From: Candidatus Thalassarchaeum sp.
Lineage (GTDB): Archaea; Thermoplasmatota; Poseidoniia; Poseidoniales; Thalassarchaeaceae
DNA: 64,000 bases
Reading direction: 5' to 3'
Assembly (NCBI GenBank): GCA_022449345.1
Contig: JAKURL010000001.1
Location: forward strand, 14,211 to 78,210
Part shown: in pieces, positions 1-64,000 of the stretch
Layout: every line of letters starts with the position of its first letter
How positions within the stretch are numbered: the first letter of the stretch is position 1
The notes under the pieces: model-generated
Told to the model about the DNA's origin: nothing
What the model saw: the letters and a program-made list of their open reading frames with translations, nothing else
The model's database searches: none
Program-made: the position numbers and the translations under genes

Positions 1-431
1 AGAATTTTCATTTCGTGGATGATGCGGGTTCTTACACGAATCTTGACAGCCGACTCTAATGGTGGAACGTTGTATATTTCTCCGTTGAGAGAACTAAGTA
101 AATCCCCTAACTCGGCTGAATCTACTACTCGGCCAAATCTTAGTAAAGCAACGTATTTCTTGTCCCCAGTTAGTACCATTTCAGTCAGCCGAGTTGCTTT
201 TCCACAGAGCATGGTAAGCAAACCTGTAGCAAAGGGATCTAGAGTTCCGCCATGGCCTAATCGCTGGATTTCTAGCATCTCCCGAGCCCAAGCGGTAAGT
301 TGGTGACTGGTTGGACCTCGGGGCTTATCGACGAGGATTACTCCTGCATCCAATAGAGATTCAAGACTTCGTTCATAAGGGTTGCAACCAAATTTAGAAT
401 CGGTCTTGGCCGAGTCATCTAGTATTAGCAT
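1..431 (-). CDS. cbf5: H/ACA RNA-guided pseudouridine synthase Cbf5 (TruB family), truncated at window edge
   Basis: Not in the ORF track. Manual translation from ATG at 431 gives MLILDDSAKTDSKFGCNPYERSLESLLDAGVILVDKPRGPTSHQ...LGHGGTLDPFATG, with the DKPxGPTSH and HxGTLDP (catalytic Asp) motifs. The frame stays open to base 1. Confidence 0.95.
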   Translation of the reverse strand, partial: MLILDDSAKTDSKFGCNPYERSLESLLDAGVILVDKPRGPTSHQLTAWAREMLEIQRLGHGGTLDPFATGLLTMLCGKATRLTEMVLTGDKKYVALLRFGRVVDSAELGDLLSSLNGEIYNVPPLESAVKIRVRTRIIHEMKI

Positions 432-435
432 TGAT

Positions 436-990
436 TCAAACTCCTTTGATTGCTGAATCGACTATCGCAAATACCTCATCTGCAATGAGAGAATCTGCAT
501 TCACCACTAGGTTGTATGGTGTCATTTCGTCAAGGTCAATATCGTATAAGACTCGGTATCTTTCCTTGTCTGCGCTTTGTCTGGCGCTTGATTTGGCTAG
601 GCGGTCTTCGAAACTGCCACCCTCTCGGTTTTGTACACGTCTAGCCCTTTCTTCGTCAGAAGTATCTATCCATACCCTAAGGCAATCAATCCCAAGTTCG
701 TTGGCCCACCAACCAGCCAACCGACTTTCGATAATTTCAGGTCCATCGATGTTATTCATGGCCTCTTTCAGAAGACTATCTAGTGAGCGATCGACGTCCA
801 AATCTTGCTTGCAAAGCTCGCTAAACTCACCCACAGAAAGTCCTCGACGTGAGGCTTCGGCGCGAAACACCTCACCACCATTGAGTGAGGTCCAACCAGT
901 GGATTCCTGTATCTTACCAACTAAAGTAGATGTGCCACTACCTGGAGCCCCACTGATTGTAATTCTAAGCAATGGTTCACCTCCACTCAT
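436..990 (-). CDS. cmk: Archaeal cytidylate kinase
   Basis: P-loop ITISGAPGSGTST, GEVFR, D..LD and ESRLAGW motifs. Start moved to ATG 990 (MSGGEPLL, 184 aa); the track's longer N-terminus overlaps the upstream gene. Confidence 0.92.
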   Translation of the reverse strand: MSGGEPLLRITISGAPGSGTSTLVGKIQESTGWTSLNGGEVFRAEASRRGLSVGEFSELCKQDLDVDRSLDSLLKEAMNNIDGPEIIESRLAGWWANELGIDCLRVWIDTSDEERARRVQNREGGSFEDRLAKSSARQSADKERYRVLYDIDLDEMTPYNLVVNADSLIADEVFAIVDSAIKGV

Positions 991-1891
991 TACGGCATAC
1001 GGTGCAACGCAATCGCCCTGAACTGGTTCGATTGACAATTGCAGATGAACAATCAGGGCAGGCGGTTCCAGCCTTAGGTGGAGCTGAGTGAAGGTTGCCT
1101 CCACGCCTAGATTCTGTGTTGCCTCTCTTGCGAGGGCCATCCCGTGAACGACGCTGCCCTCGACGGGTTGTGGCAGAGGGTTTCTTATCCTCATCCTTCA
1201 ACAAATGTAGCAGCGGCTCAGGAATTGGAAGTCCTTCTAAAACCAAGGGGTGCCTGCCGAAGCGAATTATCTTGATGTGGCGATCAACAATTCTGCCAAG
1301 TGGTGCACTCATTGCGATGTAAGTGATTACCCAGGCTGGGAAAATCCAACAAATCGTATCCATCATTCCCCACATTGGCTGCCATGGAAGACTGACGTAA
1401 CCAACTCTGAACCCAGCAGCTGACTCAGCCATCCAACTAAATATTCCAATGATGAAAACGATTGTAAACATCATTGGTTTCATCATCGACGACTGCATCG
1501 CCATTTGGTCGGGCATCATTTCCAACTGTAGACGGCGCATTTTGTCCGCCCTTGCAGTATCACGTTCCGCTTGGGCTTCTCGCAACTGTTTCGAGATTTG
1601 CTTATTTCTATGTCCAATATGAACTTGGGTCAATGGGTCCATGAAAAATCCACGAATAACAGTGTTCACAATCATAATTGATGAGCCGATTATGAATACC
1701 GTTGGAACGAAATATTCTGAGTGGAAAGGTATTGTTGGTTCAATAATTGTTGCCGCGGTGTCAGCCATCACTGAACGGAGTCCCGGATTGAAGGTTAACA
1801 GCAACATAACACCGAGCAATACTAGCATAGGGGTCATCATGCCCATCGCTGCTTGGCTCTGAGCACCACCTTGCCCAGCAGGCGTCGTCAT
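977..1891 (-). CDS. DUF106 / EMC3-TMCO1 (Oxa1 superfamily) membrane protein with C-terminal basic linker and Zn-ribbon
   Basis: TM helices flank a Met-rich coiled coil (KQLREAQ...MAMQSSMMKPMMFTIVFIIGIFSWM). It sits in its usual position upstream of cmk. The tail carries CPDC...CTVC. Confidence 0.85.
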   Translation of the reverse strand: MTTPAGQGGAQSQAAMGMMTPMLVLLGVMLLLTFNPGLRSVMADTAATIIEPTIPFHSEYFVPTVFIIGSSIMIVNTVIRGFFMDPLTQVHIGHRNKQISKQLREAQAERDTARADKMRRLQLEMMPDQMAMQSSMMKPMMFTIVFIIGIFSWMAESAAGFRVGYVSLPWQPMWGMMDTICWIFPAWVITYIAMSAPLGRIVDRHIKIIRFGRHPLVLEGLPIPEPLLHLLKDEDKKPSATTRRGQRRSRDGPRKRGNTESRRGGNLHSAPPKAGTACPDCSSAIVNRTSSGRLRCTVCRNEWR

Positions 1892-1957
1892 GTCTCTTCC
1901 TCTTTGACGCTGTCAATTGAAGGATTCGGCGCGGCTCACATGTTATGTGAGCCGAAT

Positions 1958-3145
1958 TCAACTAAATTGGAAGCTACAAGTTTCACAAGATGAAGCCCCT
2001 ACAGAAGCCTCGCTGCCACAAACAGGGCAAACATCGGGAGTAATCACAGCAGGTTGTTGAGGTTCTTCCTCTTCCTCATCTGATTCTTCACTTTTTTCTT
2101 CAACTTCTTCCTCAGGTTCAACTTCAAAATTTTGCACTTGGGGCACTGATAGATCGACCGTCATATCCGAGTCCGATTCTTCCTCAAGTTCGTCTTGCTC
2201 TTCTACCTCAAGCTCAACTAGATCCAATTCTGATTCCGGCTCGATTTCAGATATCTCTGAAAAGGATCTTGTAGACTCATCTGCCCAATCTGGCAAATTC
2301 GGTTCCTCATCTACTTCGTCTCCAAATGTTGCGCCATGGTAATCCTGAGCATCCGCGACCTTGTACTCACTCTCTGAGTCCCCTTGAATTTCGAAAACCA
2401 CTTCGATTCGTTCATCTTTCTCTATTCGGCCAATAGGCCAAGTGACATGGGTGCCTTCTCTAGCCGACTCTTTGCTAAAATCGACCACCCTTTCGCCAGA
2501 ATGATTTGAACGAACTGTCGATTTTTCGATGTTGAAAGTTCCAGGAACAACATCGTGTAGTGACAGATCTTCCAAGGCGCTATCTGAATCGTTTTGGAAC
2601 ATCAAAAGAATTTCATAACGGCCGGGGCCAGCCGCTGGGAATACCTCTTTTCCGGTTGAGAAGCGACGTCGACGATGTACTACACGAATTAGTGGGGCAC
2701 GATTGCAGTACCTCGTGGCGACTGGACCGAATCTTTCCATGCTGAAATCGGCTCTTATTGGGGCAGCGAGTTTGTCGTTCTGAGGAGAAGGGTCATCAGC
2801 ATGTAATGGGTAACTTATCGTCAATGATTTACCTGGCTGTAATCCAAGTGGGGCAGACGTCCCGACAGTAATCCGTAGCGCATGGCCTTGGGAATCTGGA
2901 GATACCAATTGTTCCTCTAACTGAGTGCCATCTACAACCTCTATCCTATACTGGTCCTCATTGAGGTCCGTGCCTTCCATCTCTATGCGGACCTGATTGG
3001 AAGATGGTATGTTGAAAATACCTGGAATGTCATCTAACAGACGCATGACGTTAACTGGAGCGGAACCTGTGTTTTCAACAACGGTTATGCAATCTAGATC
3101 GGAAGCAACATACGAGCGAATTCGGGAGATTGTTGACCTCTGCAT
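1958..3145 (-). CDS. C-terminal part of a large cytoplasmic beta-sandwich protein (DUF11-like repeats, acidic linker, Zn-ribbon)
   Basis: VENTGSAPV..DDIPG and FQNDSD..LEDLSLHDVVPG..VTWPIGRI resemble DUF11 domains. There is a Glu-rich linker and a CPVC...CETC end. It overlaps the upstream ORF by 71 bp in the +1 frame. Confidence 0.7.
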   Translation of the reverse strand: MQRSTISRIRSYVASDLDCITVVENTGSAPVNVMRLLDDIPGIFNIPSSNQVRIEMEGTDLNEDQYRIEVVDGTQLEEQLVSPDSQGHALRITVGTSAPLGLQPGKSLTISYPLHADDPSPQNDKLAAPIRADFSMERFGPVATRYCNRAPLIRVVHRRRRFSTGKEVFPAAGPGRYEILLMFQNDSDSALEDLSLHDVVPGTFNIEKSTVRSNHSGERVVDFSKESAREGTHVTWPIGRIEKDERIEVVFEIQGDSESEYKVADAQDYHGATFGDEVDEEPNLPDWADESTRSFSEISEIEPESELDLVELEVEEQDELEEESDSDMTVDLSVPQVQNFEVEPEEEVEEKSEESDEEEEEPQQPAVITPDVCPVCGSEASVGASSCETCSFQFS

Positions 3146-4631
3146 CTAGTACCTTGAAACTCCTTTCTTTTAGTTCCAAAATTCCTGTCGATTCTACATT
3201 AGCCCTAGGTAGAATTGAGTAGTTTATCTCATGAGTAAAGTTTGGTTTGTCAATTGCTTCAATTCTCTTTTCAATAGAGTCCCAAAGTCCCTCTGGAGGA
3301 ATGTCCTCTCGAATATCTTCCATATCTAGGAATGGCTCACTACGACCTGCCAGCCAAACGGTAGCACCAGATAGACCGACTACGAATGAAGAACGATTCT
3401 CAACCACCAATTTACAATGGAATACGTCTGGTCTATCATCTTCCTTTGGAGAAACGTAACCGAATTGGCGTGCACGAGAATTTACCGAATCAAACTGCGC
3501 GCGAGAGACTGTCGCTTCGCAAGAATAGGCTGCACTAACTGTTCCAGTTGCGAAGCGTTGAATTGTACGTGTTGTAACTCTTGGTAATATCTCTAGAGAG
3601 GCACTCTCGCCAACAGGTAGCCTCCCAATCCGCCAAACCAATTCATTGTCCTTTATGTCATATTCAGGGCCGTCCACTAGTTCAAAATTCTCAGGCAGGG
3701 CTCTCCTAACTACAACATCGGTCAAACTGACCGGTGCAATATTCTCGACGCTAAGTCGGATTAGAATTTCCTGAGAATGTTCTGAAAATATCATTGAAAG
3801 ACTAGATTCTTGCGGCCTTTCTGGTTCTGTGTCTATATGTTCTCTGAGTATCAGCATTCTAGGACCAGAAGCGGTGTAAGGTAAGTTGGTCGTCTGGGTA
3901 GCGTCTAATTCTCGTACCGTAATTGCCCCACCTCCTATATCAGTCGAATCTGTATTCTGCAGCAAGACTTCTATATCCCAAGCACGATCTTTTCGACTTG
4001 AATTTCGCAGAATCAATTCTCCATCTATCGATTGTTGCCTGACTGTACCATCTGGATTGAGGACTGATTCTTCCTTCTCTCGAAGGGTGACATACAATTT
4101 GTCACCAGGGATTGAATCAACCTCAGCAGCGGGTCTTAAGTTGCTTGAGAGAGCAATTTGAGAGACCTCTTCGCTGGAACCCTTGGATTCTTCCTCTGCT
4201 TCGGTAACAAATGCTCTATCCAAAGCAGCATTCCAATCCTCAACTTCTTCTTCGGCTTCTTCAACACCATCTTCTTCTGCTTCGGGCATTTGTTCTAGAG
4301 AAGTCAGTGTATCATCGAAGGATTGAATATCGAGTTCGTCAACTTCCCAAACTTCCTCTTCCTCTTCGTCTGCGTCGTCAAATCCTGGCGCAGGTGGTGG
4401 TGAAGAATCGAATCCAGTAAAGGCGCGGTGGGGCGGGTCAAAACCCGGCGGAGGTGGCGGTGGTAATTCATCTTGCAATTCCGATACAATCTCTTCTTCC
4501 GACTCTACATCCATCTCTTCCTCGATAACATCACTAAATTCGTCTTCTTCGTCATCGACTCCGAAACCTGGTGGAAGTGGAGGAGGAGGTGGTGGAGGCA
4601 ATCCCGAAGGGGGGGGTGGGGTATCGGACAT
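3075..4631 (-). CDS. N-terminal part of the same protein: polyproline + acidic disordered region followed by a mu-homology-like beta domain
   Basis: Start moved to ATG 4631 (MSDTPPPPSGLPPPPPPP). No signal peptide or TM segment is visible. The folded region begins DKLYVTLREKEESVLNPDGTVRQQSIDGELILRN. Confidence 0.7.
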   Translation of the reverse strand: MSDTPPPPSGLPPPPPPPLPPGFGVDDEEDEFSDVIEEEMDVESEEEIVSELQDELPPPPPPGFDPPHRAFTGFDSSPPPAPGFDDADEEEEEVWEVDELDIQSFDDTLTSLEQMPEAEEDGVEEAEEEVEDWNAALDRAFVTEAEEESKGSSEEVSQIALSSNLRPAAEVDSIPGDKLYVTLREKEESVLNPDGTVRQQSIDGELILRNSSRKDRAWDIEVLLQNTDSTDIGGGAITVRELDATQTTNLPYTASGPRMLILREHIDTEPERPQESSLSMIFSEHSQEILIRLSVENIAPVSLTDVVVRRALPENFELVDGPEYDIKDNELVWRIGRLPVGESASLEILPRVTTRTIQRFATGTVSAAYSCEATVSRAQFDSVNSRARQFGYVSPKEDDRPDVFHCKLVVENRSSFVVGLSGATVWLAGRSEPFLDMEDIREDIPPEGLWDSIEKRIEAIDKPNFTHEINYSILPRANVESTGILELKERSFKVLDAEVNNLPNSLVCCFRSRLHNRC

Positions 4632-4757
4632 GGCAGATGCAGCCTCGAAGGTAGGTGTGGACGCGCATTCGATTGGTTTAACCATTGCTCGCCCACAGTC
4701 CTACGGACTGAATCGAATCACGAATGATTGAATTACTGCTTCTCTTAGCAACCCCTA

Positions 4758-5603
4758 GTGAGCAATCAAGACGGAACCACTCCACCTGTAATCTTCGTTG
4801 TAGGTACGGCAGGTGCTGGAAAGAGCAGTTTAGTCACCGCATTCCAACGTTGGGCGAGATTCCTACAGATCGATGTGCTAACAATAAATCTCGACCCTGG
4901 GGCAGAACGAGTCCATTACGATCCAGAATTTGATGTTAGGGATTTAGTATCCCTGTCCGATGTAATGGACGAATATGACCTAGGTCCGAACGGCGCCCAG
5001 ATTTTAGCCGCGGACCTAGTTGCTTCTCAAGCTCTGGATGTATTCGACGAAATTGAAGGACTAGCTGGTGATATTCTGGTAATCGACACACCAGGACAAG
5101 TCGAACTTTTCGCTTTCCGAGAGGCAAGTAGCCATTTGGTTGAGGTTCTAGGTCAAGGCAGAGCCTGCTTGGCCTTCCTCTTCGACCCTATGTTATCACA
5201 AACTCCTAGCGGTTTTGTCTCTCAGATGTTACTGTCTTCAATCGTACATTTCCGCCTTGGACTTCCGACAGCAAACTTTCTTTCCAAAGCAGATCTACTA
5301 GAGCCAGAGTTATTGGAAAAAATTCTGGAATGGGGAGAAAACCTAGACGTCCTTGAGGCTGCACTTTACGAAGAGTCTGCAGCTGAATCGATGGACCAAA
5401 GTTCTAGCACTTCCCGTGCCGAATTCGCAATTGGTCAACTAAGGATGATGCAGCACGCAGCTATACAGCCCGGCCTAGTGCCTCTTTCTAGCGAAGAGGA
5501 AGAGGGGTTGGCGGATATGCTAACTTTCGCCCAGACCATATTCGGTGGTATGGCCGATATGAGAGATGGATTCGCGGGAGATATAGAACATGAGCAACAC
5601 TAA
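4758..5603 (+). CDS. GPN-loop GTPase (archaeal GPN / PAB0955 family)
   Basis: GTAGAGKS P-loop, NLDPG, LGPNG signature, DTPGQVELF and SKAD motifs; GTG start. Confidence 0.93.
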   Translation: MSNQDGTTPPVIFVVGTAGAGKSSLVTAFQRWARFLQIDVLTINLDPGAERVHYDPEFDVRDLVSLSDVMDEYDLGPNGAQILAADLVASQALDVFDEIEGLAGDILVIDTPGQVELFAFREASSHLVEVLGQGRACLAFLFDPMLSQTPSGFVSQMLLSSIVHFRLGLPTANFLSKADLLEPELLEKILEWGENLDVLEAALYEESAAESMDQSSSTSRAEFAIGQLRMMQHAAIQPGLVPLSSEEEEGLADMLTFAQTIFGGMADMRDGFAGDIEHEQH

Positions 5604-6540
5604 GAAGAAAGATTTACTCGCAATCGATGATTTAATCGATGATTTAGATGACATAATCAATTGGGCAATAAGATACAAAAACGATGAAACTATTCATCAA
5701 GATTTCAAGCCATTAGACGGTATGGCAATCGGTTCGATTTACGAGAAACCATCCACTAGAACTCGGGTTTCATTTGAGGTAGGTGTGAGCCGTCTTGGCG
5801 GCCAACCACTCACCCTCCTATCCAATGATATACAACTAGGTAAATCTGAGTCTATTGGCGATACTGCGGCCGTATTATCGCGCTTTTTGGATGGCATAAC
5901 CTACCGATGTTTTGGGCATGCTGATGTTGCAGAACTTGCCCGAACCGCTACAGTTCCGGTAATCAATGCCCTATCTGACCTTCATCACCCTTGTCAATCA
6001 GCAGCAGACTTGATGGCAATTCGTGAACATGCTAAATCAGATGGGCATATCGCTTGGGTCGGAGATGGAAACAATGTATTCCATGACCTAGCACTCGCTG
6101 GTCTTGCTCTAGGATATGATGTAAAATACGCAACGCCAGTTGGTATGGAACCGAATGCAAAAGTCCTTGCTCGTTGTGAAGGAATTGCCTCCAAGACTGG
6201 GGCCAAGATTTCCGGCACGAATGACCCGATTGAAGCAGTCAGCAACGCTGGTGTCGTTTACACCGATATCTTCGTTTCAATGGGTGAAGAACATATGACT
6301 GACAAAATTGCAGTCTTCGAAGGATTCCAAGTAAACGAAGAGTTAGTCTCCCATGCTAACCCAGATTACTTATTCATGCATTGTCTACCAGCCCATCGAG
6401 GGGAAGAGGTTACAGATGCTGTAATCGACTCGCGAAATAGCATCGTTCTATACCAAGCAGAGAATCGGATGTGGGCACAGATGTCAATTCTGACCTATCT
6501 GTGCAACCATGATGCTTGGCTGGCCTATAACGAGATGTAA
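5590..6540 (+). CDS. argF: Ornithine carbamoyltransferase
   Basis: STRTRVSF, HPCQ, DIFVSMG and MHCLP motifs. Confidence 0.95.
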   Translation: MSNTKKKDLLAIDDLIDDLDDIINWAIRYKNDETIHQDFKPLDGMAIGSIYEKPSTRTRVSFEVGVSRLGGQPLTLLSNDIQLGKSESIGDTAAVLSRFLDGITYRCFGHADVAELARTATVPVINALSDLHHPCQSAADLMAIREHAKSDGHIAWVGDGNNVFHDLALAGLALGYDVKYATPVGMEPNAKVLARCEGIASKTGAKISGTNDPIEAVSNAGVVYTDIFVSMGEEHMTDKIAVFEGFQVNEELVSHANPDYLFMHCLPAHRGEEVTDAVIDSRNSIVLYQAENRMWAQMSILTYLCNHDAWLAYNEM

Positions 6541-7431
6541 TCACATCAATACAGCTAAGATTAAGCCGACCATCGTCAAAGTCATTGAGATTTTTATCAA
6601 TCTAGATGCAGCTGTATCCTCTCGCCTTAAGATGTGTTTCTTGACACTCATTAGTGCAAACAGACCAGGGGTTAGGAAAATAAGGTGTGATAATTCGAAA
6701 ATCCCTATCGCAAATGGAGTAAGTAAAGCAACTAAGGTCAGCAGGAGAATTACCCAAGAAGTGGTTCTAGCCTTATCCGCACCAACACGCATTGCATAGG
6801 TATTTCTTCCCTCATCACCACCCATATCCTCAACGTCTTTGACGATTTCACGTGATAGGTTGTATAGGATACCGATTACAAATAGAGACAAGGCTCTTTC
6901 GTTTAGTGGATCAAATAATCCAGCAGCACCGAACAAAACGACTAATCCAACTGAAATTGAAATTGCCAAGTTACCTGGTAAGCCCTTATCTTTCAACCCC
7001 AACAAAACTCTATCATCTTCGTAATTTACCAATAGGGCCAACGCGAGAAACCAGATGCCGATAGTAGGATACCAATCTGCGAAATTATCGGTCATGCCAT
7101 TGGCTATCGATGCCGCGACGAATAGGGAAGTGAAAGATATCAGGCAAGTCACGATGATACCTGTAAGGGCAACTGACTTACTGATTCGACCTGATGGCAA
7201 AGGTCTGTCTGGTCGATTGATTTTGTCGATTTCAAGGTCAAGATAATCATTTAGAGCATTCCAAGATGCCATGAAGGAATATACAGACAATGCTAGCAAG
7301 GTAGTTATGCGGAGATTATTACCCGATGGCAAGTCTTCTAGGGTTAGAATAGCTCCGAGGAATACACCAACAAATCCGGTAATGCAATTTCCGGCCCGGA
7401 AGAGGCCAAGCCAATCACGAACTGTTCCCAC
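6541..7431 (-). CDS. UbiA-family prenyltransferase, probably digeranylgeranylglyceryl-phosphate (DGGGP) synthase
   Basis: NDYLDLEIDKINRPDRPLPSG and REIVKDVEDMGGD motifs; multiple TM helices. Confidence 0.85.
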   Translation of the reverse strand: MGTVRDWLGLFRAGNCITGFVGVFLGAILTLEDLPSGNNLRITTLLALSVYSFMASWNALNDYLDLEIDKINRPDRPLPSGRISKSVALTGIIVTCLISFTSLFVAASIANGMTDNFADWYPTIGIWFLALALLVNYEDDRVLLGLKDKGLPGNLAISISVGLVVLFGAAGLFDPLNERALSLFVIGILYNLSREIVKDVEDMGGDEGRNTYAMRVGADKARTTSWVILLLTLVALLTPFAIGIFELSHLIFLTPGLFALMSVKKHILRREDTAASRLIKISMTLTMVGLILAVLM

Positions 7432-7471
7432 GTGTTACGGGGGACTTTGTCGGTCTTGATTGCTTGCACGG

Positions 7472-7726
7472 TTAAGCCGCTGGAATAAGAGGTTCAGAAG
7501 ATAATGCCCAGACGCAGACTGTGTATACACTACCTCTGAATTGGCCCCTCTGGTGTCCTACTTTTGCAAAGCGGAGATCCTTGGCGAGGATATTTCCTAC
7601 TTGGTTCATTGTTGCACCCCAGCGAAATCTCTCGTTAAGGTGATCAAACACTTCAACGGTATTTGCAGTTCCCTTCTCCTCGAGTAAAACTAGCACTGCT
7701 TCTCGCAATCGTCTTGTACGGGACAT
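7472..7726 (-). CDS. Small winged-helix-like protein (DUF3860-like)
   Basis: GGAGG SD upstream of ATG 7726. TANTVEVFDHLNERFRWGATMNQVGNILAKD resembles the DUF3860 pattern as I recall it. Confidence 0.7.
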   Translation of the reverse strand: MSRTRRLREAVLVLLEEKGTANTVEVFDHLNERFRWGATMNQVGNILAKDLRFAKVGHQRGQFRGSVYTVCVWALSSEPLIPAA

Positions 7727-8025
7727 CAGAATGCCTCCACAGTAATTGCTCTAGAGGCTAGCACTCGTGAGTGCAATCCACTCCAGCTAGATGGACTAAC
7801 ATTGACCTCTATTGCAGGCTTTGGCATAGGCTGCCATCGTCCGTCTATCGCATTTCCATTTGACGAGTTAACCAAAATCTCAGAATTCATTCTGTTTCGG
7901 TTAACAGTTGTCTTGTTTAGGCTTGCAAAGGATACAACTCGGATTGGGGTCGGTCGCTTCCTGTATGTTCTTCGGCTATCGGTCATTGGGCTTCGGTTCA
8001 TGGCCTGATGTCGCTCGGTCAGCAT
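7726..8025 (-). CDS. Hypothetical protein (weak)
   Basis: 99-aa ORF whose stop overlaps the next ATG (TGATG). No recognisable motif. Confidence 0.3.
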   Translation of the reverse strand: MLTERHQAMNRSPMTDSRRTYRKRPTPIRVVSFASLNKTTVNRNRMNSEILVNSSNGNAIDGRWQPMPKPAIEVNVSPSSWSGLHSRVLASRAITVEAF

Positions 8026-8132
8026 ATCAATGAAGACAGAAGAGTGTAAAGTAAAAGTGAAAGTGAATTATTGAACTCTTCTTTGACTCATCCATTGTTT
8101 TCAAATACCGAGCCATGGTCGCCGTGCTACTC

Positions 8133-8210
8133 GCTCGTGTAGTGTAGTTCGGTCCATCATGACGGACTCTCGATCCGTCGACCCGGGTTCAAATCCCGGC
8201 ACGAGCACCA
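8133..8210 (+). tRNA. tRNA-Glu(CTC)
   Basis: Acceptor GCTCGTG/CACGAGC, anticodon arm ACGGA-CTCTCGA-TCCGT, GGTTCAAATCC T-arm, encoded CCA. Confidence 0.96.
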
Positions 8211-8291
8211 TTTCTAAAAATGGCCAATAATCGCCATTTAGGGTAGTCAGAACGGTCTTAAATGGACCTTCGTTGGAGGATTAAGGTTCAG

Positions 8292-9344
8292 ATGCGTGTG
8301 GAACACGATGTGAAGCTTACTTTTGATGATGTATTGATTAGACCTAAGCGTAGTACGCTGGTTTCTCGTTCAGACGTTACACTGGTCCGAGAATTCAAAT
8401 TCCGCCATTCCGGTACAACTTGGACCGGAGTTCCAATTGTTGCCGCGAATATGGATAGCACTGGATTATTCTCAATCGCAGCCAAATTACAACAGCACCA
8501 AATGATAACATGCATGCAGAAATTCTACTCGACTCGAGATTATGCAAACGCTTGGGAAGATGGAATAGACCCAGAATTCGTTGCGGTTACCTGCGGCTCA
8601 ACAGACGATTCCTTTGATTTGTTAAAGCGTAAAATGGCTACCAATTCAGGAATCAAATTAATTTGTATCGACGTTGCAAATGGCTACCGAGAGGTGTTTT
8701 TGGATTTCGTAAAGAGAGTCCGCGAAGAATTTCCTAGTGTGATAATTATCGCTGGCAACGTTGCAACCCGCGAAATGACTGAGGCATTAATTCTAGCGGG
8801 TGCTGACATCGTCAAAGTTGGAATAGGGCCGGGTTCAGTTTGTACCACCCGTAAGGTGGCTGGTGTAGGATATCCACAACTTTCAGCAATTTCAGAATGC
8901 GCAGACGCAGCACACGGATTAGCAGGCCATGTAATGGCCGATGGTGGTTGCTCAAGTCCTGGTGATGTAGCCAAAGCCTTCGCAGCAGGAGCAGACTTCG
9001 TGATGTTAGGGGGGATGTTTGCTGGACACGACGAATCCGGTGGAGACCTTGTGTCCGAAAATAATGGCAAGCAGTACAAATCATTCTATGGTATGTCAAG
9101 TGCTAAGGCTATGGAAACACATTATGGAGAAGTTGCCAAACATCGCGCTCCAGAAGGAAAAGAGGTCAGAGTTCCTTATCGGGGTTCGGTTGAAGTTACC
9201 GTTCAGGCAATTCTTGGAGGAGTTCGTTCCGCTTGTTCATACGTAGGTGCAAGGCGGATTAAGGACCTCCCCAAATGTACAACCTTCATTCGAGTCACTC
9301 AGACAACAAATGAAGTCTATCAGCGGTTCAATGTAGAAGAGTAG
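8292..9344 (+). CDS. guaC: GMP reductase (type 1)
   Basis: KLTFDDVLIRPKRS, AANMD, DVANGY, GPGSVCTTR (catalytic Cys) and ADGG motifs; no CBS domain. Start ATG 8292 follows GGAGGA. Confidence 0.92.
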   Translation: MRVEHDVKLTFDDVLIRPKRSTLVSRSDVTLVREFKFRHSGTTWTGVPIVAANMDSTGLFSIAAKLQQHQMITCMQKFYSTRDYANAWEDGIDPEFVAVTCGSTDDSFDLLKRKMATNSGIKLICIDVANGYREVFLDFVKRVREEFPSVIIIAGNVATREMTEALILAGADIVKVGIGPGSVCTTRKVAGVGYPQLSAISECADAAHGLAGHVMADGGCSSPGDVAKAFAAGADFVMLGGMFAGHDESGGDLVSENNGKQYKSFYGMSSAKAMETHYGEVAKHRAPEGKEVRVPYRGSVEVTVQAILGGVRSACSYVGARRIKDLPKCTTFIRVTQTTNEVYQRFNVEE

Positions 9345-9405
9345 GACTTTGTTGCTGGGTGTCTATTGGGAAAAGACCTACAATCTGAATCCGCAGCAGA
9401 CATTC

Positions 9406-10134
9406 GTGGATATCCTAATAGTCGTAGCAATTGGAGCATTCTTTGCTGCTGCTTTAACCGTACCTGCAGGGTTTGGTCTGTCAACTATGCTGACACCATT
9501 CGTTCTGCTGCTAATGCCACCGCATGAGGCTGTTGCGGTGGTTGCGGTGGTACACGGTGCCCACAATGCGGCAAAGTGCTGGAGCATGTGGGATTCGATC
9601 GACCTTACCGCTTTTCGGCACTATGGAGTTTGGTTGGTTGTAGGGGCGATATTAGGTGCAATTTTGCAAAATCAGGTTCCTCAAGATCCTCTACTAGTGA
9701 CAATTGGGATTTTCTTGATTATCCTCCCAATTTTAACACTCTCCGAGAGTTGGACCGGATATCGAATACCTGAGACAAATGATCGAATTGGTGGATTTGG
9801 TTCCGGATTTATGGGAGGATTGTCAGGACACCAAGGTGCACTGCGTGCAATGTTCCTAACCCGAAGATTACCGGACAAGATGGCTTATGCAGCGACTGCT
9901 AGTATTCTAGCGCTATGCGTAGACCTTTCGCGAATTCCAGTTTATCTGATATTCAGACCAGACGAGATTCTCGCTCATTCAGACATCACCGTTGTCTTAG
10001 TTCTCTCGGCGATTATTGGAGTTAGAGTTGGGAAACGGTGGTTGAAATCATTGAAATCCTCATGGATTCACAATGGTGTGATGATTGGAATCGTTGCCAG
10101 TGGTGTATTCTACATCTGGGAAGGGATTAGCTGA
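9406..10134 (+). CDS. TSUP (TauE/SafE) family transporter
   Basis: AGFGLSTML and GSGFMGGLSGHQGALR motifs; about 8 TM helices. Probable GTG start at 9406. Confidence 0.8.
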   Translation: MDILIVVAIGAFFAAALTVPAGFGLSTMLTPFVLLLMPPHEAVAVVAVVHGAHNAAKCWSMWDSIDLTAFRHYGVWLVVGAILGAILQNQVPQDPLLVTIGIFLIILPILTLSESWTGYRIPETNDRIGGFGSGFMGGLSGHQGALRAMFLTRRLPDKMAYAATASILALCVDLSRIPVYLIFRPDEILAHSDITVVLVLSAIIGVRVGKRWLKSLKSSWIHNGVMIGIVASGVFYIWEGIS

Positions 10135-10140
10135 TTTGCA

Positions 10141-10614
10141 TCAGATGTCCAATACAACTTGTGCCATCCATCCAGGGCCTTCGAAAGATGGGACTCCGTC
10201 AATTCCGTCGACTATTTCTTCCGCATTTACTTCACGAACCAAGAGGTCGTGAAGGGTTACGGCTTTGACCTCGATTTCTAATTCCACATCTCTAGAATCG
10301 ACCCACAGAACTTGAGCTCTGAGGTAATTTTCATCAAGAGAAATCTCTGACTCCACAAGCCACTTTTCCTCCACATAGGAGTTGTAGAGTACTTCTTCTA
10401 GCCACCTCACTAGAGTTCTTTCGATATCACCAGAACCAGCTGAGATAGCCCACTCTGAAACGTGGCGTATGTGACCGTCTAGATACTCCAATCCACGGTC
10501 TGACAATTGTATGCCCTGAAGGGCAAGTGCTGACTCTCTGAGAATACCCACAGCACTATCTGAAAAGGCTCGAAAACCAATGTCAGCTGTAGTAGGCATT
10601 ACCCACCAAGACAT
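10141..10614 (-). CDS. Archease (RtcB cofactor)
   Basis: TTADIG near the N-terminus, EVKAVTLH, and C-terminal VVLDI. Confidence 0.9.
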   Translation of the reverse strand: MSWWVMPTTADIGFRAFSDSAVGILRESALALQGIQLSDRGLEYLDGHIRHVSEWAISAGSGDIERTLVRWLEEVLYNSYVEEKWLVESEISLDENYLRAQVLWVDSRDVELEIEVKAVTLHDLLVREVNAEEIVDGIDGVPSFEGPGWMAQVVLDI

Positions 10615-10678
10615 GTTATCACCAAGTCCTCCGAGATGGCATCAAGAGATGAACCCTAAGGAGAAACCCACTGCCTGC

Positions 10679-13600
10679 TTAGTCGTTCGTACATAATTCG
10701 CCTTGGCTGGGGAAGCTCGTAGGATCTTTCGGATTGGTATTCCATTTATTTTCACACCTGTTATTGTACCCATCGCCGTCAGAATCTACGAAGGCATCCG
10801 CTGCATCAAATGGGTCGAAGTCAAAGTAGAATTCCCAGCCAGACCACATTCCATCGTTATCGTGATCTTGGTGATAAACCTCGGATCCATCAGCCCATCC
10901 ATCACCATCCGTATCCGCTAGGACTGGATCTGTCTTGTTTTGGAATTCTTCGTAGTTGGTATAATTCTCCAAATCATCATAGAAGCGTCCACCTTTATCC
11001 GTTGTTGGGTCAATGTGACACTCAGCATTTTGTGGATCGTCCCATCCTGGGCAATAGCGATTCAGAAGATGGGTGCGATTCAATCCATCACCGTCAAAGT
11101 CCTCAGAACCATCATCGATACCATCTAGGTCGGAATCTGGCATTCTAGGGTCCATAGGTCCTCTCGCACCAAGAGCATCAAGCGAATTGTTGTCGACCAA
11201 ACCTAGGCTGATAGCTCTCTCCGATGCTGAAACTTCCCACCCATCTGCCAGTAAATCTCCGTCTGTGTCTTCGTCCACAGGATTTGTATCCCATCTATCT
11301 GGGGCTTCTAAAGCATTGAGGAGAGTGTCATTATCGACATCAAAATTAGAATCCGGCATAGAGCCGAAAGATGGGTCTAGTGCCCATCTTCCGTCATTTG
11401 GAATGGTAAATCCAGTTAGGTTCATTTCGTAGATGAAATACTTGGGATCAAGTATTCCATCACTATTACGGTCTCCTGATGTCTGGAATCCCTTGAGATA
11501 ACTATCCCATACCCAACCTCCAGGACCTAGACCACATTCTATCATACTGGTGCAACCGATGGGTAACCAATTCTGAGTAGTTATCCAAAGGCTATGAGAA
11601 TTGGTATTGTGCTGGACTGAGAAAACTTGCATCTCCCAACCATCTGGTTGGCCGTCGTCATCGGTATCGTTATCCAACGGGTTTGTTGCAGATTGCCAAG
11701 GCCGAGGAATGTACAGTACCTCACCACCATCGGATAGCCCATCATCATCAGTATCGGCATTATTTGCATGCGTGATATACTGGTCCGCGCCGTCGATTAC
11801 TTCTTCGCCATCATCCAATCCATCATTGTCCGTATCAAACATTGAAGCGTTGGTGAAATACACTGTCCCGTTCCAAATAAATCCGTCAACCGCTTCTGTG
11901 AAGTCTTCTAATCCATCGCTATCAGTATCCCTGTCGGTGGCATTGGTGTAGGTCTCGTAGTACTCTGTTGCGTCGGACAAACCATCACGATCGGTGTCAT
12001 ACACCCCTGGATCTGAACGAACAATCACATCTCTAACACCCATGTCAACTACTCGAATCGTCCAGCCTATCACTTCGATTCCGTCGATTAATCCGTCATT
12101 ATCCGTATCTTGAACTAGAGGGTCTGTAGAACGTCCATCGACGATTCCGTCACCATCCCTATCTCTAGCGTTGTATTCATCGAGATTGGTAAATCTCTCG
12201 TGATCCTCAACAACAATGGCTAGGTCTTGTAGACGGCTGGTTACTTCTTGACCTACTTCGACGTTGATTGCGTAAACATAACCTTCAGTTGGGGTTTTCA
12301 CGGGGATGTTGACATACTGACTATCTTGTACAGTCCTCACCCAAAGGATGGTTCTGTTAACTTGTACAAATTCCCCAACCTCGACCACGATGTTGTGGAC
12401 TGTAGAAACACCGACTAGGTCGGAATATCGAACGGCTCCATCACCATCTGCATCGTAGCCATCGAAATCAGGGTCTTCTTCGGCGTTACTTCCATCGTTA
12501 GGGTGTATGCCACTATGGTATTCCCATCCATCTGGCATTCCATCTTGGTCGGTATCTGAGATTAGTGGGCTGGTGAAGTTGACTGCACCCCAAGTGTATG
12601 CGACCTCATACTCTTCGACGTTGTTCAGTCCGTCCTCATCTCCGTCGCCATAGGCGTCGGTGGAATTTGCTGGGTTGAGGAGGGTGTTGTAGCAATACTC
12701 GAAACCATCGGGCATACCGTCGCCATCAGTATCCCAGTCTCCAGGTCCATTGAGTCGTCCATCACCATCCATGTCTTGGTTGAACCAAGTCAAATCTCCA
12801 ACGCCACTCATTAGCTCTGTGTATGGAGCATCCAAACGAATTGTTCCGAATTGAGGAACACCACAGTGAACTTGCAATTCCTGAGAACCGTAACCAACCT
12901 CAATACGATCAGGGATTAAATCTCCATCACTATCTTCCTCCAACGGATTTGTATCATAAATTTCTTCAAGGTAGTTTGGCAGTGAATCTGGACCTTGCTT
13001 ATCGATATCAAGAACAGAATCACAAGAATGGTCACCATTTGGCCCTACTGGAAGGTCATTCCAAGTACTGCTTCCAATGATTAATTGCATTTCAGCCTCG
13101 ACTTGAGGGGTAAGGAGTGGGCACCCCCAGTTTGGGTTCAATGGGTCAAGCAGAGTAACTTCGCCTTGCGGAGTTTGAACGGTCTCGGTGTAGAGTGATT
13201 CCCAGCGATCGTTAAGTCCGTCACCATCGCTATCACTTACCGTCGGATTAGTCCCAATTGCAGCTTCCTGTTCATTGGTTAGGCCATCTCGGTCTGGGTC
13301 TCCAAAAGGACCATTGTCGGGATCTGGGAAGGTTTCGTTTTGCTCACCTGTATCTTCATCACCATCTGCATTTTCGTTGGTTATTTCGTCGGTGTCGGGT
13401 TCGCCACTGTCGAGGGGATCTAATCCATTTTCGACTTCCCAACCGTCTTCTAATCCGTCTCCATCTGTGTCATTATTGTCCCAATCTGTACCATAGAGTG
13501 TCTGTTCCATTCTATCTGGAAGACCGTCTCCATCGAAATCTTGACCTGAAACTTGAATCTCATTATCAGTAATAATGACGTCCGAGCCGGCGGAATCGAA

Positions 13601-13720
13601 TCCTCCAGATTCAGTCGTCGAAAGACCTGCATCGATGATAGTGTAGAATCCTGCTAGACAAAGGGTCGCGGCAATGGCCGCGACTGCATATTGATTGTGA
13701 TTCAAAGCCAAAATTCTCAC
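10679..13720 (-). CDS. Membrane-anchored/secreted Ca-binding TSP3-like repeat protein with an internal biotinyl/lipoyl-like domain
   Basis: Hydrophobic N-terminal segment and more than 20 D-x-D-x-D-G-L/M-x-D-x-x-E motifs. Internal barrel-sandwich-like segment at about 12200-12412. Confidence 0.85.
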   Translation of the reverse strand: MRILALNHNQYAVAAIAATLCLAGFYTIIDAGLSTTESGGFDSAGSDVIITDNEIQVSGQDFDGDGLPDRMEQTLYGTDWDNNDTDGDGLEDGWEVENGLDPLDSGEPDTDEITNENADGDEDTGEQNETFPDPDNGPFGDPDRDGLTNEQEAAIGTNPTVSDSDGDGLNDRWESLYTETVQTPQGEVTLLDPLNPNWGCPLLTPQVEAEMQLIIGSSTWNDLPVGPNGDHSCDSVLDIDKQGPDSLPNYLEEIYDTNPLEEDSDGDLIPDRIEVGYGSQELQVHCGVPQFGTIRLDAPYTELMSGVGDLTWFNQDMDGDGRLNGPGDWDTDGDGMPDGFEYCYNTLLNPANSTDAYGDGDEDGLNNVEEYEVAYTWGAVNFTSPLISDTDQDGMPDGWEYHSGIHPNDGSNAEEDPDFDGYDADGDGAVRYSDLVGVSTVHNIVVEVGEFVQVNRTILWVRTVQDSQYVNIPVKTPTEGYVYAINVEVGQEVTSRLQDLAIVVEDHERFTNLDEYNARDRDGDGIVDGRSTDPLVQDTDNDGLIDGIEVIGWTIRVVDMGVRDVIVRSDPGVYDTDRDGLSDATEYYETYTNATDRDTDSDGLEDFTEAVDGFIWNGTVYFTNASMFDTDNDGLDDGEEVIDGADQYITHANNADTDDDGLSDGGEVLYIPRPWQSATNPLDNDTDDDGQPDGWEMQVFSVQHNTNSHSLWITTQNWLPIGCTSMIECGLGPGGWVWDSYLKGFQTSGDRNSDGILDPKYFIYEMNLTGFTIPNDGRWALDPSFGSMPDSNFDVDNDTLLNALEAPDRWDTNPVDEDTDGDLLADGWEVSASERAISLGLVDNNSLDALGARGPMDPRMPDSDLDGIDDGSEDFDGDGLNRTHLLNRYCPGWDDPQNAECHIDPTTDKGGRFYDDLENYTNYEEFQNKTDPVLADTDGDGWADGSEVYHQDHDNDGMWSGWEFYFDFDPFDAADAFVDSDGDGYNNRCENKWNTNPKDPTSFPSQGELCTND

Positions 13721-13721
13721 C

Positions 13722-13739
13722 CGACCCCTTACGGGGTCG
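13722..13739 (-). promoter_or_regulatory. 7-bp hairpin with GNRA loop abutting the GTG start of the TSP3 gene
   Basis: The minus strand reads CGACCCC-GTAA-GGGGTCG-G-GTG. Confidence 0.45.
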
Positions 13740-13793
13740 TCCCGTTGACCTACGGCATGAATATAATGTTTCAGAGAGAACGCATCTCATACA

Positions 13794-14900
13794 TCAATTT
13801 GCAATATCAACAGATGATGATAAAAATATGTGCACAGCGCCGCTGTTGAAACTACACTTGAGTTTTCCACGCCTTCCATGGGCACGCTCCCAGCAAGCCA
13901 ACAATATACCTCCTGAAAGGGCTGGATGGAATACTCCGGATAGGACAATTTCCACACCCCCATGCGAATCCGTAGCCTCAGCTGATTGCACACCTCCTAG
14001 GCCATTCATTGCCAAGTGTCGACGGGCAATGCCTACCCAATCTTCAGGCGTTGAAACGAGGATATGAAGGCCCGAATCAAATTGTGATTTTCTCATCGAA
14101 TCGGCCGCTGCTGTCCACCATAGTGAACGTTGATTATCTTCAAGAGGCCAAACGAGATCCTGCCTTCCGGATTCAATTTTGGAAATGTAAGGAAGGCAAA
14201 ACTCTTCAAATCTAAGCATTAAATCTCTGTGAAGTATCATCTTTCTCTCATTCATTATTGACCAGATTCCTTTGGATTCGACCCTAAGGTCCTCCCAAGT
14301 TTCTTCAGACAAATCAGAATCGCCATAACTGACTTCTGAAATTGGCCAAATTGGTTTTTGTTTCGACGGAATGGGTAATTCCTTGTCGTCCAGATTCAAG
14401 GTTACGATTAGTCCATCTTGGGTATTCTGAGACCAAACAAACCTATGCCTGCTAGAAGTGGCTTTCTCCCATGCTGCGGTCAGCAAACCAGAACATATCG
14501 GCGCTGAAGCAGGATGTTCGACAAGCAACCTTACCTCGTCCCGATCTTCCAACTTACGATACCGTCCGAGACCTCGGGTTTGCCAATCAATAGTATTTTC
14601 AAACCAAGAATCTGGGGATCGGCCAGAAGGTGATTTTACATCCAAATTATTCAGGAAGTATTCCTGATGTTCTAAAGCAGCATGGGCTAATCTGCGACCT
14701 AAACTCTGACCCAACCTTTGCTCTAAACCTAAGAACCAAGTTTCAAAGCCAATTGTAGAAAATTTAGCAGCACTAGAATCAATCGATGCACATTTTTTGT
14801 CATTGATTAAACCATTAGAATGGTTCTCCCAACGATGTTTTATTCTATCAACCGGATCCGAGGGGAGTCTATCTCGCTTTAGGAAATCAAACAATCCCAT
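13794..14900 (-). CDS. Hypothetical protein with two tandem V4R-like domains
   Basis: Start moved to ATG 14900 (MGLFDFLKR), 5 bp after the upstream stop. Internal duplication: RGLG..HP..CSGLLTAAWE versus NGLG..HPALSGGILLACWE. Confidence 0.65.
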   Translation of the reverse strand: MGLFDFLKRDRLPSDPVDRIKHRWENHSNGLINDKKCASIDSSAAKFSTIGFETWFLGLEQRLGQSLGRRLAHAALEHQEYFLNNLDVKSPSGRSPDSWFENTIDWQTRGLGRYRKLEDRDEVRLLVEHPASAPICSGLLTAAWEKATSSRHRFVWSQNTQDGLIVTLNLDDKELPIPSKQKPIWPISEVSYGDSDLSEETWEDLRVESKGIWSIMNERKMILHRDLMLRFEEFCLPYISKIESGRQDLVWPLEDNQRSLWWTAAADSMRKSQFDSGLHILVSTPEDWVGIARRHLAMNGLGGVQSAEATDSHGGVEIVLSGVFHPALSGGILLACWERAHGRRGKLKCSFNSGAVHIFLSSSVDIAN

Positions 14901-14904
14901 ACGA

Positions 14905-16104
14905 TCATCCGTTGATGAATTTGTCAATTCTGTCGAAGGCTTCTGATAGCACTTCGACAGGAGGTAAACAGACCATTCTAAAGTGGCCAGCACCGAATTC
15001 CGGAGAGAATCCAGAACCATGCACGACTAACACATGGTGCTGGTGTAGCAAATCTAGCACCCATTGTTTGTCAGATGCCAGAGACTCATCTTTGATTCTG
15101 ACAAAGAGGTAGAATGCACCACTCGGCGCTTCACATTCCAAGCCATTGATTTCCCCTATACGAGTCATACAGTATTCCAATCTCTCTTTGATACGGGAAC
15201 GATGGCCATCTAACCAACCGTGATTATCAATTAATCCGGCCAAGTAGCCATTTTGTGCCGGAGTAGAGGCGCAAAGACGGCTGCGTAAAAGTCTCTCAAC
15301 TCCATCCCTTACCAAATTGAGTCGTCCATCTGGATCGTGCCAAGCCATATATCCAATACGCCAACCAGGAGCGAAGTAAACCTTGGAAACCCCATTGAGA
15401 ACAATTACTGGAACACTGTTTGATCGGGATGCAACTGAACATTGTTGGCCGGTAAAATCAAGTCCATCGTAAATCTCGTCTGCAATTATAGTACACCTTG
15501 GATATTCACTAGCAATATCTAGCAGTGCATCGATTTCAGCGGGTGTTGCCACGTTGCCTGTAGGGTTATTTGGATTGATTAGTACAAGAAGCCTCACACT
15601 ATCATCCATCTTTGTTCTGATGTCATCGAAGTCGATGCGCCAACTATCTGTGGGGTCTAGCCGATATTCGACTGTAGTGGCACCATACATCTGTGGATAA
15701 GCCATGTATGGAGGATAATGAGGTCCTGGAGCGAGTACTTTGGCCCCCTCATCAAGGAATGCTGCGAAGATAATCTGTAGAGCCTCAGTCACTCCGTGAG
15801 TAACATAGACATCATCATCCGAGCAAGGCCAGCCCTTACCAGTTTCAGCCGATGCAATCGCCTGCCTTAGAGCTGGTAATCCGTATGAAGGACCGTAGCC
15901 ATTATTCTGAGAATCCAAGGCCTGCTTGTAGGCTGCAACCATATGATCAGGAGTGGGGAATCCTTCGTAGGCCAGTGGGTCACCAATGTTGAGTCGAATG
16001 ATTTCGTGCCCTTGCTTCTCCAATTCGATTGCTGGAATTACAACATCTCTGATCGCATACTCGATAGCGGCAGCGCGCTCAGAAACATCGACTTGTTCGA
16101 CCAT
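14905..16104 (-). CDS. PLP-dependent aminotransferase class I/II (AlaA/AspC-like)
   Basis: RLNIGDP, INPNNPTG, ADEIYD and SKVY..PGWRIGY (PLP Lys) motifs. Confidence 0.92.
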   Translation of the reverse strand: MVEQVDVSERAAAIEYAIRDVVIPAIELEKQGHEIIRLNIGDPLAYEGFPTPDHMVAAYKQALDSQNNGYGPSYGLPALRQAIASAETGKGWPCSDDDVYVTHGVTEALQIIFAAFLDEGAKVLAPGPHYPPYMAYPQMYGATTVEYRLDPTDSWRIDFDDIRTKMDDSVRLLVLINPNNPTGNVATPAEIDALLDIASEYPRCTIIADEIYDGLDFTGQQCSVASRSNSVPVIVLNGVSKVYFAPGWRIGYMAWHDPDGRLNLVRDGVERLLRSRLCASTPAQNGYLAGLIDNHGWLDGHRSRIKERLEYCMTRIGEINGLECEAPSGAFYLFVRIKDESLASDKQWVLDLLHQHHVLVVHGSGFSPEFGAGHFRMVCLPPVEVLSEAFDRIDKFING

Positions 16105-16108
16105 TTAC

Positions 16109-18967
16109 TCACAACCCGAGTAAATCACGAGCGGCATCTAATGCTGCGGGAATTCCATCAGGATTGGACCCCCCGCCTTGAGCCATAGTGGGACGTCCAC
16201 CGCCACCTCCATCTATGTGACCGGCTATCGCGGCGAGAATTTCTGTAGCATTGTGCTTGTCTGCGACAATTGACCCCTCAGTGCTAGCGACAATGAGTTT
16301 GCCTCCCCCATCTCTAGTGCCTAGAACAGCGAGCGTAGGATTCTCAGGGTCACGAGTCAATTGCCCAAGCATGGTCATGACCGCTTTCATATCTCCAGCG
16401 ACCTCCATAACTGCGTAGCGTATGCCGTCCTTTTCGACTGCTCCATCGCCACCTCCACTAGTCCGCAGTTTAACGATTTCCGCCTCAAGAGATTCAATCT
16501 TCTTTTGTTGTAATTTCCACTCCTCAAAGAAGCGTGAAACTGCGCTCGGAAGGTCCTCTGGAGAGACTCCGAGCACTTCGCTTGACTCGTGCAATAGCCG
16601 CTCTTGCGCTCGGGCGTGCTGGCGCGCCGTCTCCCCTGCCACGATTTGCAGACGCTCGACCCCGTCTTGGACTTGACTCGACCGAATGATGCGGAGCTCA
16701 CCAACTTCGCCGGCATTGTCGTGGTGGGTTCCGCCACAGGCCTGCACATCGTGGTCGCCGATTTTGATCACTCGAATTTCGCTATGTTTGGGTGGGCCAC
16801 CTTGGTATAATTCAAAGCCAAATTGGACATCTGCTTCGACCCTCTGAAGGACCAATTTCTCCACTACTGGATTTTCTGCGATAATCTCGTTAGCGTGATC
16901 CTCAATCTGATCTAAATCATCACGAGTAAGTCGTGAGTAGTGTGTTAGGTCAATTCTAGCATATCGGCCACCTTTGTTTGAGCCGGCTTGCCAAATATGA
17001 GGGCCGAGAAGAGCACGGGCGCTTCCACCAACTAGGTGAACCGCGGTGTGGTGATCCATTAATTGGCGTCTACGTTCCCAATCCACTTGTCCAGAAATTT
17101 CTCCCTGTTCAACTGGACTGTTTATCAAATGGTGAATGATTCCATTCTCAATTCGAGTATCTGCAACGCTTGCCGATCCAAGTGTTCCCTGATCACCTAG
17201 TTGACCGCCTCCCTCTGGATAAAATAGAGTTCGGTCGAGTACTACTGAGTGAGTAGGGGTGATGCTAACTTCAGAAGACAAATTCAATGTATCAATTTGA
17301 GACTTCGAGAGAGGACTGCAATCGATTACTGTGGCGTTGAATTGAGTTTGGCTCGTATCCAAATAGTAATCTTGCTGAGTTGCAGGGAAATCTGAGGCAA
17401 AAATCGAGCCCTTGGCTTGGACCTTTGCTGCTGCCTTTGTCCTCTCAGCGTTTCTAGCTGCCATGTCTGCGGCAAAGCCAACTCTGACAGAAAGATTGTT
17501 CCATCCTAGCCCAGATGCGATGGAAACTACCATGTCTGGATTTAGGCCTCTCTCTTCTGCTAGTCGGAATAGTGTCTCGTCGGGGACAGTGGCGGCATCT
17601 AGAGGTAGTTCTCTGAGAGCTGTTCTTACAGCAGACTCACCCTTTCGTAGCATAGCATGATAGCGGGATTCTTCTAGCGTTAGTATGGTTAGAATTCCTT
17701 CCCTACTCTGAACAAATCCATCAATGTCTAGATGGTTATCAATATGGTGTGCTCCCAATTCACTGAGTGAAACATTGATCCCCAAATCTCCCTTCATCCT
17801 ACAAACTCTACGAGCCATCATGCGAGCCAAATAGCCAGATTTGGCATTACTGGGGACCAAACCATCACCAAGCATATTGCAAATTGCATGCATGTGATCG
17901 GGTATTGCATAGATCGAGGACAGGGGTTCAGTGACTCGATTTAAGTCGGCGATTGAAATTTCCACCCCGCCATCTCCCAATCGTTCTACCAGTCGTTGAT
18001 ACAAAGAATCGACATCGGTTCCAACGTCTATGTTTAGGATGCCAGCAAGTTGAGATAATTCTGAGAGGAGGTCATCGGTATCCACGCCCAATCCTAATCC
18101 TACGACCATTGAATCGAATCCAGCAATGTCCTTCAACCACTCGACAGATTCTGGATAAATTGCTTCGTAAATTGTTGGTGTGCCCGCTGCAGCCCAGCAG
18201 AATCGCTCCAATCCATATCCTGTATCGATAATTTGCAGAGGCATCTCTCGATATCGTAGACCCTTGATTTCGATGTCTCCATCCTCATGCTCCTCTAAAT
18301 TCATGAAAACCAGTGTGGCCAATTCAAGACCACCAACGATAACTTCCAGAGCAGGGCCTGCATTTCCACCTCCAGACCATGGATTCTCGATGTAGGTGAT
18401 GTCGGCGGGAGCAACGCCAAATGTGTTCACCAGCATATCGTCGCAATATCGAACGCACTGGTCAATCCAGTAAATCACATCACCATCGTCTGGCCGATTA
18501 AAGGCGTGATGTGCCATCATTTCGAAGGTCGTTAAATGACGTCCTGAACGGCCCACTGCAGCCACATCTGTTAGTCTAATACATGGCTGGCTAATTCCTA
18601 GTGGGTTTGCAGGAGGTGGACTCATCCCACTGGTTACATGTGGTTGGAAATCAGCGATTGATGCGATAGTAAGGTGAATATCATCGCGCCATCTAGCCAA
18701 GACTGGATATGGGTTGATTCTAGCATGTCCGCGCTGCTCGAAGTAATCGAGGAATGTTTCCCGCATAGCATCTTTCAACGATTTTCCACGCATAGGGAAT
18801 CCTTCGATAATTGGATTTCCAATGAATGTGTAGGAATCCTCCAAAGTATCTCCAGAAGTGGTTCGGGAAGGGTCGCGAGACCAAAACCTAAGGCCCGTTA
18901 CAGTACATACTCTACAGGAATGTTGTGACTCTTCCCAAAATGGAATATTGGTCTCGCCGAACGCCAT
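16109..18967 (-). CDS. alaS: Alanine--tRNA ligase, archaeal type
   Basis: N-terminal CRVC, ASIADFQP, QPCIR, HLTTFEMMAHH, DTGYGLER, editing HTAVH..CGGTH and DHHA1 GGGGG motifs. Confidence 0.97.
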   Translation of the reverse strand: MAFGETNIPFWEESQHSCRVCTVTGLRFWSRDPSRTTSGDTLEDSYTFIGNPIIEGFPMRGKSLKDAMRETFLDYFEQRGHARINPYPVLARWRDDIHLTIASIADFQPHVTSGMSPPPANPLGISQPCIRLTDVAAVGRSGRHLTTFEMMAHHAFNRPDDGDVIYWIDQCVRYCDDMLVNTFGVAPADITYIENPWSGGGNAGPALEVIVGGLELATLVFMNLEEHEDGDIEIKGLRYREMPLQIIDTGYGLERFCWAAAGTPTIYEAIYPESVEWLKDIAGFDSMVVGLGLGVDTDDLLSELSQLAGILNIDVGTDVDSLYQRLVERLGDGGVEISIADLNRVTEPLSSIYAIPDHMHAICNMLGDGLVPSNAKSGYLARMMARRVCRMKGDLGINVSLSELGAHHIDNHLDIDGFVQSREGILTILTLEESRYHAMLRKGESAVRTALRELPLDAATVPDETLFRLAEERGLNPDMVVSIASGLGWNNLSVRVGFAADMAARNAERTKAAAKVQAKGSIFASDFPATQQDYYLDTSQTQFNATVIDCSPLSKSQIDTLNLSSEVSITPTHSVVLDRTLFYPEGGGQLGDQGTLGSASVADTRIENGIIHHLINSPVEQGEISGQVDWERRRQLMDHHTAVHLVGGSARALLGPHIWQAGSNKGGRYARIDLTHYSRLTRDDLDQIEDHANEIIAENPVVEKLVLQRVEADVQFGFELYQGGPPKHSEIRVIKIGDHDVQACGGTHHDNAGEVGELRIIRSSQVQDGVERLQIVAGETARQHARAQERLLHESSEVLGVSPEDLPSAVSRFFEEWKLQQKKIESLEAEIVKLRTSGGGDGAVEKDGIRYAVMEVAGDMKAVMTMLGQLTRDPENPTLAVLGTRDGGGKLIVASTEGSIVADKHNATEILAAIAGHIDGGGGGRPTMAQGGGSNPDGIPAALDAARDLLGL

Positions 18968-19069
18968 CAGTGCCCCTCCTTACGGCCTACCCATCGGTCA
19001 AACCGTCTTGAAGGGAATTGTTCATTCTGCTACGGCGCGTTGAAATCAAGGGTGCTTCACGATTCCTTC

Positions 19070-20542
19070 ATGAGCGCAACCTGGCGTGAGCACCTTAGCC
19101 ACGACGGAGAGGGTAGGATGCGTATATCCAAACATGGCTCAATGCTAACCGACGCGGTGTTAATCTCTGACTCTAAGCACATGGACACCCATAGTGACGA
19201 CCGTTCCCCAGAACAACTGTGCAACACAGCGGGTTTACCGGGTATAGTTGGTGATGCATGGGCAATGGCAGATTGGCATTTTGGTTATGGATTTCCTATC
19301 GGGGGCGTAGTAGCCACAGATGTCGACGCAGGAGAACTAGGTGGTGCGATTTCTCCGGGAGGTGTTGGATTTGACATCAACTGCGGCGTTAGACTTTGTT
19401 CACTTGATATCGGAATTTCAGATATTGATCCAAAATCCTTGGCAGCCGCACTCGCCCGTGAAATTCCTGCGGGCGCCTCAAGTAAAGGTGGAGTTAATCT
19501 CGATGAGACAACCATGTCTGCGATTCTTTCAGAGGGCGCAAAAGCCGCGGTAGATATTGGCTGGGGGGAGAGCCATGACTTGTCAGCCATAGAATCTAAT
19601 GGATTGCTGGAAAGTGAGGACATAAATGTTGGAGAAAGAGCACAGAAACGAGGAATTAAGGCTCTTGGGACATTAGGTTCTGGCAATCACTTCCTAGAAT
19701 TGCAAGTTGTAGACAGAGTAGAAGACCAAGCCGCAGCAAAGGCATTCGGAATCAGAGAAGGACAAGTTACTGCGATGATTCATACCGGTTCTAGAGGTCT
19801 TGGTCATCAAGTCTGTAGTGACCACGTCGCAACAATCGAGAGCAAGTATCAACGGGATGAAGATCATTGGCTCGCACCGGAGTGGGATTATCGCTTACGA
19901 GATAGACAACTAGCAGCAGCGCCCCTGTTCAGCAGAGAAGGCAACGCCTATCTAGATGCTATGCGAGCTGCTGGAAATTACGCTTTTGCCAACCGTTCAG
20001 CACTTACCCAAAGATTGAGAAATGTTCTGAGGAGTGAACTAGGAGTTGATGGAGGGTTAGATGTAGTATACGATGTAAGCCACAATATTGCCAAAGTCGA
20101 AGACCACATTGTTCACGGTAAATCTTGCAAATGTTGTGTTCACAGGAAGGGGGCAACCCGTGCACTGGGCGGAAATCATCCTGAACTTGCAAACAGATTC
20201 TCCGGTGTAGGTCAGCCCGTTCTAGTCCCCGGAGACATGGGTACCGCCTCATGGGTATTAGCGGGACCAAAGTCTGGTGCCAATGATGCCTTTTCTTCTT
20301 CTTGTCATGGAGCGGGGAGACAAATGTCTAGAACCGCAGCTAGGAAAACTATCGATTCTTCAGCCCTGCGACAAAGGCTGGAATCTTCTGGTATTCATGT
20401 TCGAGCGAAAACTCCCAACGTGCTGGCTGAGGAAGCACCTGAGGCTTACAAGGACGTGGACGAAGTAATCGCACTTACCGCTTCTGCAAACCTAGCAAGA
20501 CCCGTTGCTAGGCTTCGGCCGTTTGCAGTAATCAAAGGCTGA
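19070..20542 (+). CDS. rtcB: RNA ligase RtcB (tRNA-splicing ligase)
   Basis: D-x-HFGYGFPIGGV, DINCGVR, GSGNHF, HNIAK, HRKGAT, PGDMG, SSCHGAGR and EEAPEAYK motifs. Start moved to ATG 19070. Confidence 0.96.
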   Translation: MSATWREHLSHDGEGRMRISKHGSMLTDAVLISDSKHMDTHSDDRSPEQLCNTAGLPGIVGDAWAMADWHFGYGFPIGGVVATDVDAGELGGAISPGGVGFDINCGVRLCSLDIGISDIDPKSLAAALAREIPAGASSKGGVNLDETTMSAILSEGAKAAVDIGWGESHDLSAIESNGLLESEDINVGERAQKRGIKALGTLGSGNHFLELQVVDRVEDQAAAKAFGIREGQVTAMIHTGSRGLGHQVCSDHVATIESKYQRDEDHWLAPEWDYRLRDRQLAAAPLFSREGNAYLDAMRAAGNYAFANRSALTQRLRNVLRSELGVDGGLDVVYDVSHNIAKVEDHIVHGKSCKCCVHRKGATRALGGNHPELANRFSGVGQPVLVPGDMGTASWVLAGPKSGANDAFSSSCHGAGRQMSRTAARKTIDSSALRQRLESSGIHVRAKTPNVLAEEAPEAYKDVDEVIALTASANLARPVARLRPFAVIKG

Positions 20543-20557
20543 GCCTGCGAACACGGC

Positions 20558-21058
20558 TCATTGCCGTTCTCGGTATTCTATCTCGATTACATCGTCGTCC
20601 TGCATGACGTAATTTTCGTAATCGGAATTTTGCTGACCATTAACGAACATCACAACTTCATTTTCGTCATTAGCCACTTTATTCAAAATATGAGTATCGT
20701 CGAATTGCTCACCCCAGATAACAAAGAAAGCTCCGACTGTAGCATTAATTTGCCCAGGGGTTTCGATATGCAGCTTTCCTGTATCGTCGTGTGTATGCAC
20801 CCCGCGCATACCATTGGAACAAAACTCGTCTTGTATACCCACATCACTTGGAATTGCAACATTGTTGCCACTAATCGTAATTGAAAGGTAGGAATGGGTG
20901 TGCGAAATACCTCCTCCGTGGTCGGCAAGACAAACTTCCAAAACATCCCAGTCAGGCATCCCATCGGTTGAATTGGAATTGGCATCTAATAGCACCACTC
21001 CAGCAAAAGCGAGGGTGCAGAATATACCTGCTGCAAGCAAGACTTGCATTTGATCCAT
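20558..21058 (-). CDS. Membrane-anchored hypothetical protein with His-rich (HTH / HTHD / HIE) motif set
   Basis: N-terminal TM helix; C..DH...HTH..L.I, C...MRGVHTHDDTGKLHIE, FF.IWG. Confidence 0.75.
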   Translation of the reverse strand: MDQMQVLLAAGIFCTLAFAGVVLLDANSNSTDGMPDWDVLEVCLADHGGGISHTHSYLSITISGNNVAIPSDVGIQDEFCSNGMRGVHTHDDTGKLHIETPGQINATVGAFFVIWGEQFDDTHILNKVANDENEVVMFVNGQQNSDYENYVMQDDDVIEIEYRERQ

Positions 21059-21106
21059 GAATCTCCGGACCGGTCAAGCGATAATGAATGATATCCTGAG
21101 AAGTTC

Positions 21107-21736
21107 ATGGTTGAGGCTGGTGCAATACCCAATTGGTGGGAACCAGCAATAGAATCAATTTCAACAAGGGACCTTTTACTGAAGGATATAATTCAGAGAA
21201 TGAAAGAGCCTTCATTGAGTTCAAGAGGTGACTTATTCGCTACTCTAATCAAGTCAATTGTTGGGCAACAGATTTCGGTAAAAGCGGCCTCAGCAATATG
21301 GAGTCGCTTTTGCGATTGTGTTGGTAAGGTATGTGAGGAATCGATACTTGAACAAAGCCACGCCGACTTGAGACAGGTAGGACTTTCAAATCGGAAAGTG
21401 GAATACATCATTGGAATAGCTCACGCTTGGCAAGATGGACTCAAGGATGTTGATTGGAATTCTATGAGCGATGAAGAAGTAATAGAAAAACTCGTTAGAT
21501 TACGAGGAGTAGGACGTTGGACAGTTCAAATGCTGCTAATTTTCGCCCTACTGCGGCAAGACGTATTTCCTGTCGATGATATTGGACTAATCCGTGGCAT
21601 GGAAAAATTATACAATTCAGGTGAGAGTATGAGTAAATCCCAGTTACACGAGATTGCTGAGAGTTGGAAGCCCTACCGCACAATGGGTGTGTGGTACATA
21701 TGGAGATCAATGGACCCAGAACCAGTGGAATACTGA
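21107..21736 (+). CDS. DNA-3-methyladenine glycosylase II (AlkA / HhH-GPD family)
   Basis: SIVGQQIS, HhH LRGVGRWT, FPVDD and WKPYR motifs. Confidence 0.9.
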   Translation: MVEAGAIPNWWEPAIESISTRDLLLKDIIQRMKEPSLSSRGDLFATLIKSIVGQQISVKAASAIWSRFCDCVGKVCEESILEQSHADLRQVGLSNRKVEYIIGIAHAWQDGLKDVDWNSMSDEEVIEKLVRLRGVGRWTVQMLLIFALLRQDVFPVDDIGLIRGMEKLYNSGESMSKSQLHEIAESWKPYRTMGVWYIWRSMDPEPVEY

Positions 21737-21737
21737 T

Positions 21738-21923
21738 TCACATCGAATATCCGCGTTTTGGCTGATTAGGTATCTGAGGTGTAGTGCCAGATTGAACACC
21801 ATCGGCCTCCTCCATGATTATAGTCAGAAGTGTGTGAACAAGGGCCCTTAAGTCTTCGACTTCTCCTCTCAATTCTTCCATCGTAAACTCATCGCTATGC
21901 TGGTTCATATCCCCATCCCCCAT
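21738..21923 (-). CDS. Small hypothetical protein (amphipathic helix)
   Basis: Fills the gap exactly. EELRGEVEDLRALVHTLLTII looks like a helical oligomerisation segment. The true start may be the ATG of MNQH. Confidence 0.55.
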   Translation of the reverse strand: MGDGDMNQHSDEFTMEELRGEVEDLRALVHTLLTIIMEEADGVQSGTTPQIPNQPKRGYSM

Positions 21924-22055
21924 TGAAGGAATTTACTTCCCTCAGACAAAACTTCGGCTTTCTTGGGTCTATAAACTCCATAGGTCAGCCTGCCGGCCGG
22001 AGATAGTTTCGCCTAGGGCTGAGGATGATTCCAAAATGGAGATTAGGCTTAGAAT

Positions 22056-25000
22056 TCATTCACTTTCAGAATCGTCATCTGAACCCTCATACTCCTCATC
22101 TTCGTAATATGAATCATCATCATCGTAGTAATAATCCTCATCGCCACTTCTAGACCTGCTAACGAAGAATCCAACCATCCCCACAGCCACCAGTAATACT
22201 CCACCCATGAGTAGGTAAACCATGGTGTCTTCATCACTTCCTTCATCCGTTATTGGCGCTTGCACAACAACTCCACTAATTGGATGTGCAGGATTATCAA
22301 AGTCGTCATCGACAATGATGTACAATACGGGTTGACCTGGATCTCCCGCAACCCATTCGAACCTAGCGTACACTGAGGAAGTTTCAGCACTCAATTCCAA
22401 GTCGATACTATTGGTTTCCGCACGCCATTTTCCATCATTGGTAAGTTCGTAAAGGTTGATTTCGATTGTGCCATCTCTCTTTCCGCTGTTTGACCAATAT
22501 GTCTCGATAATAACAGTAGTATCTTGCAGAGGGTCCTTAGGAGTGACCACGACATTGTCCAAAGCCGGATTAAATTCCATTACTCGAAGAGCAACTGCAC
22601 GTGGGGCGTATTCACTACCTAATCCCTGAACCTCATTTCCTGCTCTATCAGTTGAAGTCACCCAAAACATGATTCTATCGCCGTCTTCGATTGTGAATCC
22701 TTCAAGATTCGGAGTGAAGTCAAGGCGACCTTGGAAAACATCTCTTCCATCTTCATCGAGTAGCATCTGTAGGCTACCTGTATCTTCGGTTCCAGCAACT
22801 GGTTGGTTGCTCCTGAGGAAAATCCATGCAACCTGAAGATCCTCATCGGGTAGACCTATTTCATCCACGATAGTTATGGATACAAGGACGTCTTCGAGCA
22901 AGTCTGATTCCAATACTGTTAGCGAAGAATCTGGATAATTCATTTGGTCAAACAATATTGTTGGAGATTTACTATCCACAGTAACTTTTCCATCTGTGTT
23001 GCTTGTCGAAGTTCCAACTCCTGGGACATTGAGGACCGCCGTAGTAAGGTCCATTGTAGGACTAAATGGAGCTCGCATTGGCAAAGTCATTGTTGTGAAC
23101 CAAGTTCCATCTTCATTTACATCTGCAACAGAGGAGATTACCTCAGTTCCGTAAATTAATGTCATCTCCATCTGCAAATCATCGGGTATTTCCGTGAATT
23201 CTTCTCCAGAGCCTGCATAGAAGATCCCGCCAGTCATCTCAAATTCATCACCCTGCCGGAGGTACAGATGTGCATCCTCTGCAAGTATAATTGGAGGTGT
23301 CAAATCTGACATGCTAGAAGCTATTGCGACTAGGGAATTATCTAACTCCCAAGTCAACTCGCCTATGTTATTTTGATATGCGACTTCAGTAATTTCGTCG
23401 ATGATACTGACGCTAGGTTTACAGTTAAATTGATCCTCTTCCCATGGATAATCCCAAGAAATTTCGAACATCACTGCGAGTTCAACTACCGCCGATGTAA
23501 TTTGCTGAGTCTGCACTGATAGTGGGGAAACCATCGAGTCATCTGCAGTCCAAATCTCACCGGTAACAGGTTTGTAGGAAATCTTTCCGAGGTTATCCAG
23601 GCTATCTCCGCAAAGCATGATGGTGATATTGTCTAGAGTTTGCAAACCATTGGGCTCGCTAATCTGCATCCTGAAGGTATGTGGCATTCCAGCTAGAAGG
23701 TAACCTGTTGATCTGTCTAAGTGGAATCCACTGTTGATAATCTCGGTCGGTTCATCTGTAGCAATAATTACGCTCGCCCAAGAGTTTTCGGCACCTGGAC
23801 CGCCACCGGTTCCGCCTTCTTGATAGGTCAGACCTGCCCAATCCGTACCTTCTAGGTAAAGGTGTACTGGACTGTTGAAGGACTGGCCAGATACATCTAT
23901 TCCAGCGAAGTTCACCTGTTGCTCTCCAGTCATTCCAGCAGAAAGTGGCTGAACTTGAGATAGATATTCTTCTTCTTCAGCAATACCGTTGAAATTAATA
24001 TCGTCCGAATCAGCTCTCCAATAATGCAATGTGATTGTTTCGCCTCTAGCCTGAGGCTCTTCTACGGTTACATACAAACTGAGAGGGAGTGATGGATCCC
24101 AAACCTTACCATTGGCGTTTTGTAATCCTGCAGCCGTCACTACCTGAAGAGGTCCAGCAATTGGTGCTGTGAAATCGTTCACCATAATTACAGTTGGAGG
24201 TTGTCCTGATACATCTTCGCCTCCAATAGAACCTGCCAAGGGACCAACTCTAAACAGATCTGGCGAGGCTGTAATCTCGGATAGGCCGCTTGGAGTATTG
24301 AATATTCCAGAGAACTGTCCGTTATCGTGAGAATCCAATAATAGTACGGAATTTGATAGATTTAGTCTGACTTGGAAATCAGAACCCATCGGTCTTGTAT
24401 CGAGTGTGTTCTGGAATCTAATAGACCCAGTGACATTGATTTGACTGCCCTCTAATATCGGGAATGGGTAGAAGGTAGAGAATTGATTGGAAATTAAGCG
24501 ATTATATTGATCACGAATTTCGAATGAATCGATCTGTAAATCATTCTCAACGGCGTTACCAGAGACACCACTAACTGAATTGGCTGGCCAAATTGTTACC
24601 TCATTTGTATCGTAAGCTTGGGCAATCCAATTTATCCTATCGACATCATTCCAATTCCAAGATAGTTCGAATCTCCAAGTTATCTGGACATCCATCCAAC
24701 CATCTCCACCATCAATCACAGAAACCTGACTCGATGACGTGTTTAGAGGCATTAATTGAGATCCAGAGGATTGGGAGAACATTACCGAACCAGAATTCAT
24801 ACCCCATGAACCATCCGCAGAATTAGTTACGTCAAATGAAATTGTTTCACCATCGGAAGCGTGACCAACCAGTGAAACCAATTGCAAATCCGAATTGTCG
24901 TAAAGATGTCTGTGATTTGTAACAATTTCGTACACTGAACCATCTGGGTGGAAAACTTGTGGGACTGAAAAATCCTTGTTGGTTATCATTAATTCATGAA

Positions 25001-28000
25001 TTATTTGCCCATCAATCAAAACTTGTCCAGCAGAAGCTGTAACGTTAGTCGGGATGTGAATGAGGACTAGAGTCGGTTCCGCAGCAGTAGCCGCACTGTG
25101 GTAATTGGCTAGGGAACTTGTCAAATCCGAAACAGTCTCTGTCAAGGAATATGATATCGCTAGTCTTGAAAGGGTAATCGTCTGAGTTGACGAACTCTCC
25201 AAGGTTAGTCCAACCTCTTTCCAAACCCTTCCATTTGCACTAGAATCGGTCCAAGTAGCGCTCATTGCCGAAATCGATGCAACCTGATTTGGAGAGAATG
25301 ATAGGTAGGTAAAAAATGGATTTGAGGTAGAGGTGGATTTTTGATATCCATTTACACCTAAGTCTACCGAACTATCAAATCCATCTGCATCTGAAGAAAT
25401 TGCTAACAGACCAGAGTTTGCGATTGCTCCATCCGGAACTAATACAGTCACGCTCTGTGGCACACCTGAAGTCAAATACAACTCGATAGATGTAGAAGCG
25501 ATTTGGTTAGGATTCGAACTTGGAGAATCTTCCAAAATTGTAGTTTGCCAACCAAGATGCCCTCTACCTTCAGAGTATGGGAAATACCAATCATCCGTGC
25601 CATCCTCAGCAACGTCGATTGCAATATCTCGAGCCGGTTCTCCATAGATTGACTTAATCAACATCTTATCGATAAATCCGTTTGGTGGGAGCATTATTTC
25701 CAACGAATAGCCATTTATCGGAGTTGCAAATGAAATATAACCTCCTTGAGATGTGTTTCCTAACGAATTTCCTCCGTGACCAAAGACCTCAATCAGAACA
25801 TTGTTTGAGGCGTTCCCAAGGAAATTTATTCTTTTTATTGGCCTAATTGAATCGATATAATTCGATGTAATTGTGCTTGTAACTGCAGTTGCATTAAGCA
25901 AATCGTCTATGACCTCGACACCTGCAGGAATCGTCCAGCCATTGAAGTCAAATAATTCCGCGGAAAGAATTCTCGGACCACCTATCTCAACATTGCTAAT
26001 GATTGGAGTAGAGATGGTACTGGAAGAAGATAATTCCAATCTGATATTAACTGCTGGGTGAGTTTCAGAGTCAAGTCCAGCCAGATTTACTGGGAAATCA
26101 AGATTCTCAAATCCAATAACTGGTTGACCGGATACCGCATCAAGGATTGTTGCGGTGACAGTGGAATTATCATCGATTCTTCCTTCAATCTCAACTGTGC
26201 CAAGGTTGAATGAATCCAATCCGTTTAGCTGAATTGGTTCACTTATCCAATCCCCTGGGGAGCTGAAATGTCCCTGTCGAACCCCGACATTATCTATGTA
26301 CCAGCCTTGCTGCAGTGAACTAGTGTAACCATACTTATCGGCAGCGATGAATTTGAATCTGACATCGCTACCAGCCCACTCTCCCATCGGCAGTTCATAT
26401 GAATTGAAATCAGACTCTCCACAGCTCTCATCTGTCCATATTGGCAGTCCGTCTAGATTAGTTAAGATATAGCCGGTTCCTGAGACATATGTCGACATAG
26501 TATCTGTATACCAACCTGGGTCGACGAGTTGCCAAGAGCCACCGTCTACTTCAACCATTAAGGCTCCACCATTCATTTCACCTTGGAAATTACTGTATGA
26601 CCAGCACATCCACATTTCGAATGAAAAGAAAGTTATTCCAGATTCGGGAACAGAAATTACTGGAGAAATTAAACTGGCTTCTTTCACACTTGTTGTGAAT
26701 GAACCTGCAGCACCTATGCTGTATAGATAGGGGAATGAGGCCGCCTCTGAAGGGCCATAATCGTCGGTTACGATTGGAGTTAAGGCCCAGCCACAATTGT
26801 AACTGTTACAATTATTCTTGGTATTGGTTCTACTAAAACCATCGACATCATCAACTTCAGGGTCGGTTACCTGTGAATCTTCAAAACCATGTTGGTCGTC
26901 AATATATCCTGAATTCAATGTTAGGAAGCGCCATTCGTTTCCTGTTGGGGTTGTAGGGGTGTTTCCGTCTAAATATACACTGAATAGTGTTGAACCAGAA
27001 GAATCGACTGGTCTGAATCCATAAACGGTTAGACCTTCTCTACCATCTGGGTCTGGGAAATTGGTGGTACTCTGTCCGTAACCTACGCTACTATCGGTCT
27101 GAACAACAAATCTTAGTGTAATGTTGGAAACCTGCCATGCTGTGGGGATATCATTTAGAATTGTAACCATTCCTCCACTATCATCTAAATGAGTAACTCC
27201 GTTCATGTCGGTATATCCATAGTTAGGGATTGATCCAGTGCGTGAGCGGCACTGGATAGTGGTACTACTGGTTCCGGTGCTAGAAATGTCTGTCCAAGTA
27301 GCACCATTATCGTTTGATAATTCAATGCAGGCATTATCCCAACCTGAGCCTTCCAAGTCCCAATGCAAATCGAATTCGATATCAGTCGCTCCTGATAGAT
27401 CCAAACCGGAATATGTAAGGTAGCCTAGTTGATTATGTCCGTAGTAACAGTAAGTACCTAGGTTCTGAGACATGTATCCATTAATGTCGCAACCATGATG
27501 CCAAACGCCACTATCGTCTCCATCATTATGGTAATTGATATTGTCAAGGAACCAACCAGGTGAGCCGGTCGAAGATGCAGAGGTCACAATTCTAAATCTA
27601 AATTGAATTTCGGAATGATTGGCGATTAGGGAAATGTTAGACAAGTTGGTGGAAGAAGAGACCCAACCACTAACTGCATCTCCGCCGAAAACTGGAATTG
27701 TATCAGATGTAGGTGTGCCTTGAACGTTCAAATCTCCCATCGGAATTGAGTGGGAATAACCCGAGTCTAATTCGGTCCATGTCCAATCTCCCCACGTACC
27801 ATCACTCATTCGGTATTCGACCCAAGCGGCATCTCCAGATTCCAAATCATGCCAGTGGTCAAATGAGAAAGAATAATTCACAATTGTGTCAGGATTTCCT
27901 GGAATATCTGAGGCTGGCAGTAAGAACCATGCATCTGTCTCCGGTTCTAGTGGACTACCTGGCAAAGTTCCGACTACAACTCCTCCCTCCGAAGCAGACG

Positions 28001-28856
28001 CAGGGACAACTCCATGAGTCAATTGTTGTTGGTCACCTACTATGACTCCCCCTAAATCAAGTAGGGATGCGAACCAAATTTCCTGTCCGTCACAAATATA
28101 GAATTCTCCTTCAATTTCAGATGCATTTAGGCTAGTCACCTTATCGTAATACATTGAGAAATCATTACCCCACAGAAGATAGGAGCCTCCGTAGGGACAG
28201 GTGGAATTACCGACTTGCAGGGGAGTGTGTTCGACTGTGACTGTTCCATTTTGCACGGTGCCGTTCACATCTCCAGATGGAGGTAAACCACTTCCATTTT
28301 CAATTGTCATATTTGTTTGACAGAGTGGTTCTAATGAAAGTATCTCATTAGCGTCCAATGCCCCATCAAAGTCGAGATCGAAACCGGAAGTTAAGTTGTA
28401 TACCAATAATCCCCCACAGTCAGATGAGACAGAAGGGTTCTGCACTTCCCATAAGTGAGAACCAGGGCCTGAATGATAATCCTCCGACATAGCGATTGAA
28501 AAATTGCCATTATCGTCGAAATCCCATAATGAAGATGAAGAACCATCATCAAACATTGTTAGGTTACCATCGAGGAGAGAGTCTGTAGTTCCATCGTATG
28601 TACCATTGTCAAAATCATCGCCTTTAATTGAGATTGAATCAATGGTTGAGGAGGCCATAGGATTGTTATTGATTGATATCCAACCATCTACAATTGTCTC
28701 ATTGCTCGGGACATTAAATGCATTAACTGTCACACCATCATCATCAGGATTAATCGGAGTCGAGATACTCCAATTTGTCACCCCTGCGCTGGCAAATGGA
28801 GCGAATATCATCAACATGACGAGGGCGGTTGCTAGTCTTCGGCGGCTGGCGGGCAT
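22056..28856 (-). CDS. Giant (2266 aa) surface protein: signal peptide, Cys-flanked module, about 3 jelly-roll-like beta-sandwiches, CARDB-like domain, C-terminal TM and Tyr/Asp tail
   Basis: Signal MPASRRRLATALVMLMIFAPFASA; recurring ..F.FRF......GW..DN motifs; TM VYLLMGGVLLVAVGMVGFFV. Confidence 0.88.
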   Translation of the reverse strand: MPASRRRLATALVMLMIFAPFASAGVTNWSISTPINPDDDGVTVNAFNVPSNETIVDGWISINNNPMASSTIDSISIKGDDFDNGTYDGTTDSLLDGNLTMFDDGSSSSLWDFDDNGNFSIAMSEDYHSGPGSHLWEVQNPSVSSDCGGLLVYNLTSGFDLDFDGALDANEILSLEPLCQTNMTIENGSGLPPSGDVNGTVQNGTVTVEHTPLQVGNSTCPYGGSYLLWGNDFSMYYDKVTSLNASEIEGEFYICDGQEIWFASLLDLGGVIVGDQQQLTHGVVPASASEGGVVVGTLPGSPLEPETDAWFLLPASDIPGNPDTIVNYSFSFDHWHDLESGDAAWVEYRMSDGTWGDWTWTELDSGYSHSIPMGDLNVQGTPTSDTIPVFGGDAVSGWVSSSTNLSNISLIANHSEIQFRFRIVTSASSTGSPGWFLDNINYHNDGDDSGVWHHGCDINGYMSQNLGTYCYYGHNQLGYLTYSGLDLSGATDIEFDLHWDLEGSGWDNACIELSNDNGATWTDISSTGTSSTTIQCRSRTGSIPNYGYTDMNGVTHLDDSGGMVTILNDIPTAWQVSNITLRFVVQTDSSVGYGQSTTNFPDPDGREGLTVYGFRPVDSSGSTLFSVYLDGNTPTTPTGNEWRFLTLNSGYIDDQHGFEDSQVTDPEVDDVDGFSRTNTKNNCNSYNCGWALTPIVTDDYGPSEAASFPYLYSIGAAGSFTTSVKEASLISPVISVPESGITFFSFEMWMCWSYSNFQGEMNGGALMVEVDGGSWQLVDPGWYTDTMSTYVSGTGYILTNLDGLPIWTDESCGESDFNSYELPMGEWAGSDVRFKFIAADKYGYTSSLQQGWYIDNVGVRQGHFSSPGDWISEPIQLNGLDSFNLGTVEIEGRIDDNSTVTATILDAVSGQPVIGFENLDFPVNLAGLDSETHPAVNIRLELSSSSTISTPIISNVEIGGPRILSAELFDFNGWTIPAGVEVIDDLLNATAVTSTITSNYIDSIRPIKRINFLGNASNNVLIEVFGHGGNSLGNTSQGGYISFATPINGYSLEIMLPPNGFIDKMLIKSIYGEPARDIAIDVAEDGTDDWYFPYSEGRGHLGWQTTILEDSPSSNPNQIASTSIELYLTSGVPQSVTVLVPDGAIANSGLLAISSDADGFDSSVDLGVNGYQKSTSTSNPFFTYLSFSPNQVASISAMSATWTDSSANGRVWKEVGLTLESSSTQTITLSRLAISYSLTETVSDLTSSLANYHSAATAAEPTLVLIHIPTNVTASAGQVLIDGQIIHELMITNKDFSVPQVFHPDGSVYEIVTNHRHLYDNSDLQLVSLVGHASDGETISFDVTNSADGSWGMNSGSVMFSQSSGSQLMPLNTSSSQVSVIDGGDGWMDVQITWRFELSWNWNDVDRINWIAQAYDTNEVTIWPANSVSGVSGNAVENDLQIDSFEIRDQYNRLISNQFSTFYPFPILEGSQINVTGSIRFQNTLDTRPMGSDFQVRLNLSNSVLLLDSHDNGQFSGIFNTPSGLSEITASPDLFRVGPLAGSIGGEDVSGQPPTVIMVNDFTAPIAGPLQVVTAAGLQNANGKVWDPSLPLSLYVTVEEPQARGETITLHYWRADSDDINFNGIAEEEEYLSQVQPLSAGMTGEQQVNFAGIDVSGQSFNSPVHLYLEGTDWAGLTYQEGGTGGGPGAENSWASVIIATDEPTEIINSGFHLDRSTGYLLAGMPHTFRMQISEPNGLQTLDNITIMLCGDSLDNLGKISYKPVTGEIWTADDSMVSPLSVQTQQITSAVVELAVMFEISWDYPWEEDQFNCKPSVSIIDEITEVAYQNNIGELTWELDNSLVAIASSMSDLTPPIILAEDAHLYLRQGDEFEMTGGIFYAGSGEEFTEIPDDLQMEMTLIYGTEVISSVADVNEDGTWFTTMTLPMRAPFSPTMDLTTAVLNVPGVGTSTSNTDGKVTVDSKSPTILFDQMNYPDSSLTVLESDLLEDVLVSITIVDEIGLPDEDLQVAWIFLRSNQPVAGTEDTGSLQMLLDEDGRDVFQGRLDFTPNLEGFTIEDGDRIMFWVTSTDRAGNEVQGLGSEYAPRAVALRVMEFNPALDNVVVTPKDPLQDTTVIIETYWSNSGKRDGTIEINLYELTNDGKWRAETNSIDLELSAETSSVYARFEWVAGDPGQPVLYIIVDDDFDNPAHPISGVVVQAPITDEGSDEDTMVYLLMGGVLLVAVGMVGFFVSRSRSGDEDYYYDDDDSYYEDEEYEGSDDDSESE

Positions 28857-28893
28857 GGTGCTTACAAGAATAACGAGATTATAGATTACTCGG

Positions 28894-28970
28894 TTCCTGT
28901 TCTACGAACAGGGAATATAAGATGTAATTGAGGAGGATAATTTTACCTAAGACACTAACCTGTAAAATTA
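28894..28970. repeat. Two inverted repeats between tRNA-Thr and the giant gene
   Basis: CCTGTTC-TAC-GAACAGG (28896-28912), and TAATTTTAC (28938-28946) / GTAAAATTA (28962-28970) with a 15-bp spacer. Confidence 0.5.
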
Positions 28971-28979
28971 GGCTAATTT

Positions 28980-29054
28980 TGGAGCCACTGGGGGGAATTG
29001 AACCCCCGACCTTCGCCTTACCAAGGCGACGCTATACCCCTAAGCCACAGTGGC
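28980..29054 (-). tRNA. tRNA-Thr(GGT)
   Basis: Acceptor GCCACTG/CAGTGGC, anticodon arm TCGCC-TTGGTAA-GGCGA, GGTTCAATTCC T-arm, encoded CCA. Confidence 0.96.
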
Positions 29055-29181
29055 AGCGAGCGCTCCACCTGTGGCGCTGATTTAACGCCTGCGGGTTGAG
29101 CTATGCGAACTTTTTCTGCTTGCAGGATGCAAAGAAATGCTACGTCAGACTCAAGTCGAGGTCGTAGTTCGGAGGGTGTAA

Positions 29182-29267
29182 GCCGAGGTCGCATAGCCTG
29201 GTATTGCGCATGACTGGAAATCATGTGGGTTCTACCCTCGGGAGTTCAAATCTCCCTCTCGGCGCCA
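29182..29267 (+). tRNA. tRNA-Ser(GGA)
   Basis: Acceptor GCCGAGG/TCTCGGC, anticodon arm CATGA-CTGGAAA-TCATG, long variable arm, T-arm GGGAG-TTCAAAT-CTCCC, encoded CCA. Confidence 0.95.
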
Positions 29268-29362
29268 CACAAACTCAATTCTTTCTCAAAGGGTAGGGTT
29301 TGCTAGTTAGATATCTCAGATTCAAGTTTGTTTCTTATGGTTGATTCGACGCGGGGGAATAC

Positions 29363-30517
29363 GTGGAAGAAGGAGAGGTCGATACAATCGGCGAGGAATG
29401 GGTTGAACCAACCCAGATTCGATTGAGTGATGTTGAACTCCCATTCAAGTTAGAAGATCGTAATCCAAGATTGGCTTCTATCGATTCGCTATTGCAAGAA
29501 TACGTATTTCATGGAAAGATGATTACTCTGCAGTGGGGAGTAACTGAAGCACTGATTCTAGGGGTAGGTTCACTGTCAATAATCCTAGGTGCTTGGGATT
29601 TAGGAATTGGTGAAATCTCATCCGGTGGGGACTACAATCGCTGGGGTCTATACGGTGATGATGCGGGATTCCTTCACGTCAACGATTTCTCACTAATGTT
29701 GGCTTTACTTTCGTTAATGGCTTGGATTGGTTTGTTTGGATTGCTTTGGACCAGATTCCCTTTGATGCGTGAGAGCCTTGTATTTATGACAATAGCAACA
29801 TTTGTTGTTCAAGTTGGATATATCATCAGTCATTCATCGGCCAGTGACTTTCCATTCGGAGCTGATGTGAGCAATTGGGCAGGGGTTGGACTAGCAAATC
29901 TAATCCTTATCTTCCTATCAGTTGTAGTTGTACACAAGGCGGTAATTGAAACTCGAGATGTCCACGTCGAAGAGCGACACTCTCACCCTGATCCTCGTGT
30001 TGTACAGAAGGCTTGGCACGATCACAGTCTGAAAGCTTGGAGTGTGAATTTGGGTGTTTGGATGTTATTTCTCAATCTATATTCGTGGGCTGGTACACAC
30101 GCGGTTTCACCTCGACCACCGATTGAAAACGATATGACTCTCTACATCGCAATGTACGTAATATTTGGAATTCTTTCTTTGGCAATATGGGTGCATGTTT
30201 TGTGGTATCCACAATTCATGCTCGGCGCCGCTGAAGATAGGATTCAATCCGTACGCGCTAGAGAGGTAGCGGGGGAATTTGTCCCTGTAAAATCAGACCG
30301 CAGACAGGGGGCTTGTCCAATATGTGGGATCGATTCTGCTGCGGTCAAGAATAAGGATGGTAGTATCGAGATACCTTGCCCAGATTGTGATGGAAATGGA
30401 GCCCCAGGGGCAGCTTGTGCAAATTGTAACGCCACAATACCGGCTAGAATCTCCTGCAGAGGTTGTGGCTCAAGTACAACCGTAATCAGTCATTTCTCAA
30501 GAGCAGAGGCTTGGTGA
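29363..30517 (+). CDS. Multi-pass membrane protein with C-terminal Cys-pair (Zn-binding) domain
   Basis: About 6 TM segments; CPIC, CPDC, CANC and CRGC motifs at the C-terminus. Confidence 0.75.
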   Translation: MEEGEVDTIGEEWVEPTQIRLSDVELPFKLEDRNPRLASIDSLLQEYVFHGKMITLQWGVTEALILGVGSLSIILGAWDLGIGEISSGGDYNRWGLYGDDAGFLHVNDFSLMLALLSLMAWIGLFGLLWTRFPLMRESLVFMTIATFVVQVGYIISHSSASDFPFGADVSNWAGVGLANLILIFLSVVVVHKAVIETRDVHVEERHSHPDPRVVQKAWHDHSLKAWSVNLGVWMLFLNLYSWAGTHAVSPRPPIENDMTLYIAMYVIFGILSLAIWVHVLWYPQFMLGAAEDRIQSVRAREVAGEFVPVKSDRRQGACPICGIDSAAVKNKDGSIEIPCPDCDGNGAPGAACANCNATIPARISCRGCGSSTTVISHFSRAEAW

Positions 30518-30552
30518 TAGTTCCTACTCAGACTAGAAAATGGTGCTTCCCA

Positions 30553-31872
30553 ATGAGCTTGAATGAGATCGCAAACCAAGACGTTTCGAAAAGTAATTCC
30601 GAAGACCAAGGGAATCCAATAATGGAAACTTTCCGAGATAACTCATTCCATTGGCTTGCTGGAATTGTTTCTGGGCTAATTTTCTTCCTCTCGGTTTTGG
30701 TTTTATTCATTTGGTTATGGGCGAACGCTAATGACATAATCCTAGGTGGCCCACCTCCTACATTGACCGGTTGGGAAGAATCGTACCGAGAATTGACTGG
30801 ATTCGATGAAGTCACAGATCTAGATGGCAGTGGAGTTACCGTATGTGTAGTGGATTCTGGAATAGAAATGAACCACCCTGATTTGCAACGTCTGACTTTA
30901 TCGGGTTGGCTAGATGTGATCAATAATCAAGAGACTCCCTATGATGATGAAGGACATGGAACTGCAATGGCAGGAATTATTGTGGCTAAAGATGGCCTTC
31001 GGGGTAATGCCCAAGGTGTCGATTTACTGGTTGCGAAGGCAATCGATTCTAATGGAGAAGGGACGGATGAAGGAATTGCCGAGGCCGTCAATTGGTGTAC
31101 TAATCAACAGGCGGACATAATTTCACTCAGCCTCGGTGGAGAAGGAGGATTTGGCTTTGGAGGAATTACAACAGATGAATTGGAAGATGCCGTTCAAGAT
31201 GCACTCGACCAAGGTGTCTTCGTTGTAGCAGCTGCGGGTAATGACGGACAAGACGATGATGGAGACGTTTCATCCCCCTGTTCTGTTGAGGATGTCATTT
31301 GTGTTGGAGGTGCAACTCGACTGGGTAATGTATGGAGTGGAAGTTCAGAAGGTGATAATGATGGGAGAATCTGGCCACCGATGCTACCCCGTTCAGACCC
31401 TGACATGAAACCCGAGGTCCTAGGGCCAGGAGCAGAGGTGCCGGTACTATTCGCTGGTGGTAGCGGTGATGGTTCTTGGTGGGGTTGGGCAAGTGGCACA
31501 TCTGCAGCGACGGCTTGGGTATCAGGCGGATTGGCCCTGATTCTAGAGGCTCATCCTGAATTTCAAAGAGAGGGGGCTTCAGGAGGTCCGAATGCGATCG
31601 AATTAATCAAAACCGAATTGAGTGAGAATTCGCAAATGGATGACGGTCAAGAGGACCACGATGATCACTTTGGTTACGGAATTTTTCGCATTGACTTGAT
31701 GCTTGAGGCATTAGGAAATTCAAGTTCTGAGGAAGCCGATAGCCTCTCGCAAGAACAGTTTATTGTTGCTGAGAAATTGAATAACTCAAATCAGGCAGAA
31801 CGAAGGAACACACCCAATGTCCCACCTGCCAGTTCGACAAAAGCAGCTGAGTGGGCCGAGTTAACGGATTGA
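30553..31872 (+). CDS. Membrane-anchored subtilisin-like S8 serine peptidase
   Basis: Catalytic triad VVDSG / GHGTAMAG / SGTSAAT, oxyanion AAGND, N-terminal TM helix. Start moved to ATG 30553. Confidence 0.92.
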   Translation: MSLNEIANQDVSKSNSEDQGNPIMETFRDNSFHWLAGIVSGLIFFLSVLVLFIWLWANANDIILGGPPPTLTGWEESYRELTGFDEVTDLDGSGVTVCVVDSGIEMNHPDLQRLTLSGWLDVINNQETPYDDEGHGTAMAGIIVAKDGLRGNAQGVDLLVAKAIDSNGEGTDEGIAEAVNWCTNQQADIISLSLGGEGGFGFGGITTDELEDAVQDALDQGVFVVAAAGNDGQDDDGDVSSPCSVEDVICVGGATRLGNVWSGSSEGDNDGRIWPPMLPRSDPDMKPEVLGPGAEVPVLFAGGSGDGSWWGWASGTSAATAWVSGGLALILEAHPEFQREGASGGPNAIELIKTELSENSQMDDGQEDHDDHFGYGIFRIDLMLEALGNSSSEEADSLSQEQFIVAEKLNNSNQAERRNTPNVPPASSTKAAEWAELTD

Positions 31873-32618
31873 ACGAATTCTATCCATTGATTGAAAGATG
31901 CAACGACCTGTTGCGCAGATGTCATTTCGACACCTAGCTCCGGTTCTCCGACATCGCCGGTAGGAACTTGCGGTTCTAACGCCATAACGATACCACCTGG
32001 TGCCAGCAATTCGAAAGCCGAGGCAGTGGCTTGAATCCTTTCTACCTCTGGCAAATCGATTATTACGAGATCGATTGGTTGAGGTAGTGGTGTGCTTCTT
32101 GCAACATCTGGAAGCGCTGCACTTGCCGCGTTCCACGATACGATCTCAGCGGCGATTTCAGCCCAAGAGTCTGAAATCACTTGAGCCCAACTAGATGCAT
32201 CATATCGGCGCAATAATCGATCGATGATTACTCCAAATTTACCGCCTTCTTCTATAACTCTGAGTGTCTCCGGACGATTGCTTCCAACCGATTCTTCATT
32301 AGACGGATCTCCACACCACAAATCCATCATCCAGGCGGTTAGGTGACCGATGCCCCCGCCAACAATTATGACATTTCGAGCAGGGATTCGCCCCACGATA
32401 TCCCGGATACGTTTACGGATTGAGCGCGGAAGCGGCCTCAGATCCATGTGGATCATTTGTTCTCCAATCGCAGCAGCGATTTCGGATTCCGAGGCACTTC
32501 GCGATTCGTCATCCCCGAGAAGTTGCTCAAACATCTCCCGCTGGGACATCGTCGGAAGTCCGATTCCACCCCCGACATCGCCCATATTCCTGCCTCGGGT
32601 TGCCCTCTCTTGAACCAT
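31791..32618 (-). CDS. Rossmann / class I SAM-methyltransferase-like hypothetical protein
   Basis: NVIIVGGGIG, VIEE and DLVIIDLP motifs. Start moved to ATG 32618. Confidence 0.55.
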   Translation of the reverse strand: MVQERATRGRNMGDVGGGIGLPTMSQREMFEQLLGDDESRSASESEIAAAIGEQMIHMDLRPLPRSIRKRIRDIVGRIPARNVIIVGGGIGHLTAWMMDLWCGDPSNEESVGSNRPETLRVIEEGGKFGVIIDRLLRRYDASSWAQVISDSWAEIAAEIVSWNAASAALPDVARSTPLPQPIDLVIIDLPEVERIQATASAFELLAPGGIVMALEPQVPTGDVGEPELGVEMTSAQQVVASFNQWIEFVQSVNSAHSAAFVELAGGTLGVFLRSA

Positions 32619-32663
32619 CCCACCCGTGGATGGCTTCAAGAGGAGCAGGTCAGCCGCCGAGAT

Positions 32664-33293
32664 GTGAACGAAGGCCCAGATGAGGACGAAGCGGTAGATG
32701 TCGCCGATTGTGCCAACTGTGAAGATTTCACAGAGCATAAAGTTCTCCGGAGAGTTAACAAGGGTGATGGAGAAGACCTACTGGTTCAATGTGTTGAATG
32801 CAATGAGGCTCAAACACTTCACCTTAGACCCAGAAAATCAGTCAAGATTACCGGGATACTTTCCGACGGACCTGATAGCAAGACACAAACGATTGAGTCT
32901 GATGACGATGAGTCAATTTCAGTAGGGGATATATTCGACCATGATGGTGTCCTTTACCGAGTAACTAGGATAGATGATTCTGATTCAAGGCCAAAGCAAA
33001 GTATGGTCGCTTGTGATATCTCAACACTTTGGGCAGTTAGGTGTGACAAATGCATCGTAAGACTGACAATGACCGATCGGGAAGATAGCAAATCGAAGAC
33101 TATCGAATGCGCTCCAGATGAGGTATTTTCCTGCGGCTCAATAATGGAAATTGACGGGGGGCGATGGAGAATACGCGCTCTTCACACAGGCAAGGGAAGA
33201 ACCCTTCGAGGAAAGCGTGCAGCGATTGATCTTCGAAGAATTTACCTTCACCCACCGCGATCTCGCGGAGATGGTCGGCAGCGATATAAGTGA
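32664..33293 (+). CDS. HVO_0476-family zinc-finger protein
   Basis: CANC..TEH.VL...L.VQCVEC followed by two repeated beta modules. Probable GTG start at 32664. Confidence 0.75.
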   Translation: MNEGPDEDEAVDVADCANCEDFTEHKVLRRVNKGDGEDLLVQCVECNEAQTLHLRPRKSVKITGILSDGPDSKTQTIESDDDESISVGDIFDHDGVLYRVTRIDDSDSRPKQSMVACDISTLWAVRCDKCIVRLTMTDREDSKSKTIECAPDEVFSCGSIMEIDGGRWRIRALHTGKGRTLRGKRAAIDLRRIYLHPPRSRGDGRQRYK

Positions 33294-33296
33294 TAA

Positions 33297-34247
33297 TTAT
33301 CGACGATTTGTCCACGGCATAATAATGCTCTTTGCGACGTGCCACGCAACATCTGGATTTTCTCTTAATCGGCGCATACTATACTCGTACCATCGGCCTC
33401 CATAGGGGATGTATACACGGGTTCGATGGCCTTGGGCAGACAATTTCCTTCGAATATTACCTCTGACTCCGAGTAGCATTTGAAACTCATAACCTGGACC
33501 TTTGCCCTTCCTTGCTTGGCCGGCATTTGACCTAGGATCTTCAATTCCTGGGCCCATTCCTCTTTCAGCCAAAGAAGTAAGTGAATAATTGATTACCGGG
33601 ATGTCATGAGTAGCGATTGCCGTGTACGATCCAGCATCGAGTAATTCGTCAACAGTTTGGTTCGTCGCTGCTACGATTTCGTGATATCCTGTATGAGCAA
33701 TGTCCTCAGGTTCGAGGTAGATCCCTTTGCAAATTCTAACATCCGAATTTCCACCAAGTTTAGACGAAAGGTGAGCGATATCATCACTAGTTCTGAACAA
33801 TCTAGATTGAAGTACGGTGCCTATGTTTCTATGTCCCCTTTCATGCATCTCAGTTACGATGTCAATAGTGGACTGAGTCACTCGGTTATCCTCCATATCG
33901 AGTCTGACGAATATGTCGTTTTTTGCAGCTATACGAGTGATATGCTCAATGTTTTCAATTGCCTTTTCTTCGTCAATTAGTAGACCAAATGCGGTTGGTT
34001 TTAGAGAGATATTTGCATCCATGCCTTCGGCAACAATCGCATCTAAGGCTCTATGATATTCATTAACGAAAAATTCGGCCTCGGCTAAACTGGTTATTTC
34101 TTCCCCTAAAACATCCAAAGTGAAACATGCACCTTGTGATTTCATGGCGCGCATAACCTTAATCGCACTATCTAAATCTGGGCCTGCGACATACCTCTTT
34201 GCAACCCAATGAACAACGAATTTCGGGGTGATGGGCATCATCATCAT
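33297..34247 (-). CDS. Monofunctional proline dehydrogenase
   Basis: RYVAG, TLDVLGE, ISLKPT, RLDMED, VRICKGIY, IATHD, EFQMLLGV and RVYIPYG..WYEYSMRRL.E motifs. Confidence 0.92.
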   Translation of the reverse strand: MMMMPITPKFVVHWVAKRYVAGPDLDSAIKVMRAMKSQGACFTLDVLGEEITSLAEAEFFVNEYHRALDAIVAEGMDANISLKPTAFGLLIDEEKAIENIEHITRIAAKNDIFVRLDMEDNRVTQSTIDIVTEMHERGHRNIGTVLQSRLFRTSDDIAHLSSKLGGNSDVRICKGIYLEPEDIAHTGYHEIVAATNQTVDELLDAGSYTAIATHDIPVINYSLTSLAERGMGPGIEDPRSNAGQARKGKGPGYEFQMLLGVRGNIRRKLSAQGHRTRVYIPYGGRWYEYSMRRLRENPDVAWHVAKSIIMPWTNRR

Positions 34248-34308
34248 GATGAGGCGGCCGGGCACACCCATATCGCAAGCCGTGTAGCGGGAGCACTTTC
34301 ACGCTTGC

Positions 34309-35241
34309 TCAAGGAATAATCTCCCTACCCCGAAGAACATCTACATCGAGATAAGATAGTTCTTCGATGATTGCATTGCGCTGCCAACCTTTGAATGATT
34401 TGCGATCCAAGTGAGCAAAAATGATTCCTCCAGGGAATGCTATCCGAGTTTTTTTCACCGCTTCGCGCAAACTGTGGCGCCAAGGCCCAGATGGTGATTC
34501 TTGATTTTCGCCATCGAAGACTAGAGCATAATTTGCTAGAATGTGTCCAAAGGGCAGGCCACTACGAATAGCGATATCGGAATGACGTGGTGCATAATGC
34601 CCTCCACCGAATCCAATCATGACATCTCCTTGACCGGCCCATTCGCCTTCTGGGTCATTATCTGAAAGTCCCAGAACTCTAGAAATTACCCTTGCCCAAA
34701 GCTCCGAAGCATCCTTGCGAACCCACTCGGATTCCTTTGATCCAATCTCTAGGTAAAGCGTCGGCTTTGTCAGTACAGGACCATGATGAGTAGTCTCCAA
34801 ACTAACATCGAATTCCTCAGCTAATGTGGAGTCAGCGGTCTCTTCTCGAAGGGCAGAATATATTGCGGAGAATCTCGGAGAGGGAGGGACTGCAAGGCCT
34901 TTTTCACCGCCGGCAAATCCAACCTCTCCGTGAGGGACTTCTCCCGGCACTCCAATTGCATGAACGGTAAGCGAAGGAATTCCGCTCTTTGCAGCATGGC
35001 GAGAAAGAACTAGAACTTCGTCGACAGATTCTCCAATCTCCTCTTCATGAATTATATCAATACCATCAGCGTGGATGTGTAACTTTTCGATTAGCAATAG
35101 ATGAACAGGTCGAACTGAGTGGCTCTTTACAAGTCCATGATCGAATTGTTCGGACTTCGACCATCCTCCTAGTTCGACTACCGCCTCATAGAGATTTACT
35201 GAGGCGTTGTCGGCCTTTGAGGCGAGCAGAAGAGTCACCAT
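34309..35241 (-). CDS. dtdA: Archaeal D-aminoacyl-tRNA deacylase (DTD2 / GEK1 type)
   Basis: LSRHAAKSG.PSLTVH, LETTHHGP, EIGS and GFGGGHYAP motifs. Start moved to ATG 35241. Confidence 0.88.
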   Translation of the reverse strand: MVTLLLASKADNASVNLYEAVVELGGWSKSEQFDHGLVKSHSVRPVHLLLIEKLHIHADGIDIIHEEEIGESVDEVLVLSRHAAKSGIPSLTVHAIGVPGEVPHGEVGFAGGEKGLAVPPSPRFSAIYSALREETADSTLAEEFDVSLETTHHGPVLTKPTLYLEIGSKESEWVRKDASELWARVISRVLGLSDNDPEGEWAGQGDVMIGFGGGHYAPRHSDIAIRSGLPFGHILANYALVFDGENQESPSGPWRHSLREAVKKTRIAFPGGIIFAHLDRKSFKGWQRNAIIEELSYLDVDVLRGREIIP

Positions 35242-35345
35242 GCAGCCTGCTAGGTACCTGAAGACTTCAACCCATCCGAGATTGAATCGAATTCCTCGGG
35301 CCATTAGCACCACAGGTTCAAACACAAGTAGCAGCGGGTCAAGAC

Positions 35346-36245
35346 GTGGAAAGAACCGTTCAGTTCACCCCCACTCGAGTGGATGATTGTGGGGGACACT
35401 ATGTCATCATTGGAAGTTTAGGTGAACTTGCAAAGCTCAACCAAGAGGGAAAGGTGCTTGGTGAGACGGCTATTCCACTCGCTTCTACTATACCTTGCTC
35501 AACCGCTATGGAAGATTCTTGGATTGGTGTCTGGGTAGAAGCAGAAATGAGATTAGCAAGAATGGCCAGTCTAAATTTAGCGGACGAATGGAAAGACGGA
35601 GCCTCTAAGAGAGACCTTAGAACCTCGTTAAACCCAATGTCATTACATCCTAAAAATTCCCGCTGGTCACACGCTCTAGATGCAGAACCGACGTGTGTTA
35701 GGTGCATTGATGATGGATTCTGTTTTGTCTTGCGCGGACGAGGTATTTACCGGATGGATTCACAGGCAAATGAGATTTGGAGATCTTCACTTCCCAGTGT
35801 ATTGGATGGGAAGTTAAGGGGACTGGAGACTGCTATTTCAATTTCACAATACAAGGATTCACTGAGCATTTGGTATGACAATGGATTGATCGTAGACATT
35901 ACCTCAGATACCGGATTGGAGATTGACCGAAGGAGTCTGAAAATACATGAAAAAGTGGAAAGAGTGTTTCATTCAGAAACTTCACATTTGCTCGCTCTAG
36001 CAGGAGGGGGATTTCTAATCTCGGATGGAGAGCATATTCTTGACTCCAAAAGCACACCTGGTCCATTGTCTGCGGCTAGAGAAAATGACGGGGTTTGGGA
36101 ATTTACCGGCTGGCGATTCGATGGCCGATTGAGTAATGGAAGCCTTGAGATCTCTGCAAGAGACCAACTAGGCATTGGCTTTGTTTCCGACAAAGTTCTG
36201 ACCAATGATGGGACACTAAGCGATTTTGCATTCACTCATTCTTGA
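35346..36245 (+). CDS. Hypothetical protein (beta-rich, possibly propeller-like)
   Basis: Long ORF filling the gap; no family motif recognised. Confidence 0.6.
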   Translation: MERTVQFTPTRVDDCGGHYVIIGSLGELAKLNQEGKVLGETAIPLASTIPCSTAMEDSWIGVWVEAEMRLARMASLNLADEWKDGASKRDLRTSLNPMSLHPKNSRWSHALDAEPTCVRCIDDGFCFVLRGRGIYRMDSQANEIWRSSLPSVLDGKLRGLETAISISQYKDSLSIWYDNGLIVDITSDTGLEIDRRSLKIHEKVERVFHSETSHLLALAGGGFLISDGEHILDSKSTPGPLSAARENDGVWEFTGWRFDGRLSNGSLEISARDQLGIGFVSDKVLTNDGTLSDFAFTHS

Positions 36246-36399
36246 CGGTGTGGCCACACTTTCCACAGGTTTTGCGGTCCGAGTGTAGACCTAGGAATAC
36301 TCCTGGGCCGCAGGTAGGGCAGGTTTCTGCCCTTACCAACTCATTACCTTCGATTGTGTATTTCGACCATTTCGCATTTGCGTTCGGGCTATCGGACAT
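36232..36399 (-). CDS. rps27ae: 30S ribosomal protein S27ae
   Basis: Not in the ORF track. 55 aa: MSDSPNANAKWSKYTIEGNELVRAETCPTCGPGVFLGLHSDRKTCGKCGHTVKNE. TGATG-coupled to rps24e. Confidence 0.95.
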   Translation of the reverse strand: MSDSPNANAKWSKYTIEGNELVRAETCPTCGPGVFLGLHSDRKTCGKCGHTVKNE

Positions 36400-36785
36400 C
36401 ACTCATCGCCTCCCTCTTCTGATTCAGCTTCGGATTCCTCTTCTTCTTCTGGAGCGGCTTCCTCAGCAACTGGTTCTGGAGCTGCAGGCTTCTCAACCTC
36501 GCCAGGTGAATGAATAGCCTTGTGGCGGTTGTGGACAAATTCTGGCTCAACTGTTGCGGCCTCGGCGTCGCCGTAGATTAGGGCAATACCAGTAGTCTGT
36601 GGTCTACCATATCGTGTGTTTACCTCTTTGACAAATGTGAGTTCTTTCTTGGAGCCTGGTTCGGCCTTTGCTGCAGCCGCGACCATATCAGAAAGAGTAG
36701 GTGTAGCCTCTTTGGAATGCTCCCAACGGAAACTCATCTCAACTCTGTTAAGCAATGGATTCTCTTTTCTTTCGATTATTTCCAT
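36399..36785 (-). CDS. rps24e: 30S ribosomal protein S24e with acidic tail
   Basis: MEIIERKENPLLNRVE, TPT, and TRYG...TTG.A.IY motifs. Confidence 0.95.
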   Translation of the reverse strand: MEIIERKENPLLNRVEMSFRWEHSKEATPTLSDMVAAAAKAEPGSKKELTFVKEVNTRYGRPQTTGIALIYGDAEAATVEPEFVHNRHKAIHSPGEVEKPAAPEPVAEEAAPEEEEESEAESEEGGDE

Positions 36786-36798
36786 TTCTAGTTCCTCC

Positions 36799-37014
36799 TT
36801 AACGGATATTCACTTTCAGAGCATAAGAACCTGGGTCGTTTATATTCAATCTCTGCGCAACTTCCGAGCGCTCAGGGTGCATGATAACTACGTAACCCGA
36901 CCAGTCGGTAGTGACTGGAGCGGATGGGCAATGAATGCATTGTGGAGGGTCGCTCTTCTTCTCAGGATCTGGAAGAATCCTATTACATTCACCACAAGCA
37001 AAGGACTTAGGCAT
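36799..37014 (-). CDS. spt4: Transcription elongation factor Spt4 (RpoE'')
   Basis: ACGEC...CIHC, DWSGYVVI..PE.SEVA..L.I..PG.YALKV. Confidence 0.93.
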   Translation of the reverse strand: MPKSFACGECNRILPDPEKKSDPPQCIHCPSAPVTTDWSGYVVIMHPERSEVAQRLNINDPGSYALKVNIR

Positions 37015-37016
37015 AC

Positions 37017-37565
37017 TTAGTCACCTCTAGTTAGCCAATCGTGAGCACCTAGGCCGGCCATCTTGCAATTCAAACCAATCTTGCTTGAACGTGGGTCGTT
37101 TTGGTTGATGGCCTTGGATACGATTCGAGAACGGACATAGGATCCCTCCTCGATGTGCTTTCCGGTTTGTGAGCCCTCGATTCTACGGATACCCATGTTT
37201 ACTTGTACAGGCTCATCAAGAATCTGTGACTTGTGAAGCAGGGCTTCGATTGGACCAATTCGCACGAATGCGCCATATTCAGACACCTCAGAAACCGCAC
37301 CGTCAACAACCTCGTTTGCCTCCATGGTAAAGTGAAGGGCCTTGAAGCGGACTCTCTGATAAATTGCCCCATCTCCGTGGATTATCTTTCCACGACCTAC
37401 AGTTTCGTGGTCATAGGTTAGCAGTGTGTAGTTTTCGTCTTCGTCGAATCGACCCTCAAAAGCTGCATGGGCCAACTCGTCGATGTGGTCCTCCAACTTG
37501 CGCCCCTTGCGGATATATTCCGCTGGGATTCTGATGGTATCCTCCATTGTTACTAGGCTGTACAT
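37017..37565 (-). CDS. rpoE: RNA polymerase subunit E' (Rpo7)
   Basis: GKIIHGDGAIY, S1 domain YGAFVRIGPIEALLHKSQI, KIGLNCKMAGLG. GGAGG SD 7 nt before ATG. Confidence 0.95.
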   Translation of the reverse strand: MYSLVTMEDTIRIPAEYIRKGRKLEDHIDELAHAAFEGRFDEDENYTLLTYDHETVGRGKIIHGDGAIYQRVRFKALHFTMEANEVVDGAVSEVSEYGAFVRIGPIEALLHKSQILDEPVQVNMGIRRIEGSQTGKHIEEGSYVRSRIVSKAINQNDPRSSKIGLNCKMAGLGAHDWLTRGD

Positions 37566-37577
37566 TCGGTTTCCTCC

Positions 37578-37672
37578 AATCGCCGGACCGCTCCGAGGTC
37601 AGTCAGAGGAAAGGCAGGTTAACCCTCCCGTCCCTCATCGGCTGTGCCTCCAGAGGAGAGGTCCGTGCGATT
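37578..37672 (-). ncRNA. Structured leader/sRNA: 95-nt hairpin containing a C/D-type kink-turn
   Basis: Nested pairings read by hand: AATCGC/GCGATT, CGGACC/GGTCCG, CTCC/GGAG, GAGG/CCTC, CAG/CTG, then GATGAGGGA/TTCCTCTGA with tandem G.A pairs. Confidence 0.65.
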
Positions 37673-37822
37673 CGCCGACCTGCGACGCTCCTATAAGCAC
37701 AACGGATGAGTCAATGCGACAGAATTACTCTCGGCGATGTAGAAAGTATGCTCAGACCGTAGGTCTGAATGAGAGTATACCCCTAACCTTCAAGTGGCTC
37801 GGAAAGCGCAAGTTCGACCCTG

Positions 37823-40800
37823 ATGAGTATGCTGAGTCAGAGTTTCAGTGCTTCTGAGAAGCGCGGAGCATTACTGGCGATAGTTTGCTTGTTGCTACTT
37901 TCTCTGTCTCCATTAATGCTTTCAAACTCGAATTCGAACCGTAATTTGAGCGATTCAGAGGGGGAAATCGCATTTACGGGCGTTGTTGAGCCTTGGGTGG
38001 ATGGTGGACAACCCTGGCCTCAACCAGGAAGAATTGGCCAAAGGACCTCCCAAGGCCCAGCTCACTCACCTGATGGAGGAGCGGGGGCTGGTGCGCCGAG
38101 TAATGCAAGTGAATTGGCATCTGTAGTAGACCCTGTTGTAAATTGGGTATACGGAACTTATTCGATAGGTAGCGATGCACTAGGCACTCCGGTAGCAGAT
38201 TTCAGTACCCAGATAGTAACCGATGATGCGGCTAGTGGGAGGTGTGGCGAGGATTCGTTATTCCTCGTACTTGTTCAAACCGAGGTCGTTGGAGGGAATG
38301 ACCACAGCGTTGTCAAAATAATCGAAGGAGAAGATGCAGATCTCGCTTGGGAGGTTGATTTGGGGGGTACGGAGATTGTCAAAGCCTCTCCCGTTATTGT
38401 CGACCTTGATGATGATGGAATGCAGGAGATCATTATTGTTTACGATGCTGGTAGCACGTTGTATGTAGATGCTTACTCTCCACGACTACACTGTTCGGTA
38501 ACTGGCTGGTCACCCGGGGGGTCGAAAAGTGCAGAATTGCTCTGGACCTACAGTGATGATGGGCTGCGAATTAGCAGTACAAATGGCCCATACACTTCGT
38601 CCATTTGGGGAGGCCACAGACCAACAACACAACCATTGCTTGCTGACTTAGATCTTGATGGTGATGCTGAATTAGTACTTGCAGCTATTGATGATAACGA
38701 GAATCCAGTGGTAGTGGCATTGCCTTTGACCGCAAACGGAGTTCCGACTCCAATTTGGCAATCGACCTTAGAGGATGGAACACACCCCTCCGATCCATCA
38801 TTCGCTCAAGTTGACGACCAAACCGCCTACGTTCTCTTGACAACAACCCAATCCTCTAGTGGGGCAATGTGGGTTTGGAAATTAGATTCTGTATCTGGAG
38901 ACCAACTATGGTCTCTGAGTCTATCCAATTTAGATGGCGATTCTGATGTCCCCCACATCCGATTGCCAGGTCCTGTTATCGCTAACTTAGATTCAGACGC
39001 CACTCCTGAAATGATAATTACAATCCCGACTGACGCTGATGGTTCGAATACCGTGGATGGTGCGGAATTCAGAGGTTTGGAGATTGATGATGGAAGTGAG
39101 ATTTGGTCATTTGAGGCGGTAAATGGATACGCGGATGCCCCCCCTCTTGCAATAGATACCGATGAAGATGGCGAAATCGATCGGGTCTGTTGGGTATCAT
39201 GGTATCAAGAGACTACTGCAAGACACGGACATGCTGGTTGTCATGATGTTTCAGGAAACAGCCCCCAACTCGATTGGTATAACGACTTAGAACAATCCAG
39301 TGGAGTGCCTAACGACGAGATTGCTGTCGCACAACCAATTTGGATGGACATCGATGGTAGCGGCACGCCTGAAGTATTGGTGGCGTATGGCAGAACTCTT
39401 TGGGCATGGGATGGAGATACTGGAACTCAAGCAGCAATTAACGACAATTGGAACGATGAGGTTGAAGTTGATCACCGCACTTGGTCCTCTCCAGCTCTAG
39501 CCGATGTCGATGGAGATGCTACCTTAGACATCGTGCTTGCTGACACCATAATTTCCACCGCGATCGCTGACGTTAGACCCTTGCTTGATGGACGTGCTAT
39601 TGAATTCAATCCAAGCGCACCAGACCCTGATGAAGAAGTGACCATTACAGCTTTCTTTGAAAATGCGGGAACCACCGATGTAGACAGAGCAGTAGATGCA
39701 GTACTCTATGCCGACGGTACAGAGATTGCTCGCCACCGTGCAAACACCCTAGAACCTACAGATCCAACCGGTTCAGCAGGATTCGAATCTTTTTCCGTAG
39801 ATTGGTCTGGTGGGCTCGGTGAATATTCCTTTGAATTGGTTCTAGACCCTTACCAAAACGTAACTCAATCACGCTACGACAACGATGCTCAATCAACCAC
39901 TTTGACGATAGTTCCACCTTACAACGCTACATTTGAGATGCCTACAAATCCGGTCAGAGTGAATCCCGGAGACTCCACCATCGGCCAGCCAACTGTTCGC
40001 TCGACAGGTCGTCTTGCTGGTGTTTGGAGTTTATCAGTAGATGCTAGCAATTTGCCTTCTGGATGGACTTGGAGCGACGAGACACCAGAAGGAATTACAT
40101 CCATTGAGATCGGTACTGATGCAACCTGGACCCCTTCACTGAGAATTCATGCGCCGACCGACGCTGAAGGTTCAGACGCAGGATACCTCACACTTACCCT
40201 TACTCTGGACGATAACGAGAATGTTAGCGTCAGCGGAGTGTTGCCGATTGAAGCAAATCGGACTAGAGGACTCTCGATTAGAGGACCCTCCGGTACAACT
40301 GCGAGCACTGGCTACGGCCTAATTGGAGAATCTGCGAAGGCATGGCTGATTGTGGAGAACCTAGGCAATGCTGATGAAAACTCAATCTCAATGTACTGGG
40401 ATAGTACATCATGGGATTCGGCTGAAAATAGTCTTACTTTGTATGATGAAAATGGAAATGAGATTCCTGCTTTGACGCTGGATTCGGGAGAGCAGAAAGC
40501 CATCTCCGCTAGACTTGGGGTGCCCTCTGATGCTTCGCTAGGCGAAAGTGTATCTACGCCTCTCACAATGTGTGTTGGTAGTGGCGAAGAAGAAGACTGT
40601 CAGACTGTACAATTACAATTCATCGCTACTGGAGTTGTGACCGAAACTGACCATCAACGTAGCATGCCGGAGAATACCCTGCAATGGGATGTTATCGCTG
40701 ACTTGCCGGCATCTACTGGAGTGTTGGATTGGAAGATTTCTGATGCCGGAATGGCAATTGAAGATTGGATTTGGTCCGGCTCGGGGTCTGTGGCAGTAAA

Positions 40801-43471
40801 TGGCGATGATATCACAATACAGGGAATACCAGGATCTAGAGTCACTGGAATTCTGTCTGCTGAACTTCCAGTTGACGCCCCTCCTGCATTCCATTCCTTC
40901 TCCGACTCTAGTAGTTTAGGATCTGATTATTCTATACGTCTATCTGTTGAGGTATTGCAGATTTACAGGTCTTCACTAACTTTGGTGTCACCGACCGAAT
41001 CTCCACATCTGGTTGAAGTTGAGGAATCTATATCGGCCACGGTTCGATTATACAATCCGGGCAATGGGGAAGATACCTATGTCATGTCCCATTCAATAAT
41101 CCTCGACGATAATCTAACCGAAGACCCAGGCATACAAGTTACCTTCAGTAACTCCAGAGTCACCCTCGGTGCCGGTAGTTTGAGAACCCTACCCGTTGAG
41201 ATAATCCTACCGGATACCACACCAGCAAGAACCGCAGTGAATATTGAAATCTTCATGACTTCCGAAGGAGATTCTACAATTTCAGACTCAGTAATCCTAA
41301 CTCTAGAAGCAAGGCAAGATCATCGTTGGGATATTGTACTCTATTCACCCTTAGGGCCGGTTGAAGGCAACACCTTTGCAGTCAATCCGGGTGACTCATT
41401 TATTGTAGGAATCAATGCCACAAATACTGGTAATTTAGATGATGATATTTCGGTTTCCGGAATAGGTGTTCTTAGCCACCAAGGTTCGGATACGGAAACT
41501 GGTTGGGGTATCTTCGGAGATAATGTGTCGGCGATTCAGGTTAATGATTCCACCATACTGGAATTGGTTGTAGAAGTGCCCTTGGGTGCATGGAATGGAA
41601 CTACCTACCAAGTAAATGGATCAATAGTTGCCTTTGATGTCGAAGTTTACACATTCACATTCACAATCGAAGTTGCGCATGTTGCTGGTTGGAATGCTAT
41701 AGCCTCTGATGCTGATTTAGAGATTGACCCCTCTGGCTCAACCGTATCTCTTACAGTCGTACAAGAAGGAAATTCTCCAACTAGACCATACGTCAGTGTC
41801 CAAGTCGACGGTGAAATAGGTTGGGTAGTAGAAACACCAGACGAATTGCCAATCCTAGACCCCGGAGGCACAGCAACACTCGATTTGCAAATCACCCCAC
41901 CATCTACAGCAAGACATGGAAGGACTGTTGAGCTACACGTCAGATTGAGAGAAGGAGATGGTAGTAGCGAGGCGACGATTACACTACCACTAAGGGTTGC
42001 CGTTATCCATGAGTTCAGCCTTCAAGGAACAGGAAATTGGATTGTATCAGACGATGGAGGTTATCCACATGCAGAATTACAAAATTTAGGTAACGCTCCG
42101 ACAACAATTTCTCTTGAAGTTCTGAGTCTCCCTCAAGGTTGGAATGTTTCAGGTCCGAATCAAGTAGTAATTGCAGTAGGTGAAGTAACCGGCGTTCCAT
42201 TAGAGGTTATTCCATCCCCAGATTGGGACGGTGCATCTAGAACAATCAGAATATTAGCTCAAGATGAAGCAGGTAATCAAAGAGAAATATCTCTTGACAC
42301 TCAATACGAAGATCACTCATGGGCATCTTCTCCAATTATCGTCTCAATGGAAGGAGATAGCGTTCTACTCGAAATACATGGAACCTCACCTGCTTCTTCG
42401 GTGGTCGATGATATTCAGTCGAGTTTGGAATGGGATTTGCAAGGAGGCTGGGTTTGGCAGGCAAGCGGAACATCACCCGGTAGCCAATTGACAATAGATT
42501 CAGATTCAGTTCTCCCATACACAGCCTATGTAATCGAACCAGCGCTTAGGTACGCAACCTGCTCAATAACAGGAACCTCGGTTTCCGTCCAAGCAGAATG
42601 TACGGTAGGAAATGGCACCAACCCCTTCAGTTATACTGTGATTCTAATCGGCGATCAAGGTATGATGTTAGACTCATATGAGGGGGATTTGGAAGCAAAT
42701 ACAACCTCTGGCCAAATTAACCTAAGCGCCTCAGCTTGGAATCCTGAACCAGGTATGAGAACTCTAATTATTCGACTCTTGGATGAAAGGGGGGTATTGG
42801 TGGCATCTGACGAAACCTCATTTGAAATTCGAAGAACTGATTGGAATGTTGGTTTAGTCGGTTTAGAATTGGAGGGAGAGGGAGCAACTCAGAAAATTAA
42901 GGTATTAACAAAGAGAGAATACCATCACCTCTTGACCGATGCAGATTGTAGCATTTCGGTGATTGCCGGCTCGCATAGCGCGACCCATTCGATTGATTTC
43001 TCTGGAATATATCCGCCTGAACCCAAGTTGGATAGGCCATCACTTGAAGATGCAGCAGATGGGGCAGAGATGGTAGTCACCATTCAATGTGCATTCCCAT
43101 GGGATCAAGATTCAGATGCCAGCGATAATGAGGCCAGATTGATTCTATCAGGTGGTTCAGTAAACACCGAAGATGGCTTTGAATGGGGCACAGCTACCGG
43201 TTCCGCTGTTCTCGTTATTGCACTAGCATTAACCTTGACTTGGATTCTTTACAACCAACGTGAACGCAGGAAATTGTTGGATATGACCGAATCAGTCCTA
43301 AGCAAGAAAAAGCAGGAATCTGATTTGCCTCAATCAACACCTTCTTCTGAAATATCTCAGCCAACAAGTGAGTCGATTAGTAGCGAAGCTGCTGAGGAAT
43401 CTCCTGACATTGTAGAGAGAGAGTTGGACGACTTCGAGAACAGGTTGAAGCGTTTGACCGGTGACGACTGA
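37823..43471 (+). CDS. Large (1882 aa) surface protein: FG-GAP/PQQ-like propeller, CARDB, multiple NEW3/Ig-like domains, C-terminal TM
   Basis: Signal/TM at the N-terminus; DLDDDG, DLDLDG, DIDGSG and DVDGD blade motifs; repeated x-N-x-G-N-x-x-D modules; TM SAVLVIALALTLTWILY. Confidence 0.85.
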   Translation: MSMLSQSFSASEKRGALLAIVCLLLLSLSPLMLSNSNSNRNLSDSEGEIAFTGVVEPWVDGGQPWPQPGRIGQRTSQGPAHSPDGGAGAGAPSNASELASVVDPVVNWVYGTYSIGSDALGTPVADFSTQIVTDDAASGRCGEDSLFLVLVQTEVVGGNDHSVVKIIEGEDADLAWEVDLGGTEIVKASPVIVDLDDDGMQEIIIVYDAGSTLYVDAYSPRLHCSVTGWSPGGSKSAELLWTYSDDGLRISSTNGPYTSSIWGGHRPTTQPLLADLDLDGDAELVLAAIDDNENPVVVALPLTANGVPTPIWQSTLEDGTHPSDPSFAQVDDQTAYVLLTTTQSSSGAMWVWKLDSVSGDQLWSLSLSNLDGDSDVPHIRLPGPVIANLDSDATPEMIITIPTDADGSNTVDGAEFRGLEIDDGSEIWSFEAVNGYADAPPLAIDTDEDGEIDRVCWVSWYQETTARHGHAGCHDVSGNSPQLDWYNDLEQSSGVPNDEIAVAQPIWMDIDGSGTPEVLVAYGRTLWAWDGDTGTQAAINDNWNDEVEVDHRTWSSPALADVDGDATLDIVLADTIISTAIADVRPLLDGRAIEFNPSAPDPDEEVTITAFFENAGTTDVDRAVDAVLYADGTEIARHRANTLEPTDPTGSAGFESFSVDWSGGLGEYSFELVLDPYQNVTQSRYDNDAQSTTLTIVPPYNATFEMPTNPVRVNPGDSTIGQPTVRSTGRLAGVWSLSVDASNLPSGWTWSDETPEGITSIEIGTDATWTPSLRIHAPTDAEGSDAGYLTLTLTLDDNENVSVSGVLPIEANRTRGLSIRGPSGTTASTGYGLIGESAKAWLIVENLGNADENSISMYWDSTSWDSAENSLTLYDENGNEIPALTLDSGEQKAISARLGVPSDASLGESVSTPLTMCVGSGEEEDCQTVQLQFIATGVVTETDHQRSMPENTLQWDVIADLPASTGVLDWKISDAGMAIEDWIWSGSGSVAVNGDDITIQGIPGSRVTGILSAELPVDAPPAFHSFSDSSSLGSDYSIRLSVEVLQIYRSSLTLVSPTESPHLVEVEESISATVRLYNPGNGEDTYVMSHSIILDDNLTEDPGIQVTFSNSRVTLGAGSLRTLPVEIILPDTTPARTAVNIEIFMTSEGDSTISDSVILTLEARQDHRWDIVLYSPLGPVEGNTFAVNPGDSFIVGINATNTGNLDDDISVSGIGVLSHQGSDTETGWGIFGDNVSAIQVNDSTILELVVEVPLGAWNGTTYQVNGSIVAFDVEVYTFTFTIEVAHVAGWNAIASDADLEIDPSGSTVSLTVVQEGNSPTRPYVSVQVDGEIGWVVETPDELPILDPGGTATLDLQITPPSTARHGRTVELHVRLREGDGSSEATITLPLRVAVIHEFSLQGTGNWIVSDDGGYPHAELQNLGNAPTTISLEVLSLPQGWNVSGPNQVVIAVGEVTGVPLEVIPSPDWDGASRTIRILAQDEAGNQREISLDTQYEDHSWASSPIIVSMEGDSVLLEIHGTSPASSVVDDIQSSLEWDLQGGWVWQASGTSPGSQLTIDSDSVLPYTAYVIEPALRYATCSITGTSVSVQAECTVGNGTNPFSYTVILIGDQGMMLDSYEGDLEANTTSGQINLSASAWNPEPGMRTLIIRLLDERGVLVASDETSFEIRRTDWNVGLVGLELEGEGATQKIKVLTKREYHHLLTDADCSISVIAGSHSATHSIDFSGIYPPEPKLDRPSLEDAADGAEMVVTIQCAFPWDQDSDASDNEARLILSGGSVNTEDGFEWGTATGSAVLVIALALTLTWILYNQRERRKLLDMTESVLSKKKQESDLPQSTPSSEISQPTSESISSEAAEESPDIVERELDDFENRLKRLTGDD

Positions 43472-43488
43472 ATGCCGGAGTTGGACTT

Positions 43489-44112
43489 ATGCGCCGCTAC
43501 ATCCCTCCTAGTCCATTCTATACCTTTGAACCATTACGTCATGACCCCTTAGTGATAATTCCATTAATCCAATCTTCACAAGGTGGAGATCATTCAGAAA
43601 TTAAGGAAATTGAAGGTGTTCCTTCCTCAATTCTTGAATTAGTTGAAGGAGAAAATCCTCCAATGGACCCTGCAATGATGCTATTTATTTGTGGAATTGC
43701 TTGGAAAAGCGAGGGGGGTATGTTGGAATCCCTAGACAAAGGTGTGAGCAGAGAACGCATCGGCCGATTTCCAGTTGAAGGCGGCAATGCGATAGAATAC
43801 CTACTCAATCATACAATCGAGAAGGCCGATGATGGGCTTCAGGAGTTACTTGCAAAACTTACTCTAGGTCTAGATGAAGAGTTTCTAGGTGAAAGTGGAT
43901 TCTCATCGGGTATTGGAGGCTTGGAATTATGCGGTTGGCTTGATCCAAAAGATGTAACCATCCTTCGTCGGGCAATCCAGAAAGGAAAATGGGCAGTTAA
44001 TCCGAACGAGCCCCTCGATGGTGGAGTAGCCGATGCTTTCAGGCACCTTACAGTTATTTTGCGAGGCGCAGAAAAGAGGCGTTGCGGCATTCTAATGCGA
44101 AAGCATGCTTGA
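43489..44112 (+). CDS. Hypothetical protein
   Basis: 207-aa ORF filling the gap; no motif recognised. Confidence 0.65.
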   Translation: MRRYIPPSPFYTFEPLRHDPLVIIPLIQSSQGGDHSEIKEIEGVPSSILELVEGENPPMDPAMMLFICGIAWKSEGGMLESLDKGVSRERIGRFPVEGGNAIEYLLNHTIEKADDGLQELLAKLTLGLDEEFLGESGFSSGIGGLELCGWLDPKDVTILRRAIQKGKWAVNPNEPLDGGVADAFRHLTVILRGAEKRRCGILMRKHA

Positions 44113-44115
44113 AAA

Positions 44116-44844
44116 TTAGACTAAGCGTAGAGCGTGAAGCCTCTCATAGATTGGCATTACTTCTTGCAAGACTGATTCATGTTCATCCGAAAGTTCACCC
44201 AATCGGAGTTGATACTCGGCAAATCCTGTCGATTTCCAAACGGAATCATACCAGTGATGGGCCCAATTTCCATCACAATCCTTTGGACCTGCTTTCCAAC
44301 TCAGCATAGATTGATCGAACGGAATTTCTAATGATGCACAAATTTTCTGCAACATGGAATTAGGGTCTAGAAGGATATCTTTCGCATCAACGATAATCAA
44401 TGGGCTATTGGATTCTAAAACCCTATCGATGATTATGGCTTGTTGAGGGAGTCCAGTAGCCCATGCATCTACCACTTCCGTTTTCTTGGCTAAGGAAAGT
44501 AAGACCTCGCGTGGATTCCTAATTAGAAAGCAATTAGTCAACAATTCTATCCAATGCAATTCCATTCCTTCGATTATGTGATGACACATGTGTTTTTGAT
44601 ACCAAATATCCGAACCGTCTGGAGAATTCGAAGTTAATTTCTCAACGATCTTTCTCCAATCGGTTTCTCCTTCATTTATGACCTCGCTGGCACTTGGGTG
44701 TTGAATTCCAGTTGCGAATAGATAGTGAGAATACAATGGCTCGTCACTACAATAGGTGTCAGACCTAGAATGGAATGAATACATCATGGCAGTGGAAATA
44801 TTTCGTGGACCAGACCACATTGCGATTCGTTTGGTTTCAGACAT
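44116..44844 (-). CDS. Sulfotransferase-like P-loop protein (BCAT-like-associated type)
   Basis: MWSGPRNISTAMMYSF, DEPLY, QKHMCHH, FLIRNP and W..HWY..V..STGF motifs. Confidence 0.8.
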   Translation of the reverse strand: MSETKRIAMWSGPRNISTAMMYSFHSRSDTYCSDEPLYSHYLFATGIQHPSASEVINEGETDWRKIVEKLTSNSPDGSDIWYQKHMCHHIIEGMELHWIELLTNCFLIRNPREVLLSLAKKTEVVDAWATGLPQQAIIIDRVLESNSPLIIVDAKDILLDPNSMLQKICASLEIPFDQSMLSWKAGPKDCDGNWAHHWYDSVWKSTGFAEYQLRLGELSDEHESVLQEVMPIYERLHALRLV

Positions 44845-45753
44845 TCAATCACCACATTGGCTCTTGATTAATTCAATGTAGAGATTCTGAAGATGTTCAG
44901 TCATCGGGCCCCGTTTACCTTCACTCATCGGCTCACCATCGTACCTTACTACAGGTGTTAATCCTGCAAATGTACCAGTTACGAAAGCTTCGTCAGCTGT
45001 CCTAACATCCTCCGTAGTGAAATCTTTCTCAAAGCAAGCAATTCCATTCGCTTTACATAGATCTATAATTTTCCTTCGTGTTATCCCATCGAGACAATAT
45101 TCACCAGTTGAAGTCCACACTTCGCCACTTTTAACGATGAAAAAGTGGGTCGAATTACAAGTCGAAACATTTCCGTTGGGATCGAGCATTAGTCCCTCGT
45201 CCCCCCCTTTTCGTTTTGCATCTAAACAGCCTGCAATGCAATTGTGCTTTGACAGACTGTTGATTCTAGGGTCCTGAGCATTTTGTGGACCTCTGATTAC
45301 ATCTACAGTAACCAAACTGATTCCTTCGATTGCTCTTTGTGGATTGGCCCTCTTATTCTCAGGTATGATGACGATTGTTGGAGGACTCGATACAACCCAT
45401 GGGGCTTGGTATGGGGTCGGTTTCAATCCACGTGTTACAATTAATCGAATGTGTACCTGATCGAACATTTCGTTGGCAGAAACCACTTCCTGGATTCGAC
45501 CAATCAATTCCTGACGAGAAATCGAGATTTCCAACCCAATTACATCGGCACCGTGCCATAACCTATCGAGGTGGTCTTCGATGAATACGAGGTTACCGTG
45601 GTGTAAACGGAAAGCCTCCCAAACTCCGTCGCCCAGAAGGAAGCCGCCATCCATGACTGAAATCTTGGCTTCGGGTCGACGAAACAATTCACCATCAATC
45701 GATATCCAGACATTCGCGTTGCGAGGGTCGCCAGTGTATTCGTGAGTACCCAC
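44845..45753 (-). CDS. Class IV (fold-type IV) PLP aminotransferase
   Basis: GDGVWE, HLDRL, SLSKHN (PLP Lys), L.GITR and EAFVTGT motifs. Confidence 0.9.
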   Translation of the reverse strand: MGTHEYTGDPRNANVWISIDGELFRRPEAKISVMDGGFLLGDGVWEAFRLHHGNLVFIEDHLDRLWHGADVIGLEISISRQELIGRIQEVVSANEMFDQVHIRLIVTRGLKPTPYQAPWVVSSPPTIVIIPENKRANPQRAIEGISLVTVDVIRGPQNAQDPRINSLSKHNCIAGCLDAKRKGGDEGLMLDPNGNVSTCNSTHFFIVKSGEVWTSTGEYCLDGITRRKIIDLCKANGIACFEKDFTTEDVRTADEAFVTGTFAGLTPVVRYDGEPMSEGKRGPMTEHLQNLYIELIKSQCGD

Positions 45754-45779
45754 GACTATTCCACGACCCTATACCCATT

Positions 45780-46691
45780 TCAGAATGACTGACCGGTCAA
45801 TCTCTCAAACATATCGGCATATAACGTCGATGTTTCGTCGATAATTTCCTGAGGTAAAGCGGGAATTGGAGGTTCTTCGGTTTCGGCCTCCCTAGCAGCG
45901 TAGAGTTCAGAGTGATGGCCTGTCTCAAGGTAATGACCCCTGACGAATTCCTTCGATAGTTGCACTATCTCGCCTCGCTGGTAAGCCTCAGAATCCCACC
46001 ATCTGTCTTCATCCAAGGTGCCGAATGAATCGACTAGAACCGGAACACGGCCTACTCCTAGGGCGAACTCTTTCTTCCCATCCACGTGAATTAATCCACG
46101 CTTTGCAGCCTCGGTTTCAATTATCGCATCGACCTTGACGACAATATCTAGAATCGCATTAAATTCTTCATCAGTCAGGTTAGAAATTTCTAGGGCTTCT
46201 TGTCTGTCAAGCAACCTATCGAATTTTTCGAACTTGGTTGAAACCTCTAGGTATGGTTTGGGTAGTTTTACCCCCTCCTGCAATTTAGTTCCAGGCTCAA
46301 AACCGAACTCTTCTGCTGGAGCATCTCCCTTTGCGTATCTGCGCCAACCACTACCAGCGAGGTAGTGGCGGCAAATTACCTCAAGAGGCACGAATACGTT
46401 CTCTTGATCTCTTGAAATCGCACCGGGCTCTCGAATTACATCAAATCGACGTGCCAATACTCGGTCAGGTGCGTTCATCTCAATAACATGCGTATCGCAA
46501 ATTCCAGCCTCCTTAACGAGTTTAAACCAATGGCATGAGGTTCTGTTTAGTGACTCTCCCTTACGCGGAATTAAGCTCGGGATTATTTGGTCAAAGACGC
46601 TAATTTGGTCAGTATACCTAAATTCGATTACATTCGGATCTTCTGTACTCCAAACCTGCTTCACCTTACCATGGTAGATCATTTCGCCCAT
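45780..46691 (-). CDS. purC: SAICAR synthetase
   Basis: GKVK, TDQIS.FD, EVICRHYLAGS, DGKKEF, LVDSFGTLDEDR and SKEFVR motifs. Confidence 0.93.
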   Translation of the reverse strand: MGEMIYHGKVKQVWSTEDPNVIEFRYTDQISVFDQIIPSLIPRKGESLNRTSCHWFKLVKEAGICDTHVIEMNAPDRVLARRFDVIREPGAISRDQENVFVPLEVICRHYLAGSGWRRYAKGDAPAEEFGFEPGTKLQEGVKLPKPYLEVSTKFEKFDRLLDRQEALEISNLTDEEFNAILDIVVKVDAIIETEAAKRGLIHVDGKKEFALGVGRVPVLVDSFGTLDEDRWWDSEAYQRGEIVQLSKEFVRGHYLETGHHSELYAAREAETEEPPIPALPQEIIDETSTLYADMFERLTGQSF

Positions 46692-46851
46692 ATCAGCAGG
46701 TCCTGTGTGAGACGACGATGAACATTGCTAATGTTAAAACTCTGTCTTTGAGATAGAATTAGTCAGATGAATATGCTGCAAATTAACAAAAATAGAAAGA
46801 AGCGAAATGATACGGGTCGATTCTATATCCTAACTTCTGCGTGGCTGGCTT

Positions 46852-48900
46852 GTGCGCACAGCGACTCCTGGCATTGAGAGAATTTTCTCTTGGTCATCAA
46901 TTGACTCTAAGTCAAGAGTTGTAATCCTAGTCTCGCTATTGCTAATTTGCACAATTCCTCAGTCAACTGGTCAAGAGACAATTACTGGATGGGGGGAAGT
47001 TGAGAGTTGGACGGATAATGACCTGAACGCTGCAGTTATTCATGGAACTAATGTGTGGGTGTTCGGAGATTTTGGAACTGTTCGATATAGTGAAGACAAC
47101 GGGGCTACTTGGCACAACCATTCTGCCCTTGGAAATGCAGACCTAATCGCTGCGGATTCCCTAGATGACTCTATGGCCGTTCTATCCGCTGATGGAATAA
47201 TCCACATGATGTTTGGGCTAGATGCAGACTGGGAAAAAATAGACTCTGGACAAAGTGGCATTAATGGCATCGCAGTAACCGGTGAGCAATCCGTGGTAAT
47301 TGTAGGAGACAAGGGTGCTATTTGGCAGTACACTGATGAGACTTGGTGGAACAGAACAACAACCTTCAATGAGAATCTGCATGATGTTGCCTTCAATGGG
47401 GATCAAGATGGATTGGCCGTTGGTGATGCAGGGACGATTCTGGCAACAAATGATGGAGGCGCTACATGGGATTACAGAGCGGCTCCAGATGCGGATTCCT
47501 CGATTGTTTCAGTATCTTACTTCAATCCATATCGTATGTTCGCAGTAAGTGATTCTGGGCAAATCCTCTACTCCACATCTCCAGGTGGATTTGAGTGGCA
47601 ATTGAGAGAAATTGAATCGATGGATTATGAGACTACACTTGCGACTACTCTTTCCTCGATTGAAGTAGTTTCTTCCTCGAGAATTCTATTTGCTGGACCC
47701 GATGGATATCTTGGATTGAGTTTAGATCAAGGCTTGAATGTTGAAAGAAATATTCTACCTGCAGGAGTAAATACCTCGTTCAATGACCATGCAATGTTCG
47801 ACTACGTAGTGGGCATCGTTGTCGGTGATTCAGGAGTCATCCTGTTTACCGATAGAGCAGGAGAAAACGAAGATATTGGATTCGAAATCCCCGACTACAA
47901 TAACTTTGGAGAATTTGTTGAATATGCAGACGATATGTTGTTGGCTGGATTCATTGCAACGGTAAAAATCGTAGTTTTCGGAATTTTGTTGGGATTCACT
48001 ATTGGGGTTATCTTGGCGATGTTAAAGACTGCACCTACATCTTTCAAGAATGTGCTAGAACGATATTCTACAAATCAAATTAGGGGACTTGGGGCATACT
48101 GTTCGGTAATCGGATTATGGTTATTATACACCGGAGTCAGTAGATTCCCAGAATTACAATTGGAGGGGTTGGAGTACATTTTCACTCCAGTAGGAGACCC
48201 TCGAGGATTTGCGATGTTTGCTTTGGGATTAGCAATTGTTGCAATTTCTATTCAATTCATTCTAGCCGATAAAAAATTGTCCGGACCTCTTTTCAAAGTT
48301 CGACCATTGAACTCATTAGCAACCGTCTATACTGATTTCTTCCGCAACACACCTCTGATTGTGCAATTTATGTTCATCCACTTCGGACTACGTTTGGGAA
48401 TGAGGATTCAACAATTGATGGAAGGAACGTTTGGTGACCCAGGTATTGATGGAATCGACTATTTCTTTTATGGGGACAGAACTTTCCTCAGCGCAATTTT
48501 CACTCTAGGTCTTAACTCAGGAGCATACCAATGCGAGACTATACGTGGTGCGATTTCTGCCATACCTTCGGGTCAAATGGAAGCAGGTAGAAGCATCGGT
48601 CTGACCTATTTGGGAACTATGAGATTAGTAATATTGCCACAAGCGATTAGAATTTGTATCCCCCCAATCGGTAATGAGATGGTTAACTTAGTACTAAATT
48701 CTTCACTAGCAATGGTGATTGGCTATTCTGAACTTTCTCGTCAAGGAAAACTGATGATTGCAACAACCTTCCAAATTTTCTCAGCATGGGGTCTTGTGAT
48801 GATTTCCTACTTCGTAGTTACTTGGACACTCGCCTTGATTCTGAGAAGACTAGAGGACACTACACGCATCCCTGGATTAGGGATTTCAGGAGGTTCATGA
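46852..48900 (+). CDS. Polar amino-acid ABC permease (HisM/GlnP family) fused to an N-terminal YCF48/BNR-type beta-propeller
   Basis: Permease motifs FFRNTPLIVQF, LNSGAY..ETIRGAI.AIP.GQ.EAGRSIG and ILPQAIR..NSSLA. Blades GDFGTVRYSEDNGATW and GDAGTILATNDGGATW. Confidence 0.88.
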   Translation: MRTATPGIERIFSWSSIDSKSRVVILVSLLLICTIPQSTGQETITGWGEVESWTDNDLNAAVIHGTNVWVFGDFGTVRYSEDNGATWHNHSALGNADLIAADSLDDSMAVLSADGIIHMMFGLDADWEKIDSGQSGINGIAVTGEQSVVIVGDKGAIWQYTDETWWNRTTTFNENLHDVAFNGDQDGLAVGDAGTILATNDGGATWDYRAAPDADSSIVSVSYFNPYRMFAVSDSGQILYSTSPGGFEWQLREIESMDYETTLATTLSSIEVVSSSRILFAGPDGYLGLSLDQGLNVERNILPAGVNTSFNDHAMFDYVVGIVVGDSGVILFTDRAGENEDIGFEIPDYNNFGEFVEYADDMLLAGFIATVKIVVFGILLGFTIGVILAMLKTAPTSFKNVLERYSTNQIRGLGAYCSVIGLWLLYTGVSRFPELQLEGLEYIFTPVGDPRGFAMFALGLAIVAISIQFILADKKLSGPLFKVRPLNSLATVYTDFFRNTPLIVQFMFIHFGLRLGMRIQQLMEGTFGDPGIDGIDYFFYGDRTFLSAIFTLGLNSGAYQCETIRGAISAIPSGQMEAGRSIGLTYLGTMRLVILPQAIRICIPPIGNEMVNLVLNSSLAMVIGYSELSRQGKLMIATTFQIFSAWGLVMISYFVVTWTLALILRRLEDTTRIPGLGISGGS

Positions 48901-49734
48901 ATGCCTGAAATAGTCCTATCAATCCGCGATTTACACAAGATGTATGCCGGAGGCGTTCATGCTGTAAGAGGTGTCTCTTTTGACGTTCATGAGGGTGAAT
49001 CAGTAGCAATAATCGGCTCCTCTGGTTCAGGTAAATCTACCGTGCTACGTTGCATAAATCGACTGATTGAGCCAACGGACGGTGTAATCGAGCTAAGGGG
49101 TGAACAAATTAACACTCCAAGTGCAGATGTTAACCGCGTTAGGAGTAGAATAGGAATGGTCTTCCAGTCCTTCGAATTATTTGCTCACCTGAAAGTCGTG
49201 GATAACGTCACACTAGGATTGCGCCACGTTCGGGGTATGAGTAAAGATGAGGCGGAGAAGGTTGCTCTAGAGGTATTAGGAAGAGTGGATATGCTTGAGC
49301 GAGTCGATGCATATCCTGGCAATCTATCAGGAGGTCAAAAGCAACGGGTTGCAATTGCTAGGGCTCTAGCGATGATGCCTGAGGTTATCCTATTCGATGA
49401 ACCAACTAGCGCACTCGACCCCGAATTAATTGGCTCGGTATTGCAAACCATTCGTGGATTGGCCGATGAGGGTATGACTATGGTTATCGTGACACATGAA
49501 ATTAATTTCGCTAGGGATGTAGCCGACAGAATCGTCTACTTAGATCATGGACAAGTAGCTGAAGAAGGACCTTCGTCAATCATCAACGATCCGAAGACTG
49601 AAAGACTACAAAAATTCCTCTCATCAATGCACGAAGATGAAGTTCCAGAAGCGATTGAGAAAGAACTGGTCGATGGGAATACTGGATATGGGTATGTTCC
49701 CGATGGTAAGGGAGCCGGGCCGCGTGTCCGCTGA
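48901..49734 (+). CDS. Amino-acid ABC transporter ATP-binding subunit (GlnQ-like)
   Basis: GSSGSGKST, FQSFELF, LSGGQKQRVAIARAL, FDEPTSALDPE and VTHE motifs. Confidence 0.95.
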   Translation: MPEIVLSIRDLHKMYAGGVHAVRGVSFDVHEGESVAIIGSSGSGKSTVLRCINRLIEPTDGVIELRGEQINTPSADVNRVRSRIGMVFQSFELFAHLKVVDNVTLGLRHVRGMSKDEAEKVALEVLGRVDMLERVDAYPGNLSGGQKQRVAIARALAMMPEVILFDEPTSALDPELIGSVLQTIRGLADEGMTMVIVTHEINFARDVADRIVYLDHGQVAEEGPSSIINDPKTERLQKFLSSMHEDEVPEAIEKELVDGNTGYGYVPDGKGAGPRVR

Positions 49735-49740
49735 GAATTT

Positions 49741-51189
<1,449 letters not shown>

Positions 51190-51195
51190 TCAACA

Positions 51196-51219
51196 GAACA
51201 CGCCCCGTAGGGGCTGTTC
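51196..51219. terminator. GC-rich hairpin just downstream of the HD gene
   Basis: GAACA..GCCCC-GTA-GGGGC-TGTTC, 5 bp past the stop at 51225. Confidence 0.4.
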
Positions 51220-51224
51220 TGAGA

Positions 51225-52541
51225 TCAGGCGAATAGGTGTCTCTCGGCTAATTTTGCCACATTTTTCTGATGACCTGGTAGTGTCATTACGTAAACTACG
51301 GCTTGGCTAACCTGTCGCTTTCTCAGGGCCTCCGCGATTGGAGTGTGCTCACTGAATCTTCGAGTTCTACCATCGTCCCCAATTATTCGGACATCTACAG
51401 CCGCCATTCGTGGTTCGGATAGTAGCAATTTGACGCTTGGAACGTCAATTGCAACATAACCTAGTTCTAGACCTGCTCTGTGTGCTAGATCGTCTTCTAT
51501 TTCTCTACGCTTTTCGGAACTTGTGGCAATTTCCACTAGTCTTTGAATTTGTGAGGAGGATAGTTCCTCTTGTCTCCTACTTGTAGCAACCTTCAGCATC
51601 TGACGATACTTTAGTCGGCGCATCATATCTCGAGAGTAATCACCCGCTTCATAGAGTGCCTGCCACATTTCAGCATCTACACTTCTTTGCATCTCCTTTG
51701 GATCCGGTAAGTAATCCGCCGAGCGTTCCACCGCTCGGCTGAGCATTACTTCTGTTACTCTTGTGACACGATGGAAATATACCGCGCTATACATCAGACC
51801 TCTAGCCATCAACATTCCTTCTAGGGAAGTTAGTCCTCCTTCTTCTACGGCAATATCACCTCCATGTCTACGCAGGCAAGAAATTAGTCGGTGATGGTCT
51901 ACGATTCCGTGTTTTACACCTGTAAAATGTGAATCCCGCAATAGATAGTCGATTTGGTCGCAATCAACGGGCCCATGTACGAGGTGACCGAGTGTTCGGT
52001 CTTCTGCAACCAAGTCCTCCTTTCCATCAGTCCAAGATAGTAGGGTTCTTTCTGTGCCCCTCGCATCTGGACCTCGAATCAACGCCGCTACATCTTCTGG
52101 TTCAATATCGTAGGATTCTAGAATCTCTGGAATCCTTTTTCGATCATTGATGCTAGTCTCTTCACCTTCACGCAATACATCATATTCGCCGAGAATAATT
52201 CCCTCTGTAATCGACATATGATCAAGGCCACCCCTTTCATGGAGTATGTGCTCTAAGGTGTGCGAATAAGGGCCATGCCCTACATCGTGTAACATTCCAG
52301 CAACTTGCACCAAAGTCTTCTCAAATTCTTCCAGGCCCATGGCATCGGCCATCATCCCACCTACGTGAGACACTCCTAGAGAATGCTCGAAGCGAGTGTG
52401 GTGTGCTCCTGGGAAAACAAGGTGAGCTAAGCCAAGTTGTTTGATGTGGCTAAGTTTGTTCATCTCTGGAGTTGAGAGCAAATCTGCCGTAACTCCGTCA
52501 AGAGAAATCTGTCCATGAATCGTGTCGTTGATGACCTTCAT
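51225..52541 (-). CDS. HD-domain phosphohydrolase (SAMHD1/YdhJ-like dNTPase family)
   Basis: INDTIHG, KQLGL, HTRFEHSLGV, LHDVGHGPYSH and D.DQIDYL.RD motifs. Confidence 0.9.
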   Translation of the reverse strand: MKVINDTIHGQISLDGVTADLLSTPEMNKLSHIKQLGLAHLVFPGAHHTRFEHSLGVSHVGGMMADAMGLEEFEKTLVQVAGMLHDVGHGPYSHTLEHILHERGGLDHMSITEGIILGEYDVLREGEETSINDRKRIPEILESYDIEPEDVAALIRGPDARGTERTLLSWTDGKEDLVAEDRTLGHLVHGPVDCDQIDYLLRDSHFTGVKHGIVDHHRLISCLRRHGGDIAVEEGGLTSLEGMLMARGLMYSAVYFHRVTRVTEVMLSRAVERSADYLPDPKEMQRSVDAEMWQALYEAGDYSRDMMRRLKYRQMLKVATSRRQEELSSSQIQRLVEIATSSEKRREIEDDLAHRAGLELGYVAIDVPSVKLLLSEPRMAAVDVRIIGDDGRTRRFSEHTPIAEALRKRQVSQAVVYVMTLPGHQKNVAKLAERHLFA

Positions 52542-52654
52542 GTCTCACCCTGCGCGATTCCGAGATACTCTCCCCCCTTCAACTGAACTGCGCATGGAGG
52601 ATGGCGGCTGTCTGCAATTTTGGCAATATCGTAATCAAATTTCTAGCGTCATGT

Positions 52655-52676
52655 ATTTCATTTGCATTTCATTTGC
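52655..52676. repeat. Perfect 11-bp tandem direct repeat in a divergent intergenic region
   Basis: ATTTCATTTGC twice (52655-52665 and 52666-52676). Confidence 0.7.
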
Positions 52677-52726
52677 AATACACTTAAGAGCCCTAGGCCT
52701 TCTTGCAGACTCAGGAGGAATGCAGA

Positions 52727-53092
52727 ATGGCAGGTCAAAGCCCGATGATTTCACTAAGAATTCCAGAAGATTACTTGCTAGAACTCGAGCGCAGGGTCGG
52801 ATTCGATGGCATGAGAAACAAGTCTGATGTTATTCGAGAAGCCATCAGGAGATTCTTGGCTACGCCTGCGATTCCTTCCGGCATCCGCATCGAGGTAGAA
52901 TTAGGCCCCGACCTGAGTGTTCGCTTGGACGACTTCTGTCGAATCCATGGCGAACAGCCAGATGTCGTCCTACGATATGCAGCGCGCGAACACATCGCTC
53001 GTTCATCTGCTGACGATGCAACAGTCGATGCGGCGCTACGTAAGCGCCTCGATGAGCTTCGTGCTCGCTTCGATGAATCGACTGAACAATGA
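52727..53092 (+). CDS. Ribbon-helix-helix (CopG/NikR-like) protein with two RHH-like halves
   Basis: MISLRIPEDYLLELE..NKSDVIREAIRRFL and IEVELG.DL..RLDDFC..PDVVLRYAAREHI. GGAGG SD before ATG 52727. Confidence 0.85.
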   Translation: MAGQSPMISLRIPEDYLLELERRVGFDGMRNKSDVIREAIRRFLATPAIPSGIRIEVELGPDLSVRLDDFCRIHGEQPDVVLRYAAREHIARSSADDATVDAALRKRLDELRARFDESTEQ

Positions 53093-53102
53093 GGTGAGAG
53101 AC

Positions 53103-53327
53103 GTGGGTGAGAATGGGATGCACTCAAACTCCGCGGGGGGGGGACAAGATCGCCCCCCCGCACAAACCTCCTCTGGGGCAGTATTGACAGTCGGATTCAA
53201 TGGACTTCGTAGAAGGGCTAAACTCTCTAACGCGGTTGGATATTCCGCCACAGATGCCCCTAGACATAAGCGCCCGGATCTTTCACCACGCAGCCGACAC
53301 CACGACCTAGAAAAGCGTGAAAAATGA
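53103..53327 (+). CDS. Possible small basic protein (74 aa)
   Basis: GAGGTGA SD overlaps the RHH stop, 5 nt before GTG 53103. No motif; the region is also strongly self-complementary. Confidence 0.35.
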   Translation: MGENGMHSNSAGGGQDRPPAQTSSGAVLTVGFNGLRRRAKLSNAVGYSATDAPRHKRPDLSPRSRHHDLEKREK

Positions 53328-53344
53328 AACTCAACACACACACC

Positions 53345-53367
53345 GTCCCGCCCATTTCGGGCGGGAC
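53345..53367. terminator. Perfect 9-bp GC hairpin
   Basis: GTCCCGCCC-ATTTC-GGGCGGGAC. Confidence 0.45.
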
Positions 53368-53431
53368 ACAAAATATTGAATACAGAGGCAGCAGGCTGAA
53401 CCTTGATGGATGAGTGCCCTAATCACGGCCC

Positions 53432-56344
53432 ATGGCGGTGGACATCTCCGACCTCTCCAGATTTGAGAGATTGACTCCATTCCGAGTCCGAGATGTGTTA
53501 CTGGTAGCCAGTCCTTTCGACCACTACCTTCTCGAGGAGTCTGGCTATTTAGCTGAAATTATGCGCCAGGAATACTCCGACCTAAACCTCTCTCAGGCAC
53601 CGAGGATGATTCATAGCCCTCAAGCTAATGACGCTCTAGAACTTCTTCGAACACGCAGTTTCGACCTAGTAATTACAATGGTTAGGGTTGGTGTGATGGA
53701 CGCTTATGCATTCGGTAGAGAAGCCAAGCGAATCAATCCTGAATTGCCAGTGGTTATGCTCAGCCACAATACGAGAGAATTGGCGACCCTTCACTCCGGC
53801 GATGGTATAGACCGAATTTTCGTATGGACGGGGGATAGTCGAATTCTGTTATCGATTTGCAAATTGATTGAAGATGAAAGAAATGTTGCCAACGACGTTG
53901 AGAATGCCGATGTTCAAGTGATTTTGCTAATCGAGGATAGTCGTAGATTTTACTCGGCATATCTACCATTACTGTATACACAATTGGTTAACCAAACAAT
54001 GCGACTCATGGGGGAAGGGGGTAACCTCCACGAGAGATTGCTCAGGTTACGCGCTAGGGCAAAAATTCTCCTAGCGAATGATTACCCGACGGCGCAGGAA
54101 TTGGTAGACAAATATCATAGAAACATAATCGGAATTTTCACCGATGGAAAATTTCCAGACCCTGTCGGTGGAAGGGATACTGCAGGTCTAAAACTTGTTC
54201 AATATGTAAAGGAAAAAGATTCTAACCTGCCTATTTTATTCCAATCAAAAAATATCGAACTAAAGGAGGACGCTGAATCTTTAGGGGTACGTTTCCTCCA
54301 CAAAGAGGATTCGCAGTTATACTCTAGAATTGCAGATTTTATGCTGCAAGAAATGAGTTTCGGGGATTTCGTGTTCAAGATGCCAGACGGTAAAGAAATC
54401 GCACGGGCTTCAACACTCAGAGAGTTGACTGCTCAATTAAAAGATGCACCAATCGAGTCCGTTGAATTCCACGCTCATCGAAACCAATTCTCACATTGGC
54501 TTAGGACAAGAACTGAATTCACCTTGGCTGGAAGATTACGGCCTCTTACGTTATCTGACTTTGAGACTACCGAAGAAATTCGTGAGTTTATTCTCGGTTC
54601 GATTGAATCCCATCTATCACAAACTCGCAGTAGGACCATTCGGGATCACGATGCTGAAGGTGGTGAAATCGGATTTCAAAGAATCGGCAGAGGTAGTTTA
54701 GGAGGAAAGGGCCGTGGTTTAGCCTTCTTCTTCACAAGAATGCCCGACCTCGGTTTAGAGGATAAATTCCCTGAGGTCAATTTCATAATTCCAAGATCCG
54801 TTGTTCTATCGACAAACATCTTTGAGGATTTCATCGAAAAGAACAACCTATCACGATACGCCCATGAAGATCATCTGAATTCCGAAGTCGATGCTGCATT
54901 CATCGCCGGAGACCTATCCGAAAAGGTTCGAGATGAGTTGTTGGCTATCGTTTCAAGATTGAAATGGCCGCTGGCAATTCGCTCTTCGAGCTTACTTGAG
55001 GATGCCAGCCACCAGCCATTCGCAGGGGTCTATTCCACACATATGCTAGCCAATGACCACCAGAATCTCGATATTCGACTGAGGAGATTAGAAGAGGCTA
55101 TCAAACTCGTGTATGCCTCAACATATCACAAGAGCTCGAAGGCATACGTTTCAGCCACTCCGTCGAATATCGAGGATGAACGAATGGCTGTTGTAATTCA
55201 GGAATTGGTCGGTAGAGAAGTGAATGGTAGATTCTATCCTCATATTTCAGGGGCCGCTCGATCACGCAATCATTACCCAATCGCGCCACTCAAGGCCGAA
55301 GACGGAATTGCTGCTGTTTGTATTGGCTTAGGAAGACAAGTTGCTTCTGGGGAAAAATGTCTTAGATTTAGCCCGGGCCAACCAAAGAGAATCCACCAAT
55401 TCCATAGTACAGATTCAATCCTCAACACCTCGCAGATGAGTTTCTGGGCGATTCCTATGGGGAAGTCGGAAACACCGGTATCGTCCGATGAGGCTAAAAA
55501 TCTGGTAAACCTAGATTTGAACGAAGCTGAAATCGATGGTAGACTCGGCTTGGTCGGTTCAACATACATTTCTGATGACGACCGAATAGTGGACTCACTA
55601 CGCGCAGATGGAGGACCTAGAGTGGTTACATTCGCTCCGATTCTAAAAAATAAGCGAGTGCCTCTTGCTAGTATCTTACACCATGTATTGACTCGATGTG
55701 AGAGTTATCTCAACTCACCCATTGAGATAGAGTTTGCATTCGTCCTAGACGAAGAAACTGAACAACAAATCTTCGCTCTATTACAGGTTCGGCCGATACT
55801 GGAAGAATCAGTCGATATCGACATTGACATGAGTGAGGTAGACAAGAGTCGTGCTATCTGTATGTCTACCCAATCCCTAGGGAATGGTGTAATCGACGAC
55901 ATCAGTGATGTTGTCTATATCCATCCAAATCGACTGGACCGAATGAAGACAAGTGATTTAACCGACCACATTGAAGAAATCGATGCGAAACTGAGGCAAG
56001 ATGGTAGGCCATACCTTCTGATTGGACCTGGAAGATGGGGTTCTTCCGATCCATCGCTAGGAATTCCTGTATCTTGGGATCAAATCAGGGGGGCGAAGGC
56101 GATTATTGAGGTCCCAATGTCCGACATCCATGTCGAACCGAGCCAAGGTACTCATTTCTTCCAGAATATTGTCACATTCCATATTGGATACCTAACGATT
56201 ACTGACGAAGATTTGCTCGATTTTGATTGGTTAGATGGGGTTGATAGTGAAGCAGAAATCGGGCCTCTTCGACATATTTCTTTGAAAAAACCACTCAAAG
56301 TCGTATTAGATAGCAGAGACTCTGAGGCAATAATTCTGAGATGA
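53432..56344 (+). CDS. Receiver-domain / PPDK-N (ATP-grasp) fusion protein lacking the PEP-binding barrel
   Basis: Two receiver-like repeats (VLLVAS..FDLVITM and ILLIEDS..IFTDGKFP); GSLGGKGRGLAF, AIRSSSLLED..FAG.Y.T, MAVVIQE; C-terminal EPSQGTHFFQN. Confidence 0.85.
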   Translation: MAVDISDLSRFERLTPFRVRDVLLVASPFDHYLLEESGYLAEIMRQEYSDLNLSQAPRMIHSPQANDALELLRTRSFDLVITMVRVGVMDAYAFGREAKRINPELPVVMLSHNTRELATLHSGDGIDRIFVWTGDSRILLSICKLIEDERNVANDVENADVQVILLIEDSRRFYSAYLPLLYTQLVNQTMRLMGEGGNLHERLLRLRARAKILLANDYPTAQELVDKYHRNIIGIFTDGKFPDPVGGRDTAGLKLVQYVKEKDSNLPILFQSKNIELKEDAESLGVRFLHKEDSQLYSRIADFMLQEMSFGDFVFKMPDGKEIARASTLRELTAQLKDAPIESVEFHAHRNQFSHWLRTRTEFTLAGRLRPLTLSDFETTEEIREFILGSIESHLSQTRSRTIRDHDAEGGEIGFQRIGRGSLGGKGRGLAFFFTRMPDLGLEDKFPEVNFIIPRSVVLSTNIFEDFIEKNNLSRYAHEDHLNSEVDAAFIAGDLSEKVRDELLAIVSRLKWPLAIRSSSLLEDASHQPFAGVYSTHMLANDHQNLDIRLRRLEEAIKLVYASTYHKSSKAYVSATPSNIEDERMAVVIQELVGREVNGRFYPHISGAARSRNHYPIAPLKAEDGIAAVCIGLGRQVASGEKCLRFSPGQPKRIHQFHSTDSILNTSQMSFWAIPMGKSETPVSSDEAKNLVNLDLNEAEIDGRLGLVGSTYISDDDRIVDSLRADGGPRVVTFAPILKNKRVPLASILHHVLTRCESYLNSPIEIEFAFVLDEETEQQIFALLQVRPILEESVDIDIDMSEVDKSRAICMSTQSLGNGVIDDISDVVYIHPNRLDRMKTSDLTDHIEEIDAKLRQDGRPYLLIGPGRWGSSDPSLGIPVSWDQIRGAKAIIEVPMSDIHVEPSQGTHFFQNIVTFHIGYLTITDEDLLDFDWLDGVDSEAEIGPLRHISLKKPLKVVLDSRDSEAIILR

Positions 56345-56435
56345 TTTGCTTAGCCTTTGTTGTGGTGAATTTTGTCTGATTACCACCATTGTTAGAGCCA
56401 ATCTTCTTGGGCGGCCTATCGGCAGGTCCGACTCC

Positions 56436-58454
56436 ATGACCGCGGAAGCAGCCGATTCCTCGCTGAGATACTTCGCTCACTCCGAAGTTCGCGAATCGCA
56501 ATCAGATATGATTGAGGACGGAATCGAGGCTTTGTTATCAGAGGGGTTTCTGATGGCCTCAGCACCGACTGGGATAGGAAAAACAGCGGCTGCTTTAGCC
56601 AGTGCAATCAGCGTTCAGAGATCCTCTTCTGACGAAATTAGTATTCTATTCCTCACAGGTCGACAATCACAACATAGGATAGTTGTAGACACAGTCCACG
56701 ATATCAATCAGAGACTTGGGCAATCTGAACCCTCTATTCGATTGGTCGATTTGATTGGTCGCGAAGGAATGTGTCGAAATGTCGACCGTATCAGTGGAAA
56801 ATGTGATTGTGAAGATGAACTCGATTCTTCGATGAGAGAAGAATTGAGAGCGGATGTTCAATCGAGTATTTTGCGAACGGTAACACATGTTGACGATTTG
56901 ATTCGAAACTGTAGACGAATCCACCTTTGCCCTTGGGCAACTGCTAGAGATGCTGTCAAGAATTGCAAAATTTTGGTTTGTGATTACAATCACGTTTTCA
57001 TCGATAGCGTTAGAGAAGCATCATTGCCATCGATGGGAATAGATTTGGAAAATACCATCCTCATCGTCGATGAGGCACATAATCTACCGGATAGAGTTCG
57101 CAATGGTATGGAACGTCGAATAATTTCGAATACCTTCCGAGATGCAAGATTTGAGGTTCAAGAACACCTAGAAACAGCAATCGAACTGGCCGCTGGTAGA
57201 GGAGAAGAAGTAGAATTAGATGAAATGGAATGGGCTGAAAGATCACTGAAACGTCTTCAATCTCAAATGCCTACATGGTTCTCTGCACGTGAGAAGGAAT
57301 TATCCCGTTCAGATGAGGAAGATATGCAAGTCGAAACAACAGATTTGTTAGAAGAGATGGAAGAGATACTGAACGAAACCCTAGAGGAAATACCAGCTGG
57401 TAGATTCTCAAGTCTCCATCGACTGGTCGCACAATTATACGCAGTTCGTGTCGATTTAGATAATGAAGATGAAGATGAAAAAGAAACCAGTAGTGAACGG
57501 CTAGCTTCATTCATCTCTACCTGCGGACAATACGAAGACTCGTCAGCTCTTGTTTTGGTGTTCGATAAATTATTAGACGAGCCGAGGGTGAGGTCTTTTC
57601 TTCTAGATCCAGGGGTTGTTTCTGGCCCACTTTTCACCGCCTGTCGAGGTTCTATCCTAATGTCAGGAACTTTGTTTCCCACCGAAATGTATCGAGACCT
57701 ATTACGATTGCCAAGTAATGCAGAAAGGCAATTACTTGCGAAGCAATACGATTCGCCTTTCCTCTCAGAAAGAAGGCCGGTATTAATTGCTCAAAATACT
57801 ACATCGAGATATACTGAACGTGGTGAAAGCAATACCAACAATATCCGCGACCACATTATCGAAGTTTTACGAAATACACCAGGGCATGTTGCGCTATTTA
57901 CTCAGAGTTATGCAATGCTGGATATGGTATTGGACGACTACCGTTGGATTCCTTGGGGTATCCAAGTAGAGAAAGAGACCGCTAGAATGAGCAAGCGACT
58001 GGTTGGTGAAATGATAGAGAATCTATATCAAAATCGGCGTACAAATGACAGAGTTCTGCTTTGCGGTGTACTTTCGGGTAAATTGGCCGAAGGTGTCGAT
58101 TATCCAGATAACATACTCGACGCGGTAATTTGCGTGGGGCTTCCTGTTCCTCCCCCAAGCGCACGACAAAAGGCATTGACAGACTATTGTAAAGACAAAT
58201 TCGGAGTGAATGTGGCTAGGAGATACTCCAGCCATCAACCGGCCGTAAACAGTGTACTACAAGCGATTGGCCGACCAATTCGAAAAGCCAATGATAGAGC
58301 ACTTGTTGTCATTCTAGAAAAGCGTATGAGAGAGAGACCTTACCGCTTCTGTGTGCCGACGAATCTACTGTTGATGAAGAGCCAAGATGCAAAAAGAACT
58401 GCCCGAATCGCAAAGAGATTCTTTGAGCGCTTTCCAGATCCCGCTATTGAGTGA
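56436..58454 (+). CDS. XPD/DinG-family Fe-S ATP-dependent DNA helicase
   Basis: APTGIGKT, Cys cluster (MC..KCDC..NC..LCPW), DYNH, VDEAH, MSGTL, LAEGVD and QAIGRPIR motifs. Start moved to ATG 56436. Confidence 0.92.
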   Translation: MTAEAADSSLRYFAHSEVRESQSDMIEDGIEALLSEGFLMASAPTGIGKTAAALASAISVQRSSSDEISILFLTGRQSQHRIVVDTVHDINQRLGQSEPSIRLVDLIGREGMCRNVDRISGKCDCEDELDSSMREELRADVQSSILRTVTHVDDLIRNCRRIHLCPWATARDAVKNCKILVCDYNHVFIDSVREASLPSMGIDLENTILIVDEAHNLPDRVRNGMERRIISNTFRDARFEVQEHLETAIELAAGRGEEVELDEMEWAERSLKRLQSQMPTWFSAREKELSRSDEEDMQVETTDLLEEMEEILNETLEEIPAGRFSSLHRLVAQLYAVRVDLDNEDEDEKETSSERLASFISTCGQYEDSSALVLVFDKLLDEPRVRSFLLDPGVVSGPLFTACRGSILMSGTLFPTEMYRDLLRLPSNAERQLLAKQYDSPFLSERRPVLIAQNTTSRYTERGESNTNNIRDHIIEVLRNTPGHVALFTQSYAMLDMVLDDYRWIPWGIQVEKETARMSKRLVGEMIENLYQNRRTNDRVLLCGVLSGKLAEGVDYPDNILDAVICVGLPVPPPSARQKALTDYCKDKFGVNVARRYSSHQPAVNSVLQAIGRPIRKANDRALVVILEKRMRERPYRFCVPTNLLLMKSQDAKRTARIAKRFFERFPDPAIE

Positions 58455-58472
58455 GTTTCAGTCAATGGATTC

Positions 58473-58967
58473 ATGACAGACGGATTATTCGACAGGGTGA
58501 AGAGAATGTGGCTGAAGGTCAATGTTGAGGGTTCTGAAACTCTAGGAAATGGTCTTGACGAACAGTTCGAACGAGGGCTCGATATCGATGCTGAGACCAT
58601 GCATCAACGGTTTTTAGCAGACCTACCACACCTCGATTCGGCGAAGAGTAATCACAATGATTTATTGACACATATTTCTGGTAGAATTGGCGAATCGAAA
58701 TCCCATGCTAGATCGTTTGATTCACCAAGTATAGGTTTTGATGAACTGGATAAAGAAGCAGTACAATCAGGGTTTGACATCATTTTGGATATCGACGCAT
58801 TGACCGGTCTGTCAGTTACAACCTCGATTGAGCAAGAGCGAAGACTGATTCGTGTGATTGCACCCGAACGCTTCGGAGGTATGATTCACACACTATCGAT
58901 ACCTGCTTATCTGGATATTGAATCGGCTAGCCTTACAGATGGAGTTCTTCATTTGAGCTTTGACTGA
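58473..58967 (+). CDS. Hypothetical protein, C-terminus Hsp20/alpha-crystallin-like
   Basis: HTLSIPAYLDIESASLTDGVLHLSF resembles the final ACD strands. Confidence 0.55.
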   Translation: MTDGLFDRVKRMWLKVNVEGSETLGNGLDEQFERGLDIDAETMHQRFLADLPHLDSAKSNHNDLLTHISGRIGESKSHARSFDSPSIGFDELDKEAVQSGFDIILDIDALTGLSVTTSIEQERRLIRVIAPERFGGMIHTLSIPAYLDIESASLTDGVLHLSFD

Positions 58968-61900
58968 CTAAGCGACTGATTCGCTTAGGTCAAAGGAATC
59001 TCTTTCAGGGATTTCTTGTAATTCGTCGATCTCCTGCAATACCATAGAGAGTGCGTGCTGAGCGTTTTGTCTGTGGCCATCGCCTAACTTGTGAGAGGAA
59101 TATCTCGCTTCTTCGAAAATCCTGTCTAATGCCACAAGGGCTTCCTCGCTAATTGGTAGAGCCTTTCTAATCGCCATTTCAAATTCTCTAACTGTTTCAA
59201 AGTCACGGCGCAAGAACCCATGACGCATGAGAATATTGCAAAGGCTCTCATAGCAATTGAAGATGGCCTCACGAATCTCGTCGCCAGCGGCAAGTAACTC
59301 TGCTGTATAGCTGAATATTCCCGCCATCTCATCGAGGGCTGCTAATCTACGACGCCTTAGTGATAAGGCGAGTCCTGTAAGAGTTCCTAAAATCAGAAGA
59401 ATTCCAACAATTGCAATTATTTGCCAGATGGTGAATAGCGATGCTGGATCCTCGTATGTCATCTTGATACCTCCATGTTCGTTGGCTAGCCACAAACGAT
59501 CGTTTGGACTAATTAGTTGAGAATCTGTCTGGAAGATTAGTGATAATTCTCCCCATTTAGTTTGGTCAAAGAATGCGGGTTGGTTTTGGATTATGAAATC
59601 ATAATCCATTATTCCATTTTCATCTGTAAGTTTGACATTCTGGAAGTGGATGGTTGTGGTATTGACCAGGCGCGCGACGATAGATATACCTCCAATAGGT
59701 AGACCTGTATCGTTTGCGGAAACTGTAACTGTTCCATTTATTCTCCTCTGGTTTTCTTTGATGTGATGGCTATCGGGTGTGAATGTGAAAGTAACTGGTA
59801 CACGGATATTGACAATGTGTTCAATTTCGACACCGTTGAGGAATCTATCAGCATCGGCGAGTACTGAGAGGGTTAGTGTCAACTCGCCAGGAGGCATTGT
59901 AGAGCGGGCCGGTGAGCGGAGGTCGAAGTGACCTGTGGATTCGTCCCAAACCAGTACCGAAGGCTCTGCAGAACCGTCCCATAGCAATACGACTTCCATA
60001 CCTTCGATAACATTGCCCTCTCCGCCGAATTCAACTATTCGTCCTACCAATTTTATCTCCTTGGACTCGTCTGAACGGATGATTAAATCAGTCTCCCACA
60101 ATACTTCGATGAGAATATCTGCTCTAGCATAAACCGTCATGTTGTATTCTACTGGAAGGTAGAATGTTTGGCCTTCAAAGGTGAATCTAATATCGTGCCC
60201 GCCTCTTGCGATAAGATAGCCAATCGAATAATCTAATTCGAAACTGCCATCTTCGCCAGTAGTTAATCGATTGATTTCCACACCATCTAAAGTAACGATA
60301 ATCTCTCGGCCAACCAGACCGGGGGCACCTGAAGTATCCGAGTCAAATAGACGACCTGTGAAGCTCCATTGTTCCCCCCTAGTAACCGATACTTCATCTA
60401 CCTGTAGATTGATTGCCGTATGGTATGCAATTGTTAGGTTGGCTTCAACACTACCTGGCCTGTAGTATCCCTGTGCGGGTGCCGATACGGTAATGGTGTG
60501 GAAGCCGATATCTAAGAAGTCCGAGACCACCCAATTGAAGGACCAGCCTCCATTTTCACGACTGGTAGTAATCCCAACTAGAGTTCCATCAATGAAGATT
60601 TCAAGTGAGTGATTGGCTAATCCACCATCTGGTAGATTATCCCTAACAGTTCCAGAAAGTCTCATCTCATCGCCTACTGCATAAGCACTCGGCGGATTAA
60701 TAGAGATGATTGTTGGAGCATATACGGTGAATACTGTTGTTGAATTTGAAGGTAGAATAAATTCCTCACCTTGGAAAATAATCTTGACTAGGCGTGGTCC
60801 TAGTGGCATATCTGGAGGGATTGGAAGGTAGATGCTGAATGTACCATTTTCTTCAACCTGAAGACCTGTTAGGAATTGATCGTTCATCGTCACCTCAAGA
60901 TATCTATCACCAAGGATGCGGCCGGCTCCATCAGTAAGCATTCCTTCAATCAGAAGCAATTGATTTCTATCGACATCACCTGGTGGAGTTGTTAGGACAA
61001 CTTGGGAGGTTTGTGTGACATTGAATTCTATAGTAGTCGAAGAAGGTAAGTAATATTCTGGATTTAACGAATCTCCTTGACCCATAGGATCTACCCAAGT
61101 AAATCCTCCAAGGAAAATTGCGGTCACAGTGTGAGCCCCATAGTCCATATCCAGTGGTAAATCATAGGTCACTTGCCATTCTCCGGAGGATGCATTTGAA
61201 ACAGTTGTATAGGTAGAACCAACATCAATTCCATCTATCCAGATGTGGAGGACACCTCCAGAAAGTAGGCCGCTATCGGTCAATGTATGGCCATGTTCAT
61301 CTAGCAGCGTTCCTGTAAAAGTAATATTTTCTCCCGCAACCATCGAACCAAATAATTCATTGAATTCAATTACGGTCGGGGCAAGGACGATTACTCTAGA
61401 CCAAGTAGCGTCACCTTGCAATCCGGTAGAACCGTTAATTCCTGCAAATTCTGCAGAAATTAGCATAGGTCCCTGTATTCTTTGCGAATCTACTGGGATG
61501 ACAAAAGTTGCACGGCCGCCTGCATCGGTAATTACAGATTGAATGAACGTACCATCGACTAGGATGTCTATAGGTGCATTATCAACTAATTGGCCGGCAT
61601 TGTCGATAAGGGAGATGTTGACACTAACATCATTGCCCCTGACTACTCTTCTATCAGGATCAAGATCCGCGGGGTCTAATATTGAAATTAGTGAATATCC
61701 TCTACTATCAAAGATTCCAGAATCACTGCTTGAACCGTAGTAATTTACGGTGGGAGTGAAACTTGCAGTGATATTATGTGTGCCGCGAGGGAAGGAAAGA
61801 CCTAGGGTAATTACTGAGTTCCAAGTACCATTCGGATTAACCACACCTCCTGATGTTTGGAATCCTGAATCTGTGCCATCGATTCGGAAGGTTAAGAATG

Positions 61901-64000
61901 CAGCCAACGAGGCTCCTGACCTATCCATTATTCCAGTACCGTTGCTTGAGAGCAATGTTCCGCTGACATTGAAGGATTCACCTGCTACTGGATTATCAGA
62001 TACTGGTGAAATTGTCAGATTGGTCGGTGAACGGACAAATATCTGGTTCATCACAGTTGATGTTGAGTGGAGGGTAGATGACCCATTGAAGAATAATGTA
62101 ATTCCTATTTGACCAAGTGGGTGGGAATGTGGAACGTCGAAGGTGAAATTGACCAAACCTTCTCCATTTGTCACTGCTTCAGTCATCCAAGTATCGTGGA
62201 ATTTAGCAGCAACCGTCATGCCACCAACCGGAATATCGTTATCGGAATATTCAGTTAATCGTGCTCCGAAAGTTATGGAAGTACCTCTATCCACAACCGT
62301 CTGAATAATTGGGGTTCGATCCGTGAAACGGGTGACTCCTTTGACTAGGATAGAAGCATTACCAGTACCCGTGAGGTAGAATGGGGAGCTATCCTCAATA
62401 ACGCTCACGACTACCGTTTTTGTGCCACTAGAAACTCCATCGCCAAATGGGTCGGTTGGGACTGAAATAGTGAAAGAGCCATTACTTGTTGTTGTGTGTC
62501 CGGAAACCAATGTTTCGCTTGAGTCGTTTAGGAAGAACACTTCCACTGCCATTGGTCCATTTACAGTTCGGTTGCTATCGAAGCCATCTAGAACCCTTCC
62601 AGAAATTGTGAATGATTGACCAGCTGTGACTTCTTGAGGAATGGAATCAATTGTAACGTGGCTATCTACTTGCACAGTTAAATTCGCGAATGTGTCATTA
62701 CCAATCCAACGCCCTGCATCTGTATCAGTGAGGTTGTCTGTTAAGTCATCATTAGCATGTACACGAAGGTCGTAGAAGCCCGGAATCGTATCTTCAAGTA
62801 GAGTCGGGTTAAATCTAGCAACACCGTCAACATCTGTGGTCGCGGTATCGATAATTATCTGGTTCGGACCACCCCAATCGAAATAGAGGTCAACATTGGC
62901 ATCAGGCACCACAGAGCCATCTGCAATATCGGTGATTGTTGCGTTGAGAATTAAGGTGGTTCCCGCTACGACAATTATAGATTCGGGTTCTGCTTCAACT
63001 ACAAATTCACTCTGGATTCCTGAGAGAACTCTTGTTTGAGCTAAAGTAGTATAGAATGGTCCGAGTATTGCTGCGTTAGTTGAGAAATCTAAAACGAAAC
63101 GCATGAAGTAAGCACCAGAGCGAATGTCACTTGGCATTGTGAATGAGTAGTTGTAGGCACCAGTGGTCTCATTGATCCATCCACTGACTAAGGTATGTAT
63201 GACTGGTGGAGCTGGGCTTCCATCTGGGCTAGGAGGTAAGTCAGAAGGAGTCTCCAGTTGAACCACAATTGACGAGTTATTTCCAATTATAGGAGTCAGG
63301 TGGAAAATGTCCTGCGCGACTCCTGACACCCATGTAACGGTTCCTCTTTCGGTCCATTCCGAACCTAGAGTAACTGTTACGTTGGCTCTTCCTTGTATCC
63401 TAATTTCATCCGAGACCGATGCTGGACGTAGCCATGTTGATCCAGAGTAATTCATCTGCCAAGAGTAATCTCCTGCAATAGTATCTGATTTAGGCGCCCA
63501 AACCACATTGAAACTACCGGATTCTGGGTCGGTAATATTGAAGACTTCCGTACCATTGAAATCGACTGAGTACAGGCCAGGGAAATCGGCAACCGAGGTC
63601 TCGGTGTGATCTGAAAGTTGCACAATAACAAATGCTTCATTGCCCCTAGGCGTTGGATTCAACACATAGGTGAACTCGACGTATGACCTGATTCCGTATG
63701 TAGACAGGAAAGTTTCCTCATCAGTTGCGAATAGATCATCCGCTGAATAGGTGAATTTCACTTCAACCAGCCCCGAAGGAATTGCTACAGATGACTCGTT
63801 GAAGTCCCATTGCAGAGCGAATTCACCTGAAGTTGAAGTCCAGTTGCTTGAGTTCAGTTGCCAAGTAGCAAGATCTGTGTATGGGCCATTGGTCCCAGCC
63901 CTGCGCATTTGGAAAGTAAGTGTGCCATTCAATGCCTCGGGAGCAGGACCTCTACTAACTGCAGTACCATTGATGAAGACTAGTTCATTTATATCGAGGA
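58968..64000 (-). CDS. Large surface protein with tandem Ig-like repeats, C-terminal TM and DUF4129-like domain; 5' end outside window
   Basis: The frame is open upstream of the track start to base 64000. Repeated G.L.D.....TT..DG.F modules, TM IVGILLILGTLTGLAL, and REAIF.CY..L..ETVREF...LDRIFEEARYS.H. Confidence 0.85.
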   Translation of the reverse strand, partial: LDINELVFINGTAVSRGPAPEALNGTLTFQMRRAGTNGPYTDLATWQLNSSNWTSTSGEFALQWDFNESSVAIPSGLVEVKFTYSADDLFATDEETFLSTYGIRSYVEFTYVLNPTPRGNEAFVIVQLSDHTETSVADFPGLYSVDFNGTEVFNITDPESGSFNVVWAPKSDTIAGDYSWQMNYSGSTWLRPASVSDEIRIQGRANVTVTLGSEWTERGTVTWVSGVAQDIFHLTPIIGNNSSIVVQLETPSDLPPSPDGSPAPPVIHTLVSGWINETTGAYNYSFTMPSDIRSGAYFMRFVLDFSTNAAILGPFYTTLAQTRVLSGIQSEFVVEAEPESIIVVAGTTLILNATITDIADGSVVPDANVDLYFDWGGPNQIIIDTATTDVDGVARFNPTLLEDTIPGFYDLRVHANDDLTDNLTDTDAGRWIGNDTFANLTVQVDSHVTIDSIPQEVTAGQSFTISGRVLDGFDSNRTVNGPMAVEVFFLNDSSETLVSGHTTTSNGSFTISVPTDPFGDGVSSGTKTVVVSVIEDSSPFYLTGTGNASILVKGVTRFTDRTPIIQTVVDRGTSITFGARLTEYSDNDIPVGGMTVAAKFHDTWMTEAVTNGEGLVNFTFDVPHSHPLGQIGITLFFNGSSTLHSTSTVMNQIFVRSPTNLTISPVSDNPVAGESFNVSGTLLSSNGTGIMDRSGASLAAFLTFRIDGTDSGFQTSGGVVNPNGTWNSVITLGLSFPRGTHNITASFTPTVNYYGSSSDSGIFDSRGYSLISILDPADLDPDRRVVRGNDVSVNISLIDNAGQLVDNAPIDILVDGTFIQSVITDAGGRATFVIPVDSQRIQGPMLISAEFAGINGSTGLQGDATWSRVIVLAPTVIEFNELFGSMVAGENITFTGTLLDEHGHTLTDSGLLSGGVLHIWIDGIDVGSTYTTVSNASSGEWQVTYDLPLDMDYGAHTVTAIFLGGFTWVDPMGQGDSLNPEYYLPSSTTIEFNVTQTSQVVLTTPPGDVDRNQLLLIEGMLTDGAGRILGDRYLEVTMNDQFLTGLQVEENGTFSIYLPIPPDMPLGPRLVKIIFQGEEFILPSNSTTVFTVYAPTIISINPPSAYAVGDEMRLSGTVRDNLPDGGLANHSLEIFIDGTLVGITTSRENGGWSFNWVVSDFLDIGFHTITVSAPAQGYYRPGSVEANLTIAYHTAINLQVDEVSVTRGEQWSFTGRLFDSDTSGAPGLVGREIIVTLDGVEINRLTTGEDGSFELDYSIGYLIARGGHDIRFTFEGQTFYLPVEYNMTVYARADILIEVLWETDLIIRSDESKEIKLVGRIVEFGGEGNVIEGMEVVLLWDGSAEPSVLVWDESTGHFDLRSPARSTMPPGELTLTLSVLADADRFLNGVEIEHIVNIRVPVTFTFTPDSHHIKENQRRINGTVTVSANDTGLPIGGISIVARLVNTTTIHFQNVKLTDENGIMDYDFIIQNQPAFFDQTKWGELSLIFQTDSQLISPNDRLWLANEHGGIKMTYEDPASLFTIWQIIAIVGILLILGTLTGLALSLRRRRLAALDEMAGIFSYTAELLAAGDEIREAIFNCYESLCNILMRHGFLRRDFETVREFEMAIRKALPISEEALVALDRIFEEARYSSHKLGDGHRQNAQHALSMVLQEIDELQEIPERDSFDLSESVA

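Follow-up and report, generated by a model that had tools for sequence, protein, structure and literature searches.

A frameshifted Poseidoniales member of an archaeal five-beta-domain family with a predicted mu-homology-like fold

The mu-homology domain (MHD) of eukaryotes is a cargo- and partner-binding platform in the AP mu subunits, δ-COP, muniscins and stonins. In mu2, D176 binds the tyrosine of the YxxΦ sorting signal (Φ is a bulky hydrophobic residue) and basic patches bind lipids. Among archaea, members of the Asgard group have been listed as encoding Adap_comp_sub (PF00928) proteins, which are eukaryotic-signature-protein candidates; non-Asgard members are not mentioned (Eme et al. 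2023, Nature, PMC10307638, Table S3, Supplementary section 4.3.1). In their ESCRT gene neighbourhoods, Methanobacteriales and Halobacteriales encode adaptin-appendage-like proteins with an Ig plus a TBP fold, some of which have zinc ribbons (Makarova et al. 2024, mBio, PMC10936438). They set a precedent outside Asgard archaea for beta domains like those of adaptor complexes, but carry the appendage or "ear" domain rather than an MHD, and their gene context differs from the one described here. In both bacteria and archaea, DUF11/CLIPPER domains are typically the stalk-forming units of fibrillar adhesins, and many lack the Lys-Asn isopeptide bond with catalytic Asp (bioRxiv 10.1101/2025.04.25.650565).

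The window (the whole stretch of DNA analyzed, 64,000 nucleotides) comes from a member of the Thalassarchaeaceae, order Poseidoniales (Marine Group II), phylum Thermoplasmatota, confirming the non-Asgard host assumed in a first-pass annotation. On the reverse strand at 1958-4631 that annotation had described a single protein, having read across a frameshift unnoticed. The interval holds two ORFs in different frames. Judged from sequence comparison and modelling, the encoded protein is very probably the Poseidoniales orthologue of an archaeal five-beta-domain family with an MHD-type fold in the first ~250 residues of its module. The best explanation of the locus as a whole, an orthologue split by a deletion that would act as an MHD-like soluble scaffold, we consider fairly probable. 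The features are as follows (homologue residues are those of an intact relative).

3075..4685, minus strand: ORF1, 536 aa; N-terminal disordered tail, mu-homology-like module and extra beta region
4119..4685, minus strand: N-terminal low-complexity tail, residues 1-189; polyproline, [P/T]GF[G/D] and Glu/Asp stretches; pLDDT <60
3792..4106, minus strand: mu-homology-like subdomain A, N-terminal part, residues 194-298; six strands
3501..3791, minus strand: mu-homology-like subdomain B, residues 299-395; DUF11/CLIPPER match at 306-400
3345..3500, minus strand: residues 396-447; strands aligned with the mu2 strands that return to subdomain A
3144..3344, minus strand: residues 448-514; extra beta strands with no counterpart in eukaryotic MHDs
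3127..3132, minus strand: deletion junction; 11 nt, ACAATACAGTA, missing between GAGGTCAACAA and TCTCCCGA
1958..3145, minus strand: ORF2, 395 aa, in the other frame; two DUF11-like domains, acidic tail and zinc ribbon
2717..3139, minus strand: DUF11-like beta-sandwich domain 4, homologue residues 520-660
2312..2716, minus strand: DUF11-like beta-sandwich domain 5, homologue residues 661-795; opens with a conserved basic H-x-R-R-x4-G-K
2045..2311, minus strand: C-terminal acidic disordered tail, homologue residues 796-884, net charge -37
1961..2044, minus strand: C-terminal four-cysteine zinc ribbon, CPVC-x12-CETC

Locus L001, which is 98.8% identical, encodes an intact 912-aa protein (P0003), and ORF2 is the counterpart of residues 519-912 of the intact homologue. 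The 11-nt deletion, at ~3129/3130 relative to L001, is the sole gap in 2,897 aligned nt and splits the gene by shifting the frame. Past ~nt 3129 ORF1 has lost the frame and adds 20 nonsense residues before its stop codon at 3075-3077. All other homologues are single proteins of ~900 aa. The best 120 matches (757-979 aa) each span 100% of the merged query, and only the window copy has a broken frame. Programmed frameshifting was rejected because a slippery site is absent and every relative is in frame. The start codon of the upstream ORF is ambiguous, lying at 4685 (MVKPIEC..., compare P0003) or at 4631 (MSDTPPPP, compare P0045).

The gene may be non-functional in this genome. The window copy would then be a recent pseudogene or a truncated, inactive two-piece variant, with the deletion real rather than an assembly error. 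We regard this as possible, short of probable. A single deletion with no slippery site in a family otherwise in frame is what such a history would leave, and the exact ORF2 sequence is on record at NCBI as a separate 395-aa protein (P0378) from a 143-kb contig; ORF1, unlike ORF2, has no matching record there. The near identity to the intact relative speaks the other way: the disordered tail accounts for nearly every amino-acid difference, and no decay is seen in the folded part. The gene is also conserved otherwise across the Poseidoniales, and metagenome-assembled contigs may contain consensus errors or minority variants.

The beta-rich region begins at LYVTLREKEESV (residue 197, ~nt 4097), where a beta-rich domain had been placed behind the low-complexity N-terminus. 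Conserved within the family in subdomain A are E203, G222, N228, S230, R234, Y270 and E282, and residues 396-447 are the most conserved block of the family. The DUF11-like sandwiches were also correctly recognized from the start: at residues 306-400 DUF11 scores 32.6 bits in ORF1 and 36.4 bits in P0003 against a Pfam gathering threshold of 24.6, and 61 of 64 relatives match it. Domains B, 4 and 5 are all of the DUF11/CLIPPER (PF01345) type, the CnaA-like Ig domains represented by PDB 9IFR, and are mutually homologous by profile comparison (Prob 95-97%). This kinship is visible with profiles only, as blastp among the protein's own domains returned almost nothing. NCBIfam had no model beyond the DUF11 repeat.

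The full-length AlphaFold model has a pLDDT >90 over residues 190-790. We compared a sub-model of residues 185-512 (328 residues, pLDDT 97, pTM 0.89) with the PDB using Foldseek. Ranks 1-34 were all MHDs of mu1-mu4 or COPI/δ-COP chains, as were 48 of the top 50 matches (E ~2e-9, probability 1.0). Solved examples of AP-1 to AP-4 mu and δ-COP MHDs are 1BXX, 1H6E, 4IKN, 3L81 and 4O8Q. The first non-MHD match was an integrin with a TM score of 0.10. MHDs are therefore the best PDB match of the region proposed to resemble them (residues 195-418), and the model is predicted to have the two-beta-sandwich arrangement of an MHD. Target-normalized TM scores for the MHD matches were 0.55-0.74, values that do not tell an inserted-subdomain from a tandem-sandwich topology. 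One subdomain is under half of the target and could not by itself give 0.74. A domain-sized model was needed for these matches. With the full-length query long multi-Ig proteins dominated at a TM of ~0.14, among them integrin legs and antigen I/II. As a hallmark of MHDs, subdomain B interrupts subdomain A and the chain then comes back to finish sandwich A. In a global hhalign alignment residues 396-438 fell on the mu2 return strands (394-435) with low posterior confidence, pairing VSRAQFDS with SGLKVRYL and P419-x-x-F422-x-C424 with K420-W421-V-R423.

Profiles gave a mixed result for the window protein and a clearer one for its family. PF00928 is the second-best Pfam match of the window protein, aligning residues 302-366, inside subdomain B, with profile positions 122-194. 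ORF1 scores 17.5 bits and P0003 17.6, under the gathering score of 31.6, so for the window protein itself the MHD proposed in the first-pass annotation falls short by Pfam's measure. It is carried by the relatives, 30 of 64 family members matching PF00928 at E≤0.01 (best E 1.9e-10). P0165 is above the gathering score with 35.2 bits, and the P0147 match covers profile positions 12-234 of 259. PF10291 (muHD) was matched weakly in one relative (E 0.0048). Searching PDB sequences with P0003 alone produced chance matches only (E>0.9) and a profile was required; with the family profile the top 24 matches were all AP mu subunits.

Aligned by hhalign with mu1-mu4, the family gave Prob 77-90% and E values of 1.3e-5 to 1.6e-7 over 195-232 columns, colinear across the whole domain (template positions 13-277/282). 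A Poseidoniales-only profile (E 1.2e-6 against mu) and an Asgard-type-only profile gave the same result independently. The strand DKLYVTLRE, which had been quoted for its resemblance to the first MHD strands, aligned with NELFLDVLE of mu, and colinearity held from there to the C-terminus. This is moderate support, with subdomain B supplying most of the score. The profile signal is thus concentrated where a match to both MHD subdomain B and DUF11 had been noted, and domain 5 also matches mu subdomain B (E 2.6e-4, Prob 42%). The profile searches, whose silence had been named in advance as counting against an MHD, did return one. With the predicted structure, the MHD assignment now rests on fold and not on sub-threshold Pfam matches.

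Could the protein be a mere chain of generic E-set/DUF11 Ig-like sandwiches, resembling MHDs only as MHD subdomains are Ig-like too, and without a specific evolutionary or functional tie to adaptor medium subunits? The same residues do score higher for DUF11 than for PF00928, and the kinship of B, 4 and 5, together with the domain 5 match to mu, is what such a chain would show. However, MHDs alone fill ranks 1-34 for the sub-model, above thousands of tandem-Ig chains in the PDB, and a whole-target TM of up to 0.74 is out of reach for one subdomain. Subdomain A taken alone is weak against mu (E 0.003 over 34 columns), yet colinearity extends over the MHD from its first strand to its last, and the weak N-terminal PDB matches fall exactly at the MHD start of mu4 and δ-COP. 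The integrin-leg and antigen I/II matches of the full-length model also suit a generic chain, which on balance we consider improbable.

Beyond the MHD-type fold, we examined what is shared with the AP mu subunits. Sequence identity to the AP mu and δ-COP MHDs is 8-16%. Both have the conserved Glu and Gly in strands one and two, the Trp of subdomain B (W351, aligned with the W of IVWKI) and the aromatic of the penultimate strand. By alignment alone, the YxxΦ pocket of mu2 (F174, D176, K203, W421, R423) corresponds only at its aromatic positions (F174 with Y198, W421 with W/F422). R423 aligns with C424 and D176 with the non-conserved T200; unlike in mu2, the tyrosine-binding Asp is not conserved in the archaeal family. 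The protein also differs from AP and COPI medium subunits in lacking an N-terminal longin (no PF01217 match, the N-terminus being the disordered Pro/acid tail) and, apparently, heterotetramer partners. Its MHD-like part is N-terminal in the folded region with three more beta domains after it. In contrast to mu2, every domain of the protein is acidic, making direct binding of anionic lipids unlikely.

Muniscins (FCHo1/2, Syp1, SGIP1) and stonins have a long disordered proline-rich segment before the MHD and no longin. The annotation had proposed this layout for the window protein. A disordered Pro-rich tail does precede the MHD-like module, but an F-BAR or any other membrane-binding domain is missing at the N-terminus, and the MHD is not C-terminal, with ~460 residues following it. 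No muniscin structure was among the top 50 Foldseek matches. The tail itself is as first described. In ORF1 the four [P/T]GF[G/D] motifs are at residues 39, 80, 90 and 100, and polyproline occurs at 23, 30, 75 and 96; shuffling the N-terminal 190 aa 20,000 times never gave four motifs (shuffled mean 0.013). The long Glu/Asp stretch contributes to a net charge of -53 over residues 1-189, compared with -128 for the whole intact homologue. The zinc ribbon is likewise present. All 216 close homologues have one, and their median number of PxG[FLMW] motifs is three. Both are missing from the Asgard-type members compared. Restricted to the Poseidoniales clade are the Pro-rich, very acidic N-terminal tail (190-390 residues, repeated PxG[F/L/M]) and the acidic C-terminal tail with its terminal zinc ribbon. 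PxGΦ is similar in form to PPGΦ, the ligand motif of GYF domains in eukaryotes.

By analogy, a putative soluble scaffold or adaptor can be tentatively proposed. Its MHD-like platform would bind partner proteins and its disordered tails would provide multivalent, flexible contacts, in which the Pro/GF repeats may serve as ligand motifs as first proposed. Such a protein would be a muniscin- or stonin-like adaptor with vesicle coats not implied. In the predicted fold the second MHD subdomain is a DUF11/CLIPPER-type Ig sandwich, and the extra strands and two more sandwiches come after it.

Most DUF11/CLIPPER proteins are at the cell surface, making fibrillar-adhesin stalks, and the window encodes many very large surface-type proteins. 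A surface stalk or adhesin-like protein exported by an unrecognized route is nevertheless very improbable here. Neither the window ORFs nor 50 relatives contained a signal peptide, TM segment or sorting signal, and for the window protein the first two had already been reported absent in the first-pass annotation; the top 19-aa Kyte-Doolittle values are 1.29 (ORF1) and 0.97 (ORF2) and the N-terminus is not signal-like. Unlike the adhesins, the protein is predicted to be cytoplasmic, with no anchor and with domains that do not form a uniform tandem stalk. The four-cysteine zinc ribbon and the proline/acid-rich tails also argue against export, and in Asgard-type members the beta module is the very start of the protein.

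Gene order around the locus is conserved within the Poseidoniales down to 40% identity, the neighbours being housekeeping genes. In the neighbourhoods examined, no longin gene, adaptin large-subunit partner or coat gene was linked to the locus, and no Vps4 or ESCRT-III genes adjoined it. The downstream EMC3-cmk-cbf5 part is presumably an ordinary conserved archaeal cluster. As the synteny is confined to the Poseidoniales and Asgard contexts differ, we drew no functional inference from the neighbourhood.

To follow the family, loci were sought in species-representative genomes with a degenerate DNA pattern for the E-x3-P-x2-W-x-C-x3-F-x-N-x-S-x-F block. At least 119 loci were confirmed, at least 91 of Poseidoniales type and at least 28 of Asgard type, so the family occurs in both Marine Group II and Asgard genomes. 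A match in Promethearchaeum syntrophicum MK-D1 (L091) was rejected as a chance match in a non-coding frame. The shared module is cytoplasmic, with ~590 residues and five beta domains, and 435 family representatives were found at E≤1e-3. Homology to this archaeal Adap_comp_sub-like family is module-wide: members 600-750 aa long match query residues 195-785 at 20-30% identity, and tblastn of Asgard-type members against the window gave 5e-18 to 6e-10. In a distance tree the Poseidoniales sequences group as one clan. A profile search of a large protein database with alignment A2 returned Marine Group II proteins only.

The Asgard members were already known and the Poseidoniales occurrence is added here; in the literature searched we found no report of the family outside Asgard archaea. 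The Jordarchaeia candidate of Eme et al. is of the same family, aligning with residues 194-492 (BLASTP E 8e-17 over 309 aa), and their Hel-, Loki- and Hermodarchaeial entries have the motifs and N-terminal subtypes seen in representatives of 20-28% identity. In both groups the MHD-like part is never fused to longin (Clat_adaptor_s). The Poseidoniales proteins differ in their Thermoplasmatota host, their separate clan and the Pro-rich acidic tail and zinc ribbon absent in the Asgard type.

An MHD-type family throughout the Poseidoniales weakens its standing as an Asgard-eukaryote signature, and the hundreds of sequences that this order adds allow structure prediction of very high confidence. 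The distribution points to a function independent of vesicle coats, which bears on the role of the ancestral MHD. Taken together, the AP/COPI cargo-binding module may be not Asgard-only but a conserved core gene of an archaeal order that is among the most abundant in the ocean, through ancient transfer from Asgard archaea or a deeper archaeal ancestor, and with its muniscin-like layout and PxGΦ tail may be an adaptor binding short motifs in a cell without known endomembranes; this joint reading we hold to be rather doubtful. The tails specific to the Poseidoniales offer a natural experiment on the way a beta-platform gains motif-rich disordered arms. N-terminal extensions in some Asgard-type members had suggested HEAT repeats, a reading rejected as they have no Pfam match.

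The window protein and P0003 both have every one of the family-invariant residues E203, G222, N228, Y270, E282, W351, P419, N430, S432, P481, G544 and N702. Two commonly conserved aromatics differ in the window protein, which has F422 for W and V428 for F.

In place of the single gene at 1958-4631 described by the first-pass annotation, the minus strand has two ORFs that overlap and are read in different frames:

3075-4685, minus strand: ORF1, 536 aa
1958-3145, minus strand: ORF2, 395 aa, overlapping ORF1 in the other frame

The closest relative, P0003, is one continuous 912-aa protein encoded at locus L001 of a 'Candidatus Thermoplasmatota archaeon' genome. The window is 98.8% identical to the P0003 gene over 2,897 nt with one gap only, 11 nt (ACAATACAGTA) of the L001 gene being absent from the window at ~3129/3130. 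The best 120 database hits are all single proteins of 757-979 aa, with the merged query fully covered. The gene is therefore frameshifted in this assembly, through an 11-nt deletion overlooked in the first pass that may be a genuine allele or an artefact of the assembly. NCBI lists ORF2 as a protein of its own, on a contig of 143 kb. No further decay was seen in the folded part of the window gene, and the intact protein may not be produced in this genome. Relatives at 92% identity belong to 'Candidatus Thalassarchaeum' (Thermoplasmatota, Poseidoniales, Thalassarchaeaceae; Marine Group IIb), so the host is a non-Asgard archaeon as first annotated, and its gene neighbourhood also fits an archaeal host.

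An AlphaFold2 model of P0003, built from 73 aligned sequences, is all-beta with a pLDDT above 90 at residues 190-790, while the tails (1-149 and 817-885) are of low confidence. ORF1 residues 185-512, modeled with 80 sequences, gave a pLDDT of 97 and a pTM of 0.89. We searched this second model with Foldseek against 350,542 PDB chains. Ranks 1-34 were occupied only by mu-homology domains (MHDs), at E ~2e-9, probability 1.0, target-normalised TM 0.55-0.74 and 8-16% identity. They include delta-COP/COPI (5nzu_D, 4o8q), mu2 (6bnt, 1h6e, 5wrk), mu3 (4ikn) and mu4 (4mdr, 3l81) chains, with mu1 (4en2) at rank 41. The first match outside the MHDs is an integrin, with a TM of 0.10. One subdomain by itself could not give a TM of 0.7 against a target of 250 residues, which argues that the predicted structure matches both MHD subdomains and their mutual arrangement.

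The MHD-like region claimed in the first-pass annotation finds support in the predicted fold and in profile comparisons but not in a direct Pfam assignment of ORF1. Against PF00928 (Adap_comp_sub), ORF1 residues 302-366 score 17.5 bits (E 0.003), under the 31.6-bit threshold, and the match to DUF11 is over threshold at 32.6 bits. PF00928 is matched by 30 of 64 family members at E<=0.01 (best 1.9e-10) and muHD by one of the 64; the PF00928 threshold was passed by one of 18 individually inspected members (P0165, 35.2 bits). These PF00928 matches usually lie over profile positions 120-230, with that of P0147, another member, running from 12 to 234 of 259. When the family profile was compared with PDB sequences, the top 24 were mu subunits of AP-3, AP-1 and AP-2 (E 1e-3 to 1.5e-2), and separate weak matches coincide exactly with the first MHD strands of AP-4 mu and delta-COP.

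We also aligned family residues 190-450 by hhalign with the C-terminal domains of mu1-mu4, whose sequences were checked against PDB chains (~2.2 bits per residue). The local match reached Prob 80% (E 1.3e-5) and the global one up to Prob 90% (E 1.6e-7), colinear from DKLYVTLRE/NELFLDVLE through to the mu C-terminus. Profiles of Poseidoniales or Asgard-type members only each reproduced the match. In controls, most of the score came from subdomain B alone (E 1e-5); subdomain A alone gave E 0.003 with 34 correctly placed columns. Domain 4 gave nothing against mu (E 0.47), and domain 5 matched mu subdomain B at E 2.6e-4. The DUF11-like sandwiches of the first-pass annotation were recovered as well, residues 298-395, 515-660 and 661-795 being mutually homologous DUF11/CLIPPER-type sandwiches by profile comparison (Prob 95-97%). 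DUF11 is a CnaA-like Ig fold typical of surface stalks (bioRxiv 10.1101/2025.04.25.650565). In the global alignment, residues 396-438 fall on the return strands of mu2, and the most conserved family block (P419-x2-W/F422-x-C424-x3-F-x-N430-x-S432) comes to lie opposite mu2 K420-W421-V-R423, both with low posterior confidence. Tyrosine-pocket residue D176 of mu2 lies opposite T200, and in the alignment a mu2-type pocket is not conserved.

Searched exhaustively with HMMER, the cluster representatives yielded 435 relatives at E<=1e-3. Many are 600-750 aa long, with alignments that span query residues 195-785 at 20-30% identity, which points to a module of ~590 residues as the conserved unit. Many start directly with the module, and in 50 such relatives there was no TM segment or signal-like start. 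To survey GTDB species-representative genomes we used a degenerate nucleotide pattern matching the conserved block, which gave at least 120 loci; 119 of the 120 listed are true family members by HMM, and a locus in MK-D1 was a chance match. Typed by best match and record title, at least 91 of the listed loci belong to the Poseidoniales type, from both Poseidoniaceae and Thalassarchaeaceae, and at least 28 to the Asgard type (Promethearchaeota, Hod-, Hermod- and Thorarchaeota, and eight contigs labelled 'uncultured archaeon'). Two Poseidoniales-type genes are on bacteria-labelled contigs, L013 (CAXQWT010000087.1, 'Salipiger bermudensis') and L027 (JAOMAZ010000003.1, 'Deltaproteobacteria bacterium'). 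Their products are 38-41% identical to Marine Group II references, and the contigs are probably misbinned or contaminants.

An unrooted neighbour-joining tree covers 184 modules. One of its clans (branch length 0.39) unites every one of the 89 Poseidoniales-labelled sequences with seven unlabelled representatives, and no Asgard-labelled sequence falls inside it. Within the Poseidoniales group, delimited only roughly, the mean distance is ~1.0, versus 1.9 within the rest. As far as an unrooted tree and an incomplete survey can indicate, this would fit a single origin of the family in Poseidoniales, possibly through ancient acquisition from Asgard archaea.

Asgard members of the family have been described before. 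Eme et al. 2023 (PMC10307638) reported 'Adap_comp_sub (PF00928)' candidates, sparse and never longin-fused, in most Asgard phyla, and concluded that eukaryotes inherited AP building blocks from Asgard archaea. By sequence comparison, their Table S3 entries are the same family as the window protein. P0003 residues 194-492 align with the Jordarchaeia entry (E 8e-17), a Helarchaeales entry and representative P0208 share one N-terminal sequence, and the Hel-, Loki- and Hermodarchaeial entries share N-terminal subtypes with family representatives. Two representatives are named, from Candidatus Harpocratesius ('COG1470 family protein') and Candidatus Borrarchaeum. The adaptin-appendage-like domains in ESCRT loci of non-Asgard archaea (Makarova et al. 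2024, PMC10936438) are a different adaptor domain from the MHD. We found no report of the family or of any MHD in Poseidoniales in the searchable literature, itself incomplete, and the conserved, specially decorated gene across this order appears unreported so far.

The decorations flank the module. As first annotated, ORF1 has four [P/T]GF[G/D] motifs (residues 39, 80, 90, 100), proline runs (23, 30, 75, 96) and an acidic stretch, with 58 Asp/Glu in its first 190 residues; none of 20,000 shuffles of the N-terminal segment reached four motifs. ORF2 closes with the expected zinc ribbon, CPVC-x12-CETC, and both ORFs lack a hydrophobic N-terminus and any TM-like segment, in line with the reported lack of a signal peptide. 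All 216 close homologues have the C-terminal ribbon, and their N-terminal tails (~190-390 residues) have a median of 37-41 prolines and of three PxG[FLMW] motifs. In members from Poseidoniales that are more distant, PPAPPG[L/M] recurs many times; P0131, also from Thalassarchaeaceae, is without the tail. Both ribbon and Pro-rich tail are absent from Asgard-type members.

This soluble multi-domain protein, with a predicted MHD-like platform and both ends disordered, could be a protein-protein interaction scaffold. In such a role, partners would dock on the platform, and multivalent contacts would come from the motif-rich tails. The whole intact homologue has a net charge of -128 and every domain is strongly acidic, making anionic-lipid binding unlikely. 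A basic motif, H-x-R-R-x4-G-K, stands at the start of domain 5 (window ~2650-2680, minus strand; homologue residues 674-683) and is kept across the family (R677 in 62 and K683 in 69 of 73 sequences). Since the tyrosine pocket is not conserved and lipid binding is unlikely, the ligands, if this is an adaptor, would differ from those of mu2. No coat or vesicle role is supported by the evidence here.

The window gene is neighboured by genes for a GPN-loop GTPase, a UbiA prenyltransferase and the run EMC3/DUF106-cmk-cbf5. In Poseidoniales the order is kept down to 40% identity, with the GPN GTPase divergent on one side and EMC3/DUF106, cmk and cbf5 after the gene on the other; Asgard gene contexts are unrelated to it. 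Immediately downstream, the EMC3/TMCO1 (DUF106) membrane-insertase homologue (977-1891, minus strand) likewise has a CxxC...CxxC zinc ribbon at its end. In L004, a Poseidoniales locus, its gene overlaps the family gene by 22 nt, which suggests co-transcription. The place of a small DUF3860 protein (7472-7726, minus strand) is conserved in L001, L004 and L005, all Poseidoniales loci.

Among Asgard-type contigs, L006 encodes two family members (601-2709 and 6001-8118) 3.3 kb apart, and a 720-aa neighbour with a weak LTD match only. On contig L007 an Arf/Ras-family small GTPase gene (1596-2207) lies 3.8 kb upstream of family member P0173, whose N-terminal helical extension has no HEAT match in Pfam. 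In P0263/P0280 (Candidatus Borrarchaeum, 1,322 aa) the MHD-like module is fused to a C-terminal part whose match to NACHT, a STAND-type NTPase, stays below threshold (Pfam E 3.7e-5, 24.1 bits versus a cut-off of 26.7).

Other genes of the window include:

22056-28856, minus strand: 2,266-aa ORF, no Pfam match at E<=1e-4
53432-56344, plus strand: 970 aa, an unusual fusion of a weak response-regulator receiver match, DUF5752 and a pyruvate phosphate dikinase ATP-binding domain
10679-13720, minus strand: very large probable surface protein, TSP3 calcium-binding repeats
37823-43471, plus strand: very large probable surface protein, FG-GAP, Fn3-like and NEW3 domains
58968-63932, minus strand: very large probable surface protein, Big_3_5, MG4 and DUF4129

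Follow-up and report, generated by a model that had tools for sequence, protein, structure and literature searches.

A conserved, previously undescribed folded leader of the RNA-polymerase/ribosomal-protein operon in Marine Group II archaea

What lies between the promoter and the first codon of the rpo7 operon of Marine Group II (MGII) archaea, and what might it do there? The window analysed here, a stretch of 64,000 nucleotides from Candidatus Thalassarchaeum sp. (assembly GCA_022449345.1), carries the operon rpo7-spt4-rps24e-rps27ae on its minus strand, and directly 5' of it a long, imperfect hairpin that extends over some 80-100 nt (37665-37584, minus strand) and occupies the space between the TATA box and the SD and ends 0-6 nt before the latter. 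Pfam assigns the products to S1 and SHS2_Rpb7-N (Rpo7), Spt4, Ribosomal_S24e and Ribosomal_S27 (S27a family), and the gene order is the same in every relative inspected. The cluster is widely conserved and, to our knowledge, no cis-regulatory RNA has been described for it. A first-pass annotation of the window had taken the hairpin for a structured 5' leader of this operon, in agreement with the fold, the position and the Pfam assignments reported here, and its placement of GATGA (37639-37635), CTGA (37606-37603), TTATA, the SD GGAGG and the ATG at 37565 on the minus strand is right throughout. The hairpin is a real, strongly conserved folded leader of an RNA-polymerase/ribosomal-protein operon and a previously undescribed element; the coordinates of its parts are collected in Table 1.

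Table 1. Parts of the rpo7 leader and neighbouring features in the window (positions are those of the window)
Feature	Position	Strand	Basis or remark
Promoter, CATCCGTTGTG-CTTATAG, BRE-like text and TATA box	37691..37708	-	Conservation among MGIIb loci
Promoter-proximal element GGTCGGCG	37673..37680	-	GGTCGSCG kept in all leaders
Covariance-model match, whole element	37571..37673	-	Model R1 126.1 bits, R2 117.2 bits; plus strand 27 bits
Outer stem P0 (doubtful), AAUCGC / GCGAUU	37672-37667 / 37583-37578	-	Helix 1, 74.7% paired, weakest helix in the family
P1, CGGACC / GGUCCG	37660..37665 / 37589-37584	-	MFE; covariation
P2, anti-SD-like CUCC (37658-37655), bulge UCUG, SD-like GAGG (37650-37647); partners GGAG (37594-37591) and CCUC (37598-37595)	37647..37658	-	MFE
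Invariant 5'-arm core GAGGCACAGCCGAUGAGGGACGGGA: GAGG, 8 nt, AUG (37638-37636), then A-N-GGACG-R-G-A	37626..37650	-	Conservation
P3, CAG-C-CG / UG-A-CUG	37639..37644 / 37605-37600	-	Site of the K-turn proposed in the first-pass annotation
P4/P5 apical hairpin, GAGGGA-C-GG-G-AGG, loop GUUAA, CCU-G-CC-U-UUCCUC	37606..37636	-	MFE
Pyrimidine-rich variable 3' arm, potential anti-SD strand	37584..37618	-	Low conservation; in-silico SD pairing
rpo7 translation start, SD GGAGG (37577-37573) and ATG (37565-37563)	37563..37577	-	Sequence; Rpo7 homologues start at MY...
Downstream operon	36232..37565	-	rpo7 37565-37017, spt4 37014-36799, rps24e 36785-36399, rps27ae 36402-36232

The promoter text CCGTTG[CT]GCTTATA is kept in nearly all MGIIb loci and occurs once in the window, where TTATA was checked on the sequence at 37696-37692 of the minus strand; the tRNA-Glu promoter at 8133 and the rpo7 promoter have GACTCATCC[AG]TTGT...TATA in common. 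The GGTCGSCG element is also found 8 nt 5' of the mature tRNA-Glu end, and it is therefore regarded as a general promoter element, outside the RNA structure. Spacing from the TATA box, taken alone, puts the predicted TSS at about 37668-37666, just downstream of this element, so that the 5' end of the hairpin would lie beside it, as the first-pass annotation had expected. A second conserved palindrome is located upstream of the leader. No second copies of the motif or the promoter were found within the window.

The MFE fold of the window leader reaches -56.9 kcal/mol (z = -3.9), a value matched by none of 200 dinucleotide shuffles, and a fold begun at the predicted TSS reaches -45 kcal/mol (z = -2.75). 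This fold is essentially the nested pairing that had been drawn by eye from the sequence, and the extended hairpin formed by P1 to P5 stands; the outermost stem of that drawing (P0) is doubtful because it is situated at or upstream of the likely TSS according to the TATA-to-start spacing, and is possibly untranscribed, and because no other helix pairs less well across the family. Variants of P0 in the window's clade are both compensated and uncompensated. The pairing of P2 can slip between two registers of CUCUCCUC.

The element is present in 96/96 distinct Poseidoniales leaders examined, both MGIIb and MGIIa, once per locus and upstream of rpo7 only; it occurs in every rpo7 locus retrieved from the 80 nearest species-level genomes and from 16 further contigs, down to 60% Rpo7 identity, with MGIIa covered by the P0064 cluster named Poseidoniaceae. 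The median folding z-score in the family is -2.7, with z < -2 in 31 of 42 leaders. Covariance models seeded from the window's clade gave one match per locus, in the leader only and far better on the operon strand, and no further copy turned up across the roughly 560 kb of loci that they covered; the cut-off for the alignments was set stricter to exclude reverse-strand matches at the same place (about 27-30 bits). Alignment with MAFFT followed by RNAalifold, applied to 42 or 24 diverse leaders, did not recover the structure because the 3' arm contains indels and register shifts. A metagenome scan for the core motif yielded 120 matches; 13 passed the model, all 13 directly upstream of rpo7, and the remaining 107 were set aside as chance matches in unrelated, mostly soil, contigs.

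Covariation was assessed on 45 sequences in alignments fitted to the model structure, many of the sequences being closely related: 88.5% of cells are paired, compared with 44-54% when the partners are slid, 25 pairs display double changes (8-14 when slid) and the score is 0.26 (0.05-0.08 when slid), values reached by 0/500 shuffles. Both conservation and covariation are thus present in the relatives, and the first-pass annotation had named their absence as grounds for refutation. P1 (helix 2) is 93.4% paired with double changes in 6/6 pairs, the variants being CGGACC/GGUCCG, CGGGA/UCCCG and GCCCGC/GCGGGC, and P4/P5 (helix 6) is 91.4% paired with double changes in 8/11 pairs, the apical stem and loop varying freely between lineages. 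For P2 (helix 3), covariation is uninformative, since the sequence is invariant. Within P3, pair 34-77 is C-G in 41/45 sequences, pair 35-76 is G-C in 30 and G-U in 9, and pairs 30-83 and 31-82 covary (GC 13, AU 12, UA 4).

The unusual trait of the leader is that its conservation is one-sided. Columns of the 5' arm carry 1.65 bits each on average, and 15 of them are invariant; in the 3' arm the mean is 1.05 bits, with 2 columns that never vary. The 5' arm contains the purine-rich, nearly invariant motif GAGG-N8/9-RUG-A-N-GGACG, and the 3' arm is pyrimidine-rich, drifts in sequence and pairs in shifting registers. UGA-N-GGAC is invariant in 42/42 non-redundant leaders. The spacer between GAGG and RUG is 8 nt long in 77 of 83 leaders and 9 nt in the other 6, the triplet is ATG in 64 and GTG in 19, and the base 5' of UG is a purine in every case. 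The invariant strand may be abbreviated as GAGG...UGANGGACG.

Does the leader belong to a known class of RNA? Box C/D sRNAs possess a terminal C box RUGAUGA, a D box CUGA, internal C'/D' boxes and guides within about 50-70 nt, and H/ACA sRNAs are recognised by a hairpin that holds a pseudouridylation pocket, bears a K-turn or K-loop at its apex and is followed on the 3' side by an ACA box. The window element has CCGAUGA instead of RUGAUGA, is about 100 nt long and fully self-paired, and its CUGA is replaced by CCGA in the nearest relatives; the sole Rfam C/D match is a chance hit to SNORD56 on the opposite strand (E = 6.4). An H/ACA sRNA was rejected as well, the stem being followed by GGAGGAAACC without an ACA box, a large internal pocket or an Rfam match. 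Judged from the sequence, the bulge pattern is wrong for a BHB splicing motif, the G-tracts that a G-quadruplex would need are unconserved (L081), and the U-tract of an intrinsic terminator is missing after the stem. The suggestion of a processed orphan sRNA is also unlikely, with no oligo-T terminator after the hairpin and the SD so close downstream. At the gathering threshold, Rfam 15 recognised three tRNAs only in the window, and a permissive search (E <= 10) of the element and its surroundings, in the window and one MGIIa relative, returned nothing credible; the statement of the first-pass annotation that this is not a described element thus agrees with the Rfam search it had proposed. A literature search for non-coding RNAs of MGII found nothing relevant. 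Two traits of r-leaders were found: the structure is located 5' of an operon with ribosomal-protein genes in all 96 leaders, and it contains covariation-supported pairs, as judged on the model-fitted alignment.

The first-pass annotation had also read P3 as a C/D-type K-turn bound by L7Ae, which would couple expression of the operon to free L7Ae. In a K-turn, a bulge, usually of 3 nt, precedes tandem G:A/A:G pairs (PMC6298567); the UTR elements known to respond to L7Ae are situated upstream of l7ae itself, and the autoregulatory element of the l7ae 5' UTR comprises a GAU bulge and tandem G:A pairs with the SD in or beside the stem (PMC5539422, PMC6298567). Tandem G.A/A.G pairs beside a 3-bp stem can indeed be drawn from GAUGA and C(U/C)GA for the window and the clade close to it, and the A. 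fulgidus l7ae UTR K-turn construct shares the text GCCGAUGA (PMC6298567). However, the sole possible drawing in the window has a bulge of 2 nt (CC, 37641-37640), and at this site the energy model favours C-G and G.U pairing together with an AU bulge. The geometry is possible in only 25/84 leaders, namely the shallow clade of the window, L064 and L077, and most lineages lack the 3'-strand GA. Among the 45 sequences, A1n is A in 12, G in 17, U in 13 and C in 1, and G1b is Watson-Crick or wobble paired in 39/45 (G-C 30, G-U 9). The first GA of the 5' strand is UG or GG in the L039, L084, L087, L090 and L092 groups. In L043 and L046 the GA lies within a continuous helix (UGCCG/CGGCA, GCCGA/UCGGC), and every base of the UGA is Watson-Crick paired in MGIIa. 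An alternative register, with a GAU bulge and the second GA as in l7ae UTRs, would destroy P4 in the window and elsewhere gives only weak, long-range chance arrangements. The K-turn, unconserved across the relatives, is probably not there, and the downstream gene is rpo7, not l7ae; coupling to L7Ae can hardly be maintained. This negative result matters: a K-turn drawn from one sequence found no backing once relatives were compared.

Several other readings of the conserved leader were weighed. Conservation of sequence on one strand would be expected of a DNA site, and the palindrome CCTCT-N5-AGAGG and the second conserved palindrome upstream would suit a DNA element within the first 50 bases of the transcript, either a binding site for a transcription factor or a downstream promoter element, the RNA fold being incidental. 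Yet P1, P3 and P5 show compensatory changes together with G-U intermediates, a sign of selection on RNA pairing, the conserved block of about 45 nt is much longer than a typical operator, and in the window, L081, L087 and L092 the palindrome is broken with RNA pairing kept via G.U; such a DNA-level signal is very improbable. A purely structural stabiliser at the 5' terminus, acting against 5'-to-3' exonucleases or 5'-end-dependent decay with neither ligand nor switching, has rather more in its favour and is nevertheless improbable. Stabiliser hairpins of this kind are known from bacterial mRNAs, e.g., the ompA and aprE leaders, and need no specific sequence; the rpo7 leader resembles them as a stable stem-loop a few nucleotides from the 5' end of a highly expressed mRNA, with the predicted TSS 0-3 nt from the base of P1, a long and stable hairpin in all lineages, an accessible SD and start, and a 3' arm that varies freely provided that pairing is kept. 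A stabiliser needs a stem only, however, and leaves unexplained the conserved bulges, the 15 invariant columns and the 25-nt motif kept on one strand in both MGIIa and MGIIb.

The motif itself looks like a translation start, and ribosomes might initiate there on the open hairpin during coupled transcription and translation, the masked upstream start or regulatory uORF, short and of unconserved sequence, then blocking, or coupling to, rpo7 initiation. All 83 of 83 leaders have the GAGG, spacer and start triplet described above, including the purine before UG; the upstream site resembles a copy of the real one (GGAGG..CCGAUG and GGAGG..CCGA(A)UG) in the leaders of the window, L025 and L081, and many of the frames overlap the rpo7 start. 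Their length, on the other hand, ranges from 4 to 151 codons in all three frames, with 16/83 in frame with rpo7, and the stop of the window frame (37605-37603) is lost in the nearest relatives. The second position of codon 2 varies (AGG, AAG, AUG, ACG) and third positions are invariant, which is a non-coding pattern; the start site is base-paired in the stable fold, and a start site does not explain the invariant CC and A-N-GGACG. A uORF is accordingly an unlikely explanation.

A resemblance to rRNA was considered as well. Scored against the rRNA operon of Natrialba magadii, a PSSM of the core gave 17.0 bits at 16S positions 692-708 (ACGGUGAGGGACGAAAG), with -2.7 as the next best value, a match equalled by 4/500 shuffles; the likeness is post hoc (p about 0.01), and the rRNA compared is that of N. 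magadii and not of MGII. In the Rfam consensus of archaeal SSU rRNA, the matched site falls on the 3' strand of helix 20, its GGAC paired with GUCC, and CGUYY occurs in the 3' arm of 39/96 leaders. Perhaps CCGRUGARGGACGRRAG and its partner imitate the h22-h20 junction strand and helix 20 of 16S rRNA, titrating a small-subunit protein when free rRNA is scarce; archaeal S15 leaders imitating the same junction are known (PMC7247131). Against such an rRNA-mimicking r-leader, a helix 20-like GGAC/GUYY (GUCC-like) helix is found in only 26/96 leaders, C37630 is bulged in the window, S15 is absent from the operon and no Rfam S15-leader model matches. Helix 20 is near uS15 at intersubunit bridge B4 (PMC9932298), and the literature on eS24/eS31 rRNA contacts offered no usable site information and nothing placing S24e or S27ae at helix 20. 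Mimicry seems doubtful on this evidence, and the sequence likeness of the 5' arm to the helix 20 strand is a lead, not a demonstration.

The reading that we prefer, tentatively, is that the leader is a cis-acting translational-control element working as a three-part switch, composed of a 5' recognition/decoy strand, a 3' anti-SD strand and the real SD. The RNA would start at, or within a few nucleotides of, the hairpin base, and its 5' arm (the anti-SD-like CUCUCCUC followed by GAGG-N8-RUG-A-N-GGACGRGA) would be the surface recognised by a trans-acting factor. We infer both the existence and identity of this factor and the direction of regulation. The most likely candidate would be one of the operon's own RNA-binding proteins, S24e, S27ae or Rpo7 through its S1 domain, much as in an autogenous ribosomal-protein leader; because the 5' arm looks like a translation start region, free 30S subunits may be proposed as an alternative. 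Normally, the variable pyrimidine-rich 3' arm would mask the 5' arm; with the latter occupied, the freed 3' arm would pair with the real SD and start, and translation would fall. In some lineages, the CUCUCC element itself may pair with the SD or start. The 5'-terminal hairpin would also shield the mRNA from 5'-end-dependent decay.

Folding calculations offer some guidance on this proposed switch. In the native ensemble of the window the start codon is unpaired with a probability of about 0.99 and the SD with 0.72; in many lineages, including the window's, the start is open and the SD mostly so (family median 0.59), and the hairpin alone therefore does not repress. Blocking the 5' arm in silico lowers the SD value in the window to 0.05, compared with 0.49 in a control with a shuffled 3' arm, and the effect is similar in the window's clade; the earlier suggestion that internal CCUC can pair with the SD is supported in this form, namely when the 5' arm is occupied. 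Across the family, the modelled switch is weak: the median falls from 0.585 to 0.33, compared with 0.415 with shuffled 3' arms, and the SD is unpaired below 0.3 in 15/42 leaders vs 7/42 controls. Among MFE folds of MGIIa, CUCUCC pairs with the SD in L119, and the 3' arm pairs with the start region in L140. The two ribosomal proteins encoded in the operon count in favour of r-leader-type control. Protein operators usually have conserved bases on both strands of an internal loop, whereas the rpo7 leader is conserved on one strand alone, which counts against the switch.

The leader can be compared with several known systems. Three-part SD-sequestration switches (anti-anti-SD/anti-SD/SD) are familiar from bacterial translational riboswitch platforms and the E. 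coli rpsO and thrS operators, and autogenous ribosomal-protein leaders are exemplified by the Methanococcus L1 operator. The rpo7 leader shares with the former a pyrimidine-rich strand that pairs with either an upstream purine-rich strand or the SD, and the conservation of the purine-rich strand; it differs in having no aptamer-like multi-stem junction or conserved pocket, in a computed SD occlusion that is clear in some lineages only, and in a trigger that is only proposed. With r-leaders, it has in common a conserved, covarying 5'-UTR structure beside the SD of a ribosomal-protein operon, a lineage-restricted distribution and, possibly, partial resemblance to an rRNA site. Unlike in those, the first two genes encode an RNA-polymerase stalk subunit and Spt4, conservation is one-sided, Rfam finds no match, 16S h20 is not a known S24e or S27ae site and the ligand is only proposed. 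The l7ae 5'-UTR K-turn hairpins (Daume et al. 2017, PMC5539422; Huang et al. 2019, PMC6298567) are likewise archaeal 5'-UTR hairpins beside the SD that contain GCCGAUGA; in the rpo7 leader, the 3'-strand GA is unconserved, the one clade in which a K-turn can be drawn has the 2-nt bulge, and the gene is another. Very few archaeal cis-regulatory RNAs are known or predicted, among them a handful of r-leaders, some of which mimic rRNA; Eckert & Weinberg (2020) list four candidates (L4, eL15 and two S15 motifs; PMC7247131).

The leader is a compact RNA suited to binding studies, and its covariance model can be used for annotating MGII genomes and for fixing Rpo7 calls that run into the leader by mistake. 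The element occurs across the order Poseidoniales, archaea that are uncultured and abundant in the surface ocean, and the strand that it keeps invariant is unusually long; should it be a regulator, it would be a joint control point for RNA-polymerase accessory subunits and ribosomal proteins. A more speculative extension of the proposed switch, to which we attach little probability, is that the leader senses the translation apparatus itself, its 5' arm uniting an anti-SD copy, a full decoy start (GAGG-N8-RUG) and a replica of the strand from 16S helix 20; binding of a free 30S subunit or an unassembled small-subunit protein to the 5' arm would then let the 3' arm close the SD. If so, synthesis of the Rpo7 stalk, Spt4 and two small-subunit proteins would be tied directly to spare ribosome capacity in archaea that rank among the most abundant of the ocean plankton, and the leader would represent a new class of archaeal cis-regulatory RNA joining transcription and ribosome production.

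All sequence features of the leader described in the first-pass annotation are found in place on the minus strand, within 37700-37563, and the downstream ORFs encode, as proposed, Rpo7/RpoE' (S1 and SHS2_Rpb7-N), Spt4, S24e and S27ae. Region 37680-37566 folds into a single extended imperfect hairpin (-56.9 kcal/mol, z = -3.9), whose stability is matched by none of 200 dinucleotide shuffles; the hairpin is thus real and more stable than expected by chance. The fold begun at the predicted TSS gives -45 kcal/mol (z = -2.75). Rfam 15 gave three tRNAs as its only matches in the window, and even at E <= 10 it revealed nothing credible at the hairpin. The TATA spacing, the sole guide here, would place the TSS at about 37668-37666, at the base of P1, the lowest of helices P1-P5; the hairpin would therefore be 5'-terminal, which agrees with the start site suggested earlier and makes the outermost stem of that drawing (AAUCGC/GCGAUU) doubtful.

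The Rpo7 protein places the source organism in the Marine Group II archaea, Thalassarchaeaceae/MGIIb. The comparison included 80 rpo7 loci (Rpo7 identity 81-99%) taken from species-representative genomes, 16 further contigs with Rpo7 proteins at 60-70% identity, one cluster of which is named Poseidoniaceae (MGIIa), and 13 leaders from a metagenome scan, making 96 distinct leader sequences in total. All loci share a conserved promoter, a leader of ~100 nt with the same type of extended hairpin, an SD and then rpo7-spt4-rps24e-rps27ae; the median z of the fold is -2.7, with z < -2 in 31 of 42 non-redundant leaders. Two covariance models, R1, seeded with the window's clade and its MFE structure, and R2, rebuilt on the 44 best forward matches of R1, gave exactly one match per locus, at the leader (in the window, 117-126 bits on the operon strand vs 27 on the opposite one), and found no second copy, whether elsewhere in the 64-kb window or among ~560 kb of flanking DNA. 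In public metagenomes, 120 stretches matched the core motif GAGGY-N4/5-CC-N-R-TGA-N-GGACG-R, of which 13 passed the model, all 13 directly upstream of rpo7, and 107 were chance matches on unrelated contigs. Within the sample examined, the element is specific to the rpo7 operon.

The 45 distinct leaders aligned with the model include many related sequences, and their alignment is fitted to the structure; standard pairs occupy 88.5% of its cells, vs 44-54% in controls with the 3' partners shifted 1-3 columns; changes on both sides occur in 25 of 36 pairs (8-14 in the slid controls), and the covariation score is 0.26 (0.05-0.08). None of 500 shuffles attained these values. The signal comes from P1, where CGGACC/GGUCCG is replaced by CGGGA/UCCCG or GCCCGC/GCGGGC, from P3 and from the apical P4/P5, while P2 is invariant and hence uninformative. 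The outermost stem of the earlier drawing is the weakest, with 74.7% paired.

The proposed C/D-type K-turn and L7Ae control of the operon are not supported. L7Ae-responsive UTR hairpins with a GAU bulge and tandem G:A are known upstream of l7ae (PMC6298567, PMC5539422). The window allows a single drawing of a K-turn, with a bulge of 2 nt, and its MFE places the same bases in C-G and G.U pairs and leaves an AU bulge; CUGA becomes CCGA in the nearest relatives, where G-C thus replaces G.U. When searched for systematically, the proposed geometry was found in 25 of 84 leaders, confined to the window's shallow clade and two other leaders, L064 and L077. Among the 45 aligned leaders, the adenine that a K-turn requires on the 3' strand is present in 12 and replaced by G in 17 and by U in 13, and the putative sheared G is paired as G-C in 30 and as G-U in 9. 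The 'first GA' is UG or GG in several lineages, leaders L043 and L046 contain GA inside a continuous Watson-Crick helix, and in MGIIa the entire GGUGAAG is Watson-Crick paired with CUUCAUY. Bulge, pairing and base variation thus indicate that the family as such lacks the K-turn and with it the L7Ae link, and this reading has next to no probability.

Conservation is concentrated in the purine-rich 5' arm (1.65 vs 1.05 bits per column; 15 invariant columns vs 2 in the 3' arm). The string CC-[G/U]-R-UGA-N-GGAC-G-R-G-A is present in 42 non-redundant leaders of MGIIa and MGIIb, with GAGG 8-9 nt upstream and, in most lineages, CUCUCCUC before it. The pairing register of the pyrimidine-rich 3' arm with this strand differs between lineages; of 96 leaders, 26 pair GGAC with a GUCC-like segment and 36 pair it with UUC, leaving a C bulged. 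As the 5' strand is invariant while its complement drifts, the sequences suggest that it has some partner besides the 3' arm. The native ensemble leaves the start codon of rpo7 open and the SD mostly open (unpaired probability 0.72 in the window, family median 0.59). The suggested pairing of the 3' arm with the SD is borne out in the window, where in-silico blocking of the 5' arm lowers the SD value to 0.05 (control with the 3' arm shuffled, 0.49); closure is similar in the window's clade; the family-wide effect is modest (median 0.33 vs 0.415 with a shuffled 3' arm; values < 0.3 in 15 of 42 leaders vs 7 of 42 controls). In two MGIIa leaders such pairing is already part of the MFE: L119 joins conserved CUCUCC to the SD, and L140 joins the 3' arm to the start region. 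One further reading of the invariant strand is as a set of SD-like and anti-SD-like modules, which the unchanging 3' end of 16S rRNA would keep constant.

The best explanation, a tentative one, is a cis-acting translational-control leader working as a three-part switch, in which a putative trans-acting factor would recognise the invariant 5' strand. A masked start site upstream of rpo7, or a uORF, is unlikely: all 83 leaders contain GAGG, 8 nt (77) or 9 nt (6) and ATG (64) or GTG (19), a layout similar to the real rpo7 start region in the window and in leaders L025 and L081, but the reading frame opened there is not conserved: its length ranges from 4 to 151 codons, all three frames occur, and the window's uORF stop is missing in its nearest relatives. 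With the second position of codon 2 variable and third positions fixed as well, a conserved leader peptide is ruled out. A purely structural 5' stabiliser is somewhat less probable still. Slightly below it in probability comes a specific mimic of 16S helix 20. The core PSSM, scanned against a complete rRNA operon of another archaeon (Natrialba magadii pNMAG01), gave one outstanding match, 16S 692-708 (ACGGUGAGGGACGAAAG), at 17.0 bits, the runner-up scoring -2.7 and 4 of 500 shuffles doing as well; the archaeal SSU consensus of Rfam assigns this segment to the junction strand and to helix 20, whose 3' strand it forms (GGAC/GUCC), and archaeal S15 leaders imitating the same junction exist (PMC7247131). 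However, the resemblance was noticed post hoc, the helix forms in about a quarter of leaders, and the S15 gene is not part of the rpo7 operon. A DNA-level signal is very improbable.

The tRNA-Glu (8133) and rpo7 promoters have in common GACTCATCC[A/G]TTGT, a TATA box and, ~10 nt on, GGTCGCCG, which at the tRNA gene is followed after 8 nt by the mature 5' end of tRNA-Glu. Because it is also found there, GGTCGSCG is, judging by sequence, a general promoter-proximal element outside the RNA structure. The shared text looks like a strong-promoter architecture of the organism, and tRNA-Glu would be transcribed with next to no 5' leader. The divergent intergenic region contains a palindrome that may be an operator, bound by a dimeric transcription factor and acting on one or both divergent promoters, or else a small hairpin; about 60 MGIIb loci have the exact pattern CAGACCNNNGGTCTG at the corresponding place. 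MGIIa leaders L090, L119, L158 and L140 have one more hairpin, a small one (GACUUCGGUC, loop UUCG or ACGG), at the extreme 5' end before the main hairpin, ~10-25 nt after GGTCG; it is absent from MGIIb.

The 1882-aa ORF is syntenic in nearly all relatives, its homologues there show faint FG-GAP, CARDB and NPCBM_assoc matches, and it probably encodes a large protein of the cell surface or a secreted one. The 299-aa ORF has no Pfam match; in relatives the gene called at its place (about 310-325 aa) is on the other strand, so that either strand may be the coding one. Pro_dh adjoins the operon in MGIIa contigs too. Many database Rpo7 entries have 200-307 aa instead of the usual ~182 (e.g., P0008, P0009, P0016, P0017, P0024), and the upstream AUG/GUG of the leader (in the window within 37603-37638, minus strand) reads into rpo7 in the same frame, uninterrupted by a stop, in 16 of 83 leaders; gene callers have likely run these proteins into the non-coding leader.

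Coordinates of the rpo7 leader and neighbouring features in the window
Feature	Position	Strand	Remark
TTATA	37696-37692	minus	sequence
GATGA	37639-37635	minus	sequence
CTGA	37606-37603	minus	sequence
SD GGAGG	37577-37573	minus	sequence
ATG of rpo7	37565	minus	sequence
Shared promoter text, tRNA-Glu	8063-8132	plus	sequence comparison
Shared promoter text, rpo7	37673-37712	minus	sequence comparison
Perfect palindrome CAGACC-TAC-GGTCTG	37751-37769		minus-strand text TTCAGACCTACGGTCTGAG; ~55 nt upstream of rpo7 TATA
1882-aa ORF	37823-43471	plus	divergent from rpo7 operon; N-terminal hydrophobic segment
299-aa ORF	35346-36245	plus	convergent to operon end; overlaps rps27ae stop region
D-aminoacyl-tRNA deacylase, archaeal-type (PF04414), and proline dehydrogenase (PF01619)	33297-35325	minus	3' of operon

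The rpo7-spt4-S24e-S27ae operon has a genuine, order-wide structured leader that was previously undescribed and is best filed as an archaeal mRNA leader or r-leader-like motif; it is of interest, since such elements are rare in archaea and its invariant strand is unusually long.

Follow-up and report, generated by a model that had tools for sequence, protein, structure and literature searches.

In Candidatus Thalassarchaeum sp. (assembly GCA_022449345.1), a gene for a sulfotransferase-like protein directly follows one for a class IV aminotransferase-like protein, and the locus raises the question of what such a pair does. The first-pass annotation, made from the sequence alone, had suggested a conserved two-step pathway, probably acquired from bacteria, acting on an amino or hydroxy substrate. 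We examined the pair within a window of 64,000 nucleotides, the whole stretch of DNA that was analyzed, in which the genes are arranged as follows:

44845 to 45753, minus strand: fold-type-IV aminotransferase-like gene (ATL), 302 aa, GTG start, clade A
44116 to 44844, minus strand: Sulfotransfer_5 (PF19798) gene (ST5), 242 aa
44842 to 44847, minus strand: junction TGA/ATG, where the ATL stop codon abuts the ST5 start codon, in frame
45780 to 46691, minus strand: purC, SAICAR synthetase (PF01259, 140.9 bits), 26 nt upstream of the pair and co-directional

Linkage and distribution of the gene pair

The genes had been described as abutting without a gap, and the open reading frames agree to the nucleotide: the junction reads ...GGT GAT TGA ATG TCT..., with zero gap between ATL and ST5. 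Both domain assignments, sulfotransferase and class IV aminotransferase, hold at the Pfam level. ST5 scored 183.5 bits against PF19798 (cut-off 23.2) and covered profile positions 2-224 of 226, and ATL scored 145.7 bits against PF01063, Aminotran_4 (cut-off 28.5). The purC gene is probably co-transcribed with the pair. It lies upstream in all 25 loci of the Poseidoniales family f1, and it was absent from the side of the pair in the four loci of family f3 (4/4) and in the bacterial loci surveyed. We thus rejected purC as a part of the module and regard it as a lineage-specific neighbor, upstream only in family f1.

ATL stands immediately upstream of ST5 in 29/29 informative Poseidoniales loci. 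Across phyla, 185,579 species genomes were scanned and the 80 best loci were examined for a partner, which was found within 4 kb in 73 of them, within 150 bp in 69 and in the same direction in 68. This adjacency is far beyond chance. Also, the two genes come and go together: both were present in 29 Poseidoniales genomes and neither in 121, the one exception being a lone ST5 fragment on a 652-bp contig, and among Lysobacteraceae both were present and adjacent in 26 genomes and absent from 93, with no ATL alone and one ST5 fragment at a contig edge. ATL orthologues were confined to genomes that also carry Sulfotransfer_5. When the type of ATL partner (clade A or B) was mapped on the ST5 tree, 3 changes were sufficient, compared with 30 for shuffled labels, and the trees of the two proteins mirror each other. 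The conservation of the pairing is thus confirmed by the Poseidoniales loci, by the 69 of 80 adjacent cross-phylum loci and by joint presence or absence in two families. The association is genuine and very ancient.

The two domains also occur as one polypeptide. Three fusion architectures were found, ATL(Asn)-ST5, ST5-ATL(His) and ST5-ATL(Asn), where the residue in brackets is the one at the catalytic-lysine position, and they include choanoflagellate and marine-protist proteins. Fusion proteins were reached with a constructed query (P0125), the read-through of the pair with TGA read as W, which is not a natural protein. Natural ATL-ST5 fusions join their domains, without linker, at the point equivalent to the TGA/ATG junction. 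We take Arabidopsis BCAL1/2 to be plant ST5-fused proteins of the BCAT-like type. Plant fusions of a D-AAT_like domain with Sulfotransfer_5, which the first-pass annotation had mentioned, do exist (PMC13725701; bioRxiv 10.64898/2026.09.05.748609). In these BCAT-like proteins (SlBCAT7; ZbBCAT Zb1G011066, PMC13725701) ST5 is N-terminal, unlike in this archaeon, which has two genes, ATL then ST5.

The same annotation had placed the pair in some marine bacteria. Marine carriers were indeed found, but the range was understated, since at least 596 loci are known from soil, freshwater and marine settings in about ten phyla. Among the carriers that can be cultivated are Arenimonas composti DSM 18010, Methylocapsa sp. 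S129 and Tautonia sp. Its proposal of an acquisition from bacteria is harder to judge. The distribution fits it, as only Poseidoniia carry ATL-ST5 among 301 Thermoplasmatota genomes, and in a quick tree the archaeal sequences nest among bacterial ones. However, the tree is undecided, because an AU test (p = 0.475) did not reject the alternative that places the archaea outside every bacterial clade-A sequence. A bacterial origin of the archaeal pair is plausible.

All-against-all clustering of the open reading frames in the 80 loci gave no third conserved gene beyond lineage synteny, once a large group of frames from high-GC loci, probably antisense shadows, had been discounted. Likewise, no Pfam family dominated among the 125 nearest neighbors, the commonest being ThrRS (5), HAD acid phosphatase (4), sulfatase (3) and RidA-like proteins (2).

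ST5 as a putative sulfotransferase

The AlphaFold2 model of ST5 (pLDDT 94.2) was compared with the PDB by Foldseek. The 16 best matches were all sulfotransferases, with a moderate similarity of fold (E 3.5e-8 to 1.7e-5, TM 0.45-0.57), the closest being TPST1/2, CurM ST, OLS ST, 3rnl and StaL. TPST1/2 (5WRJ, 3AP1, 8W5Z) gave the best values (E 3.5e-8 to 1e-6, TM 0.5-0.56, identity 13-16%). They have the PAPS-dependent P-loop sulfotransferase fold that the ST5 model matches, but they are Golgi membrane enzymes with protein-tyrosine acceptors, whereas no sign of a protein acceptor was seen for ST5. In sequence searches, the ST5 profile found CurM ST (4gbm, E 6e-6) and OLS ST (4gox, E 3e-5) as the only solved structures, at about 15% identity. 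Like ST5, both have a loop of the PRxxST type and an R...S motif for the 3'-phosphate. They differ from it as domains of polyketide synthases that act on ACP-bound beta-hydroxyacyl chains and pass these on to a thioesterase, with no fold-IV partner.

Three stretches of ST5 stand out in an alignment of 111 sequences:

44791 to 44814, minus strand: SGPRNIST, P-loop-like putative 5'-phosphosulfate-binding loop; R14, S17 and T18 invariant
44575 to 44601, minus strand: YQKHMCHHI, candidate catalytic Lys/His; K84 and H89 invariant, H88 in 103/111
44494 to 44520, minus strand: RNPREVLLS, predicted 3'-phosphate-binding motif; R109 and S117 invariant

The first of them (residues 11-18) comes just after the strand at residues 5-11 of the model and fits the pattern P-K/R-x-G/x-S/T-T; presumably it is the counterpart of the loop PKSGTT/PRSGST that follows strand 1 in PAPS sulfotransferases. 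K84 and H89 may be catalytic by analogy with K106/H108 of cytosolic sulfotransferases; E35 is also invariant, and the catalytic base of PAPS sulfotransferases is either His or Glu. The eight-residue spacing of R109-x7-S117 is that of the 3'-phosphate motif in PAPS sulfotransferases, and in the profile match these residues line up with the equivalent part of CurM ST and OLS ST.

Genomic context is consistent with PAPS as the donor. A natural fusion of APS kinase with ST5 (P0134) matches both PF01583 (203 bits) and PF19798 (170 bits), and an APS kinase is encoded elsewhere in the archaeal genome. Strong APS-kinase matches were found in 26/30 ST5-bearing and 22/121 other Poseidoniales genomes, which as kin are not independent. 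A canonical ATP sulfurylase (PF01747, PF01507) was not found in this genome, which is 94% complete, so that the supply of PAPS does not appear fully accounted for by its gene content. Based on the predicted fold and the motifs, we infer that ST5 is a PAPS-dependent sulfotransferase.

ATL: a lost lysine and a retained putative ligand site

ATL shares its fold and Pfam family with IlvE (BCAT), D-amino-acid aminotransferase and PabC. A standard IlvE or PabC identity, which the first-pass annotation had raised as the alternative, was not borne out: ATL remained under every NCBIfam cut-off for IlvE, DAAT and PabC. The scores were 182.3 for TIGR01122 (cut-off 245.55), 219.9 for NF006185 (363) and 153.4 for NF005146 (279) among the IlvE models, and 86 for TIGR03461 (177) and 160 for TIGR01121 (277) among the PabC and D-amino-acid transaminase models. 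Moreover, the genome has a separate genuine IlvE-II (396 bits, cut-off 307) and a separate class-IV gene, PabC, which adjoins pabB.

The catalytic center is marked by one motif:

45244 to 45264, minus strand: INSLSKH, with N165 (codon 45259-45261) at the catalytic-lysine position

N165 was placed by pairwise alignment to 5mqz (IKSLNY), 7z79 (LNSHS) and 9j32 (LKSHS). In the column of the Schiff-base lysine, all 35 ATLs of clade A have Asn and all 35 of clade B have His, and in none of more than 100 ATL sequences was this lysine present, which is K159 in E. coli BCAT and K145 in DAAT. K169 of the same motif occupies the position of the BCAT tyrosine that contacts PLP O3', where clade A has K/R and clade B L/M/Q. 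Compared with canonical fold-type-IV enzymes (E. coli BCAT numbering), Y95 has become H, F36 has become W and Y164 has become K.

Other parts of the site are kept. The PLP-phosphate ligands R64, T225 and T261 (R59, T221 and T257 of E. coli BCAT) are found in all 70 ATLs, and so is the acid at pyridine N1, E186 (E193 of E. coli BCAT), as Asp in clade B. Although clades A and B are only about 35% identical, some 60 residues are at least 95% conserved over both, among them R64, E/D186, T225, G260, T261, W45, R49, H101, R103, R108, K111 and N200; R49 and R103 correspond to R40 and R97 of E. coli BCAT. Judging from these residues, ATL has most likely retained non-covalent binding of PLP/PMP or of a comparable ligand with a phosphate group. 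The ligand may be other than PLP, because the O3' tyrosine has been replaced as well.

Because the Schiff-base lysine is absent, we class ATL by its sequence as aminotransferase-like and not as an aminotransferase, and predict that it is unable to run ordinary lysine-dependent ping-pong transamination. A plain two-step pathway of transamination plus sulfation is thus unlikely as stated, as N165, Asn or His in relatives, replaces the catalytic lysine.

A close solved relative of ATL is PDB 7Z79, "Aminotransferase, class 4" (243 bits over residues 4-297), a clade A protein like ATL, with which it shares the motif L/I-N-S-x-S. It is bacterial, was solved without a sulfotransferase partner, has a record without function, and bears Arg where ATL has K169. 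In PDB 9J32 the Asn of this protein has been changed back to Lys. We take the source of both to be Variovorax paradoxus. The ATL that lies next to ST5 in an Azospirillum MAG (L112) matches 7z79 at 416 bits. A literature search on PF19798, At5g27410/At3g05190, 7Z79/9J32 and the Variovorax fold-IV "transaminase-like" protein found no functional paper and yielded only the EMAP-SSN preprint (bioRxiv 10.64898/2026.09.05.748609) and citations of SlBCAT7. That preprint describes a fold-type-IV "cluster 8" (Active-ASN / Active-HIS), in which Asn or His replaces the catalytic lysine. Its rare conserved residues W67, H122 and N223 (3WWH numbering) are W45, H101 and N200 of ATL, which thus carries the Active-ASN features: N165, these three residues and an adjacent PF19798 gene. 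The preprint reports the association with PF19798 without an analysis of gene neighborhoods, which were compared here. The lysine-less clade is therefore known already (2026 preprint, PDB 7Z79/9J32), and the archaeal pair is an added member.

A proposed two-component system and its alternatives

We propose, with a probability of roughly 60%, that ATL and ST5 form an obligate two-component enzyme system, in which a PAPS-type sulfotransferase and a lysine-less ligand-binding protein act as a complex on one small anionic metabolite. ST5 would transfer the sulfo group from PAPS, the presumed donor, which the genome's own APS kinase would provide. The phosphate cup of ATL (R64, T225, G260-T261), together with E186, would hold a PLP/PMP-like ligand non-covalently. 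Its substrate pocket appears to have been rebuilt into a strongly basic one by W45, R49, H101, R103, R108 and K111, invariant in both clades. ATL would hold the acceptor for sulfation, possibly as a cofactor adduct, or would process the sulfated product, and sulfation might be the final modification or a leaving-group activation as in CurM and OLS ST. The fusions suggest that the two proteins meet in a physical complex.

A further reading is a B6-cofactor-assisted sulfo-transfer that has no assigned gene. For example, an orphan "PAPS:2-aminoacrylate sulfotransferase" figures in models of how algae and diatoms make cysteate, taurine and DHPS (bioRxiv 10.1101/2020.10.26.355578). ATL would then hold an enamine/aminoacrylate-type intermediate and ST5 would sulfonate it. 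We consider this reading improbable. The evidence supports its general form only, in which the pair could be a new enzyme class, with one substrate shared between a sulfotransferase and a protein that binds PLP/PMP non-covalently.

Among the alternatives, the one that best survives is that ATL is a pseudoenzyme without catalysis of its own, which would serve ST5 as a subunit for specificity, scaffolding or regulation, for instance as an amino- or keto-acid sensor, while ST5 alone is catalytic. This is a possibility to be kept in mind, though clearly a minority one in our judgment. The catalytic lysine is missing from every member, the residue that contacts PLP O3' is lost too, and linkage and fusions are obligate. 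However, the lysine position has not drifted but is fixed as Asn or His, and about 60 residues, including the phosphate cup and the pocket arginines, remain at least 95% conserved between clades that share about 35% identity. This pattern points to a ligand or catalytic site that has been kept with precision, although the same could hold for a sensor.

The two-component system could take the more specific form of an activating sulfation followed by cofactor-assisted elimination, but this appears unlikely. ST5 would sulfate a hydroxyl beside a carbonyl or amine, and ATL with non-covalent PMP/PLP would expel the sulfate, with His (clade B) or K169 (clade A) as the base. In ColD/E1, the PMP-dependent sugar 3-dehydratases, the catalytic lysine is naturally His and a B6 cofactor is still used non-covalently. 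They offer a working precedent for the clade-B ATLs, all of which have His for Lys, but they belong to fold type I, act on nucleotide sugars and have no sulfotransferase partner. The nearest solved relatives of ST5 detectable by sequence, 4gbm and 4gox, are themselves "activating" sulfotransferases, and a faint hint comes from the RidA/YjgF-like genes and sulfatases that flank 2/72 and 3/72 bacterial loci. Against this, Asn, the residue of clade A and thus of the archaeal ATL, is not a base, the K169 position is Arg in some members including 7z79, and TPSTs equal CurM as fold matches.

It is very unlikely that ATL is a working branched-chain or D-amino-acid aminotransferase with ST5 as a functionally separate neighbor. 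R49, R103 and the PLP phosphate ligands are retained, and BCAT activities have been reported for tomato SlBCAT7 (PMC7915847), which has the fused architecture; the EMAP-SSN preprint cites this activity as ordinary (Kochevenko 2012, cited in bioRxiv 10.64898/2026.09.05.748609). If true, a special role for ATL would be unnecessary. Yet the preprint itself describes what this activity is based on as unclear, and given the sequence we regard an ordinary BCAT activity of SlBCAT7 as doubtful. The lack of the Schiff-base lysine in more than 100 sequences, the scores under the IlvE, DAAT and PabC cut-offs beside a bona fide IlvE and PabC in the genome, and the finding that ATL never occurs without ST5 in the two families surveyed all speak against this reading.

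Finally, that ST5 is another P-loop enzyme, e.g., a kinase or a nucleotide-dependent transferase, is hardly credible: adenylate kinases do appear among its Foldseek matches (E ~1e-4), the TM to sulfotransferases is only about 0.5 and some members are named "HAD family hydrolase" at NCBI, but the 16 best fold matches are sulfotransferases, the CurM/OLS ST profile match spans the 3'-phosphate-binding region, the loop reads PRNIST and not Walker A GxxxxGK[ST], R109-x7-S117 is invariant, and a relative has APS kinase fused to ST5.

The label "branched-chain aminotransferase", which databases and plant papers give to ATL, leads metabolic reconstructions astray, and Marine Group II archaea are among the organisms affected. 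ATL-ST5 is among the most widely conserved two-protein modules without an assigned function. Archaea and about ten bacterial phyla pass it on as one unit, and plants, choanoflagellates and marine protists have it in fused form. In the archaeal case, all-or-none presence within a well-sampled order makes comparative metabolomics or ecological correlation feasible, and the small genome leaves few candidate substrates. Once solved, the function of the pair would probably point to a metabolite, sulfated or sulfonated, that has not been described, or else to a novel use of the PLP fold.

A conserved pair of abutting genes

The window's genome (G000, contig C1; 1.47 Mb, 94% complete) carries three co-directional genes on the minus strand, purC, ATL and ST5, and the source names of close ST5 homologues include Candidatus Poseidoniales and Euryarchaeota archaeon, that is, Marine Group II. 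The features of the locus are the following:

46691..45780, minus strand: purC (PF01259)
45753..44845, minus strand: ATL, aminotransferase-like protein of 302 aa, GTG start 26 nt past purC (PF01063, 145.7 bits)
45259-45261, minus strand: codon of N165 of ATL, at the catalytic-lysine position (translation and alignment to 5mqz)
44844..44116, minus strand: ST5, 242 aa (PF19798, Sulfotransfer_5, 183.5 bits)
43489-44112, plus strand: window ORF of 207 aa, convergent with the end of the pair, 3 nt between stops

The TGA of ATL is directly followed by the ATG of ST5 (gap = 0), exactly as the first-pass annotation had placed the two genes. The 207-aa ORF matched no Pfam or NCBIfam family; several Poseidoniales genera have it in the same place (49-84% identity), and it is missing beside the pair in other Poseidoniales genera and in bacteria.

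ST5 was found in 30 of 151 sampled Poseidoniales genomes, with a distribution patchy by genus; the thirtieth, a fragment, sits on a contig of 652 bp. ATL lies immediately upstream of ST5 in all 29 loci long enough for judging, and ATL orthologues (E <= 1e-20) are confined to these same 29 ST5 genomes, with 0 in the 121 others. One in-frame TAG is reported in each of two Poseidoniales ATL genes (G077:C10:24922-25821 and G099:C115:2206-3102), which could be pseudogenes or reflect sequencing errors or another cause.

A scan of 185,579 species, with one genome each, gave at least 596 ST5 loci. Among the best 80 of these (Planctomycetota, Pseudomonadota, Gemmatimonadota, Actinomycetota, Chloroflexota, Acidobacteriota, Verrucomicrobiota, Marinimicrobia and Poseidoniales), ATL lies within 4 kb of ST5 in 73, within 150 bp in 69 and is co-directional in 68. 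Together with the 29 Poseidoniales loci, this bears out the suspected conservation of the pairing. Clades A and B are two fully supported branches of the ATL tree, and two arrangements were observed: a clade-A ATL (47-73% identity to that of the window, itself of clade A) upstream of ST5, or a clade-B ATL (33-39% identity) downstream of it. On the ST5 tree the partner clade label changes 3 times, vs about 30 times when shuffled; therefore, the two proteins diversified together. In Lysobacteraceae, ST5 is present in 27 of 120 genomes and ATL in 26, adjacent every time, the single exception being a partial ST5 at the edge of a contig.

Natural fusions take three forms, ATL(Asn)-ST5, ST5-ATL(His) and ST5-ATL(Asn), the residue being that at the Schiff-base lysine position; examples come from the choanoflagellate Diaphanoeca grandis and an MMETSP marine protist. 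The coupling of the two genes is thus obligate, and their fusion repeated. Another choanoflagellate protein (P0204, Hartaetosiga balthica, 1449 aa) combines guanylate-kinase and three PDZ domains, as in a MAGUK-like scaffold, with ST5 and an unusual fold-IV domain whose catalytic position is Lys and whose H101 position is Tyr. Clustering of the 80 loci and a Pfam tally of the 125 nearest neighbours revealed no third conserved gene near the pair. Minority neighbours in 72 bacterial loci (L043-L113) were HAD-IIIB acid phosphatase (4), sulfatase (3), type I phosphodiesterase (3) and RidA/YjgF-like proteins (2); their recurrence faintly hints at sulfate-ester or enamine chemistry.

An aminotransferase-like protein and a sulfotransferase-like partner

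ATL is neither a standard IlvE nor a PabC. It fell short of all the curated cut-offs of NCBIfam (PRK08320, 220 vs 363; TIGR01122, 182 vs 245; D-amino-acid transaminase, 160 vs 277; PabC, 86 vs 177), and the two other PF01063 genes of the genome are a genuine type-II IlvE (396 bits, cut-off 307) and a gene that, as PabC does, immediately precedes one for a PabB-like chorismate-binding protein. The nearest solved structure is 7z79 (243 bits), with true BCATs far behind (<=171 bits). In pairwise alignments, the BCAT catalytic lysine (IKSLNY, 5mqz) corresponds to N165 in ATL (INSLSK) and also to Asn in 7z79 (LNSHS), and 9j32 is the 7z79 protein carrying Lys in place of that Asn. Both structures presumably come from Variovorax paradoxus, and our literature search found no paper describing 7Z79 or 9J32.

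When 70 partners encoded in other genomes were aligned, the lysine column showed Asn in 35/35 of clade A and His in 35/35 of clade B. The residues for the PLP phosphate and pyridine nitrogen are kept in 70/70 (R64, T225, G260-T261 and E186, the last being Asp in clade B). A characteristic basic pocket (W45, R49, H101, R103, R108, K111) is common to both clades, and at the PLP O3' tyrosine position clade A has K/R and clade B has L/M/Q. Judged by its sequence, ATL is thus a fold-IV protein with a conserved phosphate cup and basic pocket and without the Schiff-base lysine; we therefore call it aminotransferase-like, as it departs from normal aminotransferases. The first-pass label of class IV aminotransferase holds for the fold but not for the catalytic lysine.

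The lysine is absent from about 5% of fold-IV sequences (Asn ~81%, His ~13%); these form one network cluster with rare conserved Trp, His and Asn, and some bear an N-terminal PF19798 domain (bioRxiv 10.64898/2026.09.05.748609, preprint, October 2026). These rare residues are the same as those found here; gene neighbourhoods lay outside that analysis. In the preprint, tomato SlBCAT7 (Kochevenko et al., 2012) is cited as having this architecture, and its reported BCAT activity as mechanistically unexplained. A plant BCAT-family survey also contains one member with both a D-AAT_like domain and a Sulfotransfer_5 domain (PMC13725701).

The AlphaFold2 model of ST5, built from 14 sequences, was confident (pLDDT 94.2, pTM 0.91). 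Its 16 best PDB fold matches were all sulfotransferases, among them TPST1/2, 3rnl and the sulfotransferase domains of CurM and OLS (E 3.5e-8 to 1.7e-5, with TM of only 0.45-0.57), followed by adenylate kinases. The sequence profile matched nothing but the CurM (E 6e-6) and OLS (E 3e-5) domains, in the region of R109 and S117. Invariant in 111 family members are R14, S17 and T18 of a P-loop-like SGPRNIST, E35, K84 and H89, and R109 and S117, spaced by eight residues. We take these to be, respectively, the 5'-phosphosulfate loop, candidate catalytic residues and the 3'-phosphate motif of PAPS sulfotransferases. The predicted structure thus has a sulfotransferase fold with PAPS-type motifs intact.

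PAPS supply and origin of the pair

A complete APS kinase is naturally fused to ST5 in one protein (P0134). The only APS kinase of the window's genome lies on another contig, C27, with two more sulfotransferase-like ORFs (PF13469/PF00685 matches) 2-5 kb downstream. The coordinates listed for the APS-kinase gene and these two ORFs are:

L034:1498-2379 (G000:C27:21432-22313)
L115:1474-2352
L116:1282-2133

Together they may form a compact island for making PAPS and for sulfation. A search of this 94% complete genome for ATP sulfurylase of Sat or CysD type found none; the APS kinase carries a C-terminal cytidylyltransferase-like domain (PF01467, 24.8 bits), a nucleotidyltransferase which might stand in for it. 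Strong APS-kinase matches occur in 26/30 ST5-bearing vs 22/121 ST5-less Poseidoniales genomes (n=151), a link that is only suggestive because the genomes compared are kin.

Among 301 Thermoplasmatota genomes, ST5 was restricted to three families of Marine Group II's class (17 genomes), with none in the more than 40 other families sampled. Acquisition from bacteria, as first proposed, is thus a plausible and economical reading of this distribution. A quick tree placed the archaeal sequences with two of Marinimicrobia (97% SH-aLRT), beside a proteobacterial clade, but a tree uniting bacterial clade A with the archaea outside was not rejected (AU test, p = 0.475). ATLs of a second Poseidoniales family (L008, L009, L011, L015) nest within those of the window's family, beside its genus, at loci without a purC neighbour, which suggests that the pair moved between the two families rather than by vertical descent. 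An ATL 72% identical to that of the window, on a 2.0-Mb contig labelled Planctomycetota (L075:3064-4690), also nests within the Marine Group II clade of the ATL tree, and points either to a recent transfer from an archaeon to a bacterium or to a fault of assembly or labelling.

Possible reactions

As the best explanation, ATL and ST5 would form a complex on one small anionic metabolite, in which ST5 would use PAPS as donor, and ATL, holding PLP/PMP or a similar ligand non-covalently, would present the acceptor or process the sulfated product. ColD and E1 are PMP enzymes without the lysine. By analogy with these and with the CurM and OLS sulfotransferases, sulfation by ST5 might, in a more specific version of this explanation, activate a leaving group, then expelled in a PMP/PLP-assisted step; we consider this version unlikely, and less likely than the general form. 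Still more improbable is an assignment to the PAPS:2-aminoacrylate sulfotransferase step towards cysteate, an unassigned step mentioned in bioRxiv 10.1101/2020.10.26.355578. Overall, the gene pair seen in the first-pass annotation was confirmed and its interpretation partly supported: the pair of the window is an archaeal member of a recognised module without a solved function.
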